A stretch of DNA of 64,000 nucleotides from Bdellovibrionales bacterium. Its GTDB lineage: Bacteria; Bdellovibrionota; Bdellovibrionia; Bdellovibrionales; UBA1609. The position numbers were made by a program, and so were the translations under genes. Below, in pieces: positions 1 to 64,000 of this stretch. The stretch lies in the NCBI GenBank assembly GCA_965205945.1, contig CBDBIB010000003.1, positions 352,001 through 416,000 on the forward strand. Direction: 5' to 3'. Below the pieces are notes generated by a model that searched no databases, was not told the origin of the DNA, and saw only the letters and a list, made by a program, of their open reading frames with translations. Positions within the stretch are counted from its first letter, which is position 1. The number at the start of each line of letters is the position of its first letter.

Positions 1-293
1 GTGGTGTAGGCTTTATTCTTGAGATCATGCAAATTTGGTCAGAATGGCTTAGTGAAATGGGTTTTGATAGTGAGAGTGCAGATGAAATTACAAGAATAAG
101 TTTTTTAAGTGTTAGTAAAGCACTTAAAGCATCGAATAAAAGTTTTATGCAGATGCAAAATGATGTGACCTCAAAAAAAGGTGTAACCTTAGCAGGGCTT
201 AAGATGATGAGATCATCTGGTTTAGATGAAATCTTAAATAAGAGCTTTCAAGCAGCCCTTCGTAGAAGTAAAGAGCTTGAAGAGCTTATTTAA
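1..293 (+). CDS. proC: Pyrroline-5-carboxylate reductase, 3' part (5' end outside window)
   Basis: Frame is open from base 3 (GVGFILEIMQ...). VTSKKGVTLAGL resembles the ProC VTSPGGTT motif, and the protein ends AALRRSKEL like ProC. Confidence 0.8.
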   Translation, partial: GVGFILEIMQIWSEWLSEMGFDSESADEITRISFLSVSKALKASNKSFMQMQNDVTSKKGVTLAGLKMMRSSGLDEILNKSFQAALRRSKELEELI

Positions 294-335
294 AAATTCT
301 TTTTTAAAATGAAGAGTTAATTTTAGAAAAATATG

Positions 336-480
336 GCCTTGTAAAATAAATTGTGTAGCTACTTAACAGTAAACTAGGATTAAACATCCTTAAGTATGTT
401 TTTAAGAATTTATTTCTAGGGTGGGTAGGAAGCAGTTTTTTAAACCGTTGGTCCAAGTTAGATACTTATGTTTAACAACG
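336..480. repeat. Dispersed ~145-bp element starting with an IS256-family-like terminal sequence (copy A)
   Basis: Aligns along its length with 50098-50228 (shared CTACTTAACA.TAAACTAGGATTAA.CATC, TGGGTAGGAAG, AACAACG). Its first 27 bp match 50281-50307 at 25/27. Confidence 0.75.
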
Positions 481-559
481 TTCTTAAAAAAACATTTATT
501 GTTGTGTAGGTAAGTGTGCGATTTTAAAATCCGGATTTAAAAAGCTTTATGTAGTGGGA

Positions 560-1150
560 TTAATATTTAAATTGAGCCATACCTTCAGGTCCAAGGATAA
601 CAACTTTAAATTTTTGGGTAGATAAACTGTGTGTAGAAATAGGGAAGGTTATTAGATAAGGAGTACTCCAGGGGCTTAATTCAGGGAAATAGGCTTTATT
701 ATGGTATGAAATCTTTTTTCTAAGAGTAATAGTTCCTTTATACTCCATATTATGAACTTTTAAAATTACTTTCCAATCAGAGATGTCTTGATCAAGTTTA
801 TTTCTCTTTGTTTTAGGAGAATAAAAAGTTAGGAAGAATTCAGAATGTGTAGAAAGAAGGCTTTCTTTTTTACTTTTAAATTTAAGAGCTTCGTTAGGAG
901 TCCAGTTTTTAAATTGGCTTTTAATTCTTAAATTATTGTCTTGGATATTTTTATTTAAGAAAGTGAGTTCAGCTTCGAACAAAAGGTAGAGGCCATCATA
1001 CTGTTGTTGTTTTTTTGTCTGCCTTCTAATCATTCGTTTTTGTTTGGATAGTGTTAAGGGGCGCCAATCATCTGTAAGTTTCGTATTTATAGGGCTGTGA
1101 TTGCAGGATGACAATAGTATGCTGATTAAAAATAGGCTAAAAATTTGCAT
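560..1150 (-). CDS. Hypothetical lipoprotein
   Basis: 196-aa ORF with lipobox LLSSC; overlaps the upstream hydrolase gene, suggesting an operon. Confidence 0.7.
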   Translation of the reverse strand: MQIFSLFLISILLSSCNHSPINTKLTDDWRPLTLSKQKRMIRRQTKKQQQYDGLYLLFEAELTFLNKNIQDNNLRIKSQFKNWTPNEALKFKSKKESLLSTHSEFFLTFYSPKTKRNKLDQDISDWKVILKVHNMEYKGTITLRKKISYHNKAYFPELSPWSTPYLITFPISTHSLSTQKFKVVILGPEGMAQFKY

Positions 1151-1976
1151 TTAAAAACTCCTTTATTTTAGAAATAGCAGCTTCTTTTTGAATATCATTT
1201 AACACTTCATGCATGGAATTATCAAAGAAAACAATTTGAGATCGATTTTTTAATAATTTAAAAGCATGATTTCCATCACAAACAGAATCCTTCGGGGATA
1301 AAAGAGATAAGGTTGGAATTTTTGTAGGGTGTTTTATCAACCTTTTTGTAAGTTCTATTATTCCTAAGAATAGGCGAGGTGAAATTTTAGAGTGTCTTAT
1401 GGGGTCGGCTTTATATATTTTTAAATACTCTAAATCTGATGAAAGTTGTTCGGGTGAGATTTCATTTTCAAGAGTGAGTCTTGGAGCAACTTTAGCTAGG
1501 AACTTAGAGCCAGTGGTTTTCCATTTAGAGGGGGTAAAATTAAGTTTTGTACAAGGATTTGAAAAAATGAGCCCCTTTATATCTAAGGTATTAAAAACTT
1601 TTTCTTGCTCAGCACTTAGAGTAATAAGTCCTCCAAGAGAATGACTTAGTAAAAACAAAGGTTTTTTTGACTCTGTAGATAGGAGTTTTAAAAGTTTAGT
1701 AAGGTCTTTAATAAACCATTGTATGTCTCCAACATAGCCTCTTTGACCACTGGATTTTCCGTGTCCAGCTAAATCCCAAGAAACAACATCAATAGGAAGC
1801 TCTGAGGAAAGGTCGTTACTAATATGATTATAGGCGTCAGAGTGTTCACCAAGTCCATGAGTGATAATTAAAAGAGCCTTTGAGTGGCCTTGTTGAGAGT
1901 GGTATTTTTGATAGAATAATTGTCTTTGTTTGTCACTACTTTGAAAAAAATGAGTAGTGTTATTAGATAAGGTCAT
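1137..1976 (-). CDS. Alpha/beta hydrolase (lysophospholipase/monoglyceride lipase-like)
   Basis: HGLGEH, DLAGHGKS-GQRG, nucleophile elbow SHSLGG, C-terminal HEVLND. Confidence 0.9.
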   Translation of the reverse strand: MTLSNNTTHFFQSSDKQRQLFYQKYHSQQGHSKALLIITHGLGEHSDAYNHISNDLSSELPIDVVSWDLAGHGKSSGQRGYVGDIQWFIKDLTKLLKLLSTESKKPLFLLSHSLGGLITLSAEQEKVFNTLDIKGLIFSNPCTKLNFTPSKWKTTGSKFLAKVAPRLTLENEISPEQLSSDLEYLKIYKADPIRHSKISPRLFLGIIELTKRLIKHPTKIPTLSLLSPKDSVCDGNHAFKLLKNRSQIVFFDNSMHEVLNDIQKEAAISKIKEFLNANF

Positions 1977-2000
1977 AAGGTGTAGGATCCTTTGCTGCTC

Positions 2001-2318
2001 TTAAATTAGAGGGTTTGTTAAAATAAAATTGTTACTAATTAATGTTTTTAGCAGTTTATTGTTTTTAAGAGAACTATCTATGCTGTAGTGACAATCTAAG
2101 CCTTTAAGTTGGGTTAAAATAACCTTGAAGCGTTGTTTTGAAAAGAAACTTCTTAAAATGCTTAAAGAGGCAATGTTTTTTTTAGCCAATTCATATGCAG
2201 CCACAAGATCAACTAGCCTTAAACCTATGGTAATAAGTTGTTTGGTGTTTTTTTTCATATGAGGAGTATACATTAAAAGTTTAGATTTATAATCTCTTTC
2301 AATTCCTTGCGTCAGCAA
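2001..2318 (-). CDS. Hypothetical protein (start uncertain)
   Basis: 105-aa ORF co-directional with the hydrolase; no recognisable motif. Confidence 0.35.
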   Translation of the reverse strand: MLTQGIERDYKSKLLMYTPHMKKNTKQLITIGLRLVDLVAAYELAKKNIASLSILRSFFSKQRFKVILTQLKGLDCHYSIDSSLKNNKLLKTLISNNFILTNPLI

Positions 2319-2362
2319 GGTTTTAATCGTTATGATAAGAGAGGGTTGTTGGAGGGGCTATT

Positions 2363-3451
2363 ATGTTTAAAAAAATAGTTATTTTTATGTTTGGAATGTT
2401 TTTTTTAAGTACAGCATGGGTGGGTGTTACTTCTTTTGTCAAAAAACAGTATGAAATAGTCCAAAATGAAAATTTACCGGTAAAATTCAATTTAATGCAG
2501 TCTCGCTGGGAAAGGCTGTCTAGTTTTAACGTAAATTTATCAAAAGAGCTTAAAAAACCAGCTGAGTTTTTATTAAGGTTCTCAGGTTTGGATTTGAATT
2601 TAGTAGAGTCTAAGTTGAGTGAGGGGCTAGATGGTGATTTTTATTTGGCGGTGAAGAGGGCATATTTAGATGTAGGCAGGAAATCTTCATTTTTTACTCT
2701 AAACTTAAAAGAAAAAGGTAGGTATTTAGTAAGAGTGATTAACATTGATGCTGATGTAGAGATTGTTGGTTTTGAACTAGATTCGGTTTTAAATTATTTA
2801 AGGCAGGGGCTTGAGCAAAACGAGTGGTTTCTTGTGGATGGGAAAAAAAGAGTCATGGCCTCTGATGAGAAGGCTTATGTTGGTAAGTCTCATAATATGG
2901 GAGATTTATATGAGAAATATCCATTTACGGTGTTGGGTGAAATTTATACGTTTGCAGTTTTAAGGCCAAAGAGCGTAAGTTTTGCATTTATAAATTTCAT
3001 GGGTATTTTAGGAATATTTCTTATTTTAATAGCTCTTTATTTTTATACTGGGCGCGGTAATGGCAAGCAGGCTTTAGTAAGTAGAAATGAGGATTTTTTA
3101 AAAGCCATAGAAACAGAGCCTTTAAAGCATAATGCCTTTAATGAATCTAAAGATGAAAGGGTTTTTTTAGACAATGATGTTTTTAAAGATGTACGAATGG
3201 TAGATTTAACAAGTAAGAAGGACCAATCAGAGTTAGACTATACAGAATTTCTAACAGACAATCCAATTTTAGGGCAAGCTTCTAAAGAAGAAACTATTTT
3301 AAAGGCAGCCACTGTTGTAACGAAGGCAGAAAAAGCTGAAAATGCGAGCTTTGATGAGTGGGTAAAACTAGCTGAAGAGCTTAGCGAAAATATTGATAAA
3401 TTTACACAAGATTTAGAAAAAGATAAAGGTTTAAAGGAGAGTAAAACCTAG
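2363..3451 (+). CDS. Hypothetical membrane protein (N-terminal anchor, extracytoplasmic domain, TM helix, acidic tail)
   Basis: GGAGG RBS and two hydrophobic segments in a 362-aa ORF. Confidence 0.75.
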   Translation: MFKKIVIFMFGMFFLSTAWVGVTSFVKKQYEIVQNENLPVKFNLMQSRWERLSSFNVNLSKELKKPAEFLLRFSGLDLNLVESKLSEGLDGDFYLAVKRAYLDVGRKSSFFTLNLKEKGRYLVRVINIDADVEIVGFELDSVLNYLRQGLEQNEWFLVDGKKRVMASDEKAYVGKSHNMGDLYEKYPFTVLGEIYTFAVLRPKSVSFAFINFMGILGIFLILIALYFYTGRGNGKQALVSRNEDFLKAIETEPLKHNAFNESKDERVFLDNDVFKDVRMVDLTSKKDQSELDYTEFLTDNPILGQASKEETILKAATVVTKAEKAENASFDEWVKLAEELSENIDKFTQDLEKDKGLKESKT

Positions 3452-3479
3452 AGTTTAATTTTTTATTGAGGTTAAGTAG

Positions 3480-4943
3480 TTGAAATTATCCATCGGTCTT
3501 TTGACAGATTTAGAGCACCAAACATTGGGTGCTTTTTTGTTGCAGTTAGATTGTGAGATTAGAATTTATTCTAATCTTACCGGATTTTTATCAGATATAA
3601 TCTCACATAAGTTTGACTTGATTTTTATTGGAGAGAGTTTTTTAAAAAGCAAAGAAGACTATGAAAGGTTAAGGCTAGAGTTAGGCCGAATTCCAAGAGT
3701 AAGGGTTATTTTTGCAGTTGATTCGATTAAGCTTTTTAAACTTTCACATTCAGGGTTAGTACACTCTGAGGACTATAATGCTATTAAGAAAATTTTAGAA
3801 GAAACAAAAAAAATAAACCAACAAAGCTCCATGGATGATCAAGCAGTTCATTTAAATGATGATGAAGAGGTAATAGAGATTCTTGAAGAGCAGACTATTG
3901 ACTCTAATTTTGAAAAGATAACAGAAGCCACGCTAAAGATTAAAAGGTGTAATTCCATAGATGAAATTGGTGTTGCTCTAGTGGATTCTTTAAAGACTGT
4001 AGTTAAAGGTGAACGAAGGGGGCTGTTTTTAAAATATTTACCAACATATTGTAGCTTGGTAGTGTTGTCAGGGTTTAATTTTTCAACTAAAAAAATCAAT
4101 GGAATAGGTCTAAATTTTTCTAGTTCTAAAGAATTTAAAGCTGAGCAGCATTTGTCGCAGTTAAAATTTGTGCCAGCTTTTAATAAAGTAGTTGAGAAAA
4201 TTTTTAATCATACAAATATAGAGATTAAAACATTAGAGGTTGATAGAGAGGTTAAAGGTGTTTTGGTCTATGAACTGCCTGCAAAAGGCAGTGTTGATGG
4301 CGATCTACATTTGCTGTGTGATTATGCAGAAGCCTGTTTATCTGCAGTCATATATAAACATAAGTATTTACAGAATAAAATAAATGATGATTTAACAGGG
4401 TGTATTTTAAGGGAAGGCTTTTTTAATCAATTGCAAAATGAAATTATGAGAGCAAAGAGAGTTTTTTTACCTGTTACAGTTATGCTTTTTGAAATTGATG
4501 GGTTTTATGGGGTTAAGGCAAAATATAATGAGGAAAGGGTTAAAACCTTAATTAAAAGTTTTCCACAACTTTTAAAAGAAAGTATAAGGCATAATGATTT
4601 GGTGGGAAGAATTGGGGAGTGCAAATTTGCAGTTTTATTTCCTTATATGTCTACAAAGGCAGGTCTTATAAAGGCAGGTAAAATGTCAAAAAAAATTGCT
4701 CAGACTAAATTTTTTAATGATATGAAGACTAAATTGATTTGTTCAACATCAATTGTTTTAGGTACTTATCCTTCTCAAGTATCCTCTGCCGATGAGCTAA
4801 TTTCATCTTTAGAGTCGACTATGCTACATAGGGAATCCTCAGGTACAACAATGGTTTTAAAAATTAAGCCAGGGTTTAAGAAAGATTTTGAGGAGATGAG
4901 TTTGCCGGTTTCTAGAATGAATAAAAAAAAGGTAGAGGTATGA
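3480..4943 (+). CDS. Degenerate GGDEF-domain protein with receiver-like N-terminus
   Basis: DDLTGC...EIDGF...RHNDLVGRIGECKFAV: GGDEF fold with the active site degenerate and the RxxD I-site retained. Confidence 0.85.
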   Translation: MKLSIGLLTDLEHQTLGAFLLQLDCEIRIYSNLTGFLSDIISHKFDLIFIGESFLKSKEDYERLRLELGRIPRVRVIFAVDSIKLFKLSHSGLVHSEDYNAIKKILEETKKINQQSSMDDQAVHLNDDEEVIEILEEQTIDSNFEKITEATLKIKRCNSIDEIGVALVDSLKTVVKGERRGLFLKYLPTYCSLVVLSGFNFSTKKINGIGLNFSSSKEFKAEQHLSQLKFVPAFNKVVEKIFNHTNIEIKTLEVDREVKGVLVYELPAKGSVDGDLHLLCDYAEACLSAVIYKHKYLQNKINDDLTGCILREGFFNQLQNEIMRAKRVFLPVTVMLFEIDGFYGVKAKYNEERVKTLIKSFPQLLKESIRHNDLVGRIGECKFAVLFPYMSTKAGLIKAGKMSKKIAQTKFFNDMKTKLICSTSIVLGTYPSQVSSADELISSLESTMLHRESSGTTMVLKIKPGFKKDFEEMSLPVSRMNKKKVEV

Positions 4944-6007
4944 ATCCAGTTTTATGGATAAATCAAGATAATTTAGTTAAAAATTTTAATTTCATTAAAA
5001 ATAAAACAGAATCAACATTTATATGCCCAATGGTTAAGGCAAATGCATATGGGGTGGGTGATACGCTTGTCGTAGGAACATTATTAGAGGTTGGAGCAAA
5101 ATATTTTGGAGTTGCTCGAGTTTTTGAAGGTGAAAAATTAAGGCGCTTTTTTCCCAATAAGAAATTTGAAATTTTGGTGTTCAATACTCTTTATAAAGAC
5201 TCTATAAAATCCTATGCTGAAAGTGGTTTAACTCCAGTTGTGGGTAGTGGCAGTGACTTAGGTCTTTTAAAAGAACTTTCAGTAAAGAATTTAAAAAAAA
5301 TAGGTAATGTTCATTTAAAATTTGATTTAGGTATGTCTAGATTCGGGTTTAAATTAAAGGATATGTCTCAAGTATGGGAGGCTATAAAAAGTCTAGGGCT
5401 TAATATTCAAGGTGTATGTGGACACTTTCCTAATAATAAAGATTCTTTACAAGAAGAGAGGCTTTTAAACGATTTAATCAAGTGTGCTTTTAAGGCAGGG
5501 GTTTCTAAACAAAATGTCCACGCCCTTAATTCTACAGCTATTCAAGGAGATAAGTTTCAAGTAGGTTTAAGGCCGGGCATTAGCCTTTATGGAGTGAGTC
5601 AAATAAAAGAGAGTGGGTTAAAGGGAGTCTTAAGGCTCACATCTCCTGTGGTGTCTTTTAACAGCCTTTTTCGTGGAGATAGGGTTTCTTATGGAGGAAC
5701 ATGGAAAGCAAAGGGGCCTGTAAGAATTGGCATTCTGCCCATTGGTTACGCAGACGGCTTGCGAAGGGGCCTTTCAAATAGGATAAAGTTTGTTTTAAAG
5801 GAAAGTGTTTATTCTCAAGTAGGAGAGATTTGTATGGACTATTGTATGGTGAACTTAGGAAATGGAGGAAACTTAAGGCAAGGTGATAAGCTTATTTTAT
5901 TTGATGAAACTTATTTAAGCCTTTTTGAGTGGGCAAAAATATTAAATACGATTCCTTATGAGCTGTTAACAGGATTAGGTGATCGTATTGAGCGAAGGAT
6001 TTTTTAG
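4940..6007 (+). CDS. alr: Alanine racemase
   Basis: VKANAYG PLP-lysine motif, HLKFDLGMSRFG, RPGISLYG, GYADG, ICMD, TIPYE. Confidence 0.95.
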   Translation: MNPVLWINQDNLVKNFNFIKNKTESTFICPMVKANAYGVGDTLVVGTLLEVGAKYFGVARVFEGEKLRRFFPNKKFEILVFNTLYKDSIKSYAESGLTPVVGSGSDLGLLKELSVKNLKKIGNVHLKFDLGMSRFGFKLKDMSQVWEAIKSLGLNIQGVCGHFPNNKDSLQEERLLNDLIKCAFKAGVSKQNVHALNSTAIQGDKFQVGLRPGISLYGVSQIKESGLKGVLRLTSPVVSFNSLFRGDRVSYGGTWKAKGPVRIGILPIGYADGLRRGLSNRIKFVLKESVYSQVGEICMDYCMVNLGNGGNLRQGDKLILFDETYLSLFEWAKILNTIPYELLTGLGDRIERRIF

Positions 6008-6010
6008 TAT

Positions 6011-6805
6011 ATGAAATTATATTTTAACTCTGTTTTTGAAAAGCGAGTTTTAGAACCTGTTCAGGTTGCAGGACAATTTTACTTATTTTCAGTTAAAGCA
6101 CTAAAATCCATTTTCACTAAACCTTTTAGATATAATGAAATTCTTAAGCATATAGATTTTGTTGGGAATCAGTCTATTGGAATTATAGTATTAACAGGAG
6201 TTTTTACAGGGCTGGCATTAAGTTTTCAAATTTGGATTGGGTTTAATCTTCTTGGAGCAGCAGATTTAGTTGGACCAACAGTTGCTTTAGCAATTACTCG
6301 AGAAATAGGGCCTGTTTTAACAAGCTTAGTTATTTCTGCTAGAGCAGGTGGGGCAATGGCAGCACAGCTTGGAACCATGAGAGTTTCTGAGCAGATTGAT
6401 GCCTTAGAGGTCATGGGAGTAGAGCCGATTCAATATTTAGTGGGTCCACGGGTTGTTGCAAGTGTTTTGGCTACACCCTTACTGTGTGCAGTTTTTGATT
6501 TTATGGCTATGGTGGCATCATATTTTTTAAGTGTGAATTTTCTTGGCTTAGATGAAGGTGTTTATTGGGAGCGCATACGACTTTGGGTACAGCCGTCATA
6601 TGTTTATGAGGGTCTGGTTAAAACTGCAATATTTGGTCTATTTTTTGGACTTTTTTGCACATTTAGAGGCTTTACCACAAAAGGCGGGGCTAGAGGGGTT
6701 GGAGAGTCTACAAATAGAGGAGTTGTGGTCAGTATGGTTATGGTGATTGTACTGGATTATTTTGTATCTAATTTTATTAGGTTTTATAATTTAATGAGGG
6801 GTTGA
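6011..6805 (+). CDS. mlaE: MlaE-family ABC permease
   Basis: REIGPVLT, LGTMRVSEQIDALEVMG, GGARGVGESTN. Confidence 0.95.
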   Translation: MKLYFNSVFEKRVLEPVQVAGQFYLFSVKALKSIFTKPFRYNEILKHIDFVGNQSIGIIVLTGVFTGLALSFQIWIGFNLLGAADLVGPTVALAITREIGPVLTSLVISARAGGAMAAQLGTMRVSEQIDALEVMGVEPIQYLVGPRVVASVLATPLLCAVFDFMAMVASYFLSVNFLGLDEGVYWERIRLWVQPSYVYEGLVKTAIFGLFFGLFCTFRGFTTKGGARGVGESTNRGVVVSMVMVIVLDYFVSNFIRFYNLMRG

Positions 6806-7572
6806 TGAAAGCGGCAATTAAGATTATTAACTTAAAAAAAACATTTGATGGTGGCCATGATTTTGTTCTTAAAGGTATCAATTTATCAATACCAAAAGGA
6901 GCTATTACTATGATTATTGGTTTTAGTGGAACAGGAAAATCTGTTTTAATGAAGCATATGTTAGGTTTAATGGAGCCTACAGAGGGAAGTGTTCAAGTAC
7001 TTGGTAAAAGTCTTAACGAAATGACAAGAGCTCAAAAACTTAAGCTTCGTACTAATTTAGGTGTCATGTTTCAACACTCAGCACTTTTTGATGACATGAC
7101 GGCATTAGAAAATGTTATTTTCCCAATGTTTGAGCATAGAAAAGACCTTACAAGAAAGGAAATGACAAGGCTTGCCGGAATTAAGTTAGAACAGGTAGGG
7201 TTTGATAAGAAGCATTTTGATAAGTTGCCTTCACAGATGAGTGGAGGGATGAGAAAAAGAGTGGGGCTTGCAAGAGCGTTGTCTTTAGACCCTGAAATTT
7301 TGTTGTATGATGAGCCTACAACAGGGTTAGACCCTGTCTTAACACATATGGTAGATGGTTTAATATATGATACACACAATTTTAAAAATGGACATACCTC
7401 TGTTGTGATTTCTCACGATTTGCATGCAGCGTTTCGTATTGGAGATTACGTTGTTATGCTTCATGATGGAAAAGTTTTAAAGCAAGGTACGTCAGAAGAA
7501 TTTTTAAAATCATCGGACCCATTTATACAAAAATTTGTAAGCATGGGTGTAAGGAAACAAAAGAATGTTTGA
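6802..7572 (+). CDS. mlaF: MlaF-family ABC ATPase
   Basis: GFSGTGKS, FQHSALFD, MSGGMRKRVGLARAL, YDEPTTGLDP; lies between mlaE and mlaD. Confidence 0.93.
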   Translation: MMKAAIKIINLKKTFDGGHDFVLKGINLSIPKGAITMIIGFSGTGKSVLMKHMLGLMEPTEGSVQVLGKSLNEMTRAQKLKLRTNLGVMFQHSALFDDMTALENVIFPMFEHRKDLTRKEMTRLAGIKLEQVGFDKKHFDKLPSQMSGGMRKRVGLARALSLDPEILLYDEPTTGLDPVLTHMVDGLIYDTHNFKNGHTSVVISHDLHAAFRIGDYVVMLHDGKVLKQGTSEEFLKSSDPFIQKFVSMGVRKQKNV

Positions 7573-8968
7573 AAAGCCTGGATTAAAAGTTGGAGCTTTA
7601 TTTATAGCAAGCTTTTTACTTGTTGGTTATATGTCAATGAAAGTTACTAAAGGAATGGGTCTGTTCACTGTTAGTGAACAGTATAACGTTACTGTTAATA
7701 ATGCCACAGGAATTATTCCAAATACAGCAGTTAAAATGGCAGGTGTTAAAATTGGTATTGTTAAAGATATTAAATTAAAAGACGGAAAAGCAATTCTAAC
7801 TTTAGCAATACGCTCAGGGCTAGGGTTGTCGTCATCTTCTTATGTTAAGTTAGAAATAGATGGAATTTTAGGAAGCAAGCATATTGCTATTTATAATGGA
7901 AAGTCTAAAGGTCTGCCTTTAAAGTCAGGGGATTTTTTAAATACGGTTGCAAGTGCAGATTCTATGAATGACGTTTTGTCAGAAGTAGGTAGAGTAGCAA
8001 TTTCTTTAAATGAAATTGCACAAGCTATTAAAGAAGCTACAATTACAGGAACTGCTCAAACTCCAGTGGGAAGAATTATTACAAATTTAGAAATTCTAAC
8101 AGCTAATTTAGTGGATGTTTCTTCTGTAAATGGAGGAAAGGTCAATTCAATTGTTGATAAAGTTGATGGGATCACAGAAACATTAGAGTCTATAATGGGT
8201 AGGGACTCAAAAGAACGTGTTAATGAGGCTTTTGATAAAGCCCTTAATAGCTTAGGAAAATTTGATGAATCTTTAAAAAATGTATTATCAATTACAGATA
8301 AGATAGATAGGGGAGAAGGGACTATTGGTCGTCTTATTAACGATGAAACAACCGTAGAGGGTATAAACAAAACTGTTGAGAATTTAAATACACTTCTTGG
8401 AGGTGTAAGAACAATAAGAACTAGTTTTGATTATCACTCCGAATTTTTAACAAAAAACAATGATGTCAGATATTTTTTAGGCTTAAAGCTTCAACCTGGA
8501 ACTGACCGTTATTATGAAATTGCAGCAATCCAAGATAAGTTTGGATTAAATAAGAAAAAAAGAATTATACGAGAAGGCTCTCAAAAAGATGATTATATCG
8601 AGGAAATCACTTACGATAATAAAGTGAAAATAACAGCTCTTTTAGCAAAAAACTTTTATAACTTTACTTTTAAAGGTGGACTTATTGAGGGTGAAGGTGG
8701 GTTTGGTGTAGACTATACTACATTTAATAAAAAATTAAGATTGTCGACTGAATTTTTTAACTTTAGTGGAAATGATAAGGGTGAAAAAGTTAATATAAGG
8801 TTTGTGGCAAGGTATGATTTTTATAGAGGCCTTTATTTAATTGGAGGCTACAATGATATATTAAATGGCGCTGTTGTTGGTAGACAGGTTTTAAGCAGTC
8901 CATTTGTTGGAGGAGGCTTGTTTTTAACAAATGATGATCTTGCAGCCTTGGCATCGTTTGCTTTGTAA
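7565..8968 (+). CDS. mlaD: MlaD/MCE-family protein with helical region and C-terminal beta-rich domain
   Basis: N-terminal TM, MCE motif VKMAGVKIGIV...GILGSKHI, GEGTIGRLIND. Confidence 0.9.
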   Translation: MFEKPGLKVGALFIASFLLVGYMSMKVTKGMGLFTVSEQYNVTVNNATGIIPNTAVKMAGVKIGIVKDIKLKDGKAILTLAIRSGLGLSSSSYVKLEIDGILGSKHIAIYNGKSKGLPLKSGDFLNTVASADSMNDVLSEVGRVAISLNEIAQAIKEATITGTAQTPVGRIITNLEILTANLVDVSSVNGGKVNSIVDKVDGITETLESIMGRDSKERVNEAFDKALNSLGKFDESLKNVLSITDKIDRGEGTIGRLINDETTVEGINKTVENLNTLLGGVRTIRTSFDYHSEFLTKNNDVRYFLGLKLQPGTDRYYEIAAIQDKFGLNKKKRIIREGSQKDDYIEEITYDNKVKITALLAKNFYNFTFKGGLIEGEGGFGVDYTTFNKKLRLSTEFFNFSGNDKGEKVNIRFVARYDFYRGLYLIGGYNDILNGAVVGRQVLSSPFVGGGLFLTNDDLAALASFAL

Positions 8969-9029
8969 AGATAATATATTAAAGAAAGTAGCCTATTTTT
9001 AACAGATTAAGGTAAGTTTTTAAAAAACT

Positions 9030-10541
9030 ATGAGGCAAACTATGAATCAAATTAAAACTGCGCTTGTGAGTGTTTCAGATAAATCGAACTTAAACATCTT
9101 GGCTGATTTTTTTAAGAAAAATAATATTAAAGTGGTTTCAACAAGCGCAACATTTAATGCGCTTAAAAAACTAGGCGTTAATACTGTACAAGTTTGTGAT
9201 CAAACAGGTTTTCCTGAGGTAATGGGGGGACGGGTAAAAACTCTTCACCCTAGAATACATATGGCATTACTTGCAAGAGCTGAGAGTAAACAGGATAGTC
9301 AAATTCTAAAAGAAAATAGTATACAACCGTTTGATTTATTAGTTGTAAATTTATACCCTTTTTCAAAAAAAAAAGAAGAAGGCGTTACAGGCAATGACCT
9401 TGTGGAGTTTATTGATGTTGGCGGACCATCAATGATTAGAGCTGGGGCTAAGAATTTTTTAAGAGTGGTTACGCTGACTTCTCCAAAAGACTATGGTCTT
9501 TTAGAGAAGGGAGAAACTCAAAGTTTAGAGACTCGTAAAAACTTGGCGGCAAAAGCTTTTAAGCATTTATCTGAATATGATGGAGAAGTGTTTTCGTGGC
9601 TTTTAAATGAAGATAAGCAACCAAAGAAATTAAGATATGGTGAAAATCCTCATCAAGAAGGAGTATGGTTATTTGATCAAGGCAAAGAAGGCTTGCATCA
9701 GGCAACAATTCTTCAAGGAAAAGAGTTATCTCTTAATAATTTGTTAGATCTAACTACTGCTGTGGAGAGCTTAGCATTATTTGAAAAACCAACGGTGGTA
9801 AGCGTGAAGCACAATAATCCGTGTGGAATTGGCTCAGGTCAAAATATAGAAGAGGCTTTACAAAAATCTCTTAATGCAGATCCAATGAGCGTTTTTGGAG
9901 GTATTGTTGCTATGAACAAAGAGCTTGATGCAAGTTGTGCAGAAAAACTTGTAGGGATATTTTTAGAGTGCATTATAGCTCCATTAATTTCTAAAGAGGC
10001 TAAAACTATTTTTGCTACAAAGAAAAATTTACGAGTTTTAGAGTGGCCCTTACTTAGTAAGGGGTATAGACCGGAGAAAGATCAAAAAAGAATTAGTGGT
10101 GGTATTGTTGAGCAAACAGTGGGCTGTGTGCACAGGGCTTTTTCTAAATGGGAGCAAGTAACTGGTCAGACTCCAGAAGCAAAAGTTATAAAAGCCTTAG
10201 AGTTCTCATGGAAAGTTGTAAGAAGGCTTAAAAGTAATGCAATATCTATTTGTGGAGAAGACTTAACATTGGGCCTAGGTATGGGGCAAGTGAATCGTAT
10301 TGATGCTGTAAAGTCTGCGATTCAAAGATGGAAGGTTTTTCATAAAACATATGAAGGTCCAGTAGTTTTAGCCAGTGATGCATTTTTTCCTTTTCCAGAC
10401 TCAATACAGTTGATCGCTAAAGCAGGTATTAAGTGGGTTGTTCAACCGGGAGGGTCCATTAAAGACAAGACCGTAATTCAAAAAGCAAAAGATTTAGGTT
10501 TAGGAATGTTTTTCACCGGAGAAAGGTACTTTCTTCATTAA
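9030..10541 (+). CDS. purH: Bifunctional AICAR transformylase/IMP cyclohydrolase
   Basis: ALVSVSDK, GRVKTLHP, IDVGGPSM, LRYGENPHQ, KHNNPCG, ASDAFFPF, QPGGS. Confidence 0.98.
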   Translation: MRQTMNQIKTALVSVSDKSNLNILADFFKKNNIKVVSTSATFNALKKLGVNTVQVCDQTGFPEVMGGRVKTLHPRIHMALLARAESKQDSQILKENSIQPFDLLVVNLYPFSKKKEEGVTGNDLVEFIDVGGPSMIRAGAKNFLRVVTLTSPKDYGLLEKGETQSLETRKNLAAKAFKHLSEYDGEVFSWLLNEDKQPKKLRYGENPHQEGVWLFDQGKEGLHQATILQGKELSLNNLLDLTTAVESLALFEKPTVVSVKHNNPCGIGSGQNIEEALQKSLNADPMSVFGGIVAMNKELDASCAEKLVGIFLECIIAPLISKEAKTIFATKKNLRVLEWPLLSKGYRPEKDQKRISGGIVEQTVGCVHRAFSKWEQVTGQTPEAKVIKALEFSWKVVRRLKSNAISICGEDLTLGLGMGQVNRIDAVKSAIQRWKVFHKTYEGPVVLASDAFFPFPDSIQLIAKAGIKWVVQPGGSIKDKTVIQKAKDLGLGMFFTGERYFLH

Positions 10542-10625
10542 GAAAATAGTTAATTATTTTATAATTTAGTAAAGCGGTTAAAAAATATAAATAACGCTGG
10601 TCGAGCTGTTTGATTCAGGATAAAC

Positions 10626-12321
10626 TTGAGCGTTATGAGCAATCAAAAAGAAATTTGGATGGTGCGCATTGGGAATCATATTTGTGGTCCCTATAAAACA
10701 TCAACTGTTCAAAATCTTATTTTAGAGCAAAAAATTTCTGAAATTGATGAGATCGCTCTTCCTTGTAAAAGCTGGTGTTACGTTCGTGATAGAAGTGAAT
10801 TTTTAGAAACTTTTAAAAAATTGCAATTAAATTCTTCTAAAAGATTTGGGGCTACTTCATCTTCAGCATCATTAACAGAAACTGAGAATATTACAGATTC
10901 TACAAGAAATGATCAAACCAAAGAACTTAAGCCTTTAAAAACTCAAGACACAAAGACGGCTCCGTTATTAGAATTTAACGATTTAAAAGTAAAGTCTAAA
11001 GGTTTAAATATAGGCAAGGGGTTGGCGCAGTACTCTAAAAGGAGAAAAAAAATCAGTTTAGTTTTAATTCCAGGAGTGCTTTTTTTATTTTTAGGGGGGT
11101 ATTTTTTTGGATATAATAAATTAGCGTATAATCCTTTAGAGCTTTTTACAGGAGAAAGGCAAAGAGCTTTAGAAATAGCCTGGGCTTCTGGGGATTATGA
11201 AAAAGCTTTTAAGGCGATGCAGGCAAGTAAAAGTTTTTTAAAAAAATATAGAAATAAGTATGCTGCCCTTCTTTTAATGAGAGGAAATGAATTTAATTTA
11301 GCAGACAAGGCCCTTGATCTTGTTTCTAATAAGGTTTCCTCAGAATGGAAAAATTTAAAAGGACTTTCAGAGCAGTATAAAGGACGAAGAGATTTAGCTG
11401 AAGGCTATTTTTTAAGTGTTCTTAAAAAAAAACCAAAATTATACTCCAAGTTTAATTAACTTAGGGCTTTTAAAAAGAGAAGAAGGGGACTGGTCTTTAG
11501 CTTTGTCATATTTTGAGGCTGCATTTTCAAGAATTAAAGGCATTGGTTTTGATAATGTTTCGTTTTATTTGTTAGAGGCTTGGATGAGGCAACTTCTTGC
11601 TGAGAGTGGAACTTTAAATTTAGATAAGGTCACAGCTTACTTAAACAATCAAATGGTCGGGCACTCTACTTACATACACGAGTTTAAGCTCATAGAACTC
11701 TGGATTAATATAGTTCAAGGGAGTTGGACAAGGAAAGAAGAGGTTCTTATAAAAGAAATTCTTAATTTAGATCCTCAGATTTTAGTAGAGCGTAAAGTTA
11801 GCCCATATGTATATAAACTTCCTCCTGGAGCAATTTCATATATATGTAGGGATTTAGATTTAAAGCTTAAGGAGACAAAGTATAAAAAATCAGTGGTAGC
11901 GCTTTGTTTAATTATAAATAAAGAGTATGGACAGGCTAAGGCTATACTTAAAAGAGATACTCAAAATGAGTATGCTATGACTTTGTACAGCTTTGCTGCA
12001 AAGTTAAGTAAGGATTTTTCAAGAGCAGATGAACAATTGGAAAAAGCTATGGGGGTTATTGGGGGAGAAAACTATACAAAGTTTTTCTTTCAAGCAAGGT
12101 TTTGTTACGAAAAAGGTGATATGAAGTGTGCTGCTGAGTATTGGATGAAAGGTTTAGAGAGAGATTCAAATGCTTATACAGCACATACAGGCTTGGCATT
12201 GTCGTATTTTCATGTTAAGGATTACGCAAGAGCTAAAGTTTTTATGCAAAGAGCTAAAAAACTTGTAAAGTCATACGGTCCTTTAATTAAGTTGCAATTA
12301 GTAATGAAAGACATTAAATAA
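10626..12321 (+). pseudogene. GYF_2-like + TM + TPR protein split by a one-base frameshift (ORFs 10626-11459 and 11416-12321)
   Basis: N-terminus WMVRIGNHICGPY resembles GYF_2. A TPR helix pair continues across the frames at the A9 run 11424-11432; removing one A gives ...LKKNQNYTPSLINLG. Confidence 0.7.
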
Positions 12322-12331
12322 AGGATCTCTT

Positions 12332-12832
12332 ATGTTGTCATTTCTAAAAGCTTATAAAGAAAATGATCCAAGTACTAAATCCTATGCTGAGATATTTTTT
12401 TTATTGCCGGGGCCAAGAGTTCTTAGATATCACTGGGTAGCACATTGTTTTTATAAAATTAAATTGTTTTTTATAGCTAGACTTATTTCAGAAATAGGAC
12501 GGTTTTTAACAGGAATTGAAATTCATCCAGGAGCTAAGATTGGGAAAAATTTTGTCATTGACCATGGAATGGGGGTTGTAATAGGAGAGACTGCCATTAT
12601 TGGAGATGATTGTTTTATTTTTCATGGGGTTACTTTAGGTGGTGTTGAAAAACTAAAAGGTGTAAGAAGACACCCTGAGCTTAAAAATAAAGTTACTATT
12701 GGCACTGGAGCAAAAGTATTAGGGGCGGTAACTTTACAAGAGGGTGTTAAAGTAGGGGCAGGAGCCGTTGTTTTATCTGACTGTTCTAAGGGGAAAACAA
12801 TAATTGGTATGCCTGCAAAGGCTAAAAGTTAA
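12332..12832 (+). CDS. cysE: Serine O-acetyltransferase (short form)
   Basis: TGIEIHPGAKIG, IDHGMGVVIGETA, GVTLGG, RHP hexapeptide-repeat signature. Confidence 0.93.
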   Translation: MLSFLKAYKENDPSTKSYAEIFFLLPGPRVLRYHWVAHCFYKIKLFFIARLISEIGRFLTGIEIHPGAKIGKNFVIDHGMGVVIGETAIIGDDCFIFHGVTLGGVEKLKGVRRHPELKNKVTIGTGAKVLGAVTLQEGVKVGAGAVVLSDCSKGKTIIGMPAKAKS

Positions 12833-12915
12833 TACTAATTTTGTTAAAAGGACTGTGTTAAATTTAAGTTTATGATTGTTTATTATCTGATTTATGGATT
12901 CAGAGTGATTTAAAA

Positions 12916-13653
12916 TTAGAGAATTTTTTTTTCAATAGCAGATAAGAATTTATCATATTCAAGAATATTTAAATAAGGCCAGTTGGGCTCAGGTTTAGAT
13001 CGAGCAGAGTGGGTGCTATTAATAAATATGGGAGTGTAATTGTTAAGTTCTGGGAAAAGGCAGTGTTTTAAAACAGAAGGCTCATTATCAAAAAAGAAGA
13101 TAGAGTGTTTAAAATAAATTTTAAAAATTCTTAATAAGGCTTTATTCTTATACTCACCGTCATTCATTTTTTTATGTGGTTTTGTGATAAGATTTTTTTC
13201 AGTGTCTAAAGGAAGCCCCCAGTGCCTTAGTTGTAAAAGAGTGGCTTTACGCATGCGGTGATCGTCTCGGCCAGTAAGGTATAAAATAAGGCTGTTTTTT
13301 GAGTAAAGGAGCTTAATTAGGGGGATTATACCTTTATAGGGCTTATCAGAAAAAAGGAAAGTTCCAGAAAAAAAATGATTTTTCCAAAAAGAATGGGCCT
13401 CTTTTTTAAGCGAATCATTGTTAGGAATCATATTTAAATAAGGGTTAAGGCCCCAGTCAGTATATTTAAGCTGATAACTTGAGGAGATTTTGAGCAAAAT
13501 CGGGTTTTTGGCTTTATGTATGCTGCAAAATAAATCAAAAATATCTTGATTTCGAGGGCTAACATTAAAAATTGTAGAGTCTATATCAAAAATAAGAACA
13601 GGCTTTTTTTGTCCATTAATTGCTTGGTCGAACCTTGAGATGAGTGACTCCAT
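12916..13653 (-). CDS. HAD-superfamily phosphatase
   Basis: FDIDST motif I, YLTGR motif II, FFDNEP motif IV. Confidence 0.85.
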   Translation of the reverse strand: MESLISRFDQAINGQKKPVLIFDIDSTIFNVSPRNQDIFDLFCSIHKAKNPILLKISSSYQLKYTDWGLNPYLNMIPNNDSLKKEAHSFWKNHFFSGTFLFSDKPYKGIIPLIKLLYSKNSLILYLTGRDDHRMRKATLLQLRHWGLPLDTEKNLITKPHKKMNDGEYKNKALLRIFKIYFKHSIFFFDNEPSVLKHCLFPELNNYTPIFINSTHSARSKPEPNWPYLNILEYDKFLSAIEKKIL

Positions 13654-13675
13654 AAGGTAAATCTATGGCCTTAGT

Positions 13676-14626
13676 ATGGACTCATTGCAAGTTTTATTTA
13701 TAAAAGATCTGAGGTTAAAGGTGGTATTTAAAAAGCTATGTTTTTTAGGGTTTATGATTTTTATGATTATGGGTTGTACGGTTAAGAGAACACCTCTTGG
13801 GACAAAAAAAAATCCTATAAAAGTATTTTTAATTCCATCTGTAGATGCTCAGATGTTAAAGGATAAAGCTAAAGATTTAAAAATCGCTTTAGAAAAAGCT
13901 ACAGGTTATTCAATAAAATTGTCAGTTCCATCAAGTTATATAGCTGTTGTTGAAGCGTTTGGAACAAAAAAAGCTGATGTTGCTGTAATGAATACTTTTG
14001 GGTATTTGCTTGCACAGAATAAATACAATGTTGAAGCCAAGCTTATGGTTACTAGGTTCGGGCAAAAAAGCTATAAATCACAAATTATAGTTCATGTAGA
14101 TTCAGATATTAAAAATCTTAAAGATTTAAATGGTAAGAAATTTGCTTTTGTGGATCCAGCATCTGCATCGGGTCATATACTTGCAAAAAGCTTGTTTAAG
14201 GAAAAAGGAATTAAACTTGGTCAGGAAATGTTTGCTCAAAAGCATGACTCTGTTGTAACAATGGTTTACCAAAAGCAAGTTGATGCAGGCGCAACGTTTT
14301 ACTCTCCTTTAAGGAATGGACAGATTCAAGATGCTAGACGCTTAGTAAAAACTCAGTTTCCAGACGTTGAAGAAAAAGTGAAAATCCTAGCTTTAACAGA
14401 TAAAATCCCCAATGATCCAATTATTTTTAGAAGAGAGATGGATTTAGAAATGAAGGAGAAACTTGTAAATGCCTTTATTGACTTTATAAGGTTGCCAAAA
14501 GGTAAGAAAACCTTTGAACAGTTGTATTTGGTTGATGGAATGGTGAAGATTGATGATTCTGCATATGATTCAGTTCGTAAGCTTTTAGTTGAACTTGGCT
14601 TAAATGTTAAAAAAATAATGAAGTAG
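13676..14626 (+). CDS. phnD: Phosphate/phosphonate ABC substrate-binding lipoprotein (true start probably downstream)
   Basis: Lipobox IMGC, FAFVDPASASG, HDSVV, IPNDP. Confidence 0.9.
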   Translation: MDSLQVLFIKDLRLKVVFKKLCFLGFMIFMIMGCTVKRTPLGTKKNPIKVFLIPSVDAQMLKDKAKDLKIALEKATGYSIKLSVPSSYIAVVEAFGTKKADVAVMNTFGYLLAQNKYNVEAKLMVTRFGQKSYKSQIIVHVDSDIKNLKDLNGKKFAFVDPASASGHILAKSLFKEKGIKLGQEMFAQKHDSVVTMVYQKQVDAGATFYSPLRNGQIQDARRLVKTQFPDVEEKVKILALTDKIPNDPIIFRREMDLEMKEKLVNAFIDFIRLPKGKKTFEQLYLVDGMVKIDDSAYDSVRKLLVELGLNVKKIMK

Positions 14627-14628
14627 AT

Positions 14629-15402
14629 ATGATTAATAAAAAAGAAGTAAAGTTAAATGTTAAAGATTTAAAAAAAACATACTCTAATGGTTTTACAGCG
14701 CTACATGGGGTTTCAATGAAAGTGTATGCAGGGGAGTTTCTTGCTATTATTGGTCTTAGCGGTTCTGGTAAATCAACTTTTCTACGTTGTATTAATCGCT
14801 TAATAGATCCTACCTCAGGAGAGATTTTTTTTAACAATAATGATATAGCAAAACAAAAGGGTAGAGGTGTTTATCAAACAAGAACTAAAATTGCTATGAT
14901 ATTTCAAAGTTTTAATTTAGTTGGTCGACATACAGCATTTTCTAATGTTTTAATGGGTAGTTTAGCTAGAACCTCTGTAATAAAAAGTATTTTAGGTTTT
15001 TTTTCAAAAGAAGATCAAGAAAAAGCCATTAAGTATTTAAAGCTTATGGGGCTTGGTACTAAAATTCATACTAGAATAGATCAGCTATCAGGAGGGCAAA
15101 AACAAAGAGTTGCTATTGCTAGAGCACTTATGCAAGAGCCAGAGATCTTACTAGCTGATGAACCTGTTGCAAGCCTAGATCCGGCTTTATGTCATACAGT
15201 GATGGACTATTTAAGAAAAATTAATAAAGAGCTTAGCATTACTGTTTTATGCAACCTTCATCATTTAGATCTGGTTAAAGAATACAGTGATAGAGTAGTG
15301 GCATTAAAAGATGGAAAGAAAGTTTTTGAGGGAAACCCTTTACAGGTTAATGACAGTTGGTTTAAGGAAATTTACGGTGAAGAAGCAAGGCATGTAAAGT
15401 AA
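14629..15402 (+). CDS. phnC: Phosphonate ABC ATPase
   Basis: GLSGSGKST, LSGGQKQRVAIARAL, ADEPVASLDP, CNLH. Confidence 0.93.
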   Translation: MINKKEVKLNVKDLKKTYSNGFTALHGVSMKVYAGEFLAIIGLSGSGKSTFLRCINRLIDPTSGEIFFNNNDIAKQKGRGVYQTRTKIAMIFQSFNLVGRHTAFSNVLMGSLARTSVIKSILGFFSKEDQEKAIKYLKLMGLGTKIHTRIDQLSGGQKQRVAIARALMQEPEILLADEPVASLDPALCHTVMDYLRKINKELSITVLCNLHHLDLVKEYSDRVVALKDGKKVFEGNPLQVNDSWFKEIYGEEARHVK

Positions 15403-15414
15403 AGGGAATATGGA

Positions 15415-16443
15415 ATGACTTTTAATTTAAAAAAATCTATTTTTAATATATTCTTTAATGCCTATAGCTTATCGCTGATATACTTTTTGATTTTATTTTA
15501 TTCAGGGCATATGGTGACCGCAGAGACCTTAGAAACAGGTAATTATATTTTAAAAAATACTATAATTTTTTTTGTGCTTGGGTGGATTGTTGATTCTTTC
15601 ACAGGAAGGCTTCATCTAAGAACACTAGGCTCGCAGCTTTTTACAACATCTATTCAAAAAACTAATGAAGAAAAGTCAAATTTTTGGAAGATACAGCTAT
15701 ACTTTGTGCTCTTTTTAACAGTTGTAGCCTCAATTGTCATGACAAAAGCATCAATTATAGATTTAATTGATGAATCAGGGTTTTTAGGGGCTATAAGGTT
15801 ATTTCAAGGTATTTTTTCACCAAATTTTGAAATTTTACCCAAAGCCATTTTGGCAATTATAGAGACAATTTTTATTGCATTTTTAGCAACGTTTATTGCA
15901 ATACCATTTGCATTTTTCTTATCTTTTATCAGCGCAAAAAATATTATGACTCATCATACTGCATTTATTATGTATATAGCACTTAGAACATTCTTAAATG
16001 TCATTAGATCTGTTGAACCATTGATATGGGCAATTATTTTTTCAGTTTGGGTTGGTATAGGGCCTTTTGCAGGTATGCTAGCATTAATGCTTCACTCCAT
16101 AGCCTCGTTAACAAAACAATACTCTGAAATTGTAGAATGTGTTGAAGAAGGGCCTATTGAAGGTATTAAAGCAACAGGAGGGGGTATTGTTCAAACGATT
16201 GTGTTTGGTGTAGTTCCTCAAATTGTTTTACCTTATATATCATTTACAATTTATCGATGGGACATCAATGTAAGAATGGCAACTATTATTGGTCTTGTTG
16301 GAGGCGGTGGTATTGGAACAATGTTAATTCAATACCAAGGACAAGCGCTATGGCATGAAGTGGGTTGTATTGTTATAGTTATAGCTATTGTTGTATGGCT
16401 TTTAGATACGGGATCTGCTTACATTCGTGAGGCTATTAAGTAA
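15415..16443 (+). CDS. phnE: Phosphonate ABC permease with N-terminal membrane extension
   Basis: GIGPFAG, YRWDINVRMATIIGLVGGGGIG. Confidence 0.92.
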   Translation: MTFNLKKSIFNIFFNAYSLSLIYFLILFYSGHMVTAETLETGNYILKNTIIFFVLGWIVDSFTGRLHLRTLGSQLFTTSIQKTNEEKSNFWKIQLYFVLFLTVVASIVMTKASIIDLIDESGFLGAIRLFQGIFSPNFEILPKAILAIIETIFIAFLATFIAIPFAFFLSFISAKNIMTHHTAFIMYIALRTFLNVIRSVEPLIWAIIFSVWVGIGPFAGMLALMLHSIASLTKQYSEIVECVEEGPIEGIKATGGGIVQTIVFGVVPQIVLPYISFTIYRWDINVRMATIIGLVGGGGIGTMLIQYQGQALWHEVGCIVIVIAIVVWLLDTGSAYIREAIK

Positions 16444-16485
16444 AATATTTAAAAGTGCAATAAGCTTTAGATGATTTTTTTAAAA

Positions 16486-17010
16486 TTATTTAAAAATGAT
16501 TCCAGTTGATATTAAATATCCAGAAAGATTTTCCTTCCTTGCTGTCTGTTTAGAAAGACTTGAAGTAATTTTGTAGTCGTAAAGGTTTTGCACTTGTGTT
16601 TTAGATGGAGTAATTTTGGTGTTAGGGCTGTTTTGATATACAGTATTAAAATCTAATTTAAATGAAAATTCTCTATTTCCTCTAATAAAATTTATAGTCG
16701 TTCTTCCAGTTTTGCTTGAAGTAAAGTGGCATGCAATATCACCATCTTTATTTGATTTAGAACAGGCTTTAAGGTTTACACCATTAGTTAGTTTATGAGG
16801 TTTTAGGAAAATTCCTTCCATAGGTTTGTTATCATGTGAAACTACTTTAAGATACAGGCTGGCTTTTTGATCTCCGTTTCCAGGAGTTGATACACTTCGT
16901 ACGAAAGAGACTGTATATAAATCTAGGGCCGATACGTACTCTTGAAACTCATTTTCTGTACAAGCAGTAAAGAGTAGTGTGGGTAAAATAAGGAGGTTTA
17001 ATTTATTCAT
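16486..17010 (-). CDS. Lipoprotein with bacterial Ig-like (Big_1/invasin-like) domain
   Basis: Lipobox FTAC; PGNG...KVVSHDNKPMEG...SNKDG...FTSSKTG follows the Big_1 pattern. Confidence 0.6.
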   Translation of the reverse strand: MNKLNLLILPTLLFTACTENEFQEYVSALDLYTVSFVRSVSTPGNGDQKASLYLKVVSHDNKPMEGIFLKPHKLTNGVNLKACSKSNKDGDIACHFTSSKTGRTTINFIRGNREFSFKLDFNTVYQNSPNTKITPSKTQVQNLYDYKITSSLSKQTARKENLSGYLISTGIIFK

Positions 17011-17017
17011 TATAGGA

Positions 17018-17106
17018 TTATCGTCACGAAGGTCTAGAAACTTTAATATTTTTGTTTACCAAATTGATCCAAAATTAATGATACCAAAGTGTTTCAACAC
17101 GAGACA
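17018..17106 (-). promoter_or_regulatory. Putative sigma28 (FliA) promoter with upstream palindromic box
   Basis: Minus strand TAAA-N16-GACGATAA ending 7 nt before the ATG at 17010; box TGTTTCA-ACA-CGAGACA at 17090-17106. Confidence 0.55.
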
Positions 17107-17684
17107 AAAATCTGGTATGGTAATTGTGGTTTTTAGAGTGGTAATCTGTTATATATGGAGCTTTTTAAAAATTACCTCTACGGGCTTATAGGCTTTTGAT
17201 TTTGCATATTTTTTTGTTGGAAAAGATAGAGTTCACTTAATTAAAGATTATAAGCGGTTAAATTTAAATACTTTTTTTAAAACAACATCACAGCTTTTAT
17301 TCCAGTGCATGGAATCTTATTCAGGTATTACTTAGTATAGTTGGTATAATATTAAAGATCTTTATAAAACTTAGACAATTCTGGATAAAAATAGATTCAA
17401 TTTGCTCTTATTCTTAAGAATTTGGCTCATAATAAGAAATAATTAAATCATTTAAAACTAGATTAGTAATACAAAAATCTTAGAAGACCGAAGTTTAAAC
17501 ATATACATAAAAGCTTTGGATAATTTATGGGGGTTAAGAAGAAAGCATTAGAACTTAATATAAGAGTAAGAAAAATTATGTTCTTTTCCCCTTAGTAAAT
17601 AGTATTGCAAAAAAACAATATAGTATGAATTTTAAGTGCTGATTTTATATAAGAGTATTAATTAAGAGGAGTAGGGAGATAATT

Positions 17685-18647
17685 ATGATTAAAAATCTAA
17701 GTTTAATAATTGGAATGATTTTGATAATTGGTTGCTCTAATCAAAACTTTCAAACTATAAACACAGATGATGAGTTTCTAGCCTCAGCTACGTATAGTTT
17801 TGATGTAGATGTTTTATGGATTATAGACAATTCATATAAAACTATGGAAAAGCATCAAGATAGAATAGCACAGAAAATGGATGCTTTTTATAATGGGTTA
17901 CTTATAAACAATGCTAATTTTAGAATTGCTGCAACCACTATGGATATGGATCTTTCAGGAGATCAAGGGGAGCTTTTAGGATCAACTCCTGTAGTGAGTA
18001 AAACTACACCAAATGTTGTTGTTAAACTAAAAGAGCTTCTTAAAAGAGGTGGGCAAGGGGCTAATGCTGAGCGAGGGCTTTTAGCCATGAAAACAGCTTT
18101 AAGAAAAGAAAGAGATAAAGGTCAGGCTGCTAAGTTTTTAAGAGATCAGGCTTTATTAGTAGTTGTATTCGTAACAGATGACGATGATTTTAGTGTTGGA
18201 ACAGTTAATGAATATAAAAATTTTTTAGATGATTTAAAAGGTGAAAATACTCAGAGTGAACAAAATTGGATTGTAAATTATATAGGCGTAGTAGATTTAA
18301 ATGATCCACGGTGCACTACTTATGGTAGTTATTCAGCTCGAGGTGAAGATTATTTAGAGCTTGCTAATATTTCTGGTGGAGTTGTTGAGAGCATCTGTAA
18401 TACAGATTTTAGTTCGTATGTGAATCAAATTAATATTCGACTTAAGTCTGTTTTAAACAGATATCAATTAGATTCTAAACCAATACTAGACTCATTAACC
18501 GTTTATATTAATGGTGTGTTAGTCCGAAAAGATATTATGAATGGATGGAGTTACGATGGAGAAAAAAATATAATCACTTTAAACGGATCAGCAAAACCGA
18601 ATCCGAATGATAATGTTGAAATTAAATATGAAATTAAAGAAGTTTAA
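17685..18647 (+). CDS. vWA-domain lipoprotein (CglB-like adhesin candidate)
   Basis: Lipobox IIGC, VDVLWIIDNS, VVFVTDDDD, ESICNTDFS, C-terminal Ig-like module; first gene of the agl/glt cluster. Confidence 0.8.
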   Translation: MIKNLSLIIGMILIIGCSNQNFQTINTDDEFLASATYSFDVDVLWIIDNSYKTMEKHQDRIAQKMDAFYNGLLINNANFRIAATTMDMDLSGDQGELLGSTPVVSKTTPNVVVKLKELLKRGGQGANAERGLLAMKTALRKERDKGQAAKFLRDQALLVVVFVTDDDDFSVGTVNEYKNFLDDLKGENTQSEQNWIVNYIGVVDLNDPRCTTYGSYSARGEDYLELANISGGVVESICNTDFSSYVNQINIRLKSVLNRYQLDSKPILDSLTVYINGVLVRKDIMNGWSYDGEKNIITLNGSAKPNPNDNVEIKYEIKEV

Positions 18648-18673
18648 ATAAAATATTAAAAGGAGTTAAAAAG

Positions 18674-19336
18674 ATGGAAGGGATATTAGATATGATTGTA
18701 AGCAGTGGCCTGGCAGGTTACTGCATAGCAGTTTTAGCAATTTTTGCACTAGGGTTAACTCTAGATAGAGTTAAAACTTTATTTTTTGATTTGTCTATTA
18801 AAACAGATGAGTTTATTGCTCAGGTAAGAAGTCTAGTCGTTTCAGGTCAAATTGAAGAAGCTGTAACATTCAGTGATGCTAATAGGAAAGCTCCTGTTGC
18901 TCATATTGTAAAAGCTATTGTTGAGAGAGCAGATAGAGATGAAGAGTCTATTAGAAAAGGAATGGAAATTTCATTTTCTGAGATTTTACCAAAAATAACT
19001 CAAAGACTAGGTTATTTAGCAATGATTTCAAATGTTGTAACTCTCATAGGTTTATTGGGTACAATTACGGGTTTGATTTTATCTTTTGAAGCTGTTGCAA
19101 ATGCAGATCCATCTCAAAAAGGTGAAATGCTTGCACAAGGTATATCTCTTGCTATGAACACAACCGCATTAGGATTATCAGTAGCGATTCCAGTAATGAT
19201 GATTTATTCAATTTTACATGCAAAGCAAAATAAAATTTTAAATGAATGTGTTGAGCAATCATCTAAAATTATGGATTTACTATCTAGTCGAATCTACACT
19301 CAAAGTGAAAAGAGTAAAGATAATAAAGTCGCATAA
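18674..19336 (+). CDS. MotA/TolQ/ExbB proton channel (AglR-like)
   Basis: TLIGLLGTITGLI, LAQGISLAMNTTALGL. Confidence 0.93.
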   Translation: MEGILDMIVSSGLAGYCIAVLAIFALGLTLDRVKTLFFDLSIKTDEFIAQVRSLVVSGQIEEAVTFSDANRKAPVAHIVKAIVERADRDEESIRKGMEISFSEILPKITQRLGYLAMISNVVTLIGLLGTITGLILSFEAVANADPSQKGEMLAQGISLAMNTTALGLSVAIPVMMIYSILHAKQNKILNECVEQSSKIMDLLSSRIYTQSEKSKDNKVA

Positions 19337-19356
19337 GAAGAGGAAAGTAGATTAAA

Positions 19357-19911
19357 ATGTTTAATTTAAAAGATTTTATAGAAGATCAAAATGAAGGTGA
19401 AAAAAGTTTAGAAATAGACTTATCTCCTCTTTTAGCTTTAATGGTGACCTTGATTCCTGTGTTATTGTTGCAGACTTCATTTTTAACACTTGCTATGATT
19501 GAAACATCGCTTCCAATTCTTTCTGATGTAAAGCAAAAACCAGTAGTTAAGAAAGAAAATGAAATTGATTTTGATTTAAATGTTGCTGCTAAAAAAGAAA
19601 GTTCTTTTGAAGTAAAAGTGCAGGTGAATAGTAAAGTTGTTAAGAAAGTTAAGATTAAAGCGTTAGAAGGGGAATTTAATTTAAAAGGTTTGCGAGAAGA
19701 GCTGTCGCTTTTAAAAATGAAATATCCTAAAGAGGTGGGAGCAAAGCTTACTCCTGTTGATGATGTTAGTTATGAAAATATAATTAAAATTTTAGATACG
19801 ATGAGAAGAGATGATTCTGGGAAACAATATTACTTTAAAGATGATCAAGGTAGAATGGTTGAAACTTCGATGCTATTTCCAGATGTAGTTTTTGGAAATA
19901 TAGCTAAATAA
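19357..19911 (+). CDS. ExbD/TolR-family protein (AglQ/AglS-like) lacking the TM Asp
   Basis: DLSPLLALMVTLIPVLL TM helix; VSYENIIKILD. Confidence 0.88.
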   Translation: MFNLKDFIEDQNEGEKSLEIDLSPLLALMVTLIPVLLLQTSFLTLAMIETSLPILSDVKQKPVVKKENEIDFDLNVAAKKESSFEVKVQVNSKVVKKVKIKALEGEFNLKGLREELSLLKMKYPKEVGAKLTPVDDVSYENIIKILDTMRRDDSGKQYYFKDDQGRMVETSMLFPDVVFGNIAK

Positions 19912-19920
19912 GAGGAAAAG

Positions 19921-20436
19921 ATGTCTGTAATAGATGAAGTTATTAAAAAATCAAAAAAAAATGATAGTTTTGGTCTACAACTAACAGCAATGGTTGATAT
20001 GTTTACAATTATGATTGTCTTTTTATTAAAAAGCTATGATTCATCTACATTAGAGATTAAAAATGTTGATAATTTAAAATTACCAGCTTCAGTAACGGCC
20101 TCTGTTCCAGAAGAAGCGTTATTGATGCTGATTTCTCAAAAAGCAATATTTATTAATAATAAGAAAATTGCAGGCATTACAAATGGAAAAATAGAGGTTG
20201 AATTTTTATCAAAAAATGATGAGGACTATATAGAACCGTTATTTAAAGAACTTAATAAAGAAGCTAAGAAAATTGAAAAAATCGCAGAAAGAAACTCTAC
20301 TGTTAAGTTTAAAGGTAAAGTTTTTATGCAGGCAGATAAAAAACTTCATTATTCAGTATTAAGAAAGGTTTTATATACAGCTACAATGGCTGGGTATGGA
20401 GATTTAAGACTTGCTGCCATTAATGGGGCTAAGTAG
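19921..20436 (+). CDS. ExbD/TolR-family protein (AglS/AglQ-like)
   Basis: LTAMVDMFTIMIVFLL; QADKKLHYSVLRKVLYT. Confidence 0.9.
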   Translation: MSVIDEVIKKSKKNDSFGLQLTAMVDMFTIMIVFLLKSYDSSTLEIKNVDNLKLPASVTASVPEEALLMLISQKAIFINNKKIAGITNGKIEVEFLSKNDEDYIEPLFKELNKEAKKIEKIAERNSTVKFKGKVFMQADKKLHYSVLRKVLYTATMAGYGDLRLAAINGAK

Positions 20437-23355
20437 ATGAAGAAAAATGTTTTTGTTTTTATGGCATCAGTATTACTTATGGTTTTAGAGCCTGCTCAAG
20501 CAAGCCTTAAAGACGATGTGATTAAAGATTTAAGATTAGATTTTAAAGATGAATTTAAAACACAGCAAAGTATGATAGCTTCGGAAATTTTAATTTCAAA
20601 ATCTGAAGAAAAAGCACTAAAACATTTAAAAAAGTTAATTAAAAAATACAAAGGCACAAGTGTCGAACCTGAGTTAAAATTTAGACTAGCAGAGTTGTTT
20701 ATGAATAGGGCTAAATCTGCTAGATATATTGAGCAAATTATTCAAGATAGTGATGGCGCCACTTCATTTTTACCTTCAAAGATTAAATCTTTAAAAGAAA
20801 AAAGGATGGTTAAAAAAGCTATATCTGAATATAGTCAAATAGAAAAAACTTTCCCCAAATATAAAGCTATAGATGAAGTTATGTTTAATAAAGCTTTTGC
20901 TCAACTTCAAATTGATCAAGAGCTTCAGGCAGAGCAGTCATTTATTAAACTTTTAAAAACACAAGCTCAATCAAGATTAAGACCGGATGCTTTTTTGGCA
21001 GTTGGAGAGATTAATTTTAAAAGAAAAGCTTTTAAAAAAGCATTGAGTTACTTTAAGAGAGTTAAAAAACATAAAAATGCTAGAGTATACCCTTATGCCC
21101 TATATAAAGGTGCATGGTGTTATCATAATTTAAATGATTATAAACAGGCTATAAAAGAGCTTGAAAAAGTTATTTATTTTGGTGCAAAAATTGAAAAAGA
21201 GGGTAAAGATCAACGCTTAGATTTAAGGGCTGAGGCTTTAACTGATATGTCTTTGTTTTATAGCTCTAGTCGTCCCGCTAAAGATGCTGTAACCTATTTT
21301 AAAAATTTATCAGGAACAAAGGATTTTTTTCCAGCATTAGAAAAATTAGCAAAAATTTATGAAAAACATGGTAAAGATGAAAAACAAGAAATTATTTTAA
21401 TAGATTTAATTAAAACTTTTCCTAAATCTGTTAAAAGACCATTTTTTTATGAGGCCTTAGCAAAAAATTTAAACCGACAGTTAAAATATCAAAAGTCAGT
21501 TACTTATTTGTGGTCTTTTTATAAAGTTTGTAAAGAAGTTTCTAAGGATACTCAAGAAAAACCATGCATAGAAGAAGTCAATACTCTTTCAAGAAAATTT
21601 GCTGTAAAATGGCTAAAAATTTACAGAGAGAATAAGACTAAACAGATTATGTCAAAAGTGGCAGAAGAGGCGTTTAGAGTTTACTTAATAGATAAAAAAC
21701 CTGAAGATGGTAATAGTGAAATTAGATTCTTATTTGCAGAACATTTATTTGAACTTAGTAAGTTTGCAGAATCATCTAATGAATATGTAAAAGTTGGGGA
21801 TTCTTCAAAAAATAAAGAACGTCATCATAAGGCAAGGTATGCAGCAATTGTAGCATATGATTTATCATATAAATCTAATATAAAAGGTAAAGCAATACCA
21901 AGATTTAGAATATTGTCTGAAACTTATATGAAAGAATTTCCAGAGGGTGTTAAATACTTAGATGTTGGGTTTAAACTAGGCTTATTTGATTATACGAATA
22001 AAAAATATGATCTAGCAGCTCCTCTTTTAGTAAAGTTAGGAAATAAATTTTCTCAATTAATCAAAGGTAAAAAATCTCAAGATTTATACTTAGATATTTT
22101 AAATTCAAAGAAAGAGTATGTAAAAATACAAAAATTTGCAAAGAAATGGAAAATTAAAGAAAAAAATAAAAATCGAGTAGTGCAGTTACAAAACATATAT
22201 GAACAAGCATTTTTTTCAGAAGTAGCAATTCTTCAAAACAAGAAAGAATATGAAAAATCTATAGATAGGTATATTAGTTTTATTAAAGAAAATTCAAAAT
22301 CAAAACTTGTGGATGAGGCTAGGTGGAATAAAATTAACCTTCACTTTAAACTTAAAGAATATGATAAAACAGCAGAGGGCTACATCTCATTTTATAAAAT
22401 TCATCCAACACATGAAAACGCTATTTTAGGCTTGGTTAAAGCTGTTGAAATATATGAAATGATGGCAGAGCCAGAGTTTGCATATAAAGTATCTGAAATT
22501 TTGATAAAATCAGATTTAAAAAATAAAGAAAAATGGAAGTTTCTTTCTGCTAACTATTTAAAAGCATCAGGTCAGTATGAGGCAGCAGCAAAAATCTTTT
22601 TAAGCATTTATTATACATCAGATAAAAAGAATGAATTTAAAAATTTTGCAAGAGATGAGTTTTTTTCAATGAAGAATCAGCTTTTAGATAGCTCTCCATG
22701 GTATCAAGAACGTATTAAGGTTTTTATGAAATCAAAATCTCGACAAGTGGCATCAACTGCAGTTCGATCTTATGCTGAGCACTTATACGCTAAAGGAAAT
22801 AGTGTAGAATTTGTGAAGTTTATTAATAAAAATAAGTGGAATAAAGAGTTAATACCTGAAAAACAAGCCATACTTCATATGTATGATGGTAAGAGGAAAG
22901 AGGGTTGGTTTTTTAATGAAAAAATTGTAAGTACTTCAATGAATGAAATTGTTAAGAGTATTCAAGCTAGAACAAAGAGGATGGACCAAGTACAAAGAGC
23001 TTATCAAAGAGCTCTTATAGATGAAGATGTAAAAATCTCCATACAAGCTTTATTAGGATTATCACGTATTTATCAACAGTATGTTGAGGAGTTAAGAGTC
23101 TTAAAACCTCCTTCAACTTTTTTAAAAGAAGAGGTTGATGCGTTAAAAGGTGAGCTTGCAAATATTATTATGCCTTTTGAAGAAAAGGCTGCAGAAGCAC
23201 TAGATCAAGCCTTAAAGGTTGCGTCTGAAGCTAAAATTAAAGATGGCTCAATTAAAGAAATTAGAATTCTTTTTGATAGAGTAAATTTAGATGAAAAAAT
23301 AGTTTATCCTATTTCTTTAAATCTTCCAAATCCAATAGGGCCAAGGGGGTACTAA
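20437..23355 (+). CDS. Large periplasmic TPR protein (GltD/AgmU-like)
   Basis: Signal peptide, many TPRs (FRLAELF, YALYKGAWCYHN), C-terminal PFEEKA; position in the cluster. Confidence 0.8.
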   Translation: MKKNVFVFMASVLLMVLEPAQASLKDDVIKDLRLDFKDEFKTQQSMIASEILISKSEEKALKHLKKLIKKYKGTSVEPELKFRLAELFMNRAKSARYIEQIIQDSDGATSFLPSKIKSLKEKRMVKKAISEYSQIEKTFPKYKAIDEVMFNKAFAQLQIDQELQAEQSFIKLLKTQAQSRLRPDAFLAVGEINFKRKAFKKALSYFKRVKKHKNARVYPYALYKGAWCYHNLNDYKQAIKELEKVIYFGAKIEKEGKDQRLDLRAEALTDMSLFYSSSRPAKDAVTYFKNLSGTKDFFPALEKLAKIYEKHGKDEKQEIILIDLIKTFPKSVKRPFFYEALAKNLNRQLKYQKSVTYLWSFYKVCKEVSKDTQEKPCIEEVNTLSRKFAVKWLKIYRENKTKQIMSKVAEEAFRVYLIDKKPEDGNSEIRFLFAEHLFELSKFAESSNEYVKVGDSSKNKERHHKARYAAIVAYDLSYKSNIKGKAIPRFRILSETYMKEFPEGVKYLDVGFKLGLFDYTNKKYDLAAPLLVKLGNKFSQLIKGKKSQDLYLDILNSKKEYVKIQKFAKKWKIKEKNKNRVVQLQNIYEQAFFSEVAILQNKKEYEKSIDRYISFIKENSKSKLVDEARWNKINLHFKLKEYDKTAEGYISFYKIHPTHENAILGLVKAVEIYEMMAEPEFAYKVSEILIKSDLKNKEKWKFLSANYLKASGQYEAAAKIFLSIYYTSDKKNEFKNFARDEFFSMKNQLLDSSPWYQERIKVFMKSKSRQVASTAVRSYAEHLYAKGNSVEFVKFINKNKWNKELIPEKQAILHMYDGKRKEGWFFNEKIVSTSMNEIVKSIQARTKRMDQVQRAYQRALIDEDVKISIQALLGLSRIYQQYVEELRVLKPPSTFLKEEVDALKGELANIIMPFEEKAAEALDQALKVASEAKIKDGSIKEIRILFDRVNLDEKIVYPISLNLPNPIGPRGY

Positions 23356-23356
23356 A

Positions 23357-24301
23357 ATGAAATATGGTCTGGTGGTATTAGGATTTATTTTTATTTTAGG
23401 ATGTGCTACAAGCCCATCTAGTAAAATGAGCTATGTTCAAGGCTTAAAGGGTTTAAAGCAAGATTTTCAAGATGTTAAGAAAATAGAGGTTTTATATAGC
23501 AGTGGTATTAAGGCATCATCAAACCTTAAAGTTTTAAGAGCTCAAGTTTCTTGTGAAGAATATGAAAATATAGATAAAAAAAAATGGAGAAGAATGCTTG
23601 AAATAGGTTACTCTTGTATTAAAAAAAAGAACTGGGGTGCTTTATCAGTTATTGCTAAGAGCCTTTCACATAACCATTTAAAAGCTCCTTGGGGGCCATA
23701 TTATAGAAGTATTATAGCGGAACAAGAGGGTGATTTTGCTCGAGCTATTTGGATGGTGGATTTAGCATTAAAAAAGGCTCCAGATAATCCTATAATTATT
23801 TTTCAAAAAGCTAGAATCTTATGGCTAATTAAAAATGAATCTGCAGCATATAAGATGATGAAAAAAGTGGTAAAGCTTAATCCAAAAAATTATGATGCAC
23901 TTTTATTTTTAGGAAATATTTATTATAGGGATCAAGATTTTAAAGAAGCACTGGGTTTTTATAAAAAAGTTTTAAAGTACAATTACAAAGATGCTGCATA
24001 TAGAGCAGCAATGGGAGAATCTAACTTTTATTTAAGAAATTATCAAGAAAGTATTAAGCATTATAAAGCGGCGGCTGTAAGATCTAAGCTAAATGCATCG
24101 TTATTTTATAAATTAGGATTGTCATATAAAAATTTAAAAAATTGGACAAATGCAAAATTTTATTTAGAAAAAGCAATAGCACAAAGAAGAAAGGGTCGAA
24201 GTTTAGCTTCACTCTCGGATGAAAAAATAAGGACTCAGCTTAAAATAGTAGAAGCTAAAATTAGAGAAATTAAGGGGAATAAAAATGAAAAAACTAAGTA
24301 A
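23357..24301 (+). CDS. TPR lipoprotein (GltE/AglT-like)
   Basis: Lipobox ILGC, tandem TPRs, position in the cluster. Confidence 0.75.
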   Translation: MKYGLVVLGFIFILGCATSPSSKMSYVQGLKGLKQDFQDVKKIEVLYSSGIKASSNLKVLRAQVSCEEYENIDKKKWRRMLEIGYSCIKKKNWGALSVIAKSLSHNHLKAPWGPYYRSIIAEQEGDFARAIWMVDLALKKAPDNPIIIFQKARILWLIKNESAAYKMMKKVVKLNPKNYDALLFLGNIYYRDQDFKEALGFYKKVLKYNYKDAAYRAAMGESNFYLRNYQESIKHYKAAAVRSKLNASLFYKLGLSYKNLKNWTNAKFYLEKAIAQRRKGRSLASLSDEKIRTQLKIVEAKIREIKGNKNEKTK

Positions 24302-24539
24302 TTGTACCCTTATATTTTTATTCATGCTTTGTTTTATTTTTGTTATTCCACTAGGCTCATATGCTAAGAAAAATAAAAGACAAACTATAGATTTAGAGGG
24401 TGCTGATATTGATGGTGAAGTAAGATCTCCTACAGGAGATTATGTTCTTCAAAAGAGTGGCGTAGATTTTCTTCCTTTGTATGAGAAAAAGAAAGAAATG
24501 AATAAAGAAATTAAAAAGACTGTACACTTTTTGAGGTAA
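24285..24539 (+). CDS. Small exported protein (GltF-like)
   Basis: Signal peptide then IDLEGADIDGEVRSPTGDYV; sits between the TPR gene and the FHA-TonB gene, as in glt clusters. Confidence 0.7.
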   Translation: MKKLSNCTLIFLFMLCFIFVIPLGSYAKKNKRQTIDLEGADIDGEVRSPTGDYVLQKSGVDFLPLYEKKKEMNKEIKKTVHFLR

Positions 24540-24542
24540 GGT

Positions 24543-26081
24543 ATGAAAGAATTATTAATAAAACATGAGCTTAATGGAAAGGTGATTAATAGGTTTAGAG
24601 TTAAACCAAATGTTAAATCCGATGTATTCATTGTAGGTTCAAGTAGAAAAGCTAATATTCGAATTATAGGAGATAATATTTCTCCTATACATGCGGCTTT
24701 TGAAGTGAGAAACGGTGTTTGGAATATAATTGACTTAGGAAGTCAAACTGGTACTTGGCTTAAAAATAAACCGATTTTAGAAAATGAAGTAAATCATTTA
24801 ATTCATGTTCGTATTGGTGAACACAGTTTAAGTGTTGAACCCATTGCAACCATTGATGATAGAGTTTTTAAAGAATCCAAAAAAATTGATATTGCAGGTA
24901 ATAACGCTACTGTATATCAACAAATTGCAATATTTTATCAAAATAAGCTTGTAGAGTCATATCTTGAAAAACCTAAAAAAGATTTAAAAATTCCTTATGG
25001 GAAAGAATTAATTGATATTAAGGCCCCCGTTAATGCTGATTGGATTGAAAATAAGAGAAGGGACTATGTTATTAAAAATAGACTTGTTCGCTCAGCAAAA
25101 TTTGAAAATAAAGAAAAATCTATTTGGTCAGTATTTCCAAAAGATTTAGTAAAACCGTTTAGCTACGCTTTTGGTTCAGCGTGTTTATTCTTTCTTTCCC
25201 TGTATATTATTCCAAAAGCTTTAAATTCAGATCCTGGTGGGCTTAAAGATAATCAGTATACAAGATTAATCTTTGATCAAAAAACTATTGAAAAACAAAG
25301 GAAAAAATCAGCTGTTCTCATTAAAAAGTTAGAAGAGAAAAAAATTGATAAAGTAGTAAAAACCAAAAAGGTCACATCAAAAATAAAAAATTCAGAAAAA
25401 AAATTAGCAAAACTTGCTCCATCTAGAAGTAGTCAGGTGATTAGGGCTAAAGTAGATAAAGTAGTTTCTAGTATTAAGGCCTCAGGGTTAAGTTCTTTAG
25501 TAAGTAAGGTTTCACAAAGGGCATCAAGTAATGCAAGAATTATAAAATCTAGTGGTTTTAAGGCGGGTTCTGGGCAGGGTAGTAGAGCATTTGCATCTAT
25601 TAACGATGTTAAAAACAGTGCTAAGCTTAGTGATGCAACAAAAAAAGGTTTATTTAGAGTAAGGGGGATTTCAACAGGTGGAGAGGCTGGTGGGAGTAAG
25701 GTTTCTTCAAGCCTTGGTGGATTGTCTGGTACTGGGATTGGATCGGCTACAGTGGGGGCTTTAGATGAGGAAACTGAGGTAGAAGGAGGTCTAACAGCTA
25801 GTCAAATAGCTAGGGTAGTTAAGAAAAATTTGGGTGCGATAAGGTATTGTTATGAAAGACAACTAGTGGCAAATCCAAATCTTTATGGAAAAATCAAAGT
25901 TGAATTTGTGATTTCTCCGACAGGTAAAGTGGTAACACAAAGAATTAAATCAACAACAATGCAACATGCTTTAACAGAGGGTTGTATTTTAAGAAAAATT
26001 AAGAAATGGGTGTTTCCATTTCCAAAGGGAGGTTCGGAAGTAGCTGTTTCTTACCCTTTTTATTTTAAATCAACAAAATAA
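24543..26081 (+). CDS. FHA + TM + Gly-rich linker + TonB-like AgmX/PglI C-terminal domain (GltG-like)
   Basis: FHA (ISPIHA...DLGSQTGT); IRYCYERQL...GKIKVEFVI...CIL...WVFPFPKGG...VSYPF. Confidence 0.9.
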   Translation: MKELLIKHELNGKVINRFRVKPNVKSDVFIVGSSRKANIRIIGDNISPIHAAFEVRNGVWNIIDLGSQTGTWLKNKPILENEVNHLIHVRIGEHSLSVEPIATIDDRVFKESKKIDIAGNNATVYQQIAIFYQNKLVESYLEKPKKDLKIPYGKELIDIKAPVNADWIENKRRDYVIKNRLVRSAKFENKEKSIWSVFPKDLVKPFSYAFGSACLFFLSLYIIPKALNSDPGGLKDNQYTRLIFDQKTIEKQRKKSAVLIKKLEEKKIDKVVKTKKVTSKIKNSEKKLAKLAPSRSSQVIRAKVDKVVSSIKASGLSSLVSKVSQRASSNARIIKSSGFKAGSGQGSRAFASINDVKNSAKLSDATKKGLFRVRGISTGGEAGGSKVSSSLGGLSGTGIGSATVGALDEETEVEGGLTASQIARVVKKNLGAIRYCYERQLVANPNLYGKIKVEFVISPTGKVVTQRIKSTTMQHALTEGCILRKIKKWVFPFPKGGSEVAVSYPFYFKSTK

Positions 26082-26107
26082 TATGGAACTTTGTAGAGGT
26101 AATAAAA

Positions 26108-26854
26108 GTGAGATTAATATATAAAGTAGCGATAATAGTGTTAATGAGTTTTAGTTGTTTAGCTTTGGCTCAAAGTAAAAAAGATGAATCTCCTAAAAAG
26201 ATAGATATTCAGAATTTAGAAAAAAGATACTGGGCTCCAAAAGATAAAAAATTTAAAGTTGTTCAAAATAGAACGTATACAAAAACAAAAAAACTATCAC
26301 TTAGTTTAGCACCATCTTTAATGCTTAATGAAGAGTATTCTAAAGGTTTTGGAATGAGTATGGCTATGGGGTATTACTTTAATGATAGATATGGGCTTGA
26401 ATTAGAATATCAAGTTATATCTTTAAATGATAATGACCTTGTTAAGCAAATTCAAACTATTGGCGAAGGTAGTGGTGCATGGGCAAATCATGGTAAAAGC
26501 GTGTCCTACTATGGGGCTGCAGCTAGATGGATACCTTTTTATGCAAAAATGAGTTTTTTAGGAAATAAAATTGTATATTTTGATTTAAGCCTAGGTTTAA
26601 GTGCTGGAACTATTAAATATGAGCAGCAATTAAGAACAGACATAAAAGAACCAATAAAAAAAGCCATAGCGTTTGGTTTTGATATTAGTCAGAGTTTTTA
26701 TATATTTAAAAAACTACTGCTAAGAGCAGACTATAAACATAGGTTTTACTCTCAAGAAATTATAGAAGGTGGGCGTGTAGATACAGGTAAATTTATAAGA
26801 GATCGTCAAGAAGATAGTATTTTACTTAACTTAGGGCTAACTTATTTGTTTTAG
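26108..26854 (+). CDS. Outer-membrane beta-barrel (GltA/B/H-like)
   Basis: Signal peptide, VVQNRTYTK, WIPFYAKMS, terminal YLF. Confidence 0.85.
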   Translation: MRLIYKVAIIVLMSFSCLALAQSKKDESPKKIDIQNLEKRYWAPKDKKFKVVQNRTYTKTKKLSLSLAPSLMLNEEYSKGFGMSMAMGYYFNDRYGLELEYQVISLNDNDLVKQIQTIGEGSGAWANHGKSVSYYGAAARWIPFYAKMSFLGNKIVYFDLSLGLSAGTIKYEQQLRTDIKEPIKKAIAFGFDISQSFYIFKKLLLRADYKHRFYSQEIIEGGRVDTGKFIRDRQEDSILLNLGLTYLF

Positions 26855-26868
26855 AATAAGGAATTGAT

Positions 26869-29124
26869 ATGAAGATTAATATAAAAATTTTAAAAAGAAC
26901 TATATGTATAGGATGTGTCTCTTTTTTAGCTTCACATGTTTGTGCGGATGATGTTTCTTTAAAGAGCAACTACGTTGAACTAGGTAAAATGAAAAATCAG
27001 TCAAGTTTTGATATTTTAAATCCGGGTCAAATTTTAGATAATTTTGTGATTCCTATATATGATAAGAATCAACAAGAAGCAACTATTTTAGAGTCATCAG
27101 TCCCTAAGTTTAAAAATATAAAGACAAATAAAGGAAAATTATCTAAAAAGAAAACAAGTAAATTTGCAAGAAAACTTAGAGCTTTAAGGGTATATCCTAT
27201 TCCTAAATACAGTTTTGGCAGAGAAAAGATCTTAAAAAGAAAGAATATAGGTTGGAGTTTAGGTAATTATCAAGGAATTAAATCTATTAATTTAAAGAAG
27301 AAAAGCGCTTTAAATATATTAAAAAATCTAAAAAAAATAAAAGACTTTAATCTAGGTTTAGCAAAAAAGAAGAGAGTTAATTTAAAAGAAATTAATCAAA
27401 AAGTAGTAGTTCAAAATGATATTGATCAGATTCAATTTTCTTTTAAAAGTAATTTTAAATTTAATCTTTTGCCCATGTATTTAAGAAAGTTAAAGGATCA
27501 TGATCTTTTAGCAGCGGATATTTTATTTGAAGAGAAAAAATCCTGTCAAGAGGTAGTGCCAATATCACAATTTTTGCAGGATAAAGTGACAGTAGACAAT
27601 AGAGTAAAGTTTTATAGAGGAATGTGTTTACATGATTTTAAAATGTTTTCAGAATCAATTCCATTATTATCAGAAGTTATCGGAACAAGTACAGGTTATT
27701 ACATAAAAAAAGCTGTTGGAAAAATTCTTGAAGGTCTTCCTAAAGGTTATGAGGGTTTGATAGCAAAAGAACTCACTCCTAAAAAAGTTTATGATAAACT
27801 TAATCAAAAACAAAAAGATAGGTATAACTATATTTTAGCAAAAGGTAATTTTATCAATGAAAAATATAAGAGAGCTAAAGCGCATGCAAAACGTGTGAGT
27901 GATGAGTCTTTAGATAAATATGATGCTAAGTTTATAGCGAGCACATCACAATATATGAGTGGGCTCTTGCCTGAGGGAATAAAAATTATGCAAGATTTAA
28001 AGGTTGAGTATTTAAAATCTAAAAATCAAAACAGTGATTTTAATTCACTTATTAATTTAACTCTAGCAAGGTTTCAATTTGAGAGAGGGAGTTATAAAAA
28101 AGCTATTAAAAATTATGAATTAGTTTCTAGAGAACATCCTTTGTGGGTAGATAGTTTAATAGAAAAAGGTTGGGCTCAGATAAAACTTGGTGATTTTTCA
28201 GGAGCAATTGGTAATATGTTTACTCTTCATTCACCATTTTTTAAAGATGCGTTTATACCAGAATCATATGTTATAAGAACTATTGGATATTTAAACTTAT
28301 GTCAGTTTGGAGATGCAAATTCAACATTAGGATACCTTGAGACAGAGTATCCAGATCAAAAAGGCAGGATTATAAGGTTTTTAGAAGATAAAAAAAACCA
28401 TTATCAAACACTGCTAGATTATTTAAAAGTAAATGATGAAAAATTATATGAACTTAACACACTTCCAGCTTCAACCATAAGAGAAATGGGAAGAGATAGA
28501 GATTTTTTAATGGTCCAAACAAAATTAAATAATATTATTGATGAAATTCCAGTATTTAAAGAATTTGCAGTGAATATTATGAAGAAAAGAAGAGCGCTTA
28601 AAGATGAAATTCTTAAATTAACAGAAGAATCAAATAAGTTAAGGGTTAAAGAGGGAAAGGCTTTAAAAAATAATAAGTTAGATATTGCTAAAACATTAAA
28701 GAAAAAAAGAAAATCAGTTTTTGATGAAGGTTTTTCATTAAACTATAGAATTAAGCTTTTTAATAAAGGTATTATTGCTTATAAGAAAGCTAATGGGGAT
28801 GCTGTTAGGCGCGCTGAAAAAATGAGAGATGATTACTTGATTCAGGCAGAAAAGACTCTTAAAGAAAGTCTGGGTAATATTGAAACTAGACTTGAAACGG
28901 TTTTAAGAAACAATGATCTTTTAAGGTATGAGATATTTGCTAATTCAGGGAGAAATATTAGATATCGTATTGCTGGTGGGCAAATTAAACAAGAGGCAGG
29001 TAGCAGAAAGCCAGCTAAAGCACGCTCTAAAAAAGACTATGGTTGGGAGTTTAAAGGTGAATTTTGGCAAGACGAAGTTGGAAGATTTAAATCAAGTTTA
29101 ACAAACTTATGCCCTAAAAAATAA
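26869..29124 (+). CDS. Exported TPR protein (GltC-like)
   Basis: AIGNMFTLHSPFF...PESYV...YLNLCQF and terminal WEFKGEFWQDEVG...C. Confidence 0.8.
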   Translation: MKINIKILKRTICIGCVSFLASHVCADDVSLKSNYVELGKMKNQSSFDILNPGQILDNFVIPIYDKNQQEATILESSVPKFKNIKTNKGKLSKKKTSKFARKLRALRVYPIPKYSFGREKILKRKNIGWSLGNYQGIKSINLKKKSALNILKNLKKIKDFNLGLAKKKRVNLKEINQKVVVQNDIDQIQFSFKSNFKFNLLPMYLRKLKDHDLLAADILFEEKKSCQEVVPISQFLQDKVTVDNRVKFYRGMCLHDFKMFSESIPLLSEVIGTSTGYYIKKAVGKILEGLPKGYEGLIAKELTPKKVYDKLNQKQKDRYNYILAKGNFINEKYKRAKAHAKRVSDESLDKYDAKFIASTSQYMSGLLPEGIKIMQDLKVEYLKSKNQNSDFNSLINLTLARFQFERGSYKKAIKNYELVSREHPLWVDSLIEKGWAQIKLGDFSGAIGNMFTLHSPFFKDAFIPESYVIRTIGYLNLCQFGDANSTLGYLETEYPDQKGRIIRFLEDKKNHYQTLLDYLKVNDEKLYELNTLPASTIREMGRDRDFLMVQTKLNNIIDEIPVFKEFAVNIMKKRRALKDEILKLTEESNKLRVKEGKALKNNKLDIAKTLKKKRKSVFDEGFSLNYRIKLFNKGIIAYKKANGDAVRRAEKMRDDYLIQAEKTLKESLGNIETRLETVLRNNDLLRYEIFANSGRNIRYRIAGGQIKQEAGSRKPAKARSKKDYGWEFKGEFWQDEVGRFKSSLTNLCPKK

Positions 29125-29139
29125 CAAAGGACTAATGGT

Positions 29140-29772
29140 ATGAAAAAAATAACTATATTATTATTTACAGTTTTTTTTGCAAGTGATGCATATTCGCAAG
29201 CAGACATTAATAGAAAAATGAATCTTCTGGATCAAAATGTTAAAAATTCAGGAAATAATTTTAACCAGTTTAAGGATAATTTTAATATTTCAGTAAAAAA
29301 TTTTAATGAAGCAACACGAGTTATAAACGAACTTAGAAGTTTAAAAAAACAAGCTTTAAGAGATACAAAAAGAGCAAAGCTAAATTCCTTAGTTTATGGA
29401 CAAGTTATAGGTAAGTATAATGAATTTATTGCAGCAGAAGAGGCTAATATTTTAAAAGAAGAAGAGGCTATTAAAAAACTTGAAAAATTAGTTGAAAGTA
29501 TTAAAGCTAACACTCATAAGAGAAGAGAGCTTATTGTTACTTATAGTGCTGAAATTAAAAACGCTGAGGCAGAAGCTGGTGTTTGGAAAGGCAAGCAAAG
29601 AGAAGTTACTTCAGTAATAAAAGATATTGATGAGCGTGAGGATGAAGCTCTTGAAGAACGGAGTAAATGGATGGAGAAAAAAGAGATTTATAAAAAAGAA
29701 ACAGGTAAATGGTCTAAGGAATTTCAAAAAGCTAAGAAAACACTGTTAACGTTTGAAAAAATTCGAGATTAA
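29140..29772 (+). CDS. Exported coiled-coil hypothetical protein
   Basis: Signal peptide ending AYS, K/E-rich heptad pattern; 15 bp after the gltC-like gene. Confidence 0.75.
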   Translation: MKKITILLFTVFFASDAYSQADINRKMNLLDQNVKNSGNNFNQFKDNFNISVKNFNEATRVINELRSLKKQALRDTKRAKLNSLVYGQVIGKYNEFIAAEEANILKEEEAIKKLEKLVESIKANTHKRRELIVTYSAEIKNAEAEAGVWKGKQREVTSVIKDIDEREDEALEERSKWMEKKEIYKKETGKWSKEFQKAKKTLLTFEKIRD

Positions 29773-29804
29773 TTTTTTGTTCTTTAATATGTTTAAAACT
29801 TTTA

Positions 29805-32800
29805 TTAGTTTTTAATAAATTTAAAAGATAAAATATAAATAAAAATTGGTAATAAAAACAAGGTTAAAATTGTTGAAACAAGAAGCCCCCAACCTAAAGA
29901 AAGTGCTAAGGGTTGTATAAACGTGTCTTTTCCACCAGCAGAATAAATCGTTGGAGCAAGCCCTAAAAGAGTTGTTACAGATGTAATTATAATAGGTCTA
30001 AATCTTCTATGAACAGCTTTAAGAATAGCCTCCTTTAAACTTACTTCTTTTTTTAACTCTTCTAATAGAAATTGAATAAGAATAATAGATCCATTTACTA
30101 CAACACCTGATAAGCCAATAATTCCGACAATACCCATTAAAGATAAAGGTGTGTTGTGTAAGAACAAAGCCCAAATTACACCAATAATTCCAAAAGGAAT
30201 TGCAAAAAGAACTAAAAATGGAAAACCTATGGAGTTAAAACTTAAACTGATTACAATAAATATTGCAATTAATGAAAATATATAAAGCACACCAGTTTCT
30301 TTAAGTGTATCTATTCTTTGTTTATCTGCCCCACTGACTGTAAAATCTACAGAAGGATATTTTATTTTAAAATCCTTTATCTTTTTTTTAAGAATAGCAT
30401 TAGCACTTGCAGTAGATGTGATCTTTTCATCCACATCACCAAAAATACTCACTGCTCGACTTCCATTAAGCCTTTGAATAGACGGTATTGAAGACATCAT
30501 TTGTACTTTAGCAAAGCTGCTTAAAGGAACTAGAGTTCCTTGTGCATTTAAAAAAAGAAGATCTTTTAAGTTTTTTAAATTCTTCCGGCTTTTCTTATTT
30601 AAAGATACAACGATATCAACTTCATCATCAGCCAATCTTGTTTTAGTGGCAGAAATTCCATAAAAAGCAGAAAAAATTGAACTTGAAAGGTCTTCAAACT
30701 GTAAACCGCTTTGAATAGCCTGACTTTTGTTGATTTTAATTCTAAAGTATTTTGTTTGATCCATTAGATCAGATTGAATATTTAGATTTCCCTTTTGTGC
30801 ACTTAAAAAATTAACAACATCTAAAGCTGCAAGGCTACTTTTTTTAAATTCATCAGAAGTTAATAGAAGTTGAATATCAGTTTCTACAGGAGGACCATTT
30901 CTTGGTATAGAAATTGTTATTTTTACTTCTTCTTTTTTAGCTATTATATTTATAATTCTTTTAATTTCTTTTACTACTTTATCTTCTCTATAAATAAAAT
31001 TAGGATCATCGGTTAATCTTAATATTGTTTGAGATAGATGGCTTCCTTGATCCCTACTTCCTGATATACCTCCCTTAGAAATTGATCCTATTGATGTATT
31101 CATAGAAAAAATGTCTTTTGACACTGTACTTTGATTTAGAGCTTTATAAATTTTAATGGAAAGCTTTTTTGATTTTTCTTTTGCTGTATTAATAGGGAAT
31201 TCACTTAAAATACTTAAGTACTCAACACCTGAACGTGGAAATAGTTCAAATTTAATAGATTTTCCAGCAAAAACTGTTAAAACAATAAATAGTATAAATG
31301 AAAGCACCACCATGCCATAGTTGGAGGGTTTTTTAAACGTCCATTCAACGTACTTAACATATTTTTCTCTTAATCTTTCTATGGGACCATTTATATAAGA
31401 GTTGTTTTCTTTTTTCTGTAAAAATTGAGCACAATGAGAGGGTAAAATAAAAAGAGCTTCAAGAAGTGAAAATAGTAAGATAAATATAACTGTGATAGGA
31501 ATCACTTTTAAGAATTGCCCCATGACTCCTTCCATATAGACGACTGGTAAAAAAGCAAAAATTGTTGTTAATATCGTTGCAAGTACTGGAGATGCCACTT
31601 CAGTAACACCTTTAACTGCAGCTTTTGCAGGCGCCATTCCTTTTTCAACGTAAGAATAAATATTTTCAGAAACAACAATGGCATCATCAACAAGCATCCC
31701 TAGGACAACAACCATGCCTAACACAACTAAACTATTTAAGGTCATTCCTAGGGCGTATAACACCGCCACTCCACCTAAAAAAGCTATAGGCATACTTACG
31801 GCAGTAACTAAAGCTAATCGAGTGCTTACAAAGAGCATAAGAGAGAGCAAAACTAAAAATAAACCAAATCCAGCATTTAAAAATATAGATTTTAAAGAGT
31901 TTTGAATTCGAATAGCGTCATCATAATATGGAATGATTGTAATATCTTTTGAAAACTTATAGTTTTTTAAAAACTTTTTTATGTCTTTTACAACAGTTAT
32001 AATGTCTGCAGATTCGTTTTTATAAACTGAGAAATTTATTCCTACTTTACCGTTGATTATAGTTTCTTGTTTAATCTCTTTAGATTGTAGGTTTACAGTT
32101 GCAATATCTTTTATTTTTATACTCACACCAGCATCGTTGGCTCTAATGGTTAGATCTTTAATGTCTTCTTTTGTTTTAAGCTGTTCATCTAAACGAATTT
32201 TATAATTCATTTTTTCAATATTAATTTCACCTGCAGGAGAAACTTTGTTCCAATTCTTTAGGCTTCTCATTATTTCAGTTAAACTTAATGATTTATTGTT
32301 TAAAACTTCAGGTTTTACCTCAATACGGTACTCTAAATCATCAAAACCTTTTCTTTCTACAATAGAAACTCCTGGAATCGCTTTTAATCTTCGCTTAAGT
32401 CTTTTAGATTCAGCTCTTAATACTAAAGGATTCACACCTCCAATGAGTGAAAAACTAAAGACATTAATTTTATTAGCTTTAATCTCTAAAACTACCGGAT
32501 CTAATGCATTTTCAGGTAAAGGGGCTTGATCTACAGCCCTTTGAACCTCATCAATAATATCTTTTTTTTCTAAATAATTAGGATCAAGCTGAATACTAAT
32601 GGTTCCAATTCCTTCAGAAGCTGAAGATCTATATTCTTTAATCCCATCAATTTCATCAATCTTATCCTCTATAGGTTTTAAGATTAGTTCCTCAATATCT
32701 ACAGCGGAAGCTCCATTATAAGCTACTGTAATTGCAATTCTATCAAAATTTACGGCAGGTCGAGCCTCCCTTCTCATTTTAATAAGCGAGTATCCCCCTA

Positions 32801-32873
32801 AAGCTATGATTGCAGCTGTAATATAATGAATAAATAATGAGTTTTTAAGTAAAAATTTAATTAAATTTTTCAA
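29805..32873 (-). CDS. RND efflux permease (AcrB/AcrD/AcrF family)
   Basis: GMLVDDAIVVSENI, GVVVNGSI, RFRPIIITSVTT; 1022 aa. Confidence 0.95.
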   Translation of the reverse strand: MKNLIKFLLKNSLFIHYITAAIIALGGYSLIKMRREARPAVNFDRIAITVAYNGASAVDIEELILKPIEDKIDEIDGIKEYRSSASEGIGTISIQLDPNYLEKKDIIDEVQRAVDQAPLPENALDPVVLEIKANKINVFSFSLIGGVNPLVLRAESKRLKRRLKAIPGVSIVERKGFDDLEYRIEVKPEVLNNKSLSLTEIMRSLKNWNKVSPAGEINIEKMNYKIRLDEQLKTKEDIKDLTIRANDAGVSIKIKDIATVNLQSKEIKQETIINGKVGINFSVYKNESADIITVVKDIKKFLKNYKFSKDITIIPYYDDAIRIQNSLKSIFLNAGFGLFLVLLSLMLFVSTRLALVTAVSMPIAFLGGVAVLYALGMTLNSLVVLGMVVVLGMLVDDAIVVSENIYSYVEKGMAPAKAAVKGVTEVASPVLATILTTIFAFLPVVYMEGVMGQFLKVIPITVIFILLFSLLEALFILPSHCAQFLQKKENNSYINGPIERLREKYVKYVEWTFKKPSNYGMVVLSFILFIVLTVFAGKSIKFELFPRSGVEYLSILSEFPINTAKEKSKKLSIKIYKALNQSTVSKDIFSMNTSIGSISKGGISGSRDQGSHLSQTILRLTDDPNFIYREDKVVKEIKRIINIIAKKEEVKITISIPRNGPPVETDIQLLLTSDEFKKSSLAALDVVNFLSAQKGNLNIQSDLMDQTKYFRIKINKSQAIQSGLQFEDLSSSIFSAFYGISATKTRLADDEVDIVVSLNKKSRKNLKNLKDLLFLNAQGTLVPLSSFAKVQMMSSIPSIQRLNGSRAVSIFGDVDEKITSTASANAILKKKIKDFKIKYPSVDFTVSGADKQRIDTLKETGVLYIFSLIAIFIVISLSFNSIGFPFLVLFAIPFGIIGVIWALFLHNTPLSLMGIVGIIGLSGVVVNGSIILIQFLLEELKKEVSLKEAILKAVHRRFRPIIITSVTTLLGLAPTIYSAGGKDTFIQPLALSLGWGLLVSTILTLFLLPIFIYILSFKFIKN

Positions 32874-34311
32874 AATTATCCCCTGATAAGCTGTAGTAGT
32901 CTATGCGAAAGAGTGTTTGGTTATATTTAAATTCTAAGGCTCGTTCTAAACTATTTAAATAGTTAATTTGAGCTTCAACAAGGTTTCTAATTCCACCACG
33001 TCCATTTTTAAAATCTTTTTTAAATAAAATTGATTTTCTTTTTTGTAAGTTAACTAAATTTTTAACTTGTTTATTTGCCTTAATTAAATAGGTTAAGGTT
33101 GTTAAAAATTTATTTTCATCTCGCTCTAAGCTTTTTTTCAACTGATCAAACTCTAATGACTGTAGCCTTTTTTCAGCATTAAGTTTTTTGGCGCTAATTT
33201 TATCAGCAGACTCTCCAAATTCATATCGTAAGTTGATCCCTAAACTGTGAGTGGGAAGGTTAAAATCTAAGGATTTAAATACTGAATCAATAACACCATT
33301 TTGGCTAGCTTGTGATTTTAAACTGTAGTTTAAGTTTATTTCTGGAAACATTTTAAATTTCATTGATGCTGCTTGAGCTTTTAATGCCTCTAAAGTTTTT
33401 TTTGCTAATTGATAATCAAGGTTTTTCTTCAAGTTGATTTTTAAAGCAGTGTTGTCTTTAGAAAAATTTGCGTCTGATACTATAATGAGTGTATTTAATG
33501 GGAGCCCTGATGTTTTTAATAATGATATTTGATTTATATTTAGATTGTTAGTTGCGGTTTCTTTATCCAATAAGCAGTTCTGGAATAAAACTTTAATGAT
33601 AAGATAATCTTTTTCTCTAATGAGTTTTTTTTTAAATCTGTTTGATGAAATTTTATGAAGCTGTATATACTCATTACACTGTGTTTTAAGAATTTTTAAG
33701 CGCTTATAGCTTTTTAGGTATGTAAAATAACTTTTTAATACTTTTATTGAAAAAACTTTATCTGCATTTTCTTTAGCTAAATTAGCGATTTCATCTTTTA
33801 TTTTCTTTTGTGTTATTACAGATAAACTACTTTTGCTTAAAATAGTTTTCATTAAATTAATTCGAAGGCCTGTTTCTAAAGATGCGGTCTGGTACTTTAC
33901 AGCGCCCACGCTTGGAAAAGCTCTTGAGACATCTTCAGTTGAAAAATTTAGGAATGGAGTCATACCCAAGGCTGTTTTTTTTTCTAACTTAAAACTTGTA
34001 CTTGTAGCAAGATTTTGCCCTGCTGGAGCAAAAGGAGATGTTGATGGTATTTCTGCATTTTTATTTAAAATATCACCTAAAAATGTCCAATTATACATCT
34101 TAAGTAAGCTGTTTGCATTTAAACTGTCTATTTCAAACTGAGTTTTAATTTTATTATATTCAACGCTATGTATTTTAGCCATTCTTAGTAAATCTTTATG
34201 GGATTTTACTACTAGCCTTGAATCACTCCAAGATTGAAAACAAAAAATTTGAAATAAAAGTATAAATAATTTTAATTTATTCCTATGATGTAAGCGATCC
34301 AAGATTCGCAA
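32857..34311 (-). CDS. TolC-family outer-membrane protein (start uncertain)
   Basis: Signal-like N-terminus, helical/beta alternation, FKNGRG...LVEAQ...LSG; directly upstream of the RND gene. Confidence 0.75.
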   Translation of the reverse strand: MRILDRLHHRNKLKLFILLFQIFCFQSWSDSRLVVKSHKDLLRMAKIHSVEYNKIKTQFEIDSLNANSLLKMYNWTFLGDILNKNAEIPSTSPFAPAGQNLATSTSFKLEKKTALGMTPFLNFSTEDVSRAFPSVGAVKYQTASLETGLRINLMKTILSKSSLSVITQKKIKDEIANLAKENADKVFSIKVLKSYFTYLKSYKRLKILKTQCNEYIQLHKISSNRFKKKLIREKDYLIIKVLFQNCLLDKETATNNLNINQISLLKTSGLPLNTLIIVSDANFSKDNTALKINLKKNLDYQLAKKTLEALKAQAASMKFKMFPEINLNYSLKSQASQNGVIDSVFKSLDFNLPTHSLGINLRYEFGESADKISAKKLNAEKRLQSLEFDQLKKSLERDENKFLTTLTYLIKANKQVKNLVNLQKRKSILFKKDFKNGRGGIRNLVEAQINYLNSLERALEFKYNQTLFRIDYYSLSGDNFEKFN

Positions 34312-35057
34312 TGTTCCCCCTGTGTAACTCTAATAAATTTCCCATTGCCGTTGCCGTTTTTATCCGTACCCTCCCACATAATGGCTACATCCTTAAAACC
34401 AACTTCTAGCATAATTTCTTTAATTTCAGGAATGCTCCACATTCTCCAATCATATGAAAAAACTTTTTCTTTTTTTTTCTCTCCATCTCTTTGAAAATGG
34501 ATATAAAATTGTGCAAAATTTGATACAGGATCAAAACTGTCTTGATCCCAAAAATATGAGAACCCTTCATTATACTCAGTTTCTTCTTCAACAGGTTCTG
34601 TTGTCGCCGTTCCACCAAAACAATCTACTATAAATATACCATTTTTTTTAAGGCCTCTGTAAGCTGCTTTAAAATACTTTTTAAGCTTATCTCTGTTCTT
34701 AAAAATATAATATGAAAAGTTAGAAGCACTTATTATATCTGCTTGAGGGTTTGAGTCTATCATTACGTTTTTGTTAAGTATTAAAACTCTTTCTTGCTGC
34801 TCAGGGCTTAACGCTGTAAGGTAGTTGTTTTTGCCATACTTAATGGGCTCTAAATCTAAATCTATACCGATGGCTTTTTTGTTGCTATTTAACTTAACCC
34901 ACTCACAAGAGATTGAAAATGTTCCACAGAAATCTTCTCTTAATATTTTTGCCTCCTTACCTTTGATTTTCTTATAAGTTTTATCAAAAAATTTAACATC
35001 AATTTTAGGAGATTGAACGGATGTATGGTAATAGTAATACTTGTCAAATTTTTTCAT
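34272..35057 (-). CDS. Class I SAM-dependent methyltransferase
   Basis: LREDFCGT motif I, GIDLD, GIFIVDCFGG. Confidence 0.85.
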   Translation of the reverse strand: MKKFDKYYYYHTSVQSPKIDVKFFDKTYKKIKGKEAKILREDFCGTFSISCEWVKLNSNKKAIGIDLDLEPIKYGKNNYLTALSPEQQERVLILNKNVMIDSNPQADIISASNFSYYIFKNRDKLKKYFKAAYRGLKKNGIFIVDCFGGTATTEPVEEETEYNEGFSYFWDQDSFDPVSNFAQFYIHFQRDGEKKKEKVFSYDWRMWSIPEIKEIMLEVGFKDVAIMWEGTDKNGNGNGKFIRVTQGEHCESWIAYIIGIN

Positions 35058-36106
35058 TATGGGACTACCTTTAAAATTTCATTTATTTTTTTTTCGATTT
35101 CTTCTTTATATGGAACAGTAGCCTCTTCTAAATTAGGGTGTAACCCAATTCCTGGAACATTCTTGCCAGCAAGTACTTTAGGAGGGGCATAGATTTGGTA
35201 AAAAAGATCTGATGTTATCACTCTATAACTTAAATGCTCTGCAAAATTTGTAACTTCAGTTTCTTCATTTACAAACAATACTCTTTTTGTTTTTTTAATT
35301 GAATTATAAACCATTTCCCAATCGTAAGGGTAAAGGGACCTTAAGTCGATGACCTCTATAGAAGCCCTGTGTTTTTTAGCAATATTTTTACAAATCAAGA
35401 GTGTTCGACCATAACTTACAATGGTTAGATCTGATCCTTGAGTAACAATCTTTGCTTTTCCTATTGGAATTTTAAATTCTCTTATAGGTGGCCAGTTAGG
35501 CTTCCAATTTGACCTGTCTCCTAAAGGGGCATCAATGGCTTCTTTTAAAGACTTGTCATTTTTAAACTCTCCAGGAATAAGCTTGTCTCCTTTTATTCTA
35601 AGGAGAGCTTTGGGTTTTAAAAACATTACTGGATTTGGATCTTTTATTGCTGATAATAATAAGCCATAGGCATCTAAAGGGTTTGATGGTATAACAATTT
35701 TCCACCCTGGAAGCCTTGTGGCCCATCCATCAAAACTATGGCTATGATAAATGGATCCTCTAATTCCAGCACCAACTGGTGTCATTAAGGTAATGGGTAA
35801 ATTGTAATTGCCATTTGAGGACCAATTCAGGCTTCCTGCATACTTTAAAAGATCAAGCGTATTAAAAATATAATCACAAAACTGAATTTCAGCAACACAG
35901 CGTTCTCCAGCAAGTCCTAAGCCAATTGCTGTAGATACAATACCTCTTTCATCAAGGGGTGTGTTCCATGCGCTCTTTAGTCCTTGAGTTGCTGTAAATA
36001 CTCCACCTAAAGGAGCCCCAACATCCTGGCCAAAAGTGTCGTTTAAACTATAGTTTTCTTCTGCAAAATGTAGAGCCATTCTAATTGCCTGAGCCATATT
36101 TGCCAT
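35057..36106 (-). CDS. 2-oxoacid dehydrogenase E1 beta subunit
   Basis: GQDVG..GGVFTATQGL, NTPLDERGI, AEIQFCDY, EVIDLRSL; start placed at MANMAQ just after the E1 alpha stop. Confidence 0.93.
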   Translation of the reverse strand: MANMAQAIRMALHFAEENYSLNDTFGQDVGAPLGGVFTATQGLKSAWNTPLDERGIVSTAIGLGLAGERCVAEIQFCDYIFNTLDLLKYAGSLNWSSNGNYNLPITLMTPVGAGIRGSIYHSHSFDGWATRLPGWKIVIPSNPLDAYGLLLSAIKDPNPVMFLKPKALLRIKGDKLIPGEFKNDKSLKEAIDAPLGDRSNWKPNWPPIREFKIPIGKAKIVTQGSDLTIVSYGRTLLICKNIAKKHRASIEVIDLRSLYPYDWEMVYNSIKKTKRVLFVNEETEVTNFAEHLSYRVITSDLFYQIYAPPKVLAGKNVPGIGLHPNLEEATVPYKEEIEKKINEILKVVP

Positions 36107-36107
36107 T

Positions 36108-37172
36108 TTAAAATTTTCTCCAGTCTGCGTTCTCATTATTTACAAAAGTGTGATCCCAAATACTATTCATACTAGGGCCTTTTTCTTTTTGAATTTTTTT
36201 AAATAGAACCATGAATTCGTTATCATAAATATCATACAAAGCTTTGATATCTACAATCTTTAAAATATTTGCTTTAAGAAGTCGTTCTTCAAAATTTTTT
36301 AATGGATCCTCTATACCAGGAACTAGATTTGCACCAGATGCTGAGGAGTGTCCATAAAGTCTTGAAGTATAAGCCTCTAATAAAACTGGTTTTTGTTCTT
36401 TCCTAATGTAATCAAATGATTCCTTAAGTTTAAGATAAGACTCTATAGGATCATTTCCGTTGATTGTTAAGGATCTAATCCCAAAGGGTTTTCCTCTATC
36501 TGAAATTTTTTCTTCACTATGTTGCTCATCATATGAGGTAGAAATTCCCCAGTTGTTATTCTGAACAGTTATTAATATGGGAAGCTCATTTTTAGGCCGT
36601 GAAGACCAAATCAAGCAAGTTGCAAAATCACCTTCTGCTGTACCAGCATCACCACCTGTGACGATGGATATACCGCCTTTGTTGTAGCGTTTTTGAGATC
36701 GAGCAGTGCCTAAGGCTAAACCATATTGAATTTCAATGGGACTTGAAACTGGTGTTACGTTCATCTTTGGAAAACAGTAATGGTTTGAAAAGTTTCTTCC
36801 CCCTGTACAAATATCTCCCTTTTTATTCATTATAAGCCTTATTGAATCCTCAGGATTCATACCCATAGCTACTAAAGTTGGTGTGCTGCGATAATGTAAA
36901 TGAAGATAATCATAAGCAAGGCCTTGACCTATTTTTGTAAGCATTCCTAAAGGAACACCAAAGGCCTCTTCACCTGGGGATCCAATCCAGAAAAAAGCCT
37001 TCCCGGTTTTATAGATTTTAATAAGTCGTTCCTCTAAGACTCTTGATTTAACCATGAGACTATATATAGAGTTTAAAAGAGCCTTATTTAAACCTCCAAA
37101 CTTATCTGTCCTGTTTAAAGCTATAGATTTTTTTTTTCTTGGCTTTTTTGTTTTCTCTAGTACTAGAGTCAT
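36108..37172 (-). CDS. 2-oxoacid dehydrogenase E1 alpha subunit
   Basis: ThDP motif GDAGTAEGDF...QNNNWGIS; RLYGHSS. Confidence 0.93.
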   Translation of the reverse strand: MTLVLEKTKKPRKKKSIALNRTDKFGGLNKALLNSIYSLMVKSRVLEERLIKIYKTGKAFFWIGSPGEEAFGVPLGMLTKIGQGLAYDYLHLHYRSTPTLVAMGMNPEDSIRLIMNKKGDICTGGRNFSNHYCFPKMNVTPVSSPIEIQYGLALGTARSQKRYNKGGISIVTGGDAGTAEGDFATCLIWSSRPKNELPILITVQNNNWGISTSYDEQHSEEKISDRGKPFGIRSLTINGNDPIESYLKLKESFDYIRKEQKPVLLEAYTSRLYGHSSASGANLVPGIEDPLKNFEERLLKANILKIVDIKALYDIYDNEFMVLFKKIQKEKGPSMNSIWDHTFVNNENADWRKF

Positions 37173-37873
37173 AAAAACTCCTTACATGGGTGATCATTTA
37201 GTTAGTAAAATTGGGTTAAAGAATAAAATTTTATATTAAATGAGTTTTCCTTGTTGCTAATCTTATTTTAATAGGTTTTATATTCATTAAGTTATTTAAT
37301 CTCATTAAAGGCTCAAAGCCTGATTTAATTTTTAATCTATTCTTTATTTTTTTACTCCTTTAATCTAAATGATTATGTAGTTAATTGTTTATATAGCTTT
37401 TGTGATTTTTAAATAAAATCCAACATATTTCTAGTACAAACTGCTTTTTGGGGATTTACTGCATAACGCGTTGAATTTGGTTTCTTATTTAAACATCTTT
37501 ATATGGATGTTTTTTTTGATTCAGCTTTAATAAGTTTATTTTTTAAGCTTAAAGGCTCTTTTGTGGTAAGAAAACTAAATATTTCGTTAAAAGGCAGGGC
37601 TGTACTAGCAGGGTTGTAAAATTCTTATTGCCTAGATCTAATCTAATGCGCCTTTCCATCTAGGTTGGTAACAAGAAGGTATATAAAGTGCAAAAAACTG
37701 ATTTAAGTCATGAGTATTTAAATTCTTTCTTGGTGGTTTAAAGTAGAGGGTAAACATCCGCGGCCCTTAGCTTTAGGTAAGATTCTAGCTAGAGACGTTA
37801 CTTATTTAAGTTTAGTGGAGAGTATAAGGGGAAAAAACTAATTAACTAAATTTTTTAAAGGAAAAATATAAAG

Positions 37874-39871
37874 TTATATTGGGGAAGTCAAAGTTGATCT
37901 TTTTTCGTGCAATAAAATAAGATCCAGAGCAATATTTAAAGCTTCATCGATATCAGCTCTTTGAAAATACTTTTTTTGCTTTTCTTCTTTGCTTAAAATT
38001 TTGTCAGAATCTTTTTTTTCACTTTTTTCTTTCATAATTTCAGCAAGATTTAAGACTTTTCCTCTTTCTTTAGATTTTTTGATTTCATCTATAATTTCTT
38101 TAAATTTTTTACTTTTTTCTACTCTTATTTTAGATGCTAACTGAAGAGAAGCCACCATTTTTTTATCTATGATTTGCCACTTTGAAGGACCGTAATGAAC
38201 AAAAGCATCTGATGAAATAAATGATGCTAACTTTTTTGGAGGTAGTGAGTAATCATACGTTTTCTCACCAATATCTTCATTTGAGAAAATACTTGGTAAA
38301 ACCACATCAGCATCCACTCCCCTATGTTGAGTTGAATAGCCGCCTGCTGTAAAAAACATACCGATAGTTATTTTTAAAGCCCCTAATCCTTTAGGAAGAT
38401 CTTTTATTGATTGAACAGTTCCTTTACCAAAGGTATGATCACCACCAACAATTACAGCCCTGCCATAATCTTTTAAAGCGCCTGAAACAATTTCAGAAGC
38501 ACTTGCAGAGGCTCTACTAATTAAAATTACTAATGGTCCACTATAGTTAACTGTTTTATCCGTATCAGCTAAAGCCATTGCAGGTATTTTAGGATCAGGA
38601 AAAGACTGTTTTACAATATTACCTGTTTTTAAGAAAAGACCTCCAATTTTAACAGCATCACTAAGATTTCCACCACCATTACTAGACAGATCAAGAACAA
38701 CACCATTGACCCCTCTAATCTTAGCTTTGTTTAAAAGTTTTTTTACGTCTTTAGCTGAACTTCTTCCGTTTCTTACGCCATCAGCATAAAAACTGGGAAG
38801 GTTTATAAGACCTATTATCTTTTTTTCATCTCCTACTATTTTTGTATGATATGTAATTTTAGCCGCTTCATCTTCCAAACTAATTTTATCTCTAACCAGC
38901 ATAATTTGTATGCGGCTTGTTTTACCTTTTTCTTTTCTTAAAACGGAAAGAAAAACTTTTGTTCCTTTTTTCCCACGTATTTTTTTAACAACATCATTAA
39001 GCTCCATTTCAATAACATTTTCAGCTTTTATAGCCCCATCCTGTCTAACGGCAACGATTTTATCTTTTGGCTTAATTTGTCCTGATTTATCCGCTGCACC
39101 ACCAGGAACCAGGCTCTCAACTACAGTAAATCCATCTTTCCAAGAAAGAGTTGCCCCAATTCCTTCTAGAGAAAGACTCATTTGAATTTTAAAGTTCTCT
39201 AAATCATCAGCTGAAAAGAATGCTGAGTGTGGATCTAGAGCATGCGCATAAGCACTTAAATACTTGATTAAATGATCCTGTTGTGTTTCTTGTTTTAATT
39301 TTTTTAAAATACGTTCGTAGTTTTTAATTACATTTTTTTTAGCTTCGTTAATCTTAATATCTGACATTAAATAATTTGAAATCTGAAATTGGATGTATTT
39401 TTCATGAAATCCATTCATTTTTTTAACTGAGTCAAATCTTTTTCTTTTATCAGCATCTAATATAATTTTAATATTTTTATCAAATTTATAATCTTTTCCT
39501 AAGAAATTTTTAACAAATAAGACTCTTTCTTTAATTTTTTTAATAACATATGTACTGGCATTATAAATCGATGAACATTCAGTGTTTTGAGTTTTTTTAA
39601 AAATGCCTGAGTACATCTTTCTAATTTTATTCTCATCACTTCTAAGTAAATATATTTTAAGAGGATCTAATCTTTTTAAAACTTGATCTATAACTCTTTT
39701 TTCTAAATCGGGTGTAAATTTTTTATGCTTAACGTGTTGGTTTAAATACCCTTCTTGAATGGCTGGCATATATTTACAAGCCAACAATTCTGTAGACTGC
39801 TGTGCAAAAGCACTTCCAGTTATAAATATTATAAAACTTGTAACTGTAGAAATTTGTTTAAATATTGTCAT
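37874..39871 (-). CDS. prc: Tail-specific (S41) C-terminal processing protease with PDZ domain
   Basis: LDPHS, LEGIGA, SASASEI, TFGKGTVQ; start moved to MTIFKQ, which has an AAGGA RBS. Confidence 0.92.
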   Translation of the reverse strand: MTIFKQISTVTSFIIFITGSAFAQQSTELLACKYMPAIQEGYLNQHVKHKKFTPDLEKRVIDQVLKRLDPLKIYLLRSDENKIRKMYSGIFKKTQNTECSSIYNASTYVIKKIKERVLFVKNFLGKDYKFDKNIKIILDADKRKRFDSVKKMNGFHEKYIQFQISNYLMSDIKINEAKKNVIKNYERILKKLKQETQQDHLIKYLSAYAHALDPHSAFFSADDLENFKIQMSLSLEGIGATLSWKDGFTVVESLVPGGAADKSGQIKPKDKIVAVRQDGAIKAENVIEMELNDVVKKIRGKKGTKVFLSVLRKEKGKTSRIQIMLVRDKISLEDEAAKITYHTKIVGDEKKIIGLINLPSFYADGVRNGRSSAKDVKKLLNKAKIRGVNGVVLDLSSNGGGNLSDAVKIGGLFLKTGNIVKQSFPDPKIPAMALADTDKTVNYSGPLVILISRASASASEIVSGALKDYGRAVIVGGDHTFGKGTVQSIKDLPKGLGALKITIGMFFTAGGYSTQHRGVDADVVLPSIFSNEDIGEKTYDYSLPPKKLASFISSDAFVHYGPSKWQIIDKKMVASLQLASKIRVEKSKKFKEIIDEIKKSKERGKVLNLAEIMKEKSEKKDSDKILSKEEKQKKYFQRADIDEALNIALDLILLHEKRSTLTSPI

Positions 39872-40277
39872 AGAATCCTTTCTGAAACTAAATTGATGAG
39901 AAAATTTTATCATTTATCTATCGGCTGGTTTACTTTAAAAGAAAAATAGACTCAGATTCAAACCTTAAACTAGTTTAAAAATAGACACTTTATAAATACT
40001 GGACTTTAGTTTTATTTTTAAGTGGATTAATATGGGTAAAAACTGTTTAAAAGCGTAATCAATAAGATTTATTTTTTAAAATATTTTGGGAAATCCTCTT
40101 TTCTAGAGCTAAAGATTTAATAGGGTAAAAATGGGGCGGAGTTAGAATTTTGAGTGAGTCAATTAAAGAAGTTTAGTGTAGGAAATTTCCTTGTTGGGGT
40201 TTGTAAGGGCCTTGTCTACTCTAAAGTGCCACAGTAAGGAGGTTACTAAGTTTAAAAACTTATAATTACCTATTCAT

Positions 40278-40380
40278 TGTCTCATGTTGGAACATTTTGG
40301 AGTCATTAATAACGGCTCAATTCGGATTTTTTTTTATTTTAGTTAAAAAAACTAAATTAGATTTTAATTTAAGCCGATAG
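40278..40380 (+). promoter_or_regulatory. Putative sigma28 promoter with upstream palindromic box
   Basis: TGTCTCA-TGT-TGGAACA at 40278-40294; TAAA(40353)-N16-GCCGATAG(40373-40380). Confidence 0.6.
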
Positions 40381-40438
40381 GATTTTAGTTAGGCTAGATC
40401 TAGAAGCAAATTTACATAAAAGGAATTGGAAATAAGAG

Positions 40439-41278
40439 TTGAAACAAATAAAATTTAATAATTTTTTAATTTTAGTAGCATTAGGCTTATTTCTTCCTGA
40501 TTTCTCTCAAGCTAAAACCTTTTGTACAAAGCTTTCTAAATCTTATAAGAATGAAATTTCAAAAAAATTTAAGCAAGACCCTTTTTTTCTAGTAGAGTCT
40601 TTTTTAAAGATTCCAGAGAGTTCTAAATTTAATAATAGTGTTTTATTAAAAAATAAACTCTTAACCGGTAGTTTTGATCTAAGTAGAATACAAAAGTCAA
40701 CTCAAACAAATCTTAAATCCAAAGCCATATCAAATGTTTTTTTTGATTGGATAAGAACACAATATTTTAGTAGTTATGATAAAAATCTATCTGAAAAAAA
40801 TGATCACCTTTTAGAAAAAAACAGATATTTTTTAACTAAGCAGGAGCTCTTTGATACTGCTAATTCGTTACGTTTTTCAACTGGAATTGAGAAAAAATCT
40901 TGTTCAAATGAAGAGCGCTTTCTTCTTAGATGCAAAAAACTTTACGTTATTAAAGTTCAAAATACTCCTGCAGTTTCTTGTAAGAATAAAAATTTACAGA
41001 AAGCTTTTGAAGCAAAGTTTTATTTAACTTTTTCAAGAAAATATGGTTTTAAAATATTAGATATTTCACTATTTGGGAAAAGAATCGTCTTAGATTCAAT
41101 GAAACATATGTTTTCTCTTAAAAGTAAAGGCTTTAACAACAGTGCTATAGTTTCACATATTTCTCTGCTTTCAAACAGCCCAAACACTTTTCGATTTCCT
41201 AAAAGACAAGTTAATACGTCTACTTTCTTAGCAACCTTGAAAAATAAAGGTTCTACTCGGCTTCCGGCATCACTTTAA
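40439..41278 (+). CDS. Exported hypothetical protein, weakly MlaC/Ttg2D-like
   Basis: Signal peptide ending SQA; FKILDISLFGKRIV resembles the MlaC C-terminal motif. Confidence 0.6.
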   Translation: MKQIKFNNFLILVALGLFLPDFSQAKTFCTKLSKSYKNEISKKFKQDPFFLVESFLKIPESSKFNNSVLLKNKLLTGSFDLSRIQKSTQTNLKSKAISNVFFDWIRTQYFSSYDKNLSEKNDHLLEKNRYFLTKQELFDTANSLRFSTGIEKKSCSNEERFLLRCKKLYVIKVQNTPAVSCKNKNLQKAFEAKFYLTFSRKYGFKILDISLFGKRIVLDSMKHMFSLKSKGFNNSAIVSHISLLSNSPNTFRFPKRQVNTSTFLATLKNKGSTRLPASL

Positions 41279-41943
41279 GGGTTCTTATAAAACTCTTCCT
41301 TACTACGATCAAATATATAATCTATAAAGTTTTTACCCTTAGCTCTTTGAATTGATTGATGCCCCTTTGACACCCATACTGTTTCAAAGCCTATTTCTCG
41401 TCCTATTTGAAGATCATGTAGAGTGTCCCCAACAACAACACCTTTAATAAAATTGTGCTTTTCTTTAATAGCTCTTCCTCGATGAAGCTTAGAACCGCCA
41501 TTAAAATCCTTTGCTCCAGATAAAACCTTAAAATAATTTGAGATATCATGATGTTTGATTTGAAATTCTAGTTCTGTAATATGTGCGGCTGAAAAAAGCA
41601 CCTGTATAACCTTAGCTTCATAAAGATGCCTTAAACAGTCTTCAGCTCCATTGTGAAGCTTTGGTTTATGATGATTGGCTTTGTAATTAACAGCAAAAAG
41701 ATCAGTCATTTCATCCCTGCTTATTCCAAGGCGCTCTAAATCCAGCTTATCGTAGTACTTACTTATTGGGAGAGTGAAGTTGTCCTGGTAAAACTGTTTT
41801 GAAAGTGCTGCAATGCTTTTGCTTTTAAAAATCTGGTTGTTAACGCTTAAAGAATAATCTAGATCATCTAATAATGTTCCATTCCAATCCCAAAAAATAC
41901 AGGCTTTTGTCTTAAGATAGCTTAAAAATTCTAAAGAAGTCAT
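41275..41943 (-). CDS. HAD-family hydrolase (phosphoglycolate phosphatase-like)
   Basis: WDWNGTLLDD, VGDTLHD, GHQS. Confidence 0.92.
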   Translation of the reverse strand: MTSLEFLSYLKTKACIFWDWNGTLLDDLDYSLSVNNQIFKSKSIAALSKQFYQDNFTLPISKYYDKLDLERLGISRDEMTDLFAVNYKANHHKPKLHNGAEDCLRHLYEAKVIQVLFSAAHITELEFQIKHHDISNYFKVLSGAKDFNGGSKLHRGRAIKEKHNFIKGVVVGDTLHDLQIGREIGFETVWVSKGHQSIQRAKGKNFIDYIFDRSKEEFYKNP

Positions 41944-42221
41944 AACACCTAAATCACATAAAAACTCTGTATTAGTCCATAAGAAATCGTAAAATGACTT
42001 AAGGATGAAATAAACTTATAAAAATGCCTCATAATTAGCGGCCTTATTTTTATAATTTATTTGGGCATCGGTCTAGATAACTCTAGATAAGCTTCTACTT
42101 TGCTATTTATAACATAAAATAAGGTGTGAAAATTTTTTTAAATTTAAAGGCAGAGGTATATGAGTAGTCGCCATTTTTTTAAACATAAAATTCATAATTT
42201 TTTAAAGAAAGTAAGGGTTTT

Positions 42222-43940
42222 ATGAAAAGGCTTGTAGGTGTTGTAATCTTATTTCTTTCTTGGGGTTGTAGCGAATCAGAATTTTCATCTGTAAGTTGTG
42301 GGGATTTAAATCATTGTAAAACGGTTGTCGAAAACAGCTTGGCATCTTGGTATACTGGAGATTGGTCCCGCTGTAGTCTTGCTTGTGGAAATGGTCAAAC
42401 AACTAGGTCCGTACAATGTAAAAGCGTTAGAAACGTTGTAGTTCCAGATTCAGAGTGTTTAAGTACAAAACCTCCTTTAAGTACCTCTTGTAATAGTGAG
42501 CCTTGTGTAGGTGATTACAGCTGGAATATTGGCCCTTATAAAGCCTGCTCTCAGACTTGTGGCGGGGGGACTAAGTCTAGAGATGTTACATGCCAATCTA
42601 GAAGCGGTGTTTTTGTGGCTGACAGCTTTTGTTCGGAAATAAAGCCTATTATAAGTGCATCATGTAATTTAAACACTTGCCTGGAGGATACTTTTAACTG
42701 GGTTCCTGGCTCGTGGGAAACCTGCTCTCAAACTTGTGGTGGTGGGACTTATTCACGCTCTGTTACCTGTCGCAATGGTTTAAACATTATTGTTGATGAA
42801 AGCTTTTGTACAGAAACAAAATCTAAATTAAAGGGTTCATGTAACACTCACTCATGCTCTTATAACTACGCTTGGGTTGAAGGAAACTGGGGAGCCTGTT
42901 CTCAAACATGTGGCGGTGGAACACAATCTAGATCTCAAGGGTGTAGAAGAAATGACGAAGTTTATGTCCAGCATGCTCTATGTACTTCTCCTGCGCCACC
43001 AACATCACAAGCATGTAATACACAAGTTTGCTCTCCCTCGACTTGTACCACTCATCAAATTTCTAAAACTACTTCTGCTAGCGAAAATCAATTAGATATT
43101 TTACTTGTAATAGATGATTCTGGGTCCATGTACCAGGATAATATAAGGCTTGCTGCTAAACTTGGTGGTTTTGTTAATAACTTAAGCTCTTCAAATATTG
43201 ATTGGCAGATGTGTATTACAAGCACTAGTGTGGATTATTTTCAAGGTCGACCTGTTCAGTGGCGAGGTGCTAACTCTGGTCATATTTTAACAAGAAACTC
43301 AGGAAATCTTTCAGGTATTTTAACAGAGACTGTAAAATGGATCGGGGCAGGATTTAGTTCCGATGAGCAAGCAATTAAAGCTGTAAATCTTTCATTAAGA
43401 GACAATACAGATTCACACTGTTATAGAGAGGATGCTGGACTTGCCATCATCATTATCTCTGATGAGGATGAAAGAAGTGTTGGAGGGGTTCGTGCTTTAA
43501 ACCCTGGTCAATATAAACCTCTTACAGCTGATAACCAGCCTTCTTCAGTAATGAGGACTATAAATACAGTCTTTGGAATTGGAAAAAGAGTGAGCGTTCA
43601 TCCTATTATAGTAAAAGATGTTGAGTGTAAAGAAATACAAGATGCTCAAGGAGAGGTGTCTTTTTATGGCACTAAATACAAACAACTTTATAGCCATATC
43701 GGTGGAAGTTTACATAGTATTTGTGAGCCTGATTTTTCTATAACACTAGCTAATTCTCACACTACAATTATATCTTCTTTAGCGGCTTTAGAATTAAGCT
43801 GCACGCCTAATGCAGCACCCATAGTGCATGTAAATGGAGTCTCTTATGCACCTTATATTACTATTGTTGGTGATGAAATTACCTTTAATCCTGTAGTTAG
43901 TGGATCAGCTACAATAACCGGCTCTTACTGCTGTGAATAA
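42222..43940 (+). CDS. Lipoprotein with four thrombospondin type-1 (ADAMTS-like) repeats and a vWA domain
   Basis: Lipobox SWGC; 4 x Wxxg.W..CS..CG.G...R.V.C...C...CN...C at about 42348-43031; DILLVIDDSGS MIDAS; IIISDEDE. Confidence 0.92.
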   Translation: MKRLVGVVILFLSWGCSESEFSSVSCGDLNHCKTVVENSLASWYTGDWSRCSLACGNGQTTRSVQCKSVRNVVVPDSECLSTKPPLSTSCNSEPCVGDYSWNIGPYKACSQTCGGGTKSRDVTCQSRSGVFVADSFCSEIKPIISASCNLNTCLEDTFNWVPGSWETCSQTCGGGTYSRSVTCRNGLNIIVDESFCTETKSKLKGSCNTHSCSYNYAWVEGNWGACSQTCGGGTQSRSQGCRRNDEVYVQHALCTSPAPPTSQACNTQVCSPSTCTTHQISKTTSASENQLDILLVIDDSGSMYQDNIRLAAKLGGFVNNLSSSNIDWQMCITSTSVDYFQGRPVQWRGANSGHILTRNSGNLSGILTETVKWIGAGFSSDEQAIKAVNLSLRDNTDSHCYREDAGLAIIIISDEDERSVGGVRALNPGQYKPLTADNQPSSVMRTINTVFGIGKRVSVHPIIVKDVECKEIQDAQGEVSFYGTKYKQLYSHIGGSLHSICEPDFSITLANSHTTIISSLAALELSCTPNAAPIVHVNGVSYAPYITIVGDEITFNPVVSGSATITGSYCCE

Positions 43941-43955
43941 GAGAGAAAAAATAAT

Positions 43956-44399
43956 ATGAATAACACTCAAACAAGAAATATAAAGATCGTATCCTTCTTT
44001 GTTTTAACACTTTGTTTTTGCTCGCTTATGGTTTTTTTAAATCAACAAAATCAAATTTCAATAATACAGATAAAAGCACTTAATAGAGCACAAATCTACG
44101 TAAATAGGATGGTTGAATCTGGGTTTATGGTTAAATCTTCTAAGCCTAGAATATCTAGGGGCTTAGCATCTATAACTTATGAACAAGAATTTTTAGCAGG
44201 GTTTGTTGGTTTAGACCCTTGGGGGCACCCGTTTAACTTCTTAGTAAAAAAAGACCCTATAAATAAGGATACAGGAATTATTATTGTTTGGTCCTTAGGA
44301 GCTAATAATAAATTAGAAACATCAAAGGATATGGTTTTTAAAGATCATGAATCATTTAAGGGTGATGATTTTGGAAAAGCCTATCTGTTTAAATTTTAG
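43956..44399 (+). CDS. Membrane-anchored T2SS GspG-like domain protein
   Basis: DPWGHPF...VWSLGANNK...GDD; TM anchor without a GFTLIE prepilin motif. Confidence 0.7.
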   Translation: MNNTQTRNIKIVSFFVLTLCFCSLMVFLNQQNQISIIQIKALNRAQIYVNRMVESGFMVKSSKPRISRGLASITYEQEFLAGFVGLDPWGHPFNFLVKKDPINKDTGIIIVWSLGANNKLETSKDMVFKDHESFKGDDFGKAYLFKF

Positions 44400-44451
44400 T
44401 TTAAAAAACTTTAGCTTTTTTAAAAAGAGATTTAAATAACAGTTTTATTTA

Positions 44452-44472
44452 ATCTAAGTTCGAACTTTTTAA
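44452..44472. mobile_element. Degenerate solo IS982-type terminal repeat
   Basis: ATCTAAGTTCGAACTTTTTAA versus ACCCGAATTCGAACTTTTTAA (reverse complement of 52025-52045). Confidence 0.4.
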
Positions 44473-44594
44473 GTTTATGCTAGAAGTCTTTACATTTAAA
44501 TCATACTAATTTTATAAAATAATTTCTTAAATTAAATTTTTTTTAAAATAAAAGGACATCATAAAATTTTATAGTTTCTTATACAGATTATTTT

Positions 44595-46382
44595 TTATTT
44601 ATTTGCATGAAGCTTTCTTCTTCTAAGTCTAATAGACTTAGGGGTTAGCTCTACAAGCTCATCATCAACAATCCATTCTAAGGCTTGCTCTAAAGTCATT
44701 TTTCTAACCCTTGTAAGTTTGACAGCCTCATCGCTACCTGATGCTCGAACATTTGTTAGTTTCTTTTCTCTGCATACGTTTACGTTAAGCTCTCCACCTT
44801 TATTGTACTCACCAATTATCATACCTTCATAAACTTTGACTCCAGATTCAATAAACATTGATCCACGATCTTCAAGATTAAATAAAGAGTATGATGTTGC
44901 TTTTCCTTTTCTATCAGAAACTATTCTTCCAGCCTGTCTTTTTTTGATTTCACCCTTAAACGGTGCATAGTTTTTAAATTCAGTGCTTAAAAGTCCTGTG
45001 CCACGAGTATCTGTTAAAAACTGACCTCCATACCCGATAAGACCTCTAGAGGGGATTTCAAATTGAAGCTGACTTCTACCAGACTCCCTGTTAATCATTC
45101 CTGTTATGATGCCTTTACGCTCTTGCAATTTTTGAGTTACAATCCCTGTGTAATTAGTTTGAACATCAATATAAACTGTTTCAATAGGTTCACATTTTTC
45201 ATCATCAATGGCCATCATTAGAACTTGAGGTTGACTAATCATGAACTCAAAACCTTCTCTTCTAAAAGTTTCCATAATAACTGCAAGTTGTAATTCTCCA
45301 CGGCCAATTAACTGAAAAGTATCTGCTTTACTAGTCAACAAAAGTCTGATGGAAACGTTTTTAAGACACTCTGTTTTAAGACGCTCTAAAATCTTACGAC
45401 TTGTAACCTCTTTGCCTTCAAGCCCTGCAAAAGGGCCATCATTAACTGATACAAAAAGTCCAACTGTCGGTTCATCAACTTTAATTCGTTTAATTGGAGT
45501 ATCTACCGTTGTTGAGGCTAAGGTGTCTCCAATTTCAATACTGTTAAAACCTGAAATAATCGCAATATCTCCAGCATATAAATGTTTAACATTCATTGTT
45601 TTATTACCAACAAAGGTTGAAAGTGCGCTTACTCTAAACTGAACTATTTTGTCATTTTCCTGAAATTTTTTAATTGAATCTCCAACTTTAATAAAACCAC
45701 TTAAAACACGACCCACAGCAAGTCTTCCAACAAAGTGACTGTATTGAATATCAGAAGTAAGCATTGAAAAATCACCTTCTTTTATTTTAGGTGGCGGAAT
45801 TTCGGAGATGATAAGATCAAATATGCATGTAATATTATCTGTAGAACTAACCTCTTCAAATTTTTGAGAAGCTTTACCTTCTTTTGCAATAGCGTAAACA
45901 ACTTTAAAATCAAGCTGCTCTCCACTTGTTGCAAGCTCCATAAAAAGTTCTTCAATTTCTAATAAGACCTCTTTTTCACGGGCGTCTTTACGATCCACTT
46001 TATTAAGGATAACAATAATTTTTTTGTCTTGTTCTAATGCTTTTTTTAAAACAAATCTTGTTTGTGGAAGTGGACCTTCTGCAGCATCTACTAAAAGTAA
46101 AGCGCCATCAACCATATTTAAAACACGCTCAACTTCACCACCAAAATCCCCATGGCCTGGAGTGTCTACGATATTAACTTTTACATCCTTATATTCAAAA
46201 GAAGCATTCTTTGCAGCAATTGTAATTCCACGTTCTTTTTCAATATCCATTGAATCCATCAAACGCTCTTGTTGTTTTTTATGATCTTTAAAGATACCAG
46301 ATTGTCCTAAGAGTTTATCTACAAGAGTAGTTTTTCCATGATCAACATGTGCAATAACAGCAATATTTCGATATTCTTTCAT
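44595..46382 (-). CDS. typA: Translational GTPase TypA/BipA
   Basis: RNIAVIAHVDHGKTTLVD, ERGITI, GRGELQL, NVCREKKLTNVRASG. Confidence 0.98.
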   Translation of the reverse strand: MKEYRNIAVIAHVDHGKTTLVDKLLGQSGIFKDHKKQQERLMDSMDIEKERGITIAAKNASFEYKDVKVNIVDTPGHGDFGGEVERVLNMVDGALLLVDAAEGPLPQTRFVLKKALEQDKKIIVILNKVDRKDAREKEVLLEIEELFMELATSGEQLDFKVVYAIAKEGKASQKFEEVSSTDNITCIFDLIISEIPPPKIKEGDFSMLTSDIQYSHFVGRLAVGRVLSGFIKVGDSIKKFQENDKIVQFRVSALSTFVGNKTMNVKHLYAGDIAIISGFNSIEIGDTLASTTVDTPIKRIKVDEPTVGLFVSVNDGPFAGLEGKEVTSRKILERLKTECLKNVSIRLLLTSKADTFQLIGRGELQLAVIMETFRREGFEFMISQPQVLMMAIDDEKCEPIETVYIDVQTNYTGIVTQKLQERKGIITGMINRESGRSQLQFEIPSRGLIGYGGQFLTDTRGTGLLSTEFKNYAPFKGEIKKRQAGRIVSDRKGKATSYSLFNLEDRGSMFIESGVKVYEGMIIGEYNKGGELNVNVCREKKLTNVRASGSDEAVKLTRVRKMTLEQALEWIVDDELVELTPKSIRLRRRKLHANK

Positions 46383-46518
46383 AAAATCCGTTTCTTCTTT
46401 ATTTTTAATTCTCTTTTTATATTTAAAAAAACAGTACTATTTTTTAAACTTTAAAGAGAGTAAAAAAAGAACTCTTTTAAAATACTCTTGTTCTTATAAA
46501 TTTAATACATTATTTTGT

Positions 46519-47160
46519 TTAGTTACGTTTTTTAAAAGCTTCTTCATCAATACTAATTTCTAGTTCAACTCTTCTATTTAAGGAACGCCCTTGAATAGTT
46601 GCATTTGAGGCTATGGGTTGTATTTCACCCATTCCTTTAACTTGAAGTGCTTGAGAGGGAACTCCATTTTTTAAAAGCCTGCTAAATACAGCTTGAGCTC
46701 TTTTTCTAGAAAGATTTGCATTAAACTCATCAGAACCTTGAGAGTCCGTGTGACCTACAACTTTAACTCTATCTTCCGGGTACTTCACTAGTATTTGAGC
46801 TATTTGGTCTATTTTTAATGTAGCATTTGCTTTTAATTCAGCTCTGCCAGAATCAAATAAAATATCTCCTTTTAATTTTGTAATGATACCCTTTTCAGTT
46901 CTCTTTGTTTCAGCAATTTGAGCTAATTCCTTAGCTTGCTTATCTAAGTGATAACCAATACCACCACCAAGTAATCCTCCAAAGGTAGCTCCCACTAAAG
47001 CGCCTTTATGTTTATTTCCACTCTGATGACCAATAATTGCTCCTAAACCAGCGCCAATTGCAGCACCAGCACCAGCTCCAATGGTTGTTCTCTTATCAGG
47101 ACCTGATTGACACCCTACTAATATTAAAATTGCTATTAAAATGATTCCCATTTTTTTCAT
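46519..47160 (-). CDS. OmpA-family lipoprotein with glycine zipper
   Basis: Lipobox LVGC, Gly zipper, ILFDSG, GHTDSQG, LSRKRA, NRRVE. Confidence 0.95.
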   Translation of the reverse strand: MKKMGIILIAILILVGCQSGPDKRTTIGAGAGAAIGAGLGAIIGHQSGNKHKGALVGATFGGLLGGGIGYHLDKQAKELAQIAETKRTEKGIITKLKGDILFDSGRAELKANATLKIDQIAQILVKYPEDRVKVVGHTDSQGSDEFNANLSRKRAQAVFSRLLKNGVPSQALQVKGMGEIQPIASNATIQGRSLNRRVELEISIDEEAFKKRN

Positions 47161-47234
47161 ATTTTCTCCATATTAGGTTATATAAATTACTAAGTAACTT
47201 ACAAAATTTAAGTTTTAAAATCTATCATTAATTA

Positions 47235-47353
47235 ACGCGAATTCGCACTTTTTCAGGACTTAAGTTTTGAATAAACAAAAGATTACCTCTTAAGTTTTTT
47301 GTAAAATTTAATTGTTTTAAATTAATCGGTAAAGGAGCAGGAAATGATCTAAG
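47235..47353 (+). mobile_element. IS982-family left end (IR, RBS, transposase start with a stop at codon 3)
   Basis: Aligns with 60602-60720: ACGCGAATTCGCACTTTTTCAGGACTTAAG...AAGGAGCAGGAAATGATCTAAG versus ACCCGAGTTCGAACTTTTTTCAGGACCTAAG...AAGGAGCCGGGAATGATCGAAG. Confidence 0.88.
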
Positions 47354-47390
47354 ATCTTTCCTTTTTCAATTTTACAAGGTGTCGCATATA

Positions 47391-48088
47391 GAGGCTGTCG
47401 CCGAAGTTAGTAAAAGGTAGAAAAACGTAGAAGAGTTTTATAATATGAAGAGATGTTAAAAAAGAAGATAACCAATAGACGTTTTATGATGATTTGTTAG
47501 AGAGACTTGTTTTAAAATCTCACGTATACTTAAATCCCAGGCCTTTTTAAACCTTCTTCTAGCATGCATCATACACCCAAGCCTTAGAGTTAAATCTTTT
47601 TTCTTGCACGGCGCTCATCCATATGAGGAGAATGGTGTTTTTAGATAAGGGCTACGACAGTGATGCCGTGGATGAACAGATCAAAACTAAGGGTTGTGCT
47701 AATGGAACAATTAGAAGGAGAAATCGAAAGTTTAAAAATAGAGATTTAGACCATTGGAGATCTTTAGTTCGTATGCCATTTAAAAGCACTTTTTCAAAAG
47801 TAAATAGGCATTGCCGTTACAGAGGTATTGAAAAAGTAGAGTTCCAGGCTTTGATGGAGGCTGCAGTTTAAAACTTAAAATGGGTCATCAGGATAGGTTT
47901 GTCTAATTTAAGTTTTTAGAGGAAGTTTATAAAAAAAGAGTCTTCAAAACCCGGTTTTGAGAGCCTGTAAATTAAATTGTAAATATAGCGTTTGAAAAAA
48001 GCTGTGTTGAATGTCTACTAAGACTGTTCGATTTTAAGTCCGCTTAAGCTGCGTTGGAAAAATTTGTACTCGCTTTTGTGACAGTCTC
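47391..48088 (+). mobile_element. Internally deleted IS5-family element (698 bp) with transposase fragments
   Basis: Imperfect IRs GAGGCTGTCGC / GTGACAGTCTC flanked by ATATA on both sides. N-terminal relic from 47445 with stops; C-terminal fragment DKGY...RMPF...RYRGIEK at 47623-47871. Confidence 0.85.
47961..47985. mobile_element. IS256-like terminal sequence inside the IS5 relic
   Basis: GAGCCTGTAAATTAAATTGT matches the ends at 336, 50098 and 50281. Confidence 0.5.
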
Positions 48089-48170
48089 ATATAGGATCTA
48101 GATTTTAAACCAAGTCAAACCTTAATAAAACGCTATACAACTTCTTAGTGTCGTAATGATGAGCTAATTT

Positions 48171-48235
48171 GGTCTCACAATAATACAATTTAAAGTTTAA
48201 AATTTATAAAAGTTTTCGGTAAATTATGCCGAAAG
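48171..48235 (+). promoter_or_regulatory. Putative sigma28 promoter with degenerate upstream box
   Basis: GGTCTCA-CAA-TAATACA at 48171-48187; TAAAAG at 48207; GCCGAAAG at 48228-48235, 7 nt before the ATG. Confidence 0.5.
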
Positions 48236-48242
48236 GCTGGGT

Positions 48243-50000
48243 ATGAGTAAGGTTATACAATGCTTATTTATAATAGGTTTAGTTGGTTGCAACCAGGAAA
48301 GTAACGTAGAGTTTTCTTCTATTAATAACATGTTAATTTTAAAAGGGAATATGACTCTTGACTTTGGTGAAGTTATTATTGGAGAGAGTAAAAGTCTTGA
48401 TTACGAAATAAGAAACCTTACAAATCTAAGTGTTGAACCTGGAAGCTTTAAACTTATGCCTGTTAAAATGCTTAACACTCAAAACTCCTCCCCTTTTAAA
48501 TTAGAATTAGGTACTTGCACAGAGATCTTAAAAAAACTTAATAAGTGTTCTGTAAAGATAACCTATACACCTGAAAAAAAGGAGATCATTAATACTCGTT
48601 TAAAAATATTTTATAAATATAGCTCTGTTTTAAATTCAAACATTCTTATTGAGAATGTGCATTCTAAAGGAATTGCCCCTTTTACAGCTAAATTTAGTAT
48701 TTATGGTAGTGATTTGAATTTAAATCTTAGGTTAAATTCTTCTTATACATATAACTTTATGGTTCATTGGGGGGATGGAACCTCGGGAGTTGTTACTTCA
48801 TCAAGTGATTTAGATAAAAATCATACTTATTCATCTTCAGGGACTTATATAGTTAAAATCACTGGGCGCTGCCCATATCTTAACTTTCGTGATAGCGAGC
48901 AAATAATTGAGGTTACAGAATTAGGAGACACAGGGTGGGAAAGTTTTAGTCATATGTTTAATAATGCAGATAACTTAACTCTTGTTAATGGTGGCTCAAC
49001 TAGACATGTTACTAATATGAGCTCTATGTTTTTAAATGCAGCTTTAGCTAACCCTGACACCTCTGACTGGGACACTTCTAAGGTTACTGATATGAGGTCT
49101 ATGTTTTATAGTGCAGCTTTAGCTAACCCTGACACCTCTAACTGGGACACTTCTAATGTTACTTATATGAACTGGATGTTTTCTAATACAGCTTTAGCTA
49201 ACCCTGACACCTCTAACTGGGACACTTCTAAGGTTACTGATATGAGATGGATGTTTTCTAATACAGCTTTAGCTAACCCTGACACCTCTAACTGGGACAC
49301 TTCTAAGGTTACTAGTATGAACTGGATGTTTTATAATGCAGCTTTAGCTAACCCTGACACCTCTAACTGGGACACTTCTAATGTTACTTATATGAGCCAT
49401 ATGTTTTTTAATGCAGATTTAGCTAACCCTGACACCTCTAACTGGGACACTTCTAAGGTTACTGATATGAACTCTATGTTTTCTAGTACAGCTTTAGCTA
49501 ACCCTGACACCTCTAACTGGGACACTTCTAAGGTTACTGATATGAACTCTATGTTTTCTAGTGCAGATTTAGCTAACCCTGACACCTCTGACTGGGACAC
49601 TTCTAAGGTTACTGATATGAGGTCTATGTTTAATAATGCAGCTTTAGCTAACCCTGACACCTCTGACTGGGACACTTCTAAGGTTACTGATATGAGGTCT
49701 ATGTTTAATAATGCAGCTTTAGCTAACCCTGACACCTCTAACTGGGACACTTCTAAGGTTACTGATATGAGGTCTATGTTTAATAATGCAGCTTTAGCTA
49801 ACCCTGACACCTCTAACTGGGATACTTCTAAGGTTACTGATATGAGCTGGATGTTTTCTAGTGCAGCTTCTTTTGATCAAGACATCAGTTCATGGAATGT
49901 TTCTAACGTTGTCGAGTGCAACAGTTTTTCATACCAAACTTTAACTTCTTGGACTCTTGCTGAAAAACCTAATTTTACACGTTGTAGCCCTGATTATTAA
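48243..50000 (+). CDS. BspA-family/DUF285 surface lipoprotein (Ig-like + PKD-like + 25-aa repeats)
   Basis: Lipobox LVGC, LDFGEV..G Ig-like domain, HWGDG...HTY...GTY, repeats WDTSKVTDM.SMF, cap FDQDISSWNVSNV. Confidence 0.93.
   Translation: MSKVIQCLFIIGLVGCNQESNVEFSSINNMLILKGNMTLDFGEVIIGESKSLDYEIRNLTNLSVEPGSFKLMPVKMLNTQNSSPFKLELGTCTEILKKLNKCSVKITYTPEKKEIINTRLKIFYKYSSVLNSNILIENVHSKGIAPFTAKFSIYGSDLNLNLRLNSSYTYNFMVHWGDGTSGVVTSSSDLDKNHTYSSSGTYIVKITGRCPYLNFRDSEQIIEVTELGDTGWESFSHMFNNADNLTLVNGGSTRHVTNMSSMFLNAALANPDTSDWDTSKVTDMRSMFYSAALANPDTSNWDTSNVTYMNWMFSNTALANPDTSNWDTSKVTDMRWMFSNTALANPDTSNWDTSKVTSMNWMFYNAALANPDTSNWDTSNVTYMSHMFFNADLANPDTSNWDTSKVTDMNSMFSSTALANPDTSNWDTSKVTDMNSMFSSADLANPDTSDWDTSKVTDMRSMFNNAALANPDTSDWDTSKVTDMRSMFNNAALANPDTSNWDTSKVTDMRSMFNNAALANPDTSNWDTSKVTDMSWMFSSAASFDQDISSWNVSNVVECNSFSYQTLTSWTLAEKPNFTRCSPDY
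49008..49868 (+). repeat. In-frame 75-bp tandem repeat, about 11.5 units
   Basis: TTAGCTAACCCTGACACCTCT recurs exactly every 75 bp from 49044 to 49794 (11 copies). Confidence 0.98.
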
Positions 50001-50097
50001 TTTATTTTTTTTTGATGAATAGAAGCTGCCAAATTCGAATTTTTTTAATTTCTTGTAAAAAATGACTATTCCAGGTTTTAATAGGATTTTATGGAGA

Positions 50098-50228
50098 CCT
50101 GTAAAACAAATTGTATGACTACTTAACAATAAACTAGGATTAAGCATCTTTAGTATGTTTATTTTAGAATGGGTAGGAAGTTTTTCTTAAACCTTTAATC
50201 TTAGGTTAAACACTCATGTGCAACAACG
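50098..50228. repeat. Dispersed element copy B (IS256-like end)
   Basis: Homologous to 336-480 with a small internal gap. Confidence 0.75.
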
Positions 50229-50280
50229 CTGATTTGAGTTATAAACAAGCCAAAATTTCTTAGAAAGATTTTTATTCTAA

Positions 50281-50307
50281 GCCTTGTAAATTAAATTGTG
50301 TAACTAC
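50281..50307. mobile_element. Isolated IS256-like terminal sequence
   Basis: GCCTTGTAAATTAAATTGTGTAACTAC, 25/27 identical to 336-362; abuts the clpB relic stop codon. Confidence 0.6.
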
Positions 50308-50310
50308 AAT

Positions 50311-51766
50311 TTACTGTAAAATCGATTCCACCTTAAAAGTTAGCTTTTCTTTTAAAGCACCAACTTTTACGACCGCACCTTCTTTCACCTCCTCATTAAG
50401 AACCATAAATGCCAATGGATTTACAACAAATTTTTCAATTGTTCTTTTTAAAGGTCTTGCTCCAAATTCTGGATTGTAACCTTTTTCAAAAATAAACTTT
50501 TTAGCCCCATCACTTAAACAAATTTTAATTCCTCTACTCATTATACGATCTTGAACCTCTAATACTAAAAGATCTACAATCTTTATTAAACATTCATCGT
50601 TTAAAGCTTTGTACTCTAAAACCTCATCAATTCTATTTAAAAACTCTGGCTTAAAATGTGTTTTTAAATTGTTGTTTTTTAAATTTGATGTCATTACCAC
50701 TAAGGTGTTCTTAAAATCCACAATCTTTCCTTGACCATCAGTAAGTCTCCCTTCATCAAAGGCTTGAAGAAGCACATTAAAAACATCTAGATGTGCTTTT
50801 TCAATTTCATCTAACAAAATCACTGAAAACGGAGCTCTTCTAATCTTTTCAGTTAACTGTCCTCTCTCTTTATAACCAACATACCCTGGAGGAGAACCTA
50901 TTAGTTTAGATATTGAGTGTTTTTCCATATATTCACTCATATCTAATCTAACAATTTTTTCTTCATCATTAAAAAGCTGTTCAGCTAAAACCTTTATAGT
51001 TTCTGTTTTTCCAACCCCCGTAGGACCTAAGGATAAGAACACTCCTAAAGGTTTATTAGGGTCTGAAAATCCCGCATTTGATCTTAATACAGCTTGAGAT
51101 ATACTTTTTAAGGACTTCTCCTGACCCACAACTCTTTTTTTTAAATTTTGCTCAAGCTTAGGTAAGGTTCCATATTTAAGTTCTGCAGCAATTTCTAAAT
51201 CTCCAAGTTTTTTCAACCTGTTGAAGTTTTAGCCTTGCATTTTCATACTCTACCTTTAAACCCTTGTCTTTATTAAGAATAGCCCTTTCTTTTTCCCAAA
51301 TCCTTACAAGTACACTTTTTCTAGAAAGTTTTTCATCTAAAAGTTTTTTTATAGAACTCACATCCATACCTTCTTCAAACTCTAAGGCCTTAACTTTCAC
51401 CTGCAACCTAATAATTTCCCTTTGAAGTTCATCGGTCTCGACAGGTACTGAATTAATTTCAATATTTAGCTGGCTTGCTGCCTCATCAATTAGATCAATA
51501 GCTTTGTCTGGTAAAAATCTATGATTAATATACCTAGAACTCAATTCCACAGTAGCACTTAAAGCCTTATCTTTAATCCTTACGCCATGATGAAGTTCAT
51601 ACTTTTCTTTTAACCCTCTTAAAATTTCTAGTGCCTCTTCTTTAGTTGGTTCATCCACAACAGCCCATACTCTTTTATCAATCATAAGCTGCCTAAGTTC
51701 ATCTGACCTATACACCTCAAATAAAGCTTCATCAGATGGGAAAAATACCAATCCAAAACTTATCAT
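50311..51766 (-). pseudogene. clpB: clpB relic: 5'-truncated, frameshifted and internally deleted
   Basis: EKYELHHGVRI, RFLPDKAIDLIDEAAS, AAELKYG, GPTGVGKTE, DEIEKAH. The N-domain and NBD1 Walker motifs are absent, there is a frameshift at T6 51208-51213, and the WTGIP segment is missing. Confidence 0.92.
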
Positions 51767-51852
51767 CCTTTACACCTCCATTTAGTAGTCAAGAAAGAAT
51801 ACTAGATAATTAATGATGCGGCATGACCGTCAGTTTCCCTTTGTAATAACAC

Positions 51853-51878
51853 TTATTCAGGATCTAAGCCCTGAATAA
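51853..51878. other. 9-bp stem hairpin
   Basis: TTATTCAGG-N8-CCTGAATAA perfect inverted repeat; function unknown. Confidence 0.5.
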
Positions 51879-51890
51879 ATAGAAGATCAC

Positions 51891-52045
51891 CTATTTGACA
51901 AACTGTTATTGAGGAAAAGATATATTGTTAAGACTGTTTTGTCAGCATTAACAGCATATTGTCTGCGCCCTTTTAAACCATCAATTTATATTCAAACCCA
52001 CAAAAATAGAATGTTACAGCAGATTTAAAAAGTTCGAATTCGGGT
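51891..52045 (+). mobile_element. IS982-family right end with internally deleted transposase C-terminus
   Basis: Reads LFDKLLLRKRYIVKTV-LSALTAYCLRPFKPSI, matching the 60827-61447 protein minus about 24 codons; ends in IR AAAAAGTTCGAATTCGGGT. Confidence 0.9.
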
Positions 52046-52983
52046 TAACTAAAAAAATAATTACCTCCAAAAGCTAAGCTTACGCTAATAACAAGACCAA
52101 TACAGGCTTTTCCTAAATCACTAAAAATATCTGTAGTCGTGAGTTTTACTTGTTTGTGCCTAAGCATAAGACTTAATATCAGTTCTCTTCCAGCAATGGT
52201 GCCTAAGAAAACCCATGTGGTACTCATAGGAAGATTATTGACGCTTTTAAAGTAGAAAAGAATTAGACCGTAAGAAAGGTCAATTAAAGTTGCAGACCTA
52301 ATGTCTATAGTATTGGTTTTAACAAGAACAATTTCTTGGATTTTTCCACCCCTTTCTTTAACCATAAACGCTAGTAAGGCTAGTAACCAAGCCAAGGATA
52401 GGCCAACAAGCCAAGGAGGAACGTCTCTAGGGACAAAAACGTAAATATTTGCAAGGTCTTGCATCAGCCATTGAGCCCATAAAAATCCAGTAGAAAGCCA
52501 CTGGGCTACTGTCCACAACGGATGAATCTTAGAGTCATCTTTATTATTCAAAATATGTTTTTCAAAGTTATATATTAAAAGCCAGATTATAAAAGTTGCA
52601 CCAAAAGCAACTCCATAGCCAACAAGGGATTTTATAATAATTTTTTGTAAAACAATTGAACCTGTAAAAATACTTAATGCCATAAAGGTTGTACTTACAG
52701 GAATTCCAAAACGAGTTAAAAAAAGTAGGGTGATTATGGGAAGAGTGTGCCACCACTGTACAGTTTGCATGGGGATTTTACTAAGACGCCCATAAGAAAT
52801 ATCGCCTCCGTTTATATACCAGCCATAAAGAAGAACGCAGGTAAGAATAGCGCCTAAATAACCCCAAATTATCCACCAAGACCTTTTTTTATTTGAAGAT
52901 AGAAATGTTCCCACTGTCTGAATAGAATCATTTCCAATTACTGCATAACAGGCTAAAGAAAAGCCAATAATCATCCATAACAT
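52045..52983 (-). CDS. Conserved polytopic membrane protein (possibly PiT-like permease)
   Basis: GNDSIQT, GIPVSTT, QDLAN, LPMSTTW: internally duplicated motifs reminiscent of the PiT family. Confidence 0.75.
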   Translation of the reverse strand: MLWMIIGFSLACYAVIGNDSIQTVGTFLSSNKKRSWWIIWGYLGAILTCVLLYGWYINGGDISYGRLSKIPMQTVQWWHTLPIITLLFLTRFGIPVSTTFMALSIFTGSIVLQKIIIKSLVGYGVAFGATFIIWLLIYNFEKHILNNKDDSKIHPLWTVAQWLSTGFLWAQWLMQDLANIYVFVPRDVPPWLVGLSLAWLLALLAFMVKERGGKIQEIVLVKTNTIDIRSATLIDLSYGLILFYFKSVNNLPMSTTWVFLGTIAGRELILSLMLRHKQVKLTTTDIFSDLGKACIGLVISVSLAFGGNYFFS

Positions 52984-53095
52984 AATTTAAACTCCAATCT
53001 AGGTTGAAAAATTAGTGTTTTGAATATTAAAATCTAGGGGTTTAAAGGTTTAGTCAATAGGTTATAAAAAATCTAAAGAAATAAAAACAATTCAC

Positions 53096-53130
53096 AAAAA
53101 AAAAGCAGAAGTTTAAACTTCTGCTTTTTT
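53096..53130 (-). terminator. Rho-independent (potentially bidirectional) terminator
   Basis: Perfect palindrome AAAAAAGCAGAAGTTTAAACTTCTGCTTTTTT just downstream of the 53156-53587 gene. Confidence 0.88.
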
Positions 53131-53155
53131 AAATACAACAGTTAAGGTAAAATGC

Positions 53156-53587
53156 TTACTCACAGCTAAAACCAGGGCTTTCTAGATTAGCTTTGATTTT
53201 ATTTTGTACCCTAGAGCAGTACTCAATTTCATAATTTGCAACGGCAACGGTCTTATCAACGCCAAATTTATTGTAAACCACGCCGCACCCTCTAGGGTCA
53301 CCATCTAAAATAGTAATCATTCTAACATCATTACCATTTGTGCAGGTTATTTTAGAACTTTCAGTTCCTGAATAAGCGCCAAAAGAGCTTGTGTTTGAAG
53401 TTTTTTTAACCGTAGTTGGTTTTGGATCTTGTGCCTTATTTTTAAGACCTTCAGCAATTTCTTCAAGGGCAATTTTTTCTTGATCAGCTAAGGTTTGAGT
53501 AGAGTCTTTAGATTGATTGATATTTTTTTCTCCAGATGAACATCCCCAAAGTCCCAAAATAACAAGTGATAAAAGTAAATTTTTCAT
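53156..53587 (-). CDS. Hypothetical lipoprotein with 4-Cys C-terminal domain
   Basis: AGGAGG RBS, lipobox LWGC. Confidence 0.85.
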   Translation of the reverse strand: MKNLLLSLVILGLWGCSSGEKNINQSKDSTQTLADQEKIALEEIAEGLKNKAQDPKPTTVKKTSNTSSFGAYSGTESSKITCTNGNDVRMITILDGDPRGCGVVYNKFGVDKTVAVANYEIEYCSRVQNKIKANLESPGFSCE

Positions 53588-53661
53588 TTAATCCTCCTTT
53601 AAAAAATTTTACTTATAAAGTTAACAACACCAAGTAAAATTAAGCAAAGAATTTTAAAAAG

Positions 53662-56004
53662 TTAGCCAGACCCGCCTAAATAACAAGCTATACCCTGTGC
53701 TGTAATTTTTTTAATTTCTTCCTCTAAAGGAGAGGCCGCCCCTTTTTTAAGCATTCGTATTTGATGAGCGTGAAGGTAGTTTACAAATTCGTCGTTAGAG
53801 TTAGATGATTTAGCTATTAAAGAAAGTTTTTCCTTAATAGATCTAAGGTCTTTTTGAACATCAAGAATTTTATTTTCAAAGTACTTATGAAAAATATTAG
53901 AGTCAGTGAGTGCAACACCAATAGAAATGGATTTTAGAAAGTTTGCGATAAATTTAGATTTTCGTTTTAATTCTAACAATTCAAGTTCTAAGCCTTGAAG
54001 GCCATACCAGACAGGAAGTATTCCTCGTGTTTGTGACCATGAAAAAACCCAAGGTATGGCTCGATAACTACTAACTCCAGAGGTGTTTGAGATTCTTTTT
54101 GCTGGGCGAGAGCCTAAGTTCATTTTATTTATTATAGATATTGGGGATTTTTGAGCAAAAGCAGTTGAAAAATTGGTATCTTCATAAAACTTTTTGTAAA
54201 ATTTTTGTTCAGATTTTAAGGCAAGGCTATTAATTTTTTTTTCAATGTTTTTTGAAAGAATTTGCTCAGTTTTAAAATAATTTATACAACATTCTTTTAA
54301 AGTTTTTTCCAATGTTTGTACAGCTCTTAAGAAAAGACCAAAGTCATCTTGGATGACTTCTCCTTGAAACGTTTGTCTAAAATGATTCCCCACAAGTTTA
54401 GCTGGCATTAAGCTAAAGGAGTCTTTAATACTTCCACCGCCTCGAGCAATAGAACCCCCTCTGCCATGGAAGTGAACAAGGCTAGGGTTTAATTTCATGG
54501 CTTTAATCTGTGCGTTGTAAACAGACCATGCCGATGCTAAACGTCCACCTTTTTTTGTAGAGTCTGAATACCCCCACATCACCTGCTTTAGTTTAATGCC
54601 TTCTTTTTGAATATTTTTAATAATATTTGTGGAGTTTCTAATATCATCAGGAGTTTCAAAAAGAGGAACTATTGGGAGTTTTTTAATTCCTGCAATTTTA
54701 AATAAAGTTTCAAGGTTTTTAATATCGTTTACTGATCGGGTCATAGAGATAATATAACAGTTAAATGGATTTGGTGAAAAATCACTAGAAAGCTTAAGCG
54801 TTTTAAAAAAATCTTGTCCAAGGGGAGAGATCTTTTTAAAATCTAGAGTCTTTACTTTTTGAATATTAAGTTTATTTTTACAACCGGTTAAAGAGCAAAG
54901 CTCTTGAATAATTTGAGTGTGAACCTGTGAATCTTGTCTTAAATCAAGTTTAAACGGCGATAAAGAAAAGGCTTTAATACGGTCGATTAAGCTTCGAAGT
55001 CTTCTGTCGGCAACTCTTTTTCCACCATCTTTACAGAGTAAAGAATAGGCTAATTCAAGTCTTTTAAGTACGTACTTTTCAAGTCCTAAGATATTGTTAG
55101 TTTTTTGATTTTTTAAGGTGTTTTGGATTTTTTCAACAAGGTCTATAAAAAGGCTTTTATAAGGAAAAGTGGTATTTTTATAAAGTTTTTTAAATTCAGG
55201 TTGAGAGCTTTTAATAAGCACTTCCTCTCTTAAACAATAAAGTTCTAGTAGAATAAGTCTAAGAATCTTTCTACGGCTTTTAGTAATAATATTATAAGTA
55301 GCCTTGGATGTGACAAAAGGGTTGCCGTCTTTATCCCCTCCAATCCAAGAGCTAAATTTAATATTTGGGTATTTTTTAGGAGCAGTGTTAAAACGCTTTT
55401 TGTATTCAAAGTAATAACGTCTAAAAAAATATGGATTAGCTTTCCATAGTGAAGCTTCAAAAACATAAAATAGTCTATTGGCTTCATCTTCAGGAGAAGG
55501 GTTTACTCGATAGAGCTTGTCGGTTAGCCATAGTGTTGTTAGGCTAGCTTTAAGAGCCTGTAAGTGTCGATATCTTCGTTCTGGAGTTTTTGCTGCATAA
55601 AACTTTTCTAAAAGCATTTCAATGCGATTTAAATTCTTTAAAATAGATAAGGGAAAAACTTCAGTAGGGTGCGTTGTAAAAACCACCTCTAAAGTAAACT
55701 TTTCTATAAATTTATCAAAATCTTTTTTAGAAGAAAAATTAGAAGATAAAAAAAGTTTTGTATAGGGGTTTATAGTCATAGTTTTTTTATTTTTTGGAAA
55801 GGTCTCTGTAAACCGTTTTGCGCAGTTGTAAAGTTCAAGACACATAGTGCTAAACTTTACAAATTTAAGGGTGCTTTTTGAAGGCACCGTTTCATCAAAA
55901 ATTAAGAGATCTAAAGGGTTTTTAAAATTTTTAAATGCTGGATCAGTTTCTTTAACGATCTTAAAAAATTCACTAATAAGAAATTGACCTATTTCTGTAG
56001 ACAT
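53662..56004 (-). CDS. ppc: Phosphoenolpyruvate carboxylase (divergent)
   Basis: THPTE, SWIGGDKDGNP, VPLFET, GYSDS, FHGRGGSIARGG, GSRPAKR, RAIPWVFSWSQ. Confidence 0.93.
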   Translation of the reverse strand: MSTEIGQFLISEFFKIVKETDPAFKNFKNPLDLLIFDETVPSKSTLKFVKFSTMCLELYNCAKRFTETFPKNKKTMTINPYTKLFLSSNFSSKKDFDKFIEKFTLEVVFTTHPTEVFPLSILKNLNRIEMLLEKFYAAKTPERRYRHLQALKASLTTLWLTDKLYRVNPSPEDEANRLFYVFEASLWKANPYFFRRYYFEYKKRFNTAPKKYPNIKFSSWIGGDKDGNPFVTSKATYNIITKSRRKILRLILLELYCLREEVLIKSSQPEFKKLYKNTTFPYKSLFIDLVEKIQNTLKNQKTNNILGLEKYVLKRLELAYSLLCKDGGKRVADRRLRSLIDRIKAFSLSPFKLDLRQDSQVHTQIIQELCSLTGCKNKLNIQKVKTLDFKKISPLGQDFFKTLKLSSDFSPNPFNCYIISMTRSVNDIKNLETLFKIAGIKKLPIVPLFETPDDIRNSTNIIKNIQKEGIKLKQVMWGYSDSTKKGGRLASAWSVYNAQIKAMKLNPSLVHFHGRGGSIARGGGSIKDSFSLMPAKLVGNHFRQTFQGEVIQDDFGLFLRAVQTLEKTLKECCINYFKTEQILSKNIEKKINSLALKSEQKFYKKFYEDTNFSTAFAQKSPISIINKMNLGSRPAKRISNTSGVSSYRAIPWVFSWSQTRGILPVWYGLQGLELELLELKRKSKFIANFLKSISIGVALTDSNIFHKYFENKILDVQKDLRSIKEKLSLIAKSSNSNDEFVNYLHAHQIRMLKKGAASPLEEEIKKITAQGIACYLGGSG

Positions 56005-58814
56005 TAAGGCTTAAAATCCTCTACAAGAAGACATGTACAAAACAAATTGCGATCTCCAAAAGCGTTATCAACTCTGCCTACAGCAGGGAAAAATTTATTT
56101 TTTTTAAGAAATTTTATGGGAAAACCAGCTTTTTTTCTTGAATAAGTGTATGGCCATTCATCTGACATTAAAAGGTTTTTAGAGTGAGGAGCGTTTCTTA
56201 AAACGCTATCTTCGATTTTAAAAGTTTTAGACGCAACTTCATTTATTTCTTTAGCAATAGAAATCAAGCTATTACAAAAACGATCAATTTCAGCTTTAGA
56301 CTCACTTTCTGTAGGTTCAATCATTAAAGTTCCAGCTACGGGCCAAGACATTGTAGGCGCATGGAATCCATAGTCTATGAGTCGTTTTGCAATGTCATCA
56401 ACGGTGACTCCAAAATCTTTAAAAGGTCTAGTGTCAATGATACACTCATGGGCTACATGAGAGTTCTTACCTGTATATAAAATTTTAAAATGAGGTGAGA
56501 GTTTTTTTGCAATATAATTTGCATTTAAAATAGCTTGTTGGGTTGCAAGCTTTAACCCCTTAGACCCCATCATTTTAATGTAAGCCCATGAGATAGGAAG
56601 AATACTAGCGCTACCAAATTCTGCTGCAGATACAGATTGTGCATCATCAATACTTTGTTCTGGAGCTTTAGGAAGGTAGGGGATTAATTTATTTACAACA
56701 CCAATAGGTCCCACACCAGGACCACCGCCGCCATGAGGAATACAAAATGTTTTATGAAGGTTTAAGTGAACAACATCCATACCAAGTTCTACAGGTTTTA
56801 AAAGCCCAATAAGAGCATTCATATTAGCTCCATCCATATAAACTAGACCGCCAGCACTATGAATCATTGAGCAAACCTCTTTGATGTTTTCTTCAAAAAC
56901 TCCGTGAGTAGAGGGGTAGGTGACCATAAAGGCACCTAAAGTATCTTTGTATATCTTAATTTTTTCTTGAAGATCTTTTGCATCAATATTTCCATTGTCA
57001 TTGGTTTTAATAACAACAACTTTAAACCCTGCCATTACAGCACTGGCAGGATTAGTACCGTGAGCAGAGGCTGGAATTAAACAAATATTGCGATTCATAT
57101 GGTTGTTTGCCTCATGATAGGACTTTATAGCAAGCAATCCGGCATATTCACCTTGAGCACCTGAATTTGGTTGAAATGAAAATTTAGAGAATCCTGTTAT
57201 TTTACACAAGTCACTATTGATTTCATTGATTAAAGTTAAATAGCCAGGAAGTTGTTTATGTGGAGTGTGAGGGTGAATATTTGAAAAACCATCATAAGTT
57301 ACAGGAATCATCTCTGTTGTGGCGTTTAGCTTCATTGTACAAGAACCAAGAGGAATCATTCCATGGACTAAAGAAAAGTCTTTATTCTCTAATCTTTTTA
57401 TATACCTTATAAACTCTGTTTCAGTATGATAGTTATTAAAAACAGGGTGAGCAAGGATGGGAGACAGTCTTAAATCTGTAGCTTGAGTGGTAGTGGAGTC
57501 AGAAAGCTCTAGTATAGATAATATTTTAGTAACAAAAGCATCATCCCAAGTCTCATCTACAGAAAACCCCCAAGACTCTTTATTGTCTACACGTATATTC
57601 ACATTATGTTTTTGAAACAGTGCTTTGGCATCTTTAGAGGGGCCATTAACAGTAATGGTATCAAAAATATCAGTGTCTATAATAGGCAGGCCTTTTTGTT
57701 TCATTAAGCTTTTAAGTTTTAGAGTTGTAGTTTTAATAGCTAAGGCAATTTTTTTAAGGCGAGCTGGCCCATGATAAACAGCATACATACCGGCCATTAC
57801 AGCAAGTAAAACTTGTGCTGTACAGATGTTGCTGGTTGCTTTTTCACGCCTAATATGCTGCTCTCTGGTTTGAAGGGCTAAACGGTAGGCCGGCTCTCCT
57901 TGGGCATCTTTTGAAAGGCCAATAATTCTTCCAGGGAGTAGTCGTTTATATAGGTTTTTTGTGGCAATAAAGCCTGCATGCGGTCCTCCAAAACCTAATG
58001 GAACTCCAAATCTTTGAGAGTTTCCAACCGCTATATCAGCGCCTTGTTCGCTTAAAGAAGAGTGTATGGTTGAGAATAAAAGATCTGTTGCTCCAATACA
58101 GACGGTGTTAATAGACTTTGCATAAGTAAAAATACTTTTAAGATTTAAAATCTTTCCATAACGATTAGGGCTTTGAGCAACCACTGCAAAAGTAGAGTCT
58201 TGATCTAAAAAACTTGATAGTTTAGACTCTAAGCAAATAACTTTAACCTTTACTCCAAGGTGCTTCATTCGTGTTTTTAAAACAGAAAGAGATTGAGGGT
58301 AGATATTTTTATCAACGAGTAGAATTTTTTTTGCACTTTTTTTCTTACAGATATTTAAAGCCATAAAAGAAGCTTCACTTAAAGCTGTTGCTTCATCTAA
58401 TAAAGATGAGTTTGCAATCTGCATTCCTGTTAGATCGCACACCATTGTTTGAAAATTGATTAAAGCCTCTAAGCGTCCTTGTGAAATTTCGGCTTGATAA
58501 GGAGTATAGGCTGTGTACCAACCTGGATTTTGAAAAATATTTCTTAAAATAGGAGAAGGCGTGTGAGTGTTAAAGTATCCAGATCCGATTATACTTTTAT
58601 AAGTTTTATTGCTTAAGGCTAGAGTCTTTGCTTTTTTTAAAAGTTGAGCTTCTGTAAGAGCTTGAAAAAAATCTTTAGGTTTAAATTCTGATAGTATGAC
58701 CTTAGGAACAGCAGCATTCATAAACTCATCTAAGCTTTTATATCCAAGTTCTTTTAAAATTTCTGTAGTATCCTTGTCAGAGTTACCATTGTGACGCTTT
58801 ACAAATTGGGACAT
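56004..58814 (-). CDS. gcvP: Glycine dehydrogenase (decarboxylating), P-protein
   Basis: YTPYQAEISQGRLE, REKATSNICTAQ, LNLHKTFCIPHGGGGPG, EPTESE. Confidence 0.98.
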   Translation of the reverse strand: MSQFVKRHNGNSDKDTTEILKELGYKSLDEFMNAAVPKVILSEFKPKDFFQALTEAQLLKKAKTLALSNKTYKSIIGSGYFNTHTPSPILRNIFQNPGWYTAYTPYQAEISQGRLEALINFQTMVCDLTGMQIANSSLLDEATALSEASFMALNICKKKSAKKILLVDKNIYPQSLSVLKTRMKHLGVKVKVICLESKLSSFLDQDSTFAVVAQSPNRYGKILNLKSIFTYAKSINTVCIGATDLLFSTIHSSLSEQGADIAVGNSQRFGVPLGFGGPHAGFIATKNLYKRLLPGRIIGLSKDAQGEPAYRLALQTREQHIRREKATSNICTAQVLLAVMAGMYAVYHGPARLKKIALAIKTTTLKLKSLMKQKGLPIIDTDIFDTITVNGPSKDAKALFQKHNVNIRVDNKESWGFSVDETWDDAFVTKILSILELSDSTTTQATDLRLSPILAHPVFNNYHTETEFIRYIKRLENKDFSLVHGMIPLGSCTMKLNATTEMIPVTYDGFSNIHPHTPHKQLPGYLTLINEINSDLCKITGFSKFSFQPNSGAQGEYAGLLAIKSYHEANNHMNRNICLIPASAHGTNPASAVMAGFKVVVIKTNDNGNIDAKDLQEKIKIYKDTLGAFMVTYPSTHGVFEENIKEVCSMIHSAGGLVYMDGANMNALIGLLKPVELGMDVVHLNLHKTFCIPHGGGGPGVGPIGVVNKLIPYLPKAPEQSIDDAQSVSAAEFGSASILPISWAYIKMMGSKGLKLATQQAILNANYIAKKLSPHFKILYTGKNSHVAHECIIDTRPFKDFGVTVDDIAKRLIDYGFHAPTMSWPVAGTLMIEPTESESKAEIDRFCNSLISIAKEINEVASKTFKIEDSVLRNAPHSKNLLMSDEWPYTYSRKKAGFPIKFLKKNKFFPAVGRVDNAFGDRNLFCTCLLVEDFKP

Positions 58815-59475
58815 AATAAAGACCTTTATTTTTATTAGATTTTATATCTTTATTCATATTGAATTTATATCTTAAAATCAACAAACGAGGTTTTTGTATC
58901 TGGATGAAGAAGCTAGATGAAACTTTTTAAATTAAGGGGGAGCTTTGTGGGAGCCTTTAAACTAGACTTTAGTAACGTTAAGTATTTACAAAGTTAAAAT
59001 GGCGTTCTCTACGGGAATAAAAAGCCGTTTCTCGACAAAAGTACTCCAAATAAAATTTGTTGTAAAGAGAGCTGTAAAACACTGTTTTCATAGGGAAAAT
59101 CGTCTCCTTTACACCAAAGATCACTAAAGACACCACGAGACACGGAAAGAGATGATAGTGGCCCACTCTGTATCATATTGCGGGCCGAGAATTTGGCGAA
59201 AAGGGCCCAAGGCCTTGTTAGTGGTGCCGATTTATTGGGGGGCTTTTAGAAGTGAAACAGACTGCGACAGACTGCCTTTTTTGGACACAAACTTTTAGAA
59301 GCTAAAGTTTTAGAGAAACTAAAGGTCTTTTGACTTAGAGGGTGTCCGTAATATCCTCTGAAATTACAATCAAAATCAAAGAGTATGACATTTTTGGAAT
59401 GCCTGATCGTGTTTATTGCAATCAAGATTTTGTGCAAATTTTATGGGAGATCTACTAAGAGTCAGAAAGTATAAA

Positions 59476-59973
59476 TCAGAGAAAATGTATAGGGGGTTTG
59501 GTTGAAACCCTTAAGACTTTAATGAGTTTAACTATATCCTCTTTATTGAGTTTTCCAGATTGTCTAAATATTTCATTACCATTTTTATCAAATGCAAAAA
59601 TATCATTTCCAGAGGGTTTAAAATTTAAAGATTTATGAAGATAGCGTTTTTTGTCTTTTAAATAAATTGTTCTTGGGTATTTTCTCTGTTTCTTTTTAAG
59701 CGCTCTTTTTATAAACCTATTAGGAACCCAAGAGCTTTTAAAATCAATGACAGCTACTGAGGCAAAAGCACTATCTTCAAATTTTTCAGCTCGTAGTTTT
59801 TCTGAAACATCATTGTTTAAGTCTTTATATTTAGGGCTAACGTAGAATAAAATATAAGACTTTCCTTCCAGAATGGAGGAGTTCCAGTCTTTGCCATCTA
59901 AACTCCCAGATTCTAAAAACCAGGAAAAGGCAAAAGATGGAAGCAGTAGCAGGAGGAAAAGTAGAGTTTTCAT
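59476..59973 (-). CDS. YtfJ-family exported thioredoxin-like protein
   Basis: Signal peptide MKTLL...AFS; WNSSILEGK..LFYV.P..KDLN; KQRKYP. Confidence 0.7.
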   Translation of the reverse strand: MKTLLFLLLLLPSFAFSWFLESGSLDGKDWNSSILEGKSYILFYVSPKYKDLNNDVSEKLRAEKFEDSAFASVAVIDFKSSWVPNRFIKRALKKKQRKYPRTIYLKDKKRYLHKSLNFKPSGNDIFAFDKNGNEIFRQSGKLNKEDIVKLIKVLRVSTKPPIHFL

Positions 59974-60129
59974 GCTTGGATCCTTTCGTTCTAACATTAA
60001 ATATTAACTCTGAGTAACTGTCTATACTAGTTTCATTGAAATTTTAAAATGAAGTTCTTTTCTTTTGAAAAAAGCTATACTTGCTTAATAAGTTCTACAC
60101 CATCCATGGCAGAAAAGGGAGTTTTTTAA

Positions 60130-60300
60130 TAAGCCCATCTCACGCATGTATTTAGCCACAGTGTTTTCACTGATCAAAACCTCTTTAATTTTGAGTTCAG
60201 CATAAATTCTAGGGGATCCACAAGTTTGCTTTGAAGATCTAAAAATAGATCTGATCTCTTTACAGATTTCAGTTTTAGAGTTCAGACGAGATGTGGACTC
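60130..60300 (-). mobile_element. IS3-family transposase OrfB fragment (HTH_21-like)
   Basis: Minus strand reads EIRSIFRSSKQTCGSPRIYAELKIKEVLISENTVAKYMREMGL; not in the ORF track. Confidence 0.82.
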
Positions 60301-60601
60301 ACTCCTACGATCTGATAATTTTTTCCTGTGATTTTCTAAAAATTAATACAATTTTAGGACTTTTAGCTAGTTTTAAGTTGTTATTTTATAAGGCCCTATT
60401 TCAAAAACGCTTTGTTTTTAGAAGTCAAGTTCATGTAAGTGCCTAATAATACGTAAGGCTTGGATTTAAAAAGGGCTATATTTCATTTATATAGTTGTAT
60501 ATTTCGCTACAATGATCTAGGAAGTTACTTTAGAAGTGGATAGTATATTAGAATTAAAGGAGTGGACTGATTAGTCCGAGAAGGAAACTATGTCTAAAGT
60601 A

Positions 60602-61498
60602 ACCCGAGTTCGAACTTTTTTCAGGACCTAAGTGCTGGATAAATAAAAGATCATCCCAGCCTTTTGTAAGATTTAGTTGTTTTTTACTGATTTGCAAAAA
60701 GGAGCCGGGAATGATCGAAGAAAATCAAATTATAGAAGTTTTTACTCTTGTTGACGACTTTATTTTAGGGTTAAACAAAGAACAGTCCAAACTCATAAAT
60801 TTCTAAAACCTTATTTCCCAAAACTCTTGTCCTACAATAGGTTTGTAGAACTTAAAAAATCTTCAGCACCTCAAATTCTCATTTTTTTACACTCACTTAT
60901 GCAATCAAATATTTGCACAGGAATATCTGTTGTAGACTCCAGCCCCATTGTTGTTTGTAATAACAAAAGAATCAGTCGTCACAAAACCTTTAAAGGACTT
61001 GCAAAACGTGGGAAATCAACAATGGGCTGGTTCTTTGGTTTTAAAGTTCACATAGTCATTTCTCACAAAGGGGAGCTCTTAAGTTTTACCATAACCCCAG
61101 GAAATGTTCATGATACAAAGCCTGTAGAGGGTTTAGCTGAAAATATTTTTGCAAAATTGTTTGGAGACAAAGGATATATATCTCAAAAGCTATTTGAAAA
61201 ATTGATGAGTAAAGGGGTTCAAGTCATAACAAATCTTAAATCCAATATGAAAAATAAGTTTGTTCCTCTTTTTGATAAACTACTCCTGAGGAAAAGGTAC
61301 ATTGTTGAAACTGCTTTTGGGATTTTAAAGGAGGAATTTCATCTTGAACACTCAAGACACCGAAGCCCAAAAAACTTTGTGGTAAATTTACTTTCGGCAC
61401 TAACGGCGTACTGTTTGCGTCCAAGAAAACCCTCCATTAGACTTTGAAGTACTTGAAGAAAGGCTGCTTCAGTAGGTTTAGAAAGTCCGAACTCGGGT
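60602..61498 (+). mobile_element. IS982-family element with a disrupted transposase
   Basis: IRs ACCCGAGTTCGAACTTT / AAAGTCCGAACTCGGGT. Transposase starts at 60711 (MIEENQIIEVFTLVDDF), stops early, and resumes as YFPKLLSYNRFVEL...GWFFGFKVH...GDKGY...HSRHRS to 61447. Confidence 0.95.
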
Positions 61499-61646
61499 TT
61501 CCTAAGAGCTCATTAGGGGTCTTAAACCATAGCATAGTTTTATTCTGATCTTGAAAATAATTACCGATAAGATTTATTGTTTCACTTCTATGTTTGAATT
61601 GGTCTTTCATTAAGGATTTTAGACACTCTTGATTATCAGGGCTATA

Positions 61647-62094
61647 ATGTCAATTAAGGATATCTTTGCAATTAGAGACAGGTCAGTGGCTTGGATCTCT
61701 TATAAGAATAAAAAAAGCTAAGTCTTGCCCTTGGGCTTCTGATGAGAATGAGATGATTAAAAAGACTGTTATACGTAGGGCTTATAAGTCATGGCCTTTA
61801 ACAAATACAAAAAGAGAGCGTTTTGACAATGCTATTGAAGTCACTCAAGAAGACCATGAAATCATTGATGTAAACGCACAAGAGCAGGAAGAGATCGAGT
61901 CAGTGTCTATTGAGAATTTACTAGAAATGATAAAGGTTCTTGAAAGAACTGAAGAGCAGACAGCCGAGTATGCAGCTAGAGTTTTTGAAAGAAAGATTGA
62001 AAAATTATCAGACTTATTAGCTGAAGAAGTTGAACAGCTAGAAACTATTTTGTCGGTGCCATACAACAAAAAGCTAGAGGGGGGGGCAAGATGA
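61647..62094 (+). pseudogene. Phage RecT-like recombinase, C-terminal fragment with frameshift
   Basis: MSIKDIFAIRDRSVAW, then an extra A in A7 61710-61716, then KSCPWASDENEMIKKTVIRRAYKSWP. Confidence 0.8.
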
Positions 62095-62726
62095 AGACTA
62101 AAAGACAGATTGATAACCTCCTTAAGAAGTTTGAAAAGACGTACAACTACAAAGTGCAAGGTGCGACTCAAGGATCAATGGACTGGTTTAATTTAAAGCT
62201 GGGAGTTATCTCAGCTAGTAATGCCTGGAAAGTTGTCTTAAATGGTAAGACAAGGGAATCATATATGTATGAGCTTATCGGTCAGATAGGCACTAAAATG
62301 ATGAAAGATATTAACAACAAATACATGGAGTGGGGCACTTTACATGAAGACGCTGCAAGGCTTGGTAAGAATTCTAAAATTATTGAGATAAAGCCTCAGG
62401 TTGATCTTCATCGGCTTAAAAATGGCAATAGAGTCATTGTTTTAGCTAAGGGTCGATTGGTAAATCTTGGTTGTGCCACAGGTCATCCATCTTTTGTAAT
62501 GAGTGCATCGTTTACAAATCAGGTGATGGCACAGATTGAGTTTTATACCAATCCAGATAAATATAAAATTGGTGTCCATAGACTTCCTAAAGACTTAGAT
62601 AAAAAGGTGGCAGACCTTCATTTAAAAAAAGTGGGGGCTAAGCTTACAAAACTTTCTTATAAACAGTCTTCATATTTAGGTCTTAAGCCTGAGGGTCCAT
62701 ATAAACCTGAACGTTATAGGTATTAA
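62091..62726 (+). pseudogene. ahcY: In-frame chimera: YqaJ/lambda-exonuclease N-terminus fused to adenosylhomocysteinase C-terminus
   Basis: [17 protein letters not shown]...[12 protein letters not shown], then IKPQVD...[18 protein letters not shown]...[10 protein letters not shown]; junction near 62355-62365. Confidence 0.9.
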
Positions 62727-62855
62727 GAGAGCATGCTCCTTAACTAACGTGAGAAAGTAAATTTATAAAATGTGGCATGGCATTAGAATTTTTTGGAGAG
62801 TGATTAGTGGACAAATTCTAGCTAGTCTCTTCTCTTATTTAAAAAGGGGGTAGGG

Positions 62856-64000
62856 GTGAAATTTTTATTTATTGTAGCTTTAGGGTTGGTTTTTAATGCT
62901 TGCTCTTCGGTAGAAAAGTACTCAGTTGAAAGAACACAAAAAGAATCGAAAAAAGTTAATGAGTTTTTTGCACAAGAATTTGCAGCAAAACTTGAGCGTT
63001 TTCCTACGATGTATACGTACATGGGGCAAAAAAAAAGATACCATGAGCTTAATAATATTTCATATGATTTTGTTTTAAAGAACTATAAGCTAAAAAAAGA
63101 ATCTCTAAAAAAAATAAAGAAATTTGATTATAATGCTTTAGATGAGAAAACAAAGCTAAGTTATAGATTATATAAAAAAAATCTAGAGTCTCAGATAAGA
63201 GGTTTTAAATATACTTTTCATAATTATTTTGTGAATCAAATGCATGGGGCACAAACACGGATCCCGGCCTTTTTAATCAGTATGCATAGAATTGATGATG
63301 AATCAGATGCAAAAGCATATATTAAAAGAGTGAAAGCTACGAGTAAATTTTTTTCAGACCTATTAGATAATTTAAGAAGACAAGAGAAAAAAGGGATTAA
63401 ATATCCTAATTTTGTTTTTGATAAAGTGATCATGGATTCTAAAAAAATCATTACAGGGCATCCTTTTAGTAAGGCAGAGAAGGCTCCGTTATATGCAGAT
63501 TTTCAAGAAAAAATTATAAAAACAAAAATTTCGTCAGTAAAAAAGAAAATTCTAACTAGAGAGTTAGAGATTGCTTTAATTACAAGTTTTGGCCCGGCCT
63601 ATGAGAAATTTATTTCCTATATGATAGAGCTTAAAAAAAGATCTTCTCACGTTAAGGGTGTTTGGGCTCTGCCAAATGGAAAAAAATATTATAACCATAG
63701 ACTTAAAGCAATTACGGCTACTGATATGAGGGCTGAAGAAATTTATAAACTTGGTTTGTCTGAAGTAGAGCGTGTTCAAAATGAAATGCGTGGAATTATA
63801 AAGGCTGTAAACTTTAATGGAGATTTAAAAGATTTTTTTGAGTCTATAAAAAAGAATAAAGACTTCTTCTACCCTTCAACTAAAAAGGGAAAAGCTCAGT
63901 ACGTAAAAGATGTCACTAAAATTATTAAACAGATGAGGGCTAAACTTGATAAACTCTTTATTACAATGCCGAAAGCTAAACTTGTTGTAAAACCCATTGA
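62856..64000 (+). CDS. DUF885-family lipoprotein (runs off the window end)
   Basis: GTG start, lipobox FNAC, VNQMHG...PAFL...H...DAKAYIKR, GVWALPNGKKYY...EIYKLGLSEVER; frame checked at 63231 and 63657. Confidence 0.88.
   Translation, partial: MKFLFIVALGLVFNACSSVEKYSVERTQKESKKVNEFFAQEFAAKLERFPTMYTYMGQKKRYHELNNISYDFVLKNYKLKKESLKKIKKFDYNALDEKTKLSYRLYKKNLESQIRGFKYTFHNYFVNQMHGAQTRIPAFLISMHRIDDESDAKAYIKRVKATSKFFSDLLDNLRRQEKKGIKYPNFVFDKVIMDSKKIITGHPFSKAEKAPLYADFQEKIIKTKISSVKKKILTRELEIALITSFGPAYEKFISYMIELKKRSSHVKGVWALPNGKKYYNHRLKAITATDMRAEEIYKLGLSEVERVQNEMRGIIKAVNFNGDLKDFFESIKKNKDFFYPSTKKGKAQYVKDVTKIIKQMRAKLDKLFITMPKAKLVVKPI

Follow-up and report, generated by a model that had tools for sequence, protein, structure and literature searches.

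The window analyzed here, a 64,000-nucleotide stretch of a 1.87-Mb Bdellovibrionales genome, contains at positions 42222..43940 (+ strand, as are all features of the gene below) an open reading frame of 572 amino acids plus a stop codon, coding for a putative lipoprotein with a stalk of thrombospondin type-1 repeats (TSRs) and a MIDAS head. The organism itself is probably predatory, judging purely by the names given to its relatives' records. The protein begins with a signal peptide (42222..42269), MKRLVGVVILFLSWG, followed by a lipobox-type cysteine, Cys16, that all 38 aligned relatives share; 96 of the 115 family members that have an M start show a loose lipobox-like pattern. The product is thus likely to be lipidated at Cys16, and is probably anchored in the outer membrane and exposed at the surface. 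A short N-terminal linker (42270..42347; SESEF...C...C) carries a cysteine pair, Cys26 and Cys32, both nearly invariant in the 38-sequence alignment, and residues 1 to 38 have pLDDT values below 50 in the predicted structure. Profile matches and the structure model give the order along the chain as anchor, TSRs 1 to 4, and then a vWA head, and with an N-terminal lipid anchor the head would be distal to the membrane. There is no C-terminal hydrophobic segment, and the protein ends in a beta-rich domain (...GSYCCE). A scan of positions 41800 to 44700 for promoter and terminator consensus sequences returned no more matches than the shuffled expectation and gave no usable signal. The GC content of the gene is slightly raised (37% vs about 32%), but we do not accept this as evidence of recent transfer, because the Cys/Gly-rich repeats alone lift the GC content and the family is old in the order.

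The four TSRs, located at 42348..42506, 42522..42680, 42699..42857, and 42873..43031, have six cysteines each, and each aligns to model positions 1 to 55 of 55 of PF19030 (TSP1_ADAMTS), with E values of 7.7e-14, 2.7e-14, 1.2e-11, and 5.6e-11, respectively. Single repeats score 44 to 55 bits and the whole protein scores 156.9 bits in four stretches (E 1.5e-46), against a gathering threshold of 23.8 bits; PF00090 (TSP_1) also matches above its threshold (59.3 bits for the whole protein; threshold, 21.6 bits). Beside the six cysteines, each repeat has one or two tryptophans and two or three arginines, and all 24 cysteines are invariant across 38 sequences. In the model, the region is composed of short paired strands (pLDDT about 80 to 89), and Foldseek matches of the whole-protein model include properdin and THSD7A, with TM-scores that are low over the flexible array.

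The repeats lead into an entry strand of a small beta-rich domain (residues ∼276 to 284) and then the vWA/MIDAS head (residues ∼285 to 521; together 43035..43784), and C-terminal strands with a conserved Y-C-C end (43785..43937; residues 522 to 571 in the model) complete the small domain. The head has a Rossmann-like vWA fold in the predicted structure, and the flanking strands make it an insertion within a domain built from N- and C-terminal beta-rich parts. The MIDAS DxSxS motif (43113..43127) reads D298-D-S300-G-S302; D298, S300, and S302 are invariant in all 38 sequences, as are T333 and T335, and D-x-S-x-S is present in 21 of the 21 other TSR-fused heads. An acidic loop after beta-4 (43458..43472; S413-D414-E415-D-E417), in which S413, D414, E415, and E417 are invariant, is likely the expected second MIDAS element, and E213 of the Bdellovibrio protein Bd0875 appears to lie in the equivalent motif. 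The DxSxS motif together with the downstream Thr and Asp/Glu residues would provide the predicted MIDAS metal ligands. The first-pass annotation had described a lipoprotein with four TSRs and a vWA domain that bears a MIDAS, and the PF19030 match, the invariant MIDAS, and the lipoprotein-type leader all bear this out; both of the TSR models that it proposed searching recognize the protein, but the Pfam VWA model PF00092 is below threshold on the head (E 0.12; 13 bits vs 23.8), since the sequence is too divergent for this general model. The structural matches include the vWA proteins BatB and 4jdu; TRAP and MIC2 are absent from the 50 structural matches listed, which excludes nothing.

The TSR-MIDAS architecture is not a one-off but belongs to a large conserved database family. 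Among the best 120 database hits, 118 have the MIDAS head (with the protein itself counted), and 117 of these 118 carry one or more TSRs; full-length relatives share 35 to 76% identity with the protein. The fusion is present in at least 12 of the 121 genomes sampled from the order, with carriers in four families, genomes of 2 to 4.5 Mb, and divergence down to 35 to 40% identity. A literature search, mostly of work outside subscription journals, found no bacterial adhesin combining TSRs and a MIDAS, and the one paper retrieved that mentions thrombospondin several times concerns type-3 repeats only. Stalks of one, two, three, four, and eight TSRs occur naturally in the family, and TSR-less relatives of the head have Pro/Thr-rich linkers or Ig/PKD arrays in the place of the stalk, which is why the repeats most likely act as a rigid stalk that can be exchanged for other modules. 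Other relatives have trypsin-like or TIR N-terminal parts, and the head is therefore not restricted to stalks. The closest TSR-less relative in the genomes searched is an unnamed MIDAS lipoprotein paralog of 423 to 447 amino acids in genus g21, which is 40% identical to the head over about 317 residues and shares the lipobox, SDEDERS(I/V)GG, GSICDSDY, and a terminal cysteine with it, but has a linker of ∼45 residues in place of the TSR stalk. This natural series of stalk lengths and types (TSR, Pro/Thr-rich linker, and Ig/PKD) is well suited to testing how reach relates to adhesion.

The genome codes for eight paralogs of the MIDAS head. The NF052240 (MIDASAdhsBdello) profile matches the protein at 96.7 bits (E 1.6e-27), and the equivalog cutoff is a whole-protein score of 700 bits; genuine equivalogs, present in two g21 genomes, reach 722 to 724 bits and are 26% identical to the head. 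The g21 genomes with the 423- to 447-residue paralog also carry loci at the NF052240 equivalog level (L048/L049). A separate paralog is the genome's own Bd0875-like gene (G000 contig C1, 354410-355564; 33% identity), which is the best within-genome match of the head at 77 bits, whereas the copy in the agl/glt-type cluster described below scores only 50 bits. Judged by these profile and pairwise scores, the head is a member of the Bd0875 superfamily but not a Bd0875 equivalog. In the excerpted text of Tyson et al. 2024 (PMC11003981), Bd0875 is a MIDAS-family prey-invasion adhesin of Bdellovibrio bacteriovorus whose function is lost in D66A and E213A mutants, Bd0875 and Bd1483 both have the MIDAS inserted in an N- plus C-terminal beta-rich domain, and both were found in a surface secretome, with Bd0875 detected at the predator surface. 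The same excerpts report a predation defect only for the bd0875 deletion and none for bd1483, bd0767, or bd3132, and superfamily membership is therefore not predictive of an invasion role. Few adhesins have been shown to act in prey invasion by Bdellovibrio, and MIDAS-family lipoproteins are among them.

On balance, the product of 42222..43940 is probably a surface adhesin that makes contact with prey or the substratum through a metal-dependent head on a stalk, a reading that we hold with somewhat better than even confidence. The leader would be cleaved at Cys16 and the protein anchored by lipid in the outer membrane. A single TSR spans ∼5 nm in solved structures, and four disulfide-locked repeats could form a thin, rigid stalk of roughly 15 to 20 nm, carrying the head past the cell's own surface layer. 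There, a divalent cation in the MIDAS would complete its coordination through an acidic group of the ligand, and the resulting bond would be reversible and force tolerant, as for integrins, TRAP/MIC2, and Bd0875. Family relationship points to components of the prey-cell envelope, or to the substratum, as the likeliest targets when the predator makes contact. A bolder version, which we regard as unlikely, is that this is an independently assembled bacterial counterpart of TRAP/MIC2, in which the TSR-stalked head would bind the prey envelope or the substratum in a catch-and-release manner under the pull of a motor, either gliding machinery or pilus retraction. If true, stick-and-slip invasion adhesion by TSR-plus-vWA proteins would have two separate origins, one in eukaryotes that parasitize cells and one in bacteria that prey on them, and the conserved GspG-like neighbor described below would be part of a display or coupling apparatus.

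The same window contains a full agl/glt-type cluster (MotA/ExbB, two ExbD proteins, GltG, GltC, and an outer membrane barrel), headed by a Bd1483-type gliding-cluster MIDAS lipoprotein (17685-18647) that matches the CglD NCBIfam model (E 6.9e-8). A GltA/B-like barrel is encoded at 26108-26854. The first-pass annotation had considered the TSR head homologous to this cluster-head lipoprotein, and it is, with 25% identity (E 1e-10). It had also called the vWA domain gliding type and suggested that the protein could be an alternative adhesin for the Agl-Glt motor, binding eukaryotic matrix or glycans and possibly built from horizontally acquired TSRs. As a gliding protein it would be a substratum adhesin loaded on that machine, similar in role to CglB or Bd1483 but with a TSR extension. 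There are precedents: the Bd1483-type protein is encoded in a gliding operon (PMC2277423, PMC2797640), and CglB is described as a vWA lipoprotein that couples to the outer membrane module of Glt (PMC9946355). The head phylogeny, however, does not sustain the label and makes such an adhesin unlikely. The TSR head and the clade of gliding-cluster orthologues are on opposite sides of a split in two trees (99 SH-aLRT and 100/98, respectively), and their forced union is rejected in an AU test of a 44-row subset of the 93-row tree under LG+G4, with the group named after the tree was seen (delta lnL 84, p-AU 0.00018). A vWA domain that groups apart from the gliding-cluster proteins is an outcome that the first-pass annotation had itself named as refuting its reading. 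The genome also carries three further paralogs that are closer to the TSR head than is the cluster-head copy, and the acidic-loop signature is SDEDE in the TSR-head clade and SDEED or SNEDD in the gliding clade. Gene context points the same way. In 12 related loci, the flanking DNA (up to about 7 kb) carries no agl/glt genes, whereas 15 of the 23 cluster-head orthologues have such genes beside them, and within the window eight unrelated genes, most of them on the opposite strand, occupy the 12.4 kb between the TSR-MIDAS gene and the cluster. The protein matched none of the NCBIfam gliding models at E values up to 1. A specific tie of the TSR-MIDAS lipoprotein to the gliding motor is not supported, and of the two or more deep clades in the head family only one is tied to agl/glt clusters, which corrects a tempting link to gliding.

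A possible operon partner starts 15 nt downstream (43956..44399, + strand) and codes for a 147-residue, GspG-like (pseudopilin-like), membrane-anchored protein. The gene is single copy in the genome, and its product has an Atlas feature score of 0.95 to a "GspG family" cluster and a subthreshold match to Pfam T2SSG (E 0.052). It is the same-strand downstream neighbor in 6 of 12 related loci, representing three branches of the family, and is missing from the other six; none follows the 423- to 447-residue g21 paralog in the flank examined. Genes for a Tsp/S41 protease, a HAD hydrolase, TypA, and an OmpA-like protein were considered as partners and set aside, being kept only in close relatives. 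The recurrence of the GspG-like gene would fit a protein that is not an outward-directed adhesin but faces the periplasm or acts within the envelope, in force sensing, assembly, or tethering, perhaps with the GspG-like protein in a pseudopilus-type apparatus. In Gram-negative bacteria, the default orientation of an outer membrane lipoprotein is toward the periplasm, and neither BatB nor 4jdu, among the structural matches, is a surface adhesin. A force-sensor role is also possible for MIDAS proteins according to the excerpts of PMC11003981, although the placement of Bd0875 and Bd1483 in the surface secretome, and of Bd0875 at the predator surface, in the same source argues for exposure. Such an internal role is improbable, as a four-repeat stalk of perhaps 15 to 20 nm would be a poor fit to the periplasm and half of the loci lack the GspG-like neighbor.

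It is highly improbable that the repeats were recently gained from animals by a eukaryote-associated bacterium and serve to bind eukaryotic matrix, glycosaminoglycans, or cell surface glycans: every repeat does span the full metazoan ADAMTS-type model, the top nonbacterial matches are animal TSR arrays (32 to 34% identity), bacteria seldom have TSRs (present in 0 of 14 control genomes), and a genome of 1.87 Mb could suit host dependence, but the fusion extends across the four families of a predatory order with the genome sizes and divergence given above, and TSRs occur in 47 of the 401 genomes sampled from the phylum and in several protein contexts, so that they are a module of long standing there. 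In addition, the TSR region is near neutral (pI 7.4; 18 K+R vs 17 D+E), unlike heparin-binding TSRs, which are basic, and the replacement of TSRs by linkers or Ig arrays in related heads suggests a spacer and not a specific ligand binder.

The proposed adhesin has several counterparts among known systems. It resembles Bd0875 in being a lipobox lipoprotein with a vWA/MIDAS domain inserted in an N- plus C-terminal beta-rich domain and with a conserved DxSxS motif and acidic loop, but Bd0875 lacks a counterpart of the four-TSR stalk. Bd0875 also has a cap region of its own that is implicated in function. Bd1483-type proteins and Myxococcus xanthus CglB and CglD are also vWA lipoproteins with a MIDAS-type motif, although the Bd1483-type gliding-cluster heads belong to the other clade of the head family and the TSR-MIDAS gene, unlike theirs, is neither in nor beside an agl/glt cluster. 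CglD, as described in the excerpted text of a preprint (bioRxiv 10.1101/2023.10.19.562135), similarly combines a Cys-rich stalk with an integrin-betaI-like head, but its stalk is composed of EGF-like and thrombospondin type-3/COMP-like Ca-binding repeats, and not of type-1 repeats. Residues 271 to 572 align structurally to the betaI plus hybrid headpiece of integrin beta, with 9 to 14% identity and a high root mean square deviation over the two-domain alignment, and in contrast to integrin beta there is no alpha-subunit partner and no PSI/EGF leg. Metazoan TSR arrays (ADAMTS, properdin, THSD7A, and thrombospondin-1) have the same six-Cys ADAMTS-type repeat with a W...W...CSxxCGxGxxxR core, and there are profile matches to the structures of THSD7A (7.3e-12) and TSP-1 (1.1e-11), but the repeats here share a chain with a bacterial MIDAS head and a probable lipid anchor. 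Eukaryotic TSR motifs are subject to C-mannosylation and O-fucosylation, neither of which is expected on these repeats because the protein is bacterial.

The likeness to TRAP and MIC2 noted in the first-pass annotation holds for the two domain types and extends to their order from the membrane, with an anchor, a TSR stalk, and a MIDAS vWA head that would be distal. Only the TSRs match these proteins by sequence, with a weak direct match to TRAP (4hql; E 0.0054) and a weak match of MIC2 (4okr) to the family profile (E 0.0017); the heads are related at the fold level only, and the sequence relatives of the TSR-MIDAS head are bacterial lipoproteins. TRAP has one TSR compared with the four here, and TRAP and MIC2 are held by a transmembrane helix at the C terminus, followed by a cytoplasmic tail that binds a motor, whereas the anchor here would be an N-terminal lipid. 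To our knowledge, bacteria lack the actomyosin motor to which those tails couple. Convergence is the best reading of this resemblance. TSRs recur as extracellular modules within a single bacterial phylum, and the family would be a clear example of an architecture that converged on that of TRAP/MIC2.

The open reading frame at 42222..43940 (+) codes for a 572-aa protein, which agrees with the first-pass annotation, all of whose quoted strings are present in the sequence; no open frame of at least 80 aa overlaps it on either strand. The annotation had proposed four thrombospondin type-1 repeats (TSRs), and these are confirmed by Pfam, with four stretches matching TSP1_ADAMTS (E 1.5e-46; 156.9 bits against a cut-off of 23.8), four matching TSP_1 (E 4.3e-16), and sub-cut-off matches to TSP1_spondin and TSP1_CCN. 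The repeats (42348-42506, 42522-42680, 42699-42857, and 42873-43031, all +) each cover model positions 1-55 of 55 and contain exactly six of the 35 cysteines in the protein, and a profile search of the whole 1.87-Mb genome returns only these four TSP1 matches. The C-terminal vWA/MIDAS head scores below threshold with Pfam VWA (E 0.12; 13 bits versus 23.8) and has an acidic pI of 5.0, against a near-neutral 7.4 for the TSR region. This domain content is far beyond chance. At 1.87 Mb (97% completeness, 32% GC), the genome is itself among the smaller ones of the order, most sampled relatives having 2-4.6 Mb.

In an alignment of 38 full-length relatives (37-76% identity), Cys16 and all 24 TSR cysteines are invariant, as are the MIDAS DxSxS residues D298, S300, and S302, together with T333, T335, S413-D414-E415-x-E417, and six further cysteines in the head. 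The D-x-S-x-S motif is kept in all 21 other TSR-fused heads examined, and their acidic loop reads SDEDE in 18, SDENE in two, and ADENE in one.

The head had also been described as a gliding-type vWA domain, related to the 320-aa MIDAS lipoprotein (17685-18647, +) that heads an agl/glt-type cluster (17685-29772) coding for MotA/ExbB, two ExbD proteins, TPR proteins, GltG, a myxobacterial-type outer-membrane barrel, and GltC. Homology of the two heads is borne out (25% identity over 256 residues, E 1e-10), and the cluster copy matches both CglD (E 6.9e-8) and NF052240 (E 1.1e-10), the NCBIfam MIDASAdhsBdello model for equivalogs of Bd0875, a prey-invasion adhesin of Bdellovibrio bacteriovorus. 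The genome contains eight open frames with a MIDAS head, however, and the cluster copy (50 bits) ranks as a BLASTP partner of the TSR head behind the paralogs C1_354 (77 bits), C1_049 (62), and C3_439 (60). Head trees drew on all eight own paralogs, 21 TSR-fused relatives, the best 23 loci among cluster-copy orthologues (matched in 56/61 order genomes), and stand-alone representatives, for which a minimum length of 330 aa left 124 of 141 entries (P0122-P0262), 121 of them TSR-less. A quick tree of 93 rows, with every third TSR-less representative, splits at 99 SH-aLRT across a branch of 0.94. One side holds the genome's cluster copy with its full set of 23 orthologues and four tandemly arranged paralogs from the same genome; the other holds every one of the 22 TSR heads, C1_354, C3_439, and the stand-alone forms. 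The split recurs with support 100/98 in a careful tree of 44 rows (8/8 own paralogs, 12/23 cluster orthologues, 11/21 TSR-fused, and 13/121 TSR-less), and constraining the TSR head to join the gliding clade lowers the log-likelihood by 84 units (p-AU 0.00018 under LG+G4, for a group named after the tree was seen). The cluster-copy orthologues are really gliding-linked, as a MotA/ExbB gene lies no more than 1.5 kb away in 8/23 and the TPR and barrel genes no more than 6 kb away in 7 of the remaining 15, giving 15/23. The window's agl/glt proteins find no matches in the flanks of the related TSR-MIDAS loci (0/12), and in the window 12.4 kb and eight unrelated genes (an RND pump, OEP, a methyltransferase-like protein, two E1 dehydrogenase subunits, an S41 protease, a hypothetical protein, and a HAD hydrolase) separate the cluster from the TSR gene. 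Both splits, the AU rejection, and the lack of agl/glt neighbors thus place the TSR head apart from the gliding-cluster vWA proteins, the outcome that the first-pass annotation had named as refuting its reading, and the gliding-type designation is not supported. The acidic loops differ too, with SDEED/SNEDD-type motifs in the gliding clade versus SDEDE in most TSR-fused heads.

The cluster copy itself seems to be of the Bd1483 type, judging from the adjoining MotA/ExbB (AglR-like) gene rather than from sequence comparison with Bd1483. Its DxSxS tract is D-N-S-Y-K-T, in which the third serine is not conserved, and several of its orthologues also deviate (DNTPS, DNSPG). Outside the window, contig C1 (47034-58280) carries four MIDAS lipoprotein paralogs within ∼11 kb (58-77% mutual identity) that fall in the gliding-type head clade, yet lie outside the agl/glt cluster.

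Three complete genomes of one genus (g21) each have one locus at 697-724 bits on NF052240, above the 700-bit cut-off in 2/3. The TSR head shares 26% identity with these loci versus 40% with another paralog of the same genomes (L048/L049), a 423- to 447-aa lipoprotein with only a short linker from lipobox to head, and the organism has its own Bd0875-like gene in C1_354 (354410-355564 of contig C1; 33% identity). The TSR protein is therefore, on these comparisons, a member of the Bd0875 superfamily and not a Bd0875 equivalog.

A word-indexed database search with the TSR protein yields 457 proteins at E ≤1e-3. Among the best 120 of these, 118 (counting the window's own) carry the MIDAS head, and the other two are animal proteins matched in the TSR region only. 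Counting HMM matches that span at least 70% of a repeat, the 118 head carriers have four TSRs in 81, two in 21, one in 10, three in 4, eight in 1, and none in 1, some short entries being contig-end fragments. The few source records that assign a name use a nonspecific one ('thrombospondin type-1 domain-containing protein [Bdellovibrionales bacterium]' or 'hypothetical protein'). At order level, 57/121 sampled genomes match at E ≤1e-20, and 12/121, from four families and including the own genome, have matches starting before query residue 150 and thus TSRs fused to the head. TSP1_ADAMTS occurs in 47/401 sampled phylum genomes, in proteins of several sizes, and in 0/14 control genomes. Other Bdellovibrionota proteins carrying TSP1 repeats were seen in G375, G140, and the genus with the Bd0875-level loci; one of these genomes shows as many as 9 matches, in frames of 526 and 961 aa, another has repeats in five different frames, and the genomes of that genus have single weak repeats in frames of ∼880-950 and 1260-1835 aa. 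With only the head as query, exhaustive HMMER searching gives 2,293 cluster representatives at E ≤1e-3, 558 at 1e-10, and 87 at 1e-30, most of them stand-alone proteins of ∼350-400 aa.

The space between lipobox and head varies in make-up among relatives, being filled by Pro/Thr-rich or Gly-rich low-complexity linkers (P0123, P0137, and P0159), PKD or Big_13 Ig-like arrays (P0131, P0136, P0141, P0169, P0185, P0186, and P0221), or a short linker alone. All 12 TSR-fused rows of the 44-row tree lie in one 14-row clade (96/84), nested within which are two TSR-less rows, P0123, whose linker is Pro/Thr-rich, and P0138, with half a TSR left. A topology in which the TSR-fused rows form a clade of their own is rejected (p-AU 0.0015), and the nesting fits a single TSR gain followed by losses or replacements. 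These nested rows, the variable linkers, a repeat number of 1 to 8 in the family, and the near-neutral TSR region favor, by inference, a spacer or stalk role over specific glycosaminoglycan binding. Some metagenomic relatives fuse the head to non-stalk modules, a trypsin-like peptidase (P0175 and P0183) or TIR (P0194), and the head is therefore reused outside stalked adhesins.

Fifteen nucleotides downstream of the adhesin gene (43956-44399, +) is a gene for a 147-aa GspG-like (pseudopilin-like) membrane-anchored protein, with an N-terminal hydrophobic helix and no recognizable prepilin leader. It matches Pfam T2SSG at only E 0.052, and a language-model look-up assigns it to a 'GspG family' cluster at 0.95; it is single-copy, and a canonical GspG is located elsewhere in the genome. 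A homologue lies directly downstream on the same strand in 6/12 related loci from three branches, within or near the organism's own genus (L051, L052, and L015) and in more distant branches (L057, L058, and L016), and the remaining neighbors are conserved in close relatives only. Further along, the frame at 48243-50000 (+) codes for a protein of 585 aa. It contains PARCEL repeats, a type whose name comes from surface lipoproteins of Mycoplasma and Listeria, along with four stretches matching DUF285 (Pfam E 3.6e-96) and a sub-cut-off Mbov_0838-type NCBIfam match (E 8.5e-61).

The analysis shows which domains the TSR protein contains, which of its metal-site residues and cysteines are invariant, what fold is predicted for it, where it belongs in the family, and which genes surround it, and we read it as a putative MIDAS-family lipoprotein adhesin with a TSR stalk. 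The leader would be cleaved at Cys16 to leave a lipid-anchored protein, the four disulfide-locked TSRs would build a rod, and a MIDAS cation in the head at its tip would bind an acidic group of the ligand, giving reversible adhesion. Contact with the prey envelope or a substratum is the likeliest use by analogy, as Bd0875 is seen at the predator-prey junction and requires D66 and E213 for function (PMC11003981), with caution because deletions of bd1483, bd0767, and bd3132 have no predation phenotype in the same study (PMC11003981). We found no published account of a bacterial TSR-plus-MIDAS adhesin in a search of main texts, largely from nonsubscription journals, and neither 'thrombospondin' nor 'TSP' occurs in the text of Tyson et al. 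(PMC11003981), who do liken Bdellovibrio MIDAS adhesins in general to MIC2/TRAP. The TRAP/MIC2 likeness proposed at first pass stands for domain content, and extends to domain order relative to the membrane, although the TSR protein would be anchored by an N-terminal lipid, and TRAP/MIC2 by a C-terminal helix whose tail binds the motor; the heads are related at the fold level only, and a motor link for the TSR protein is hypothetical.
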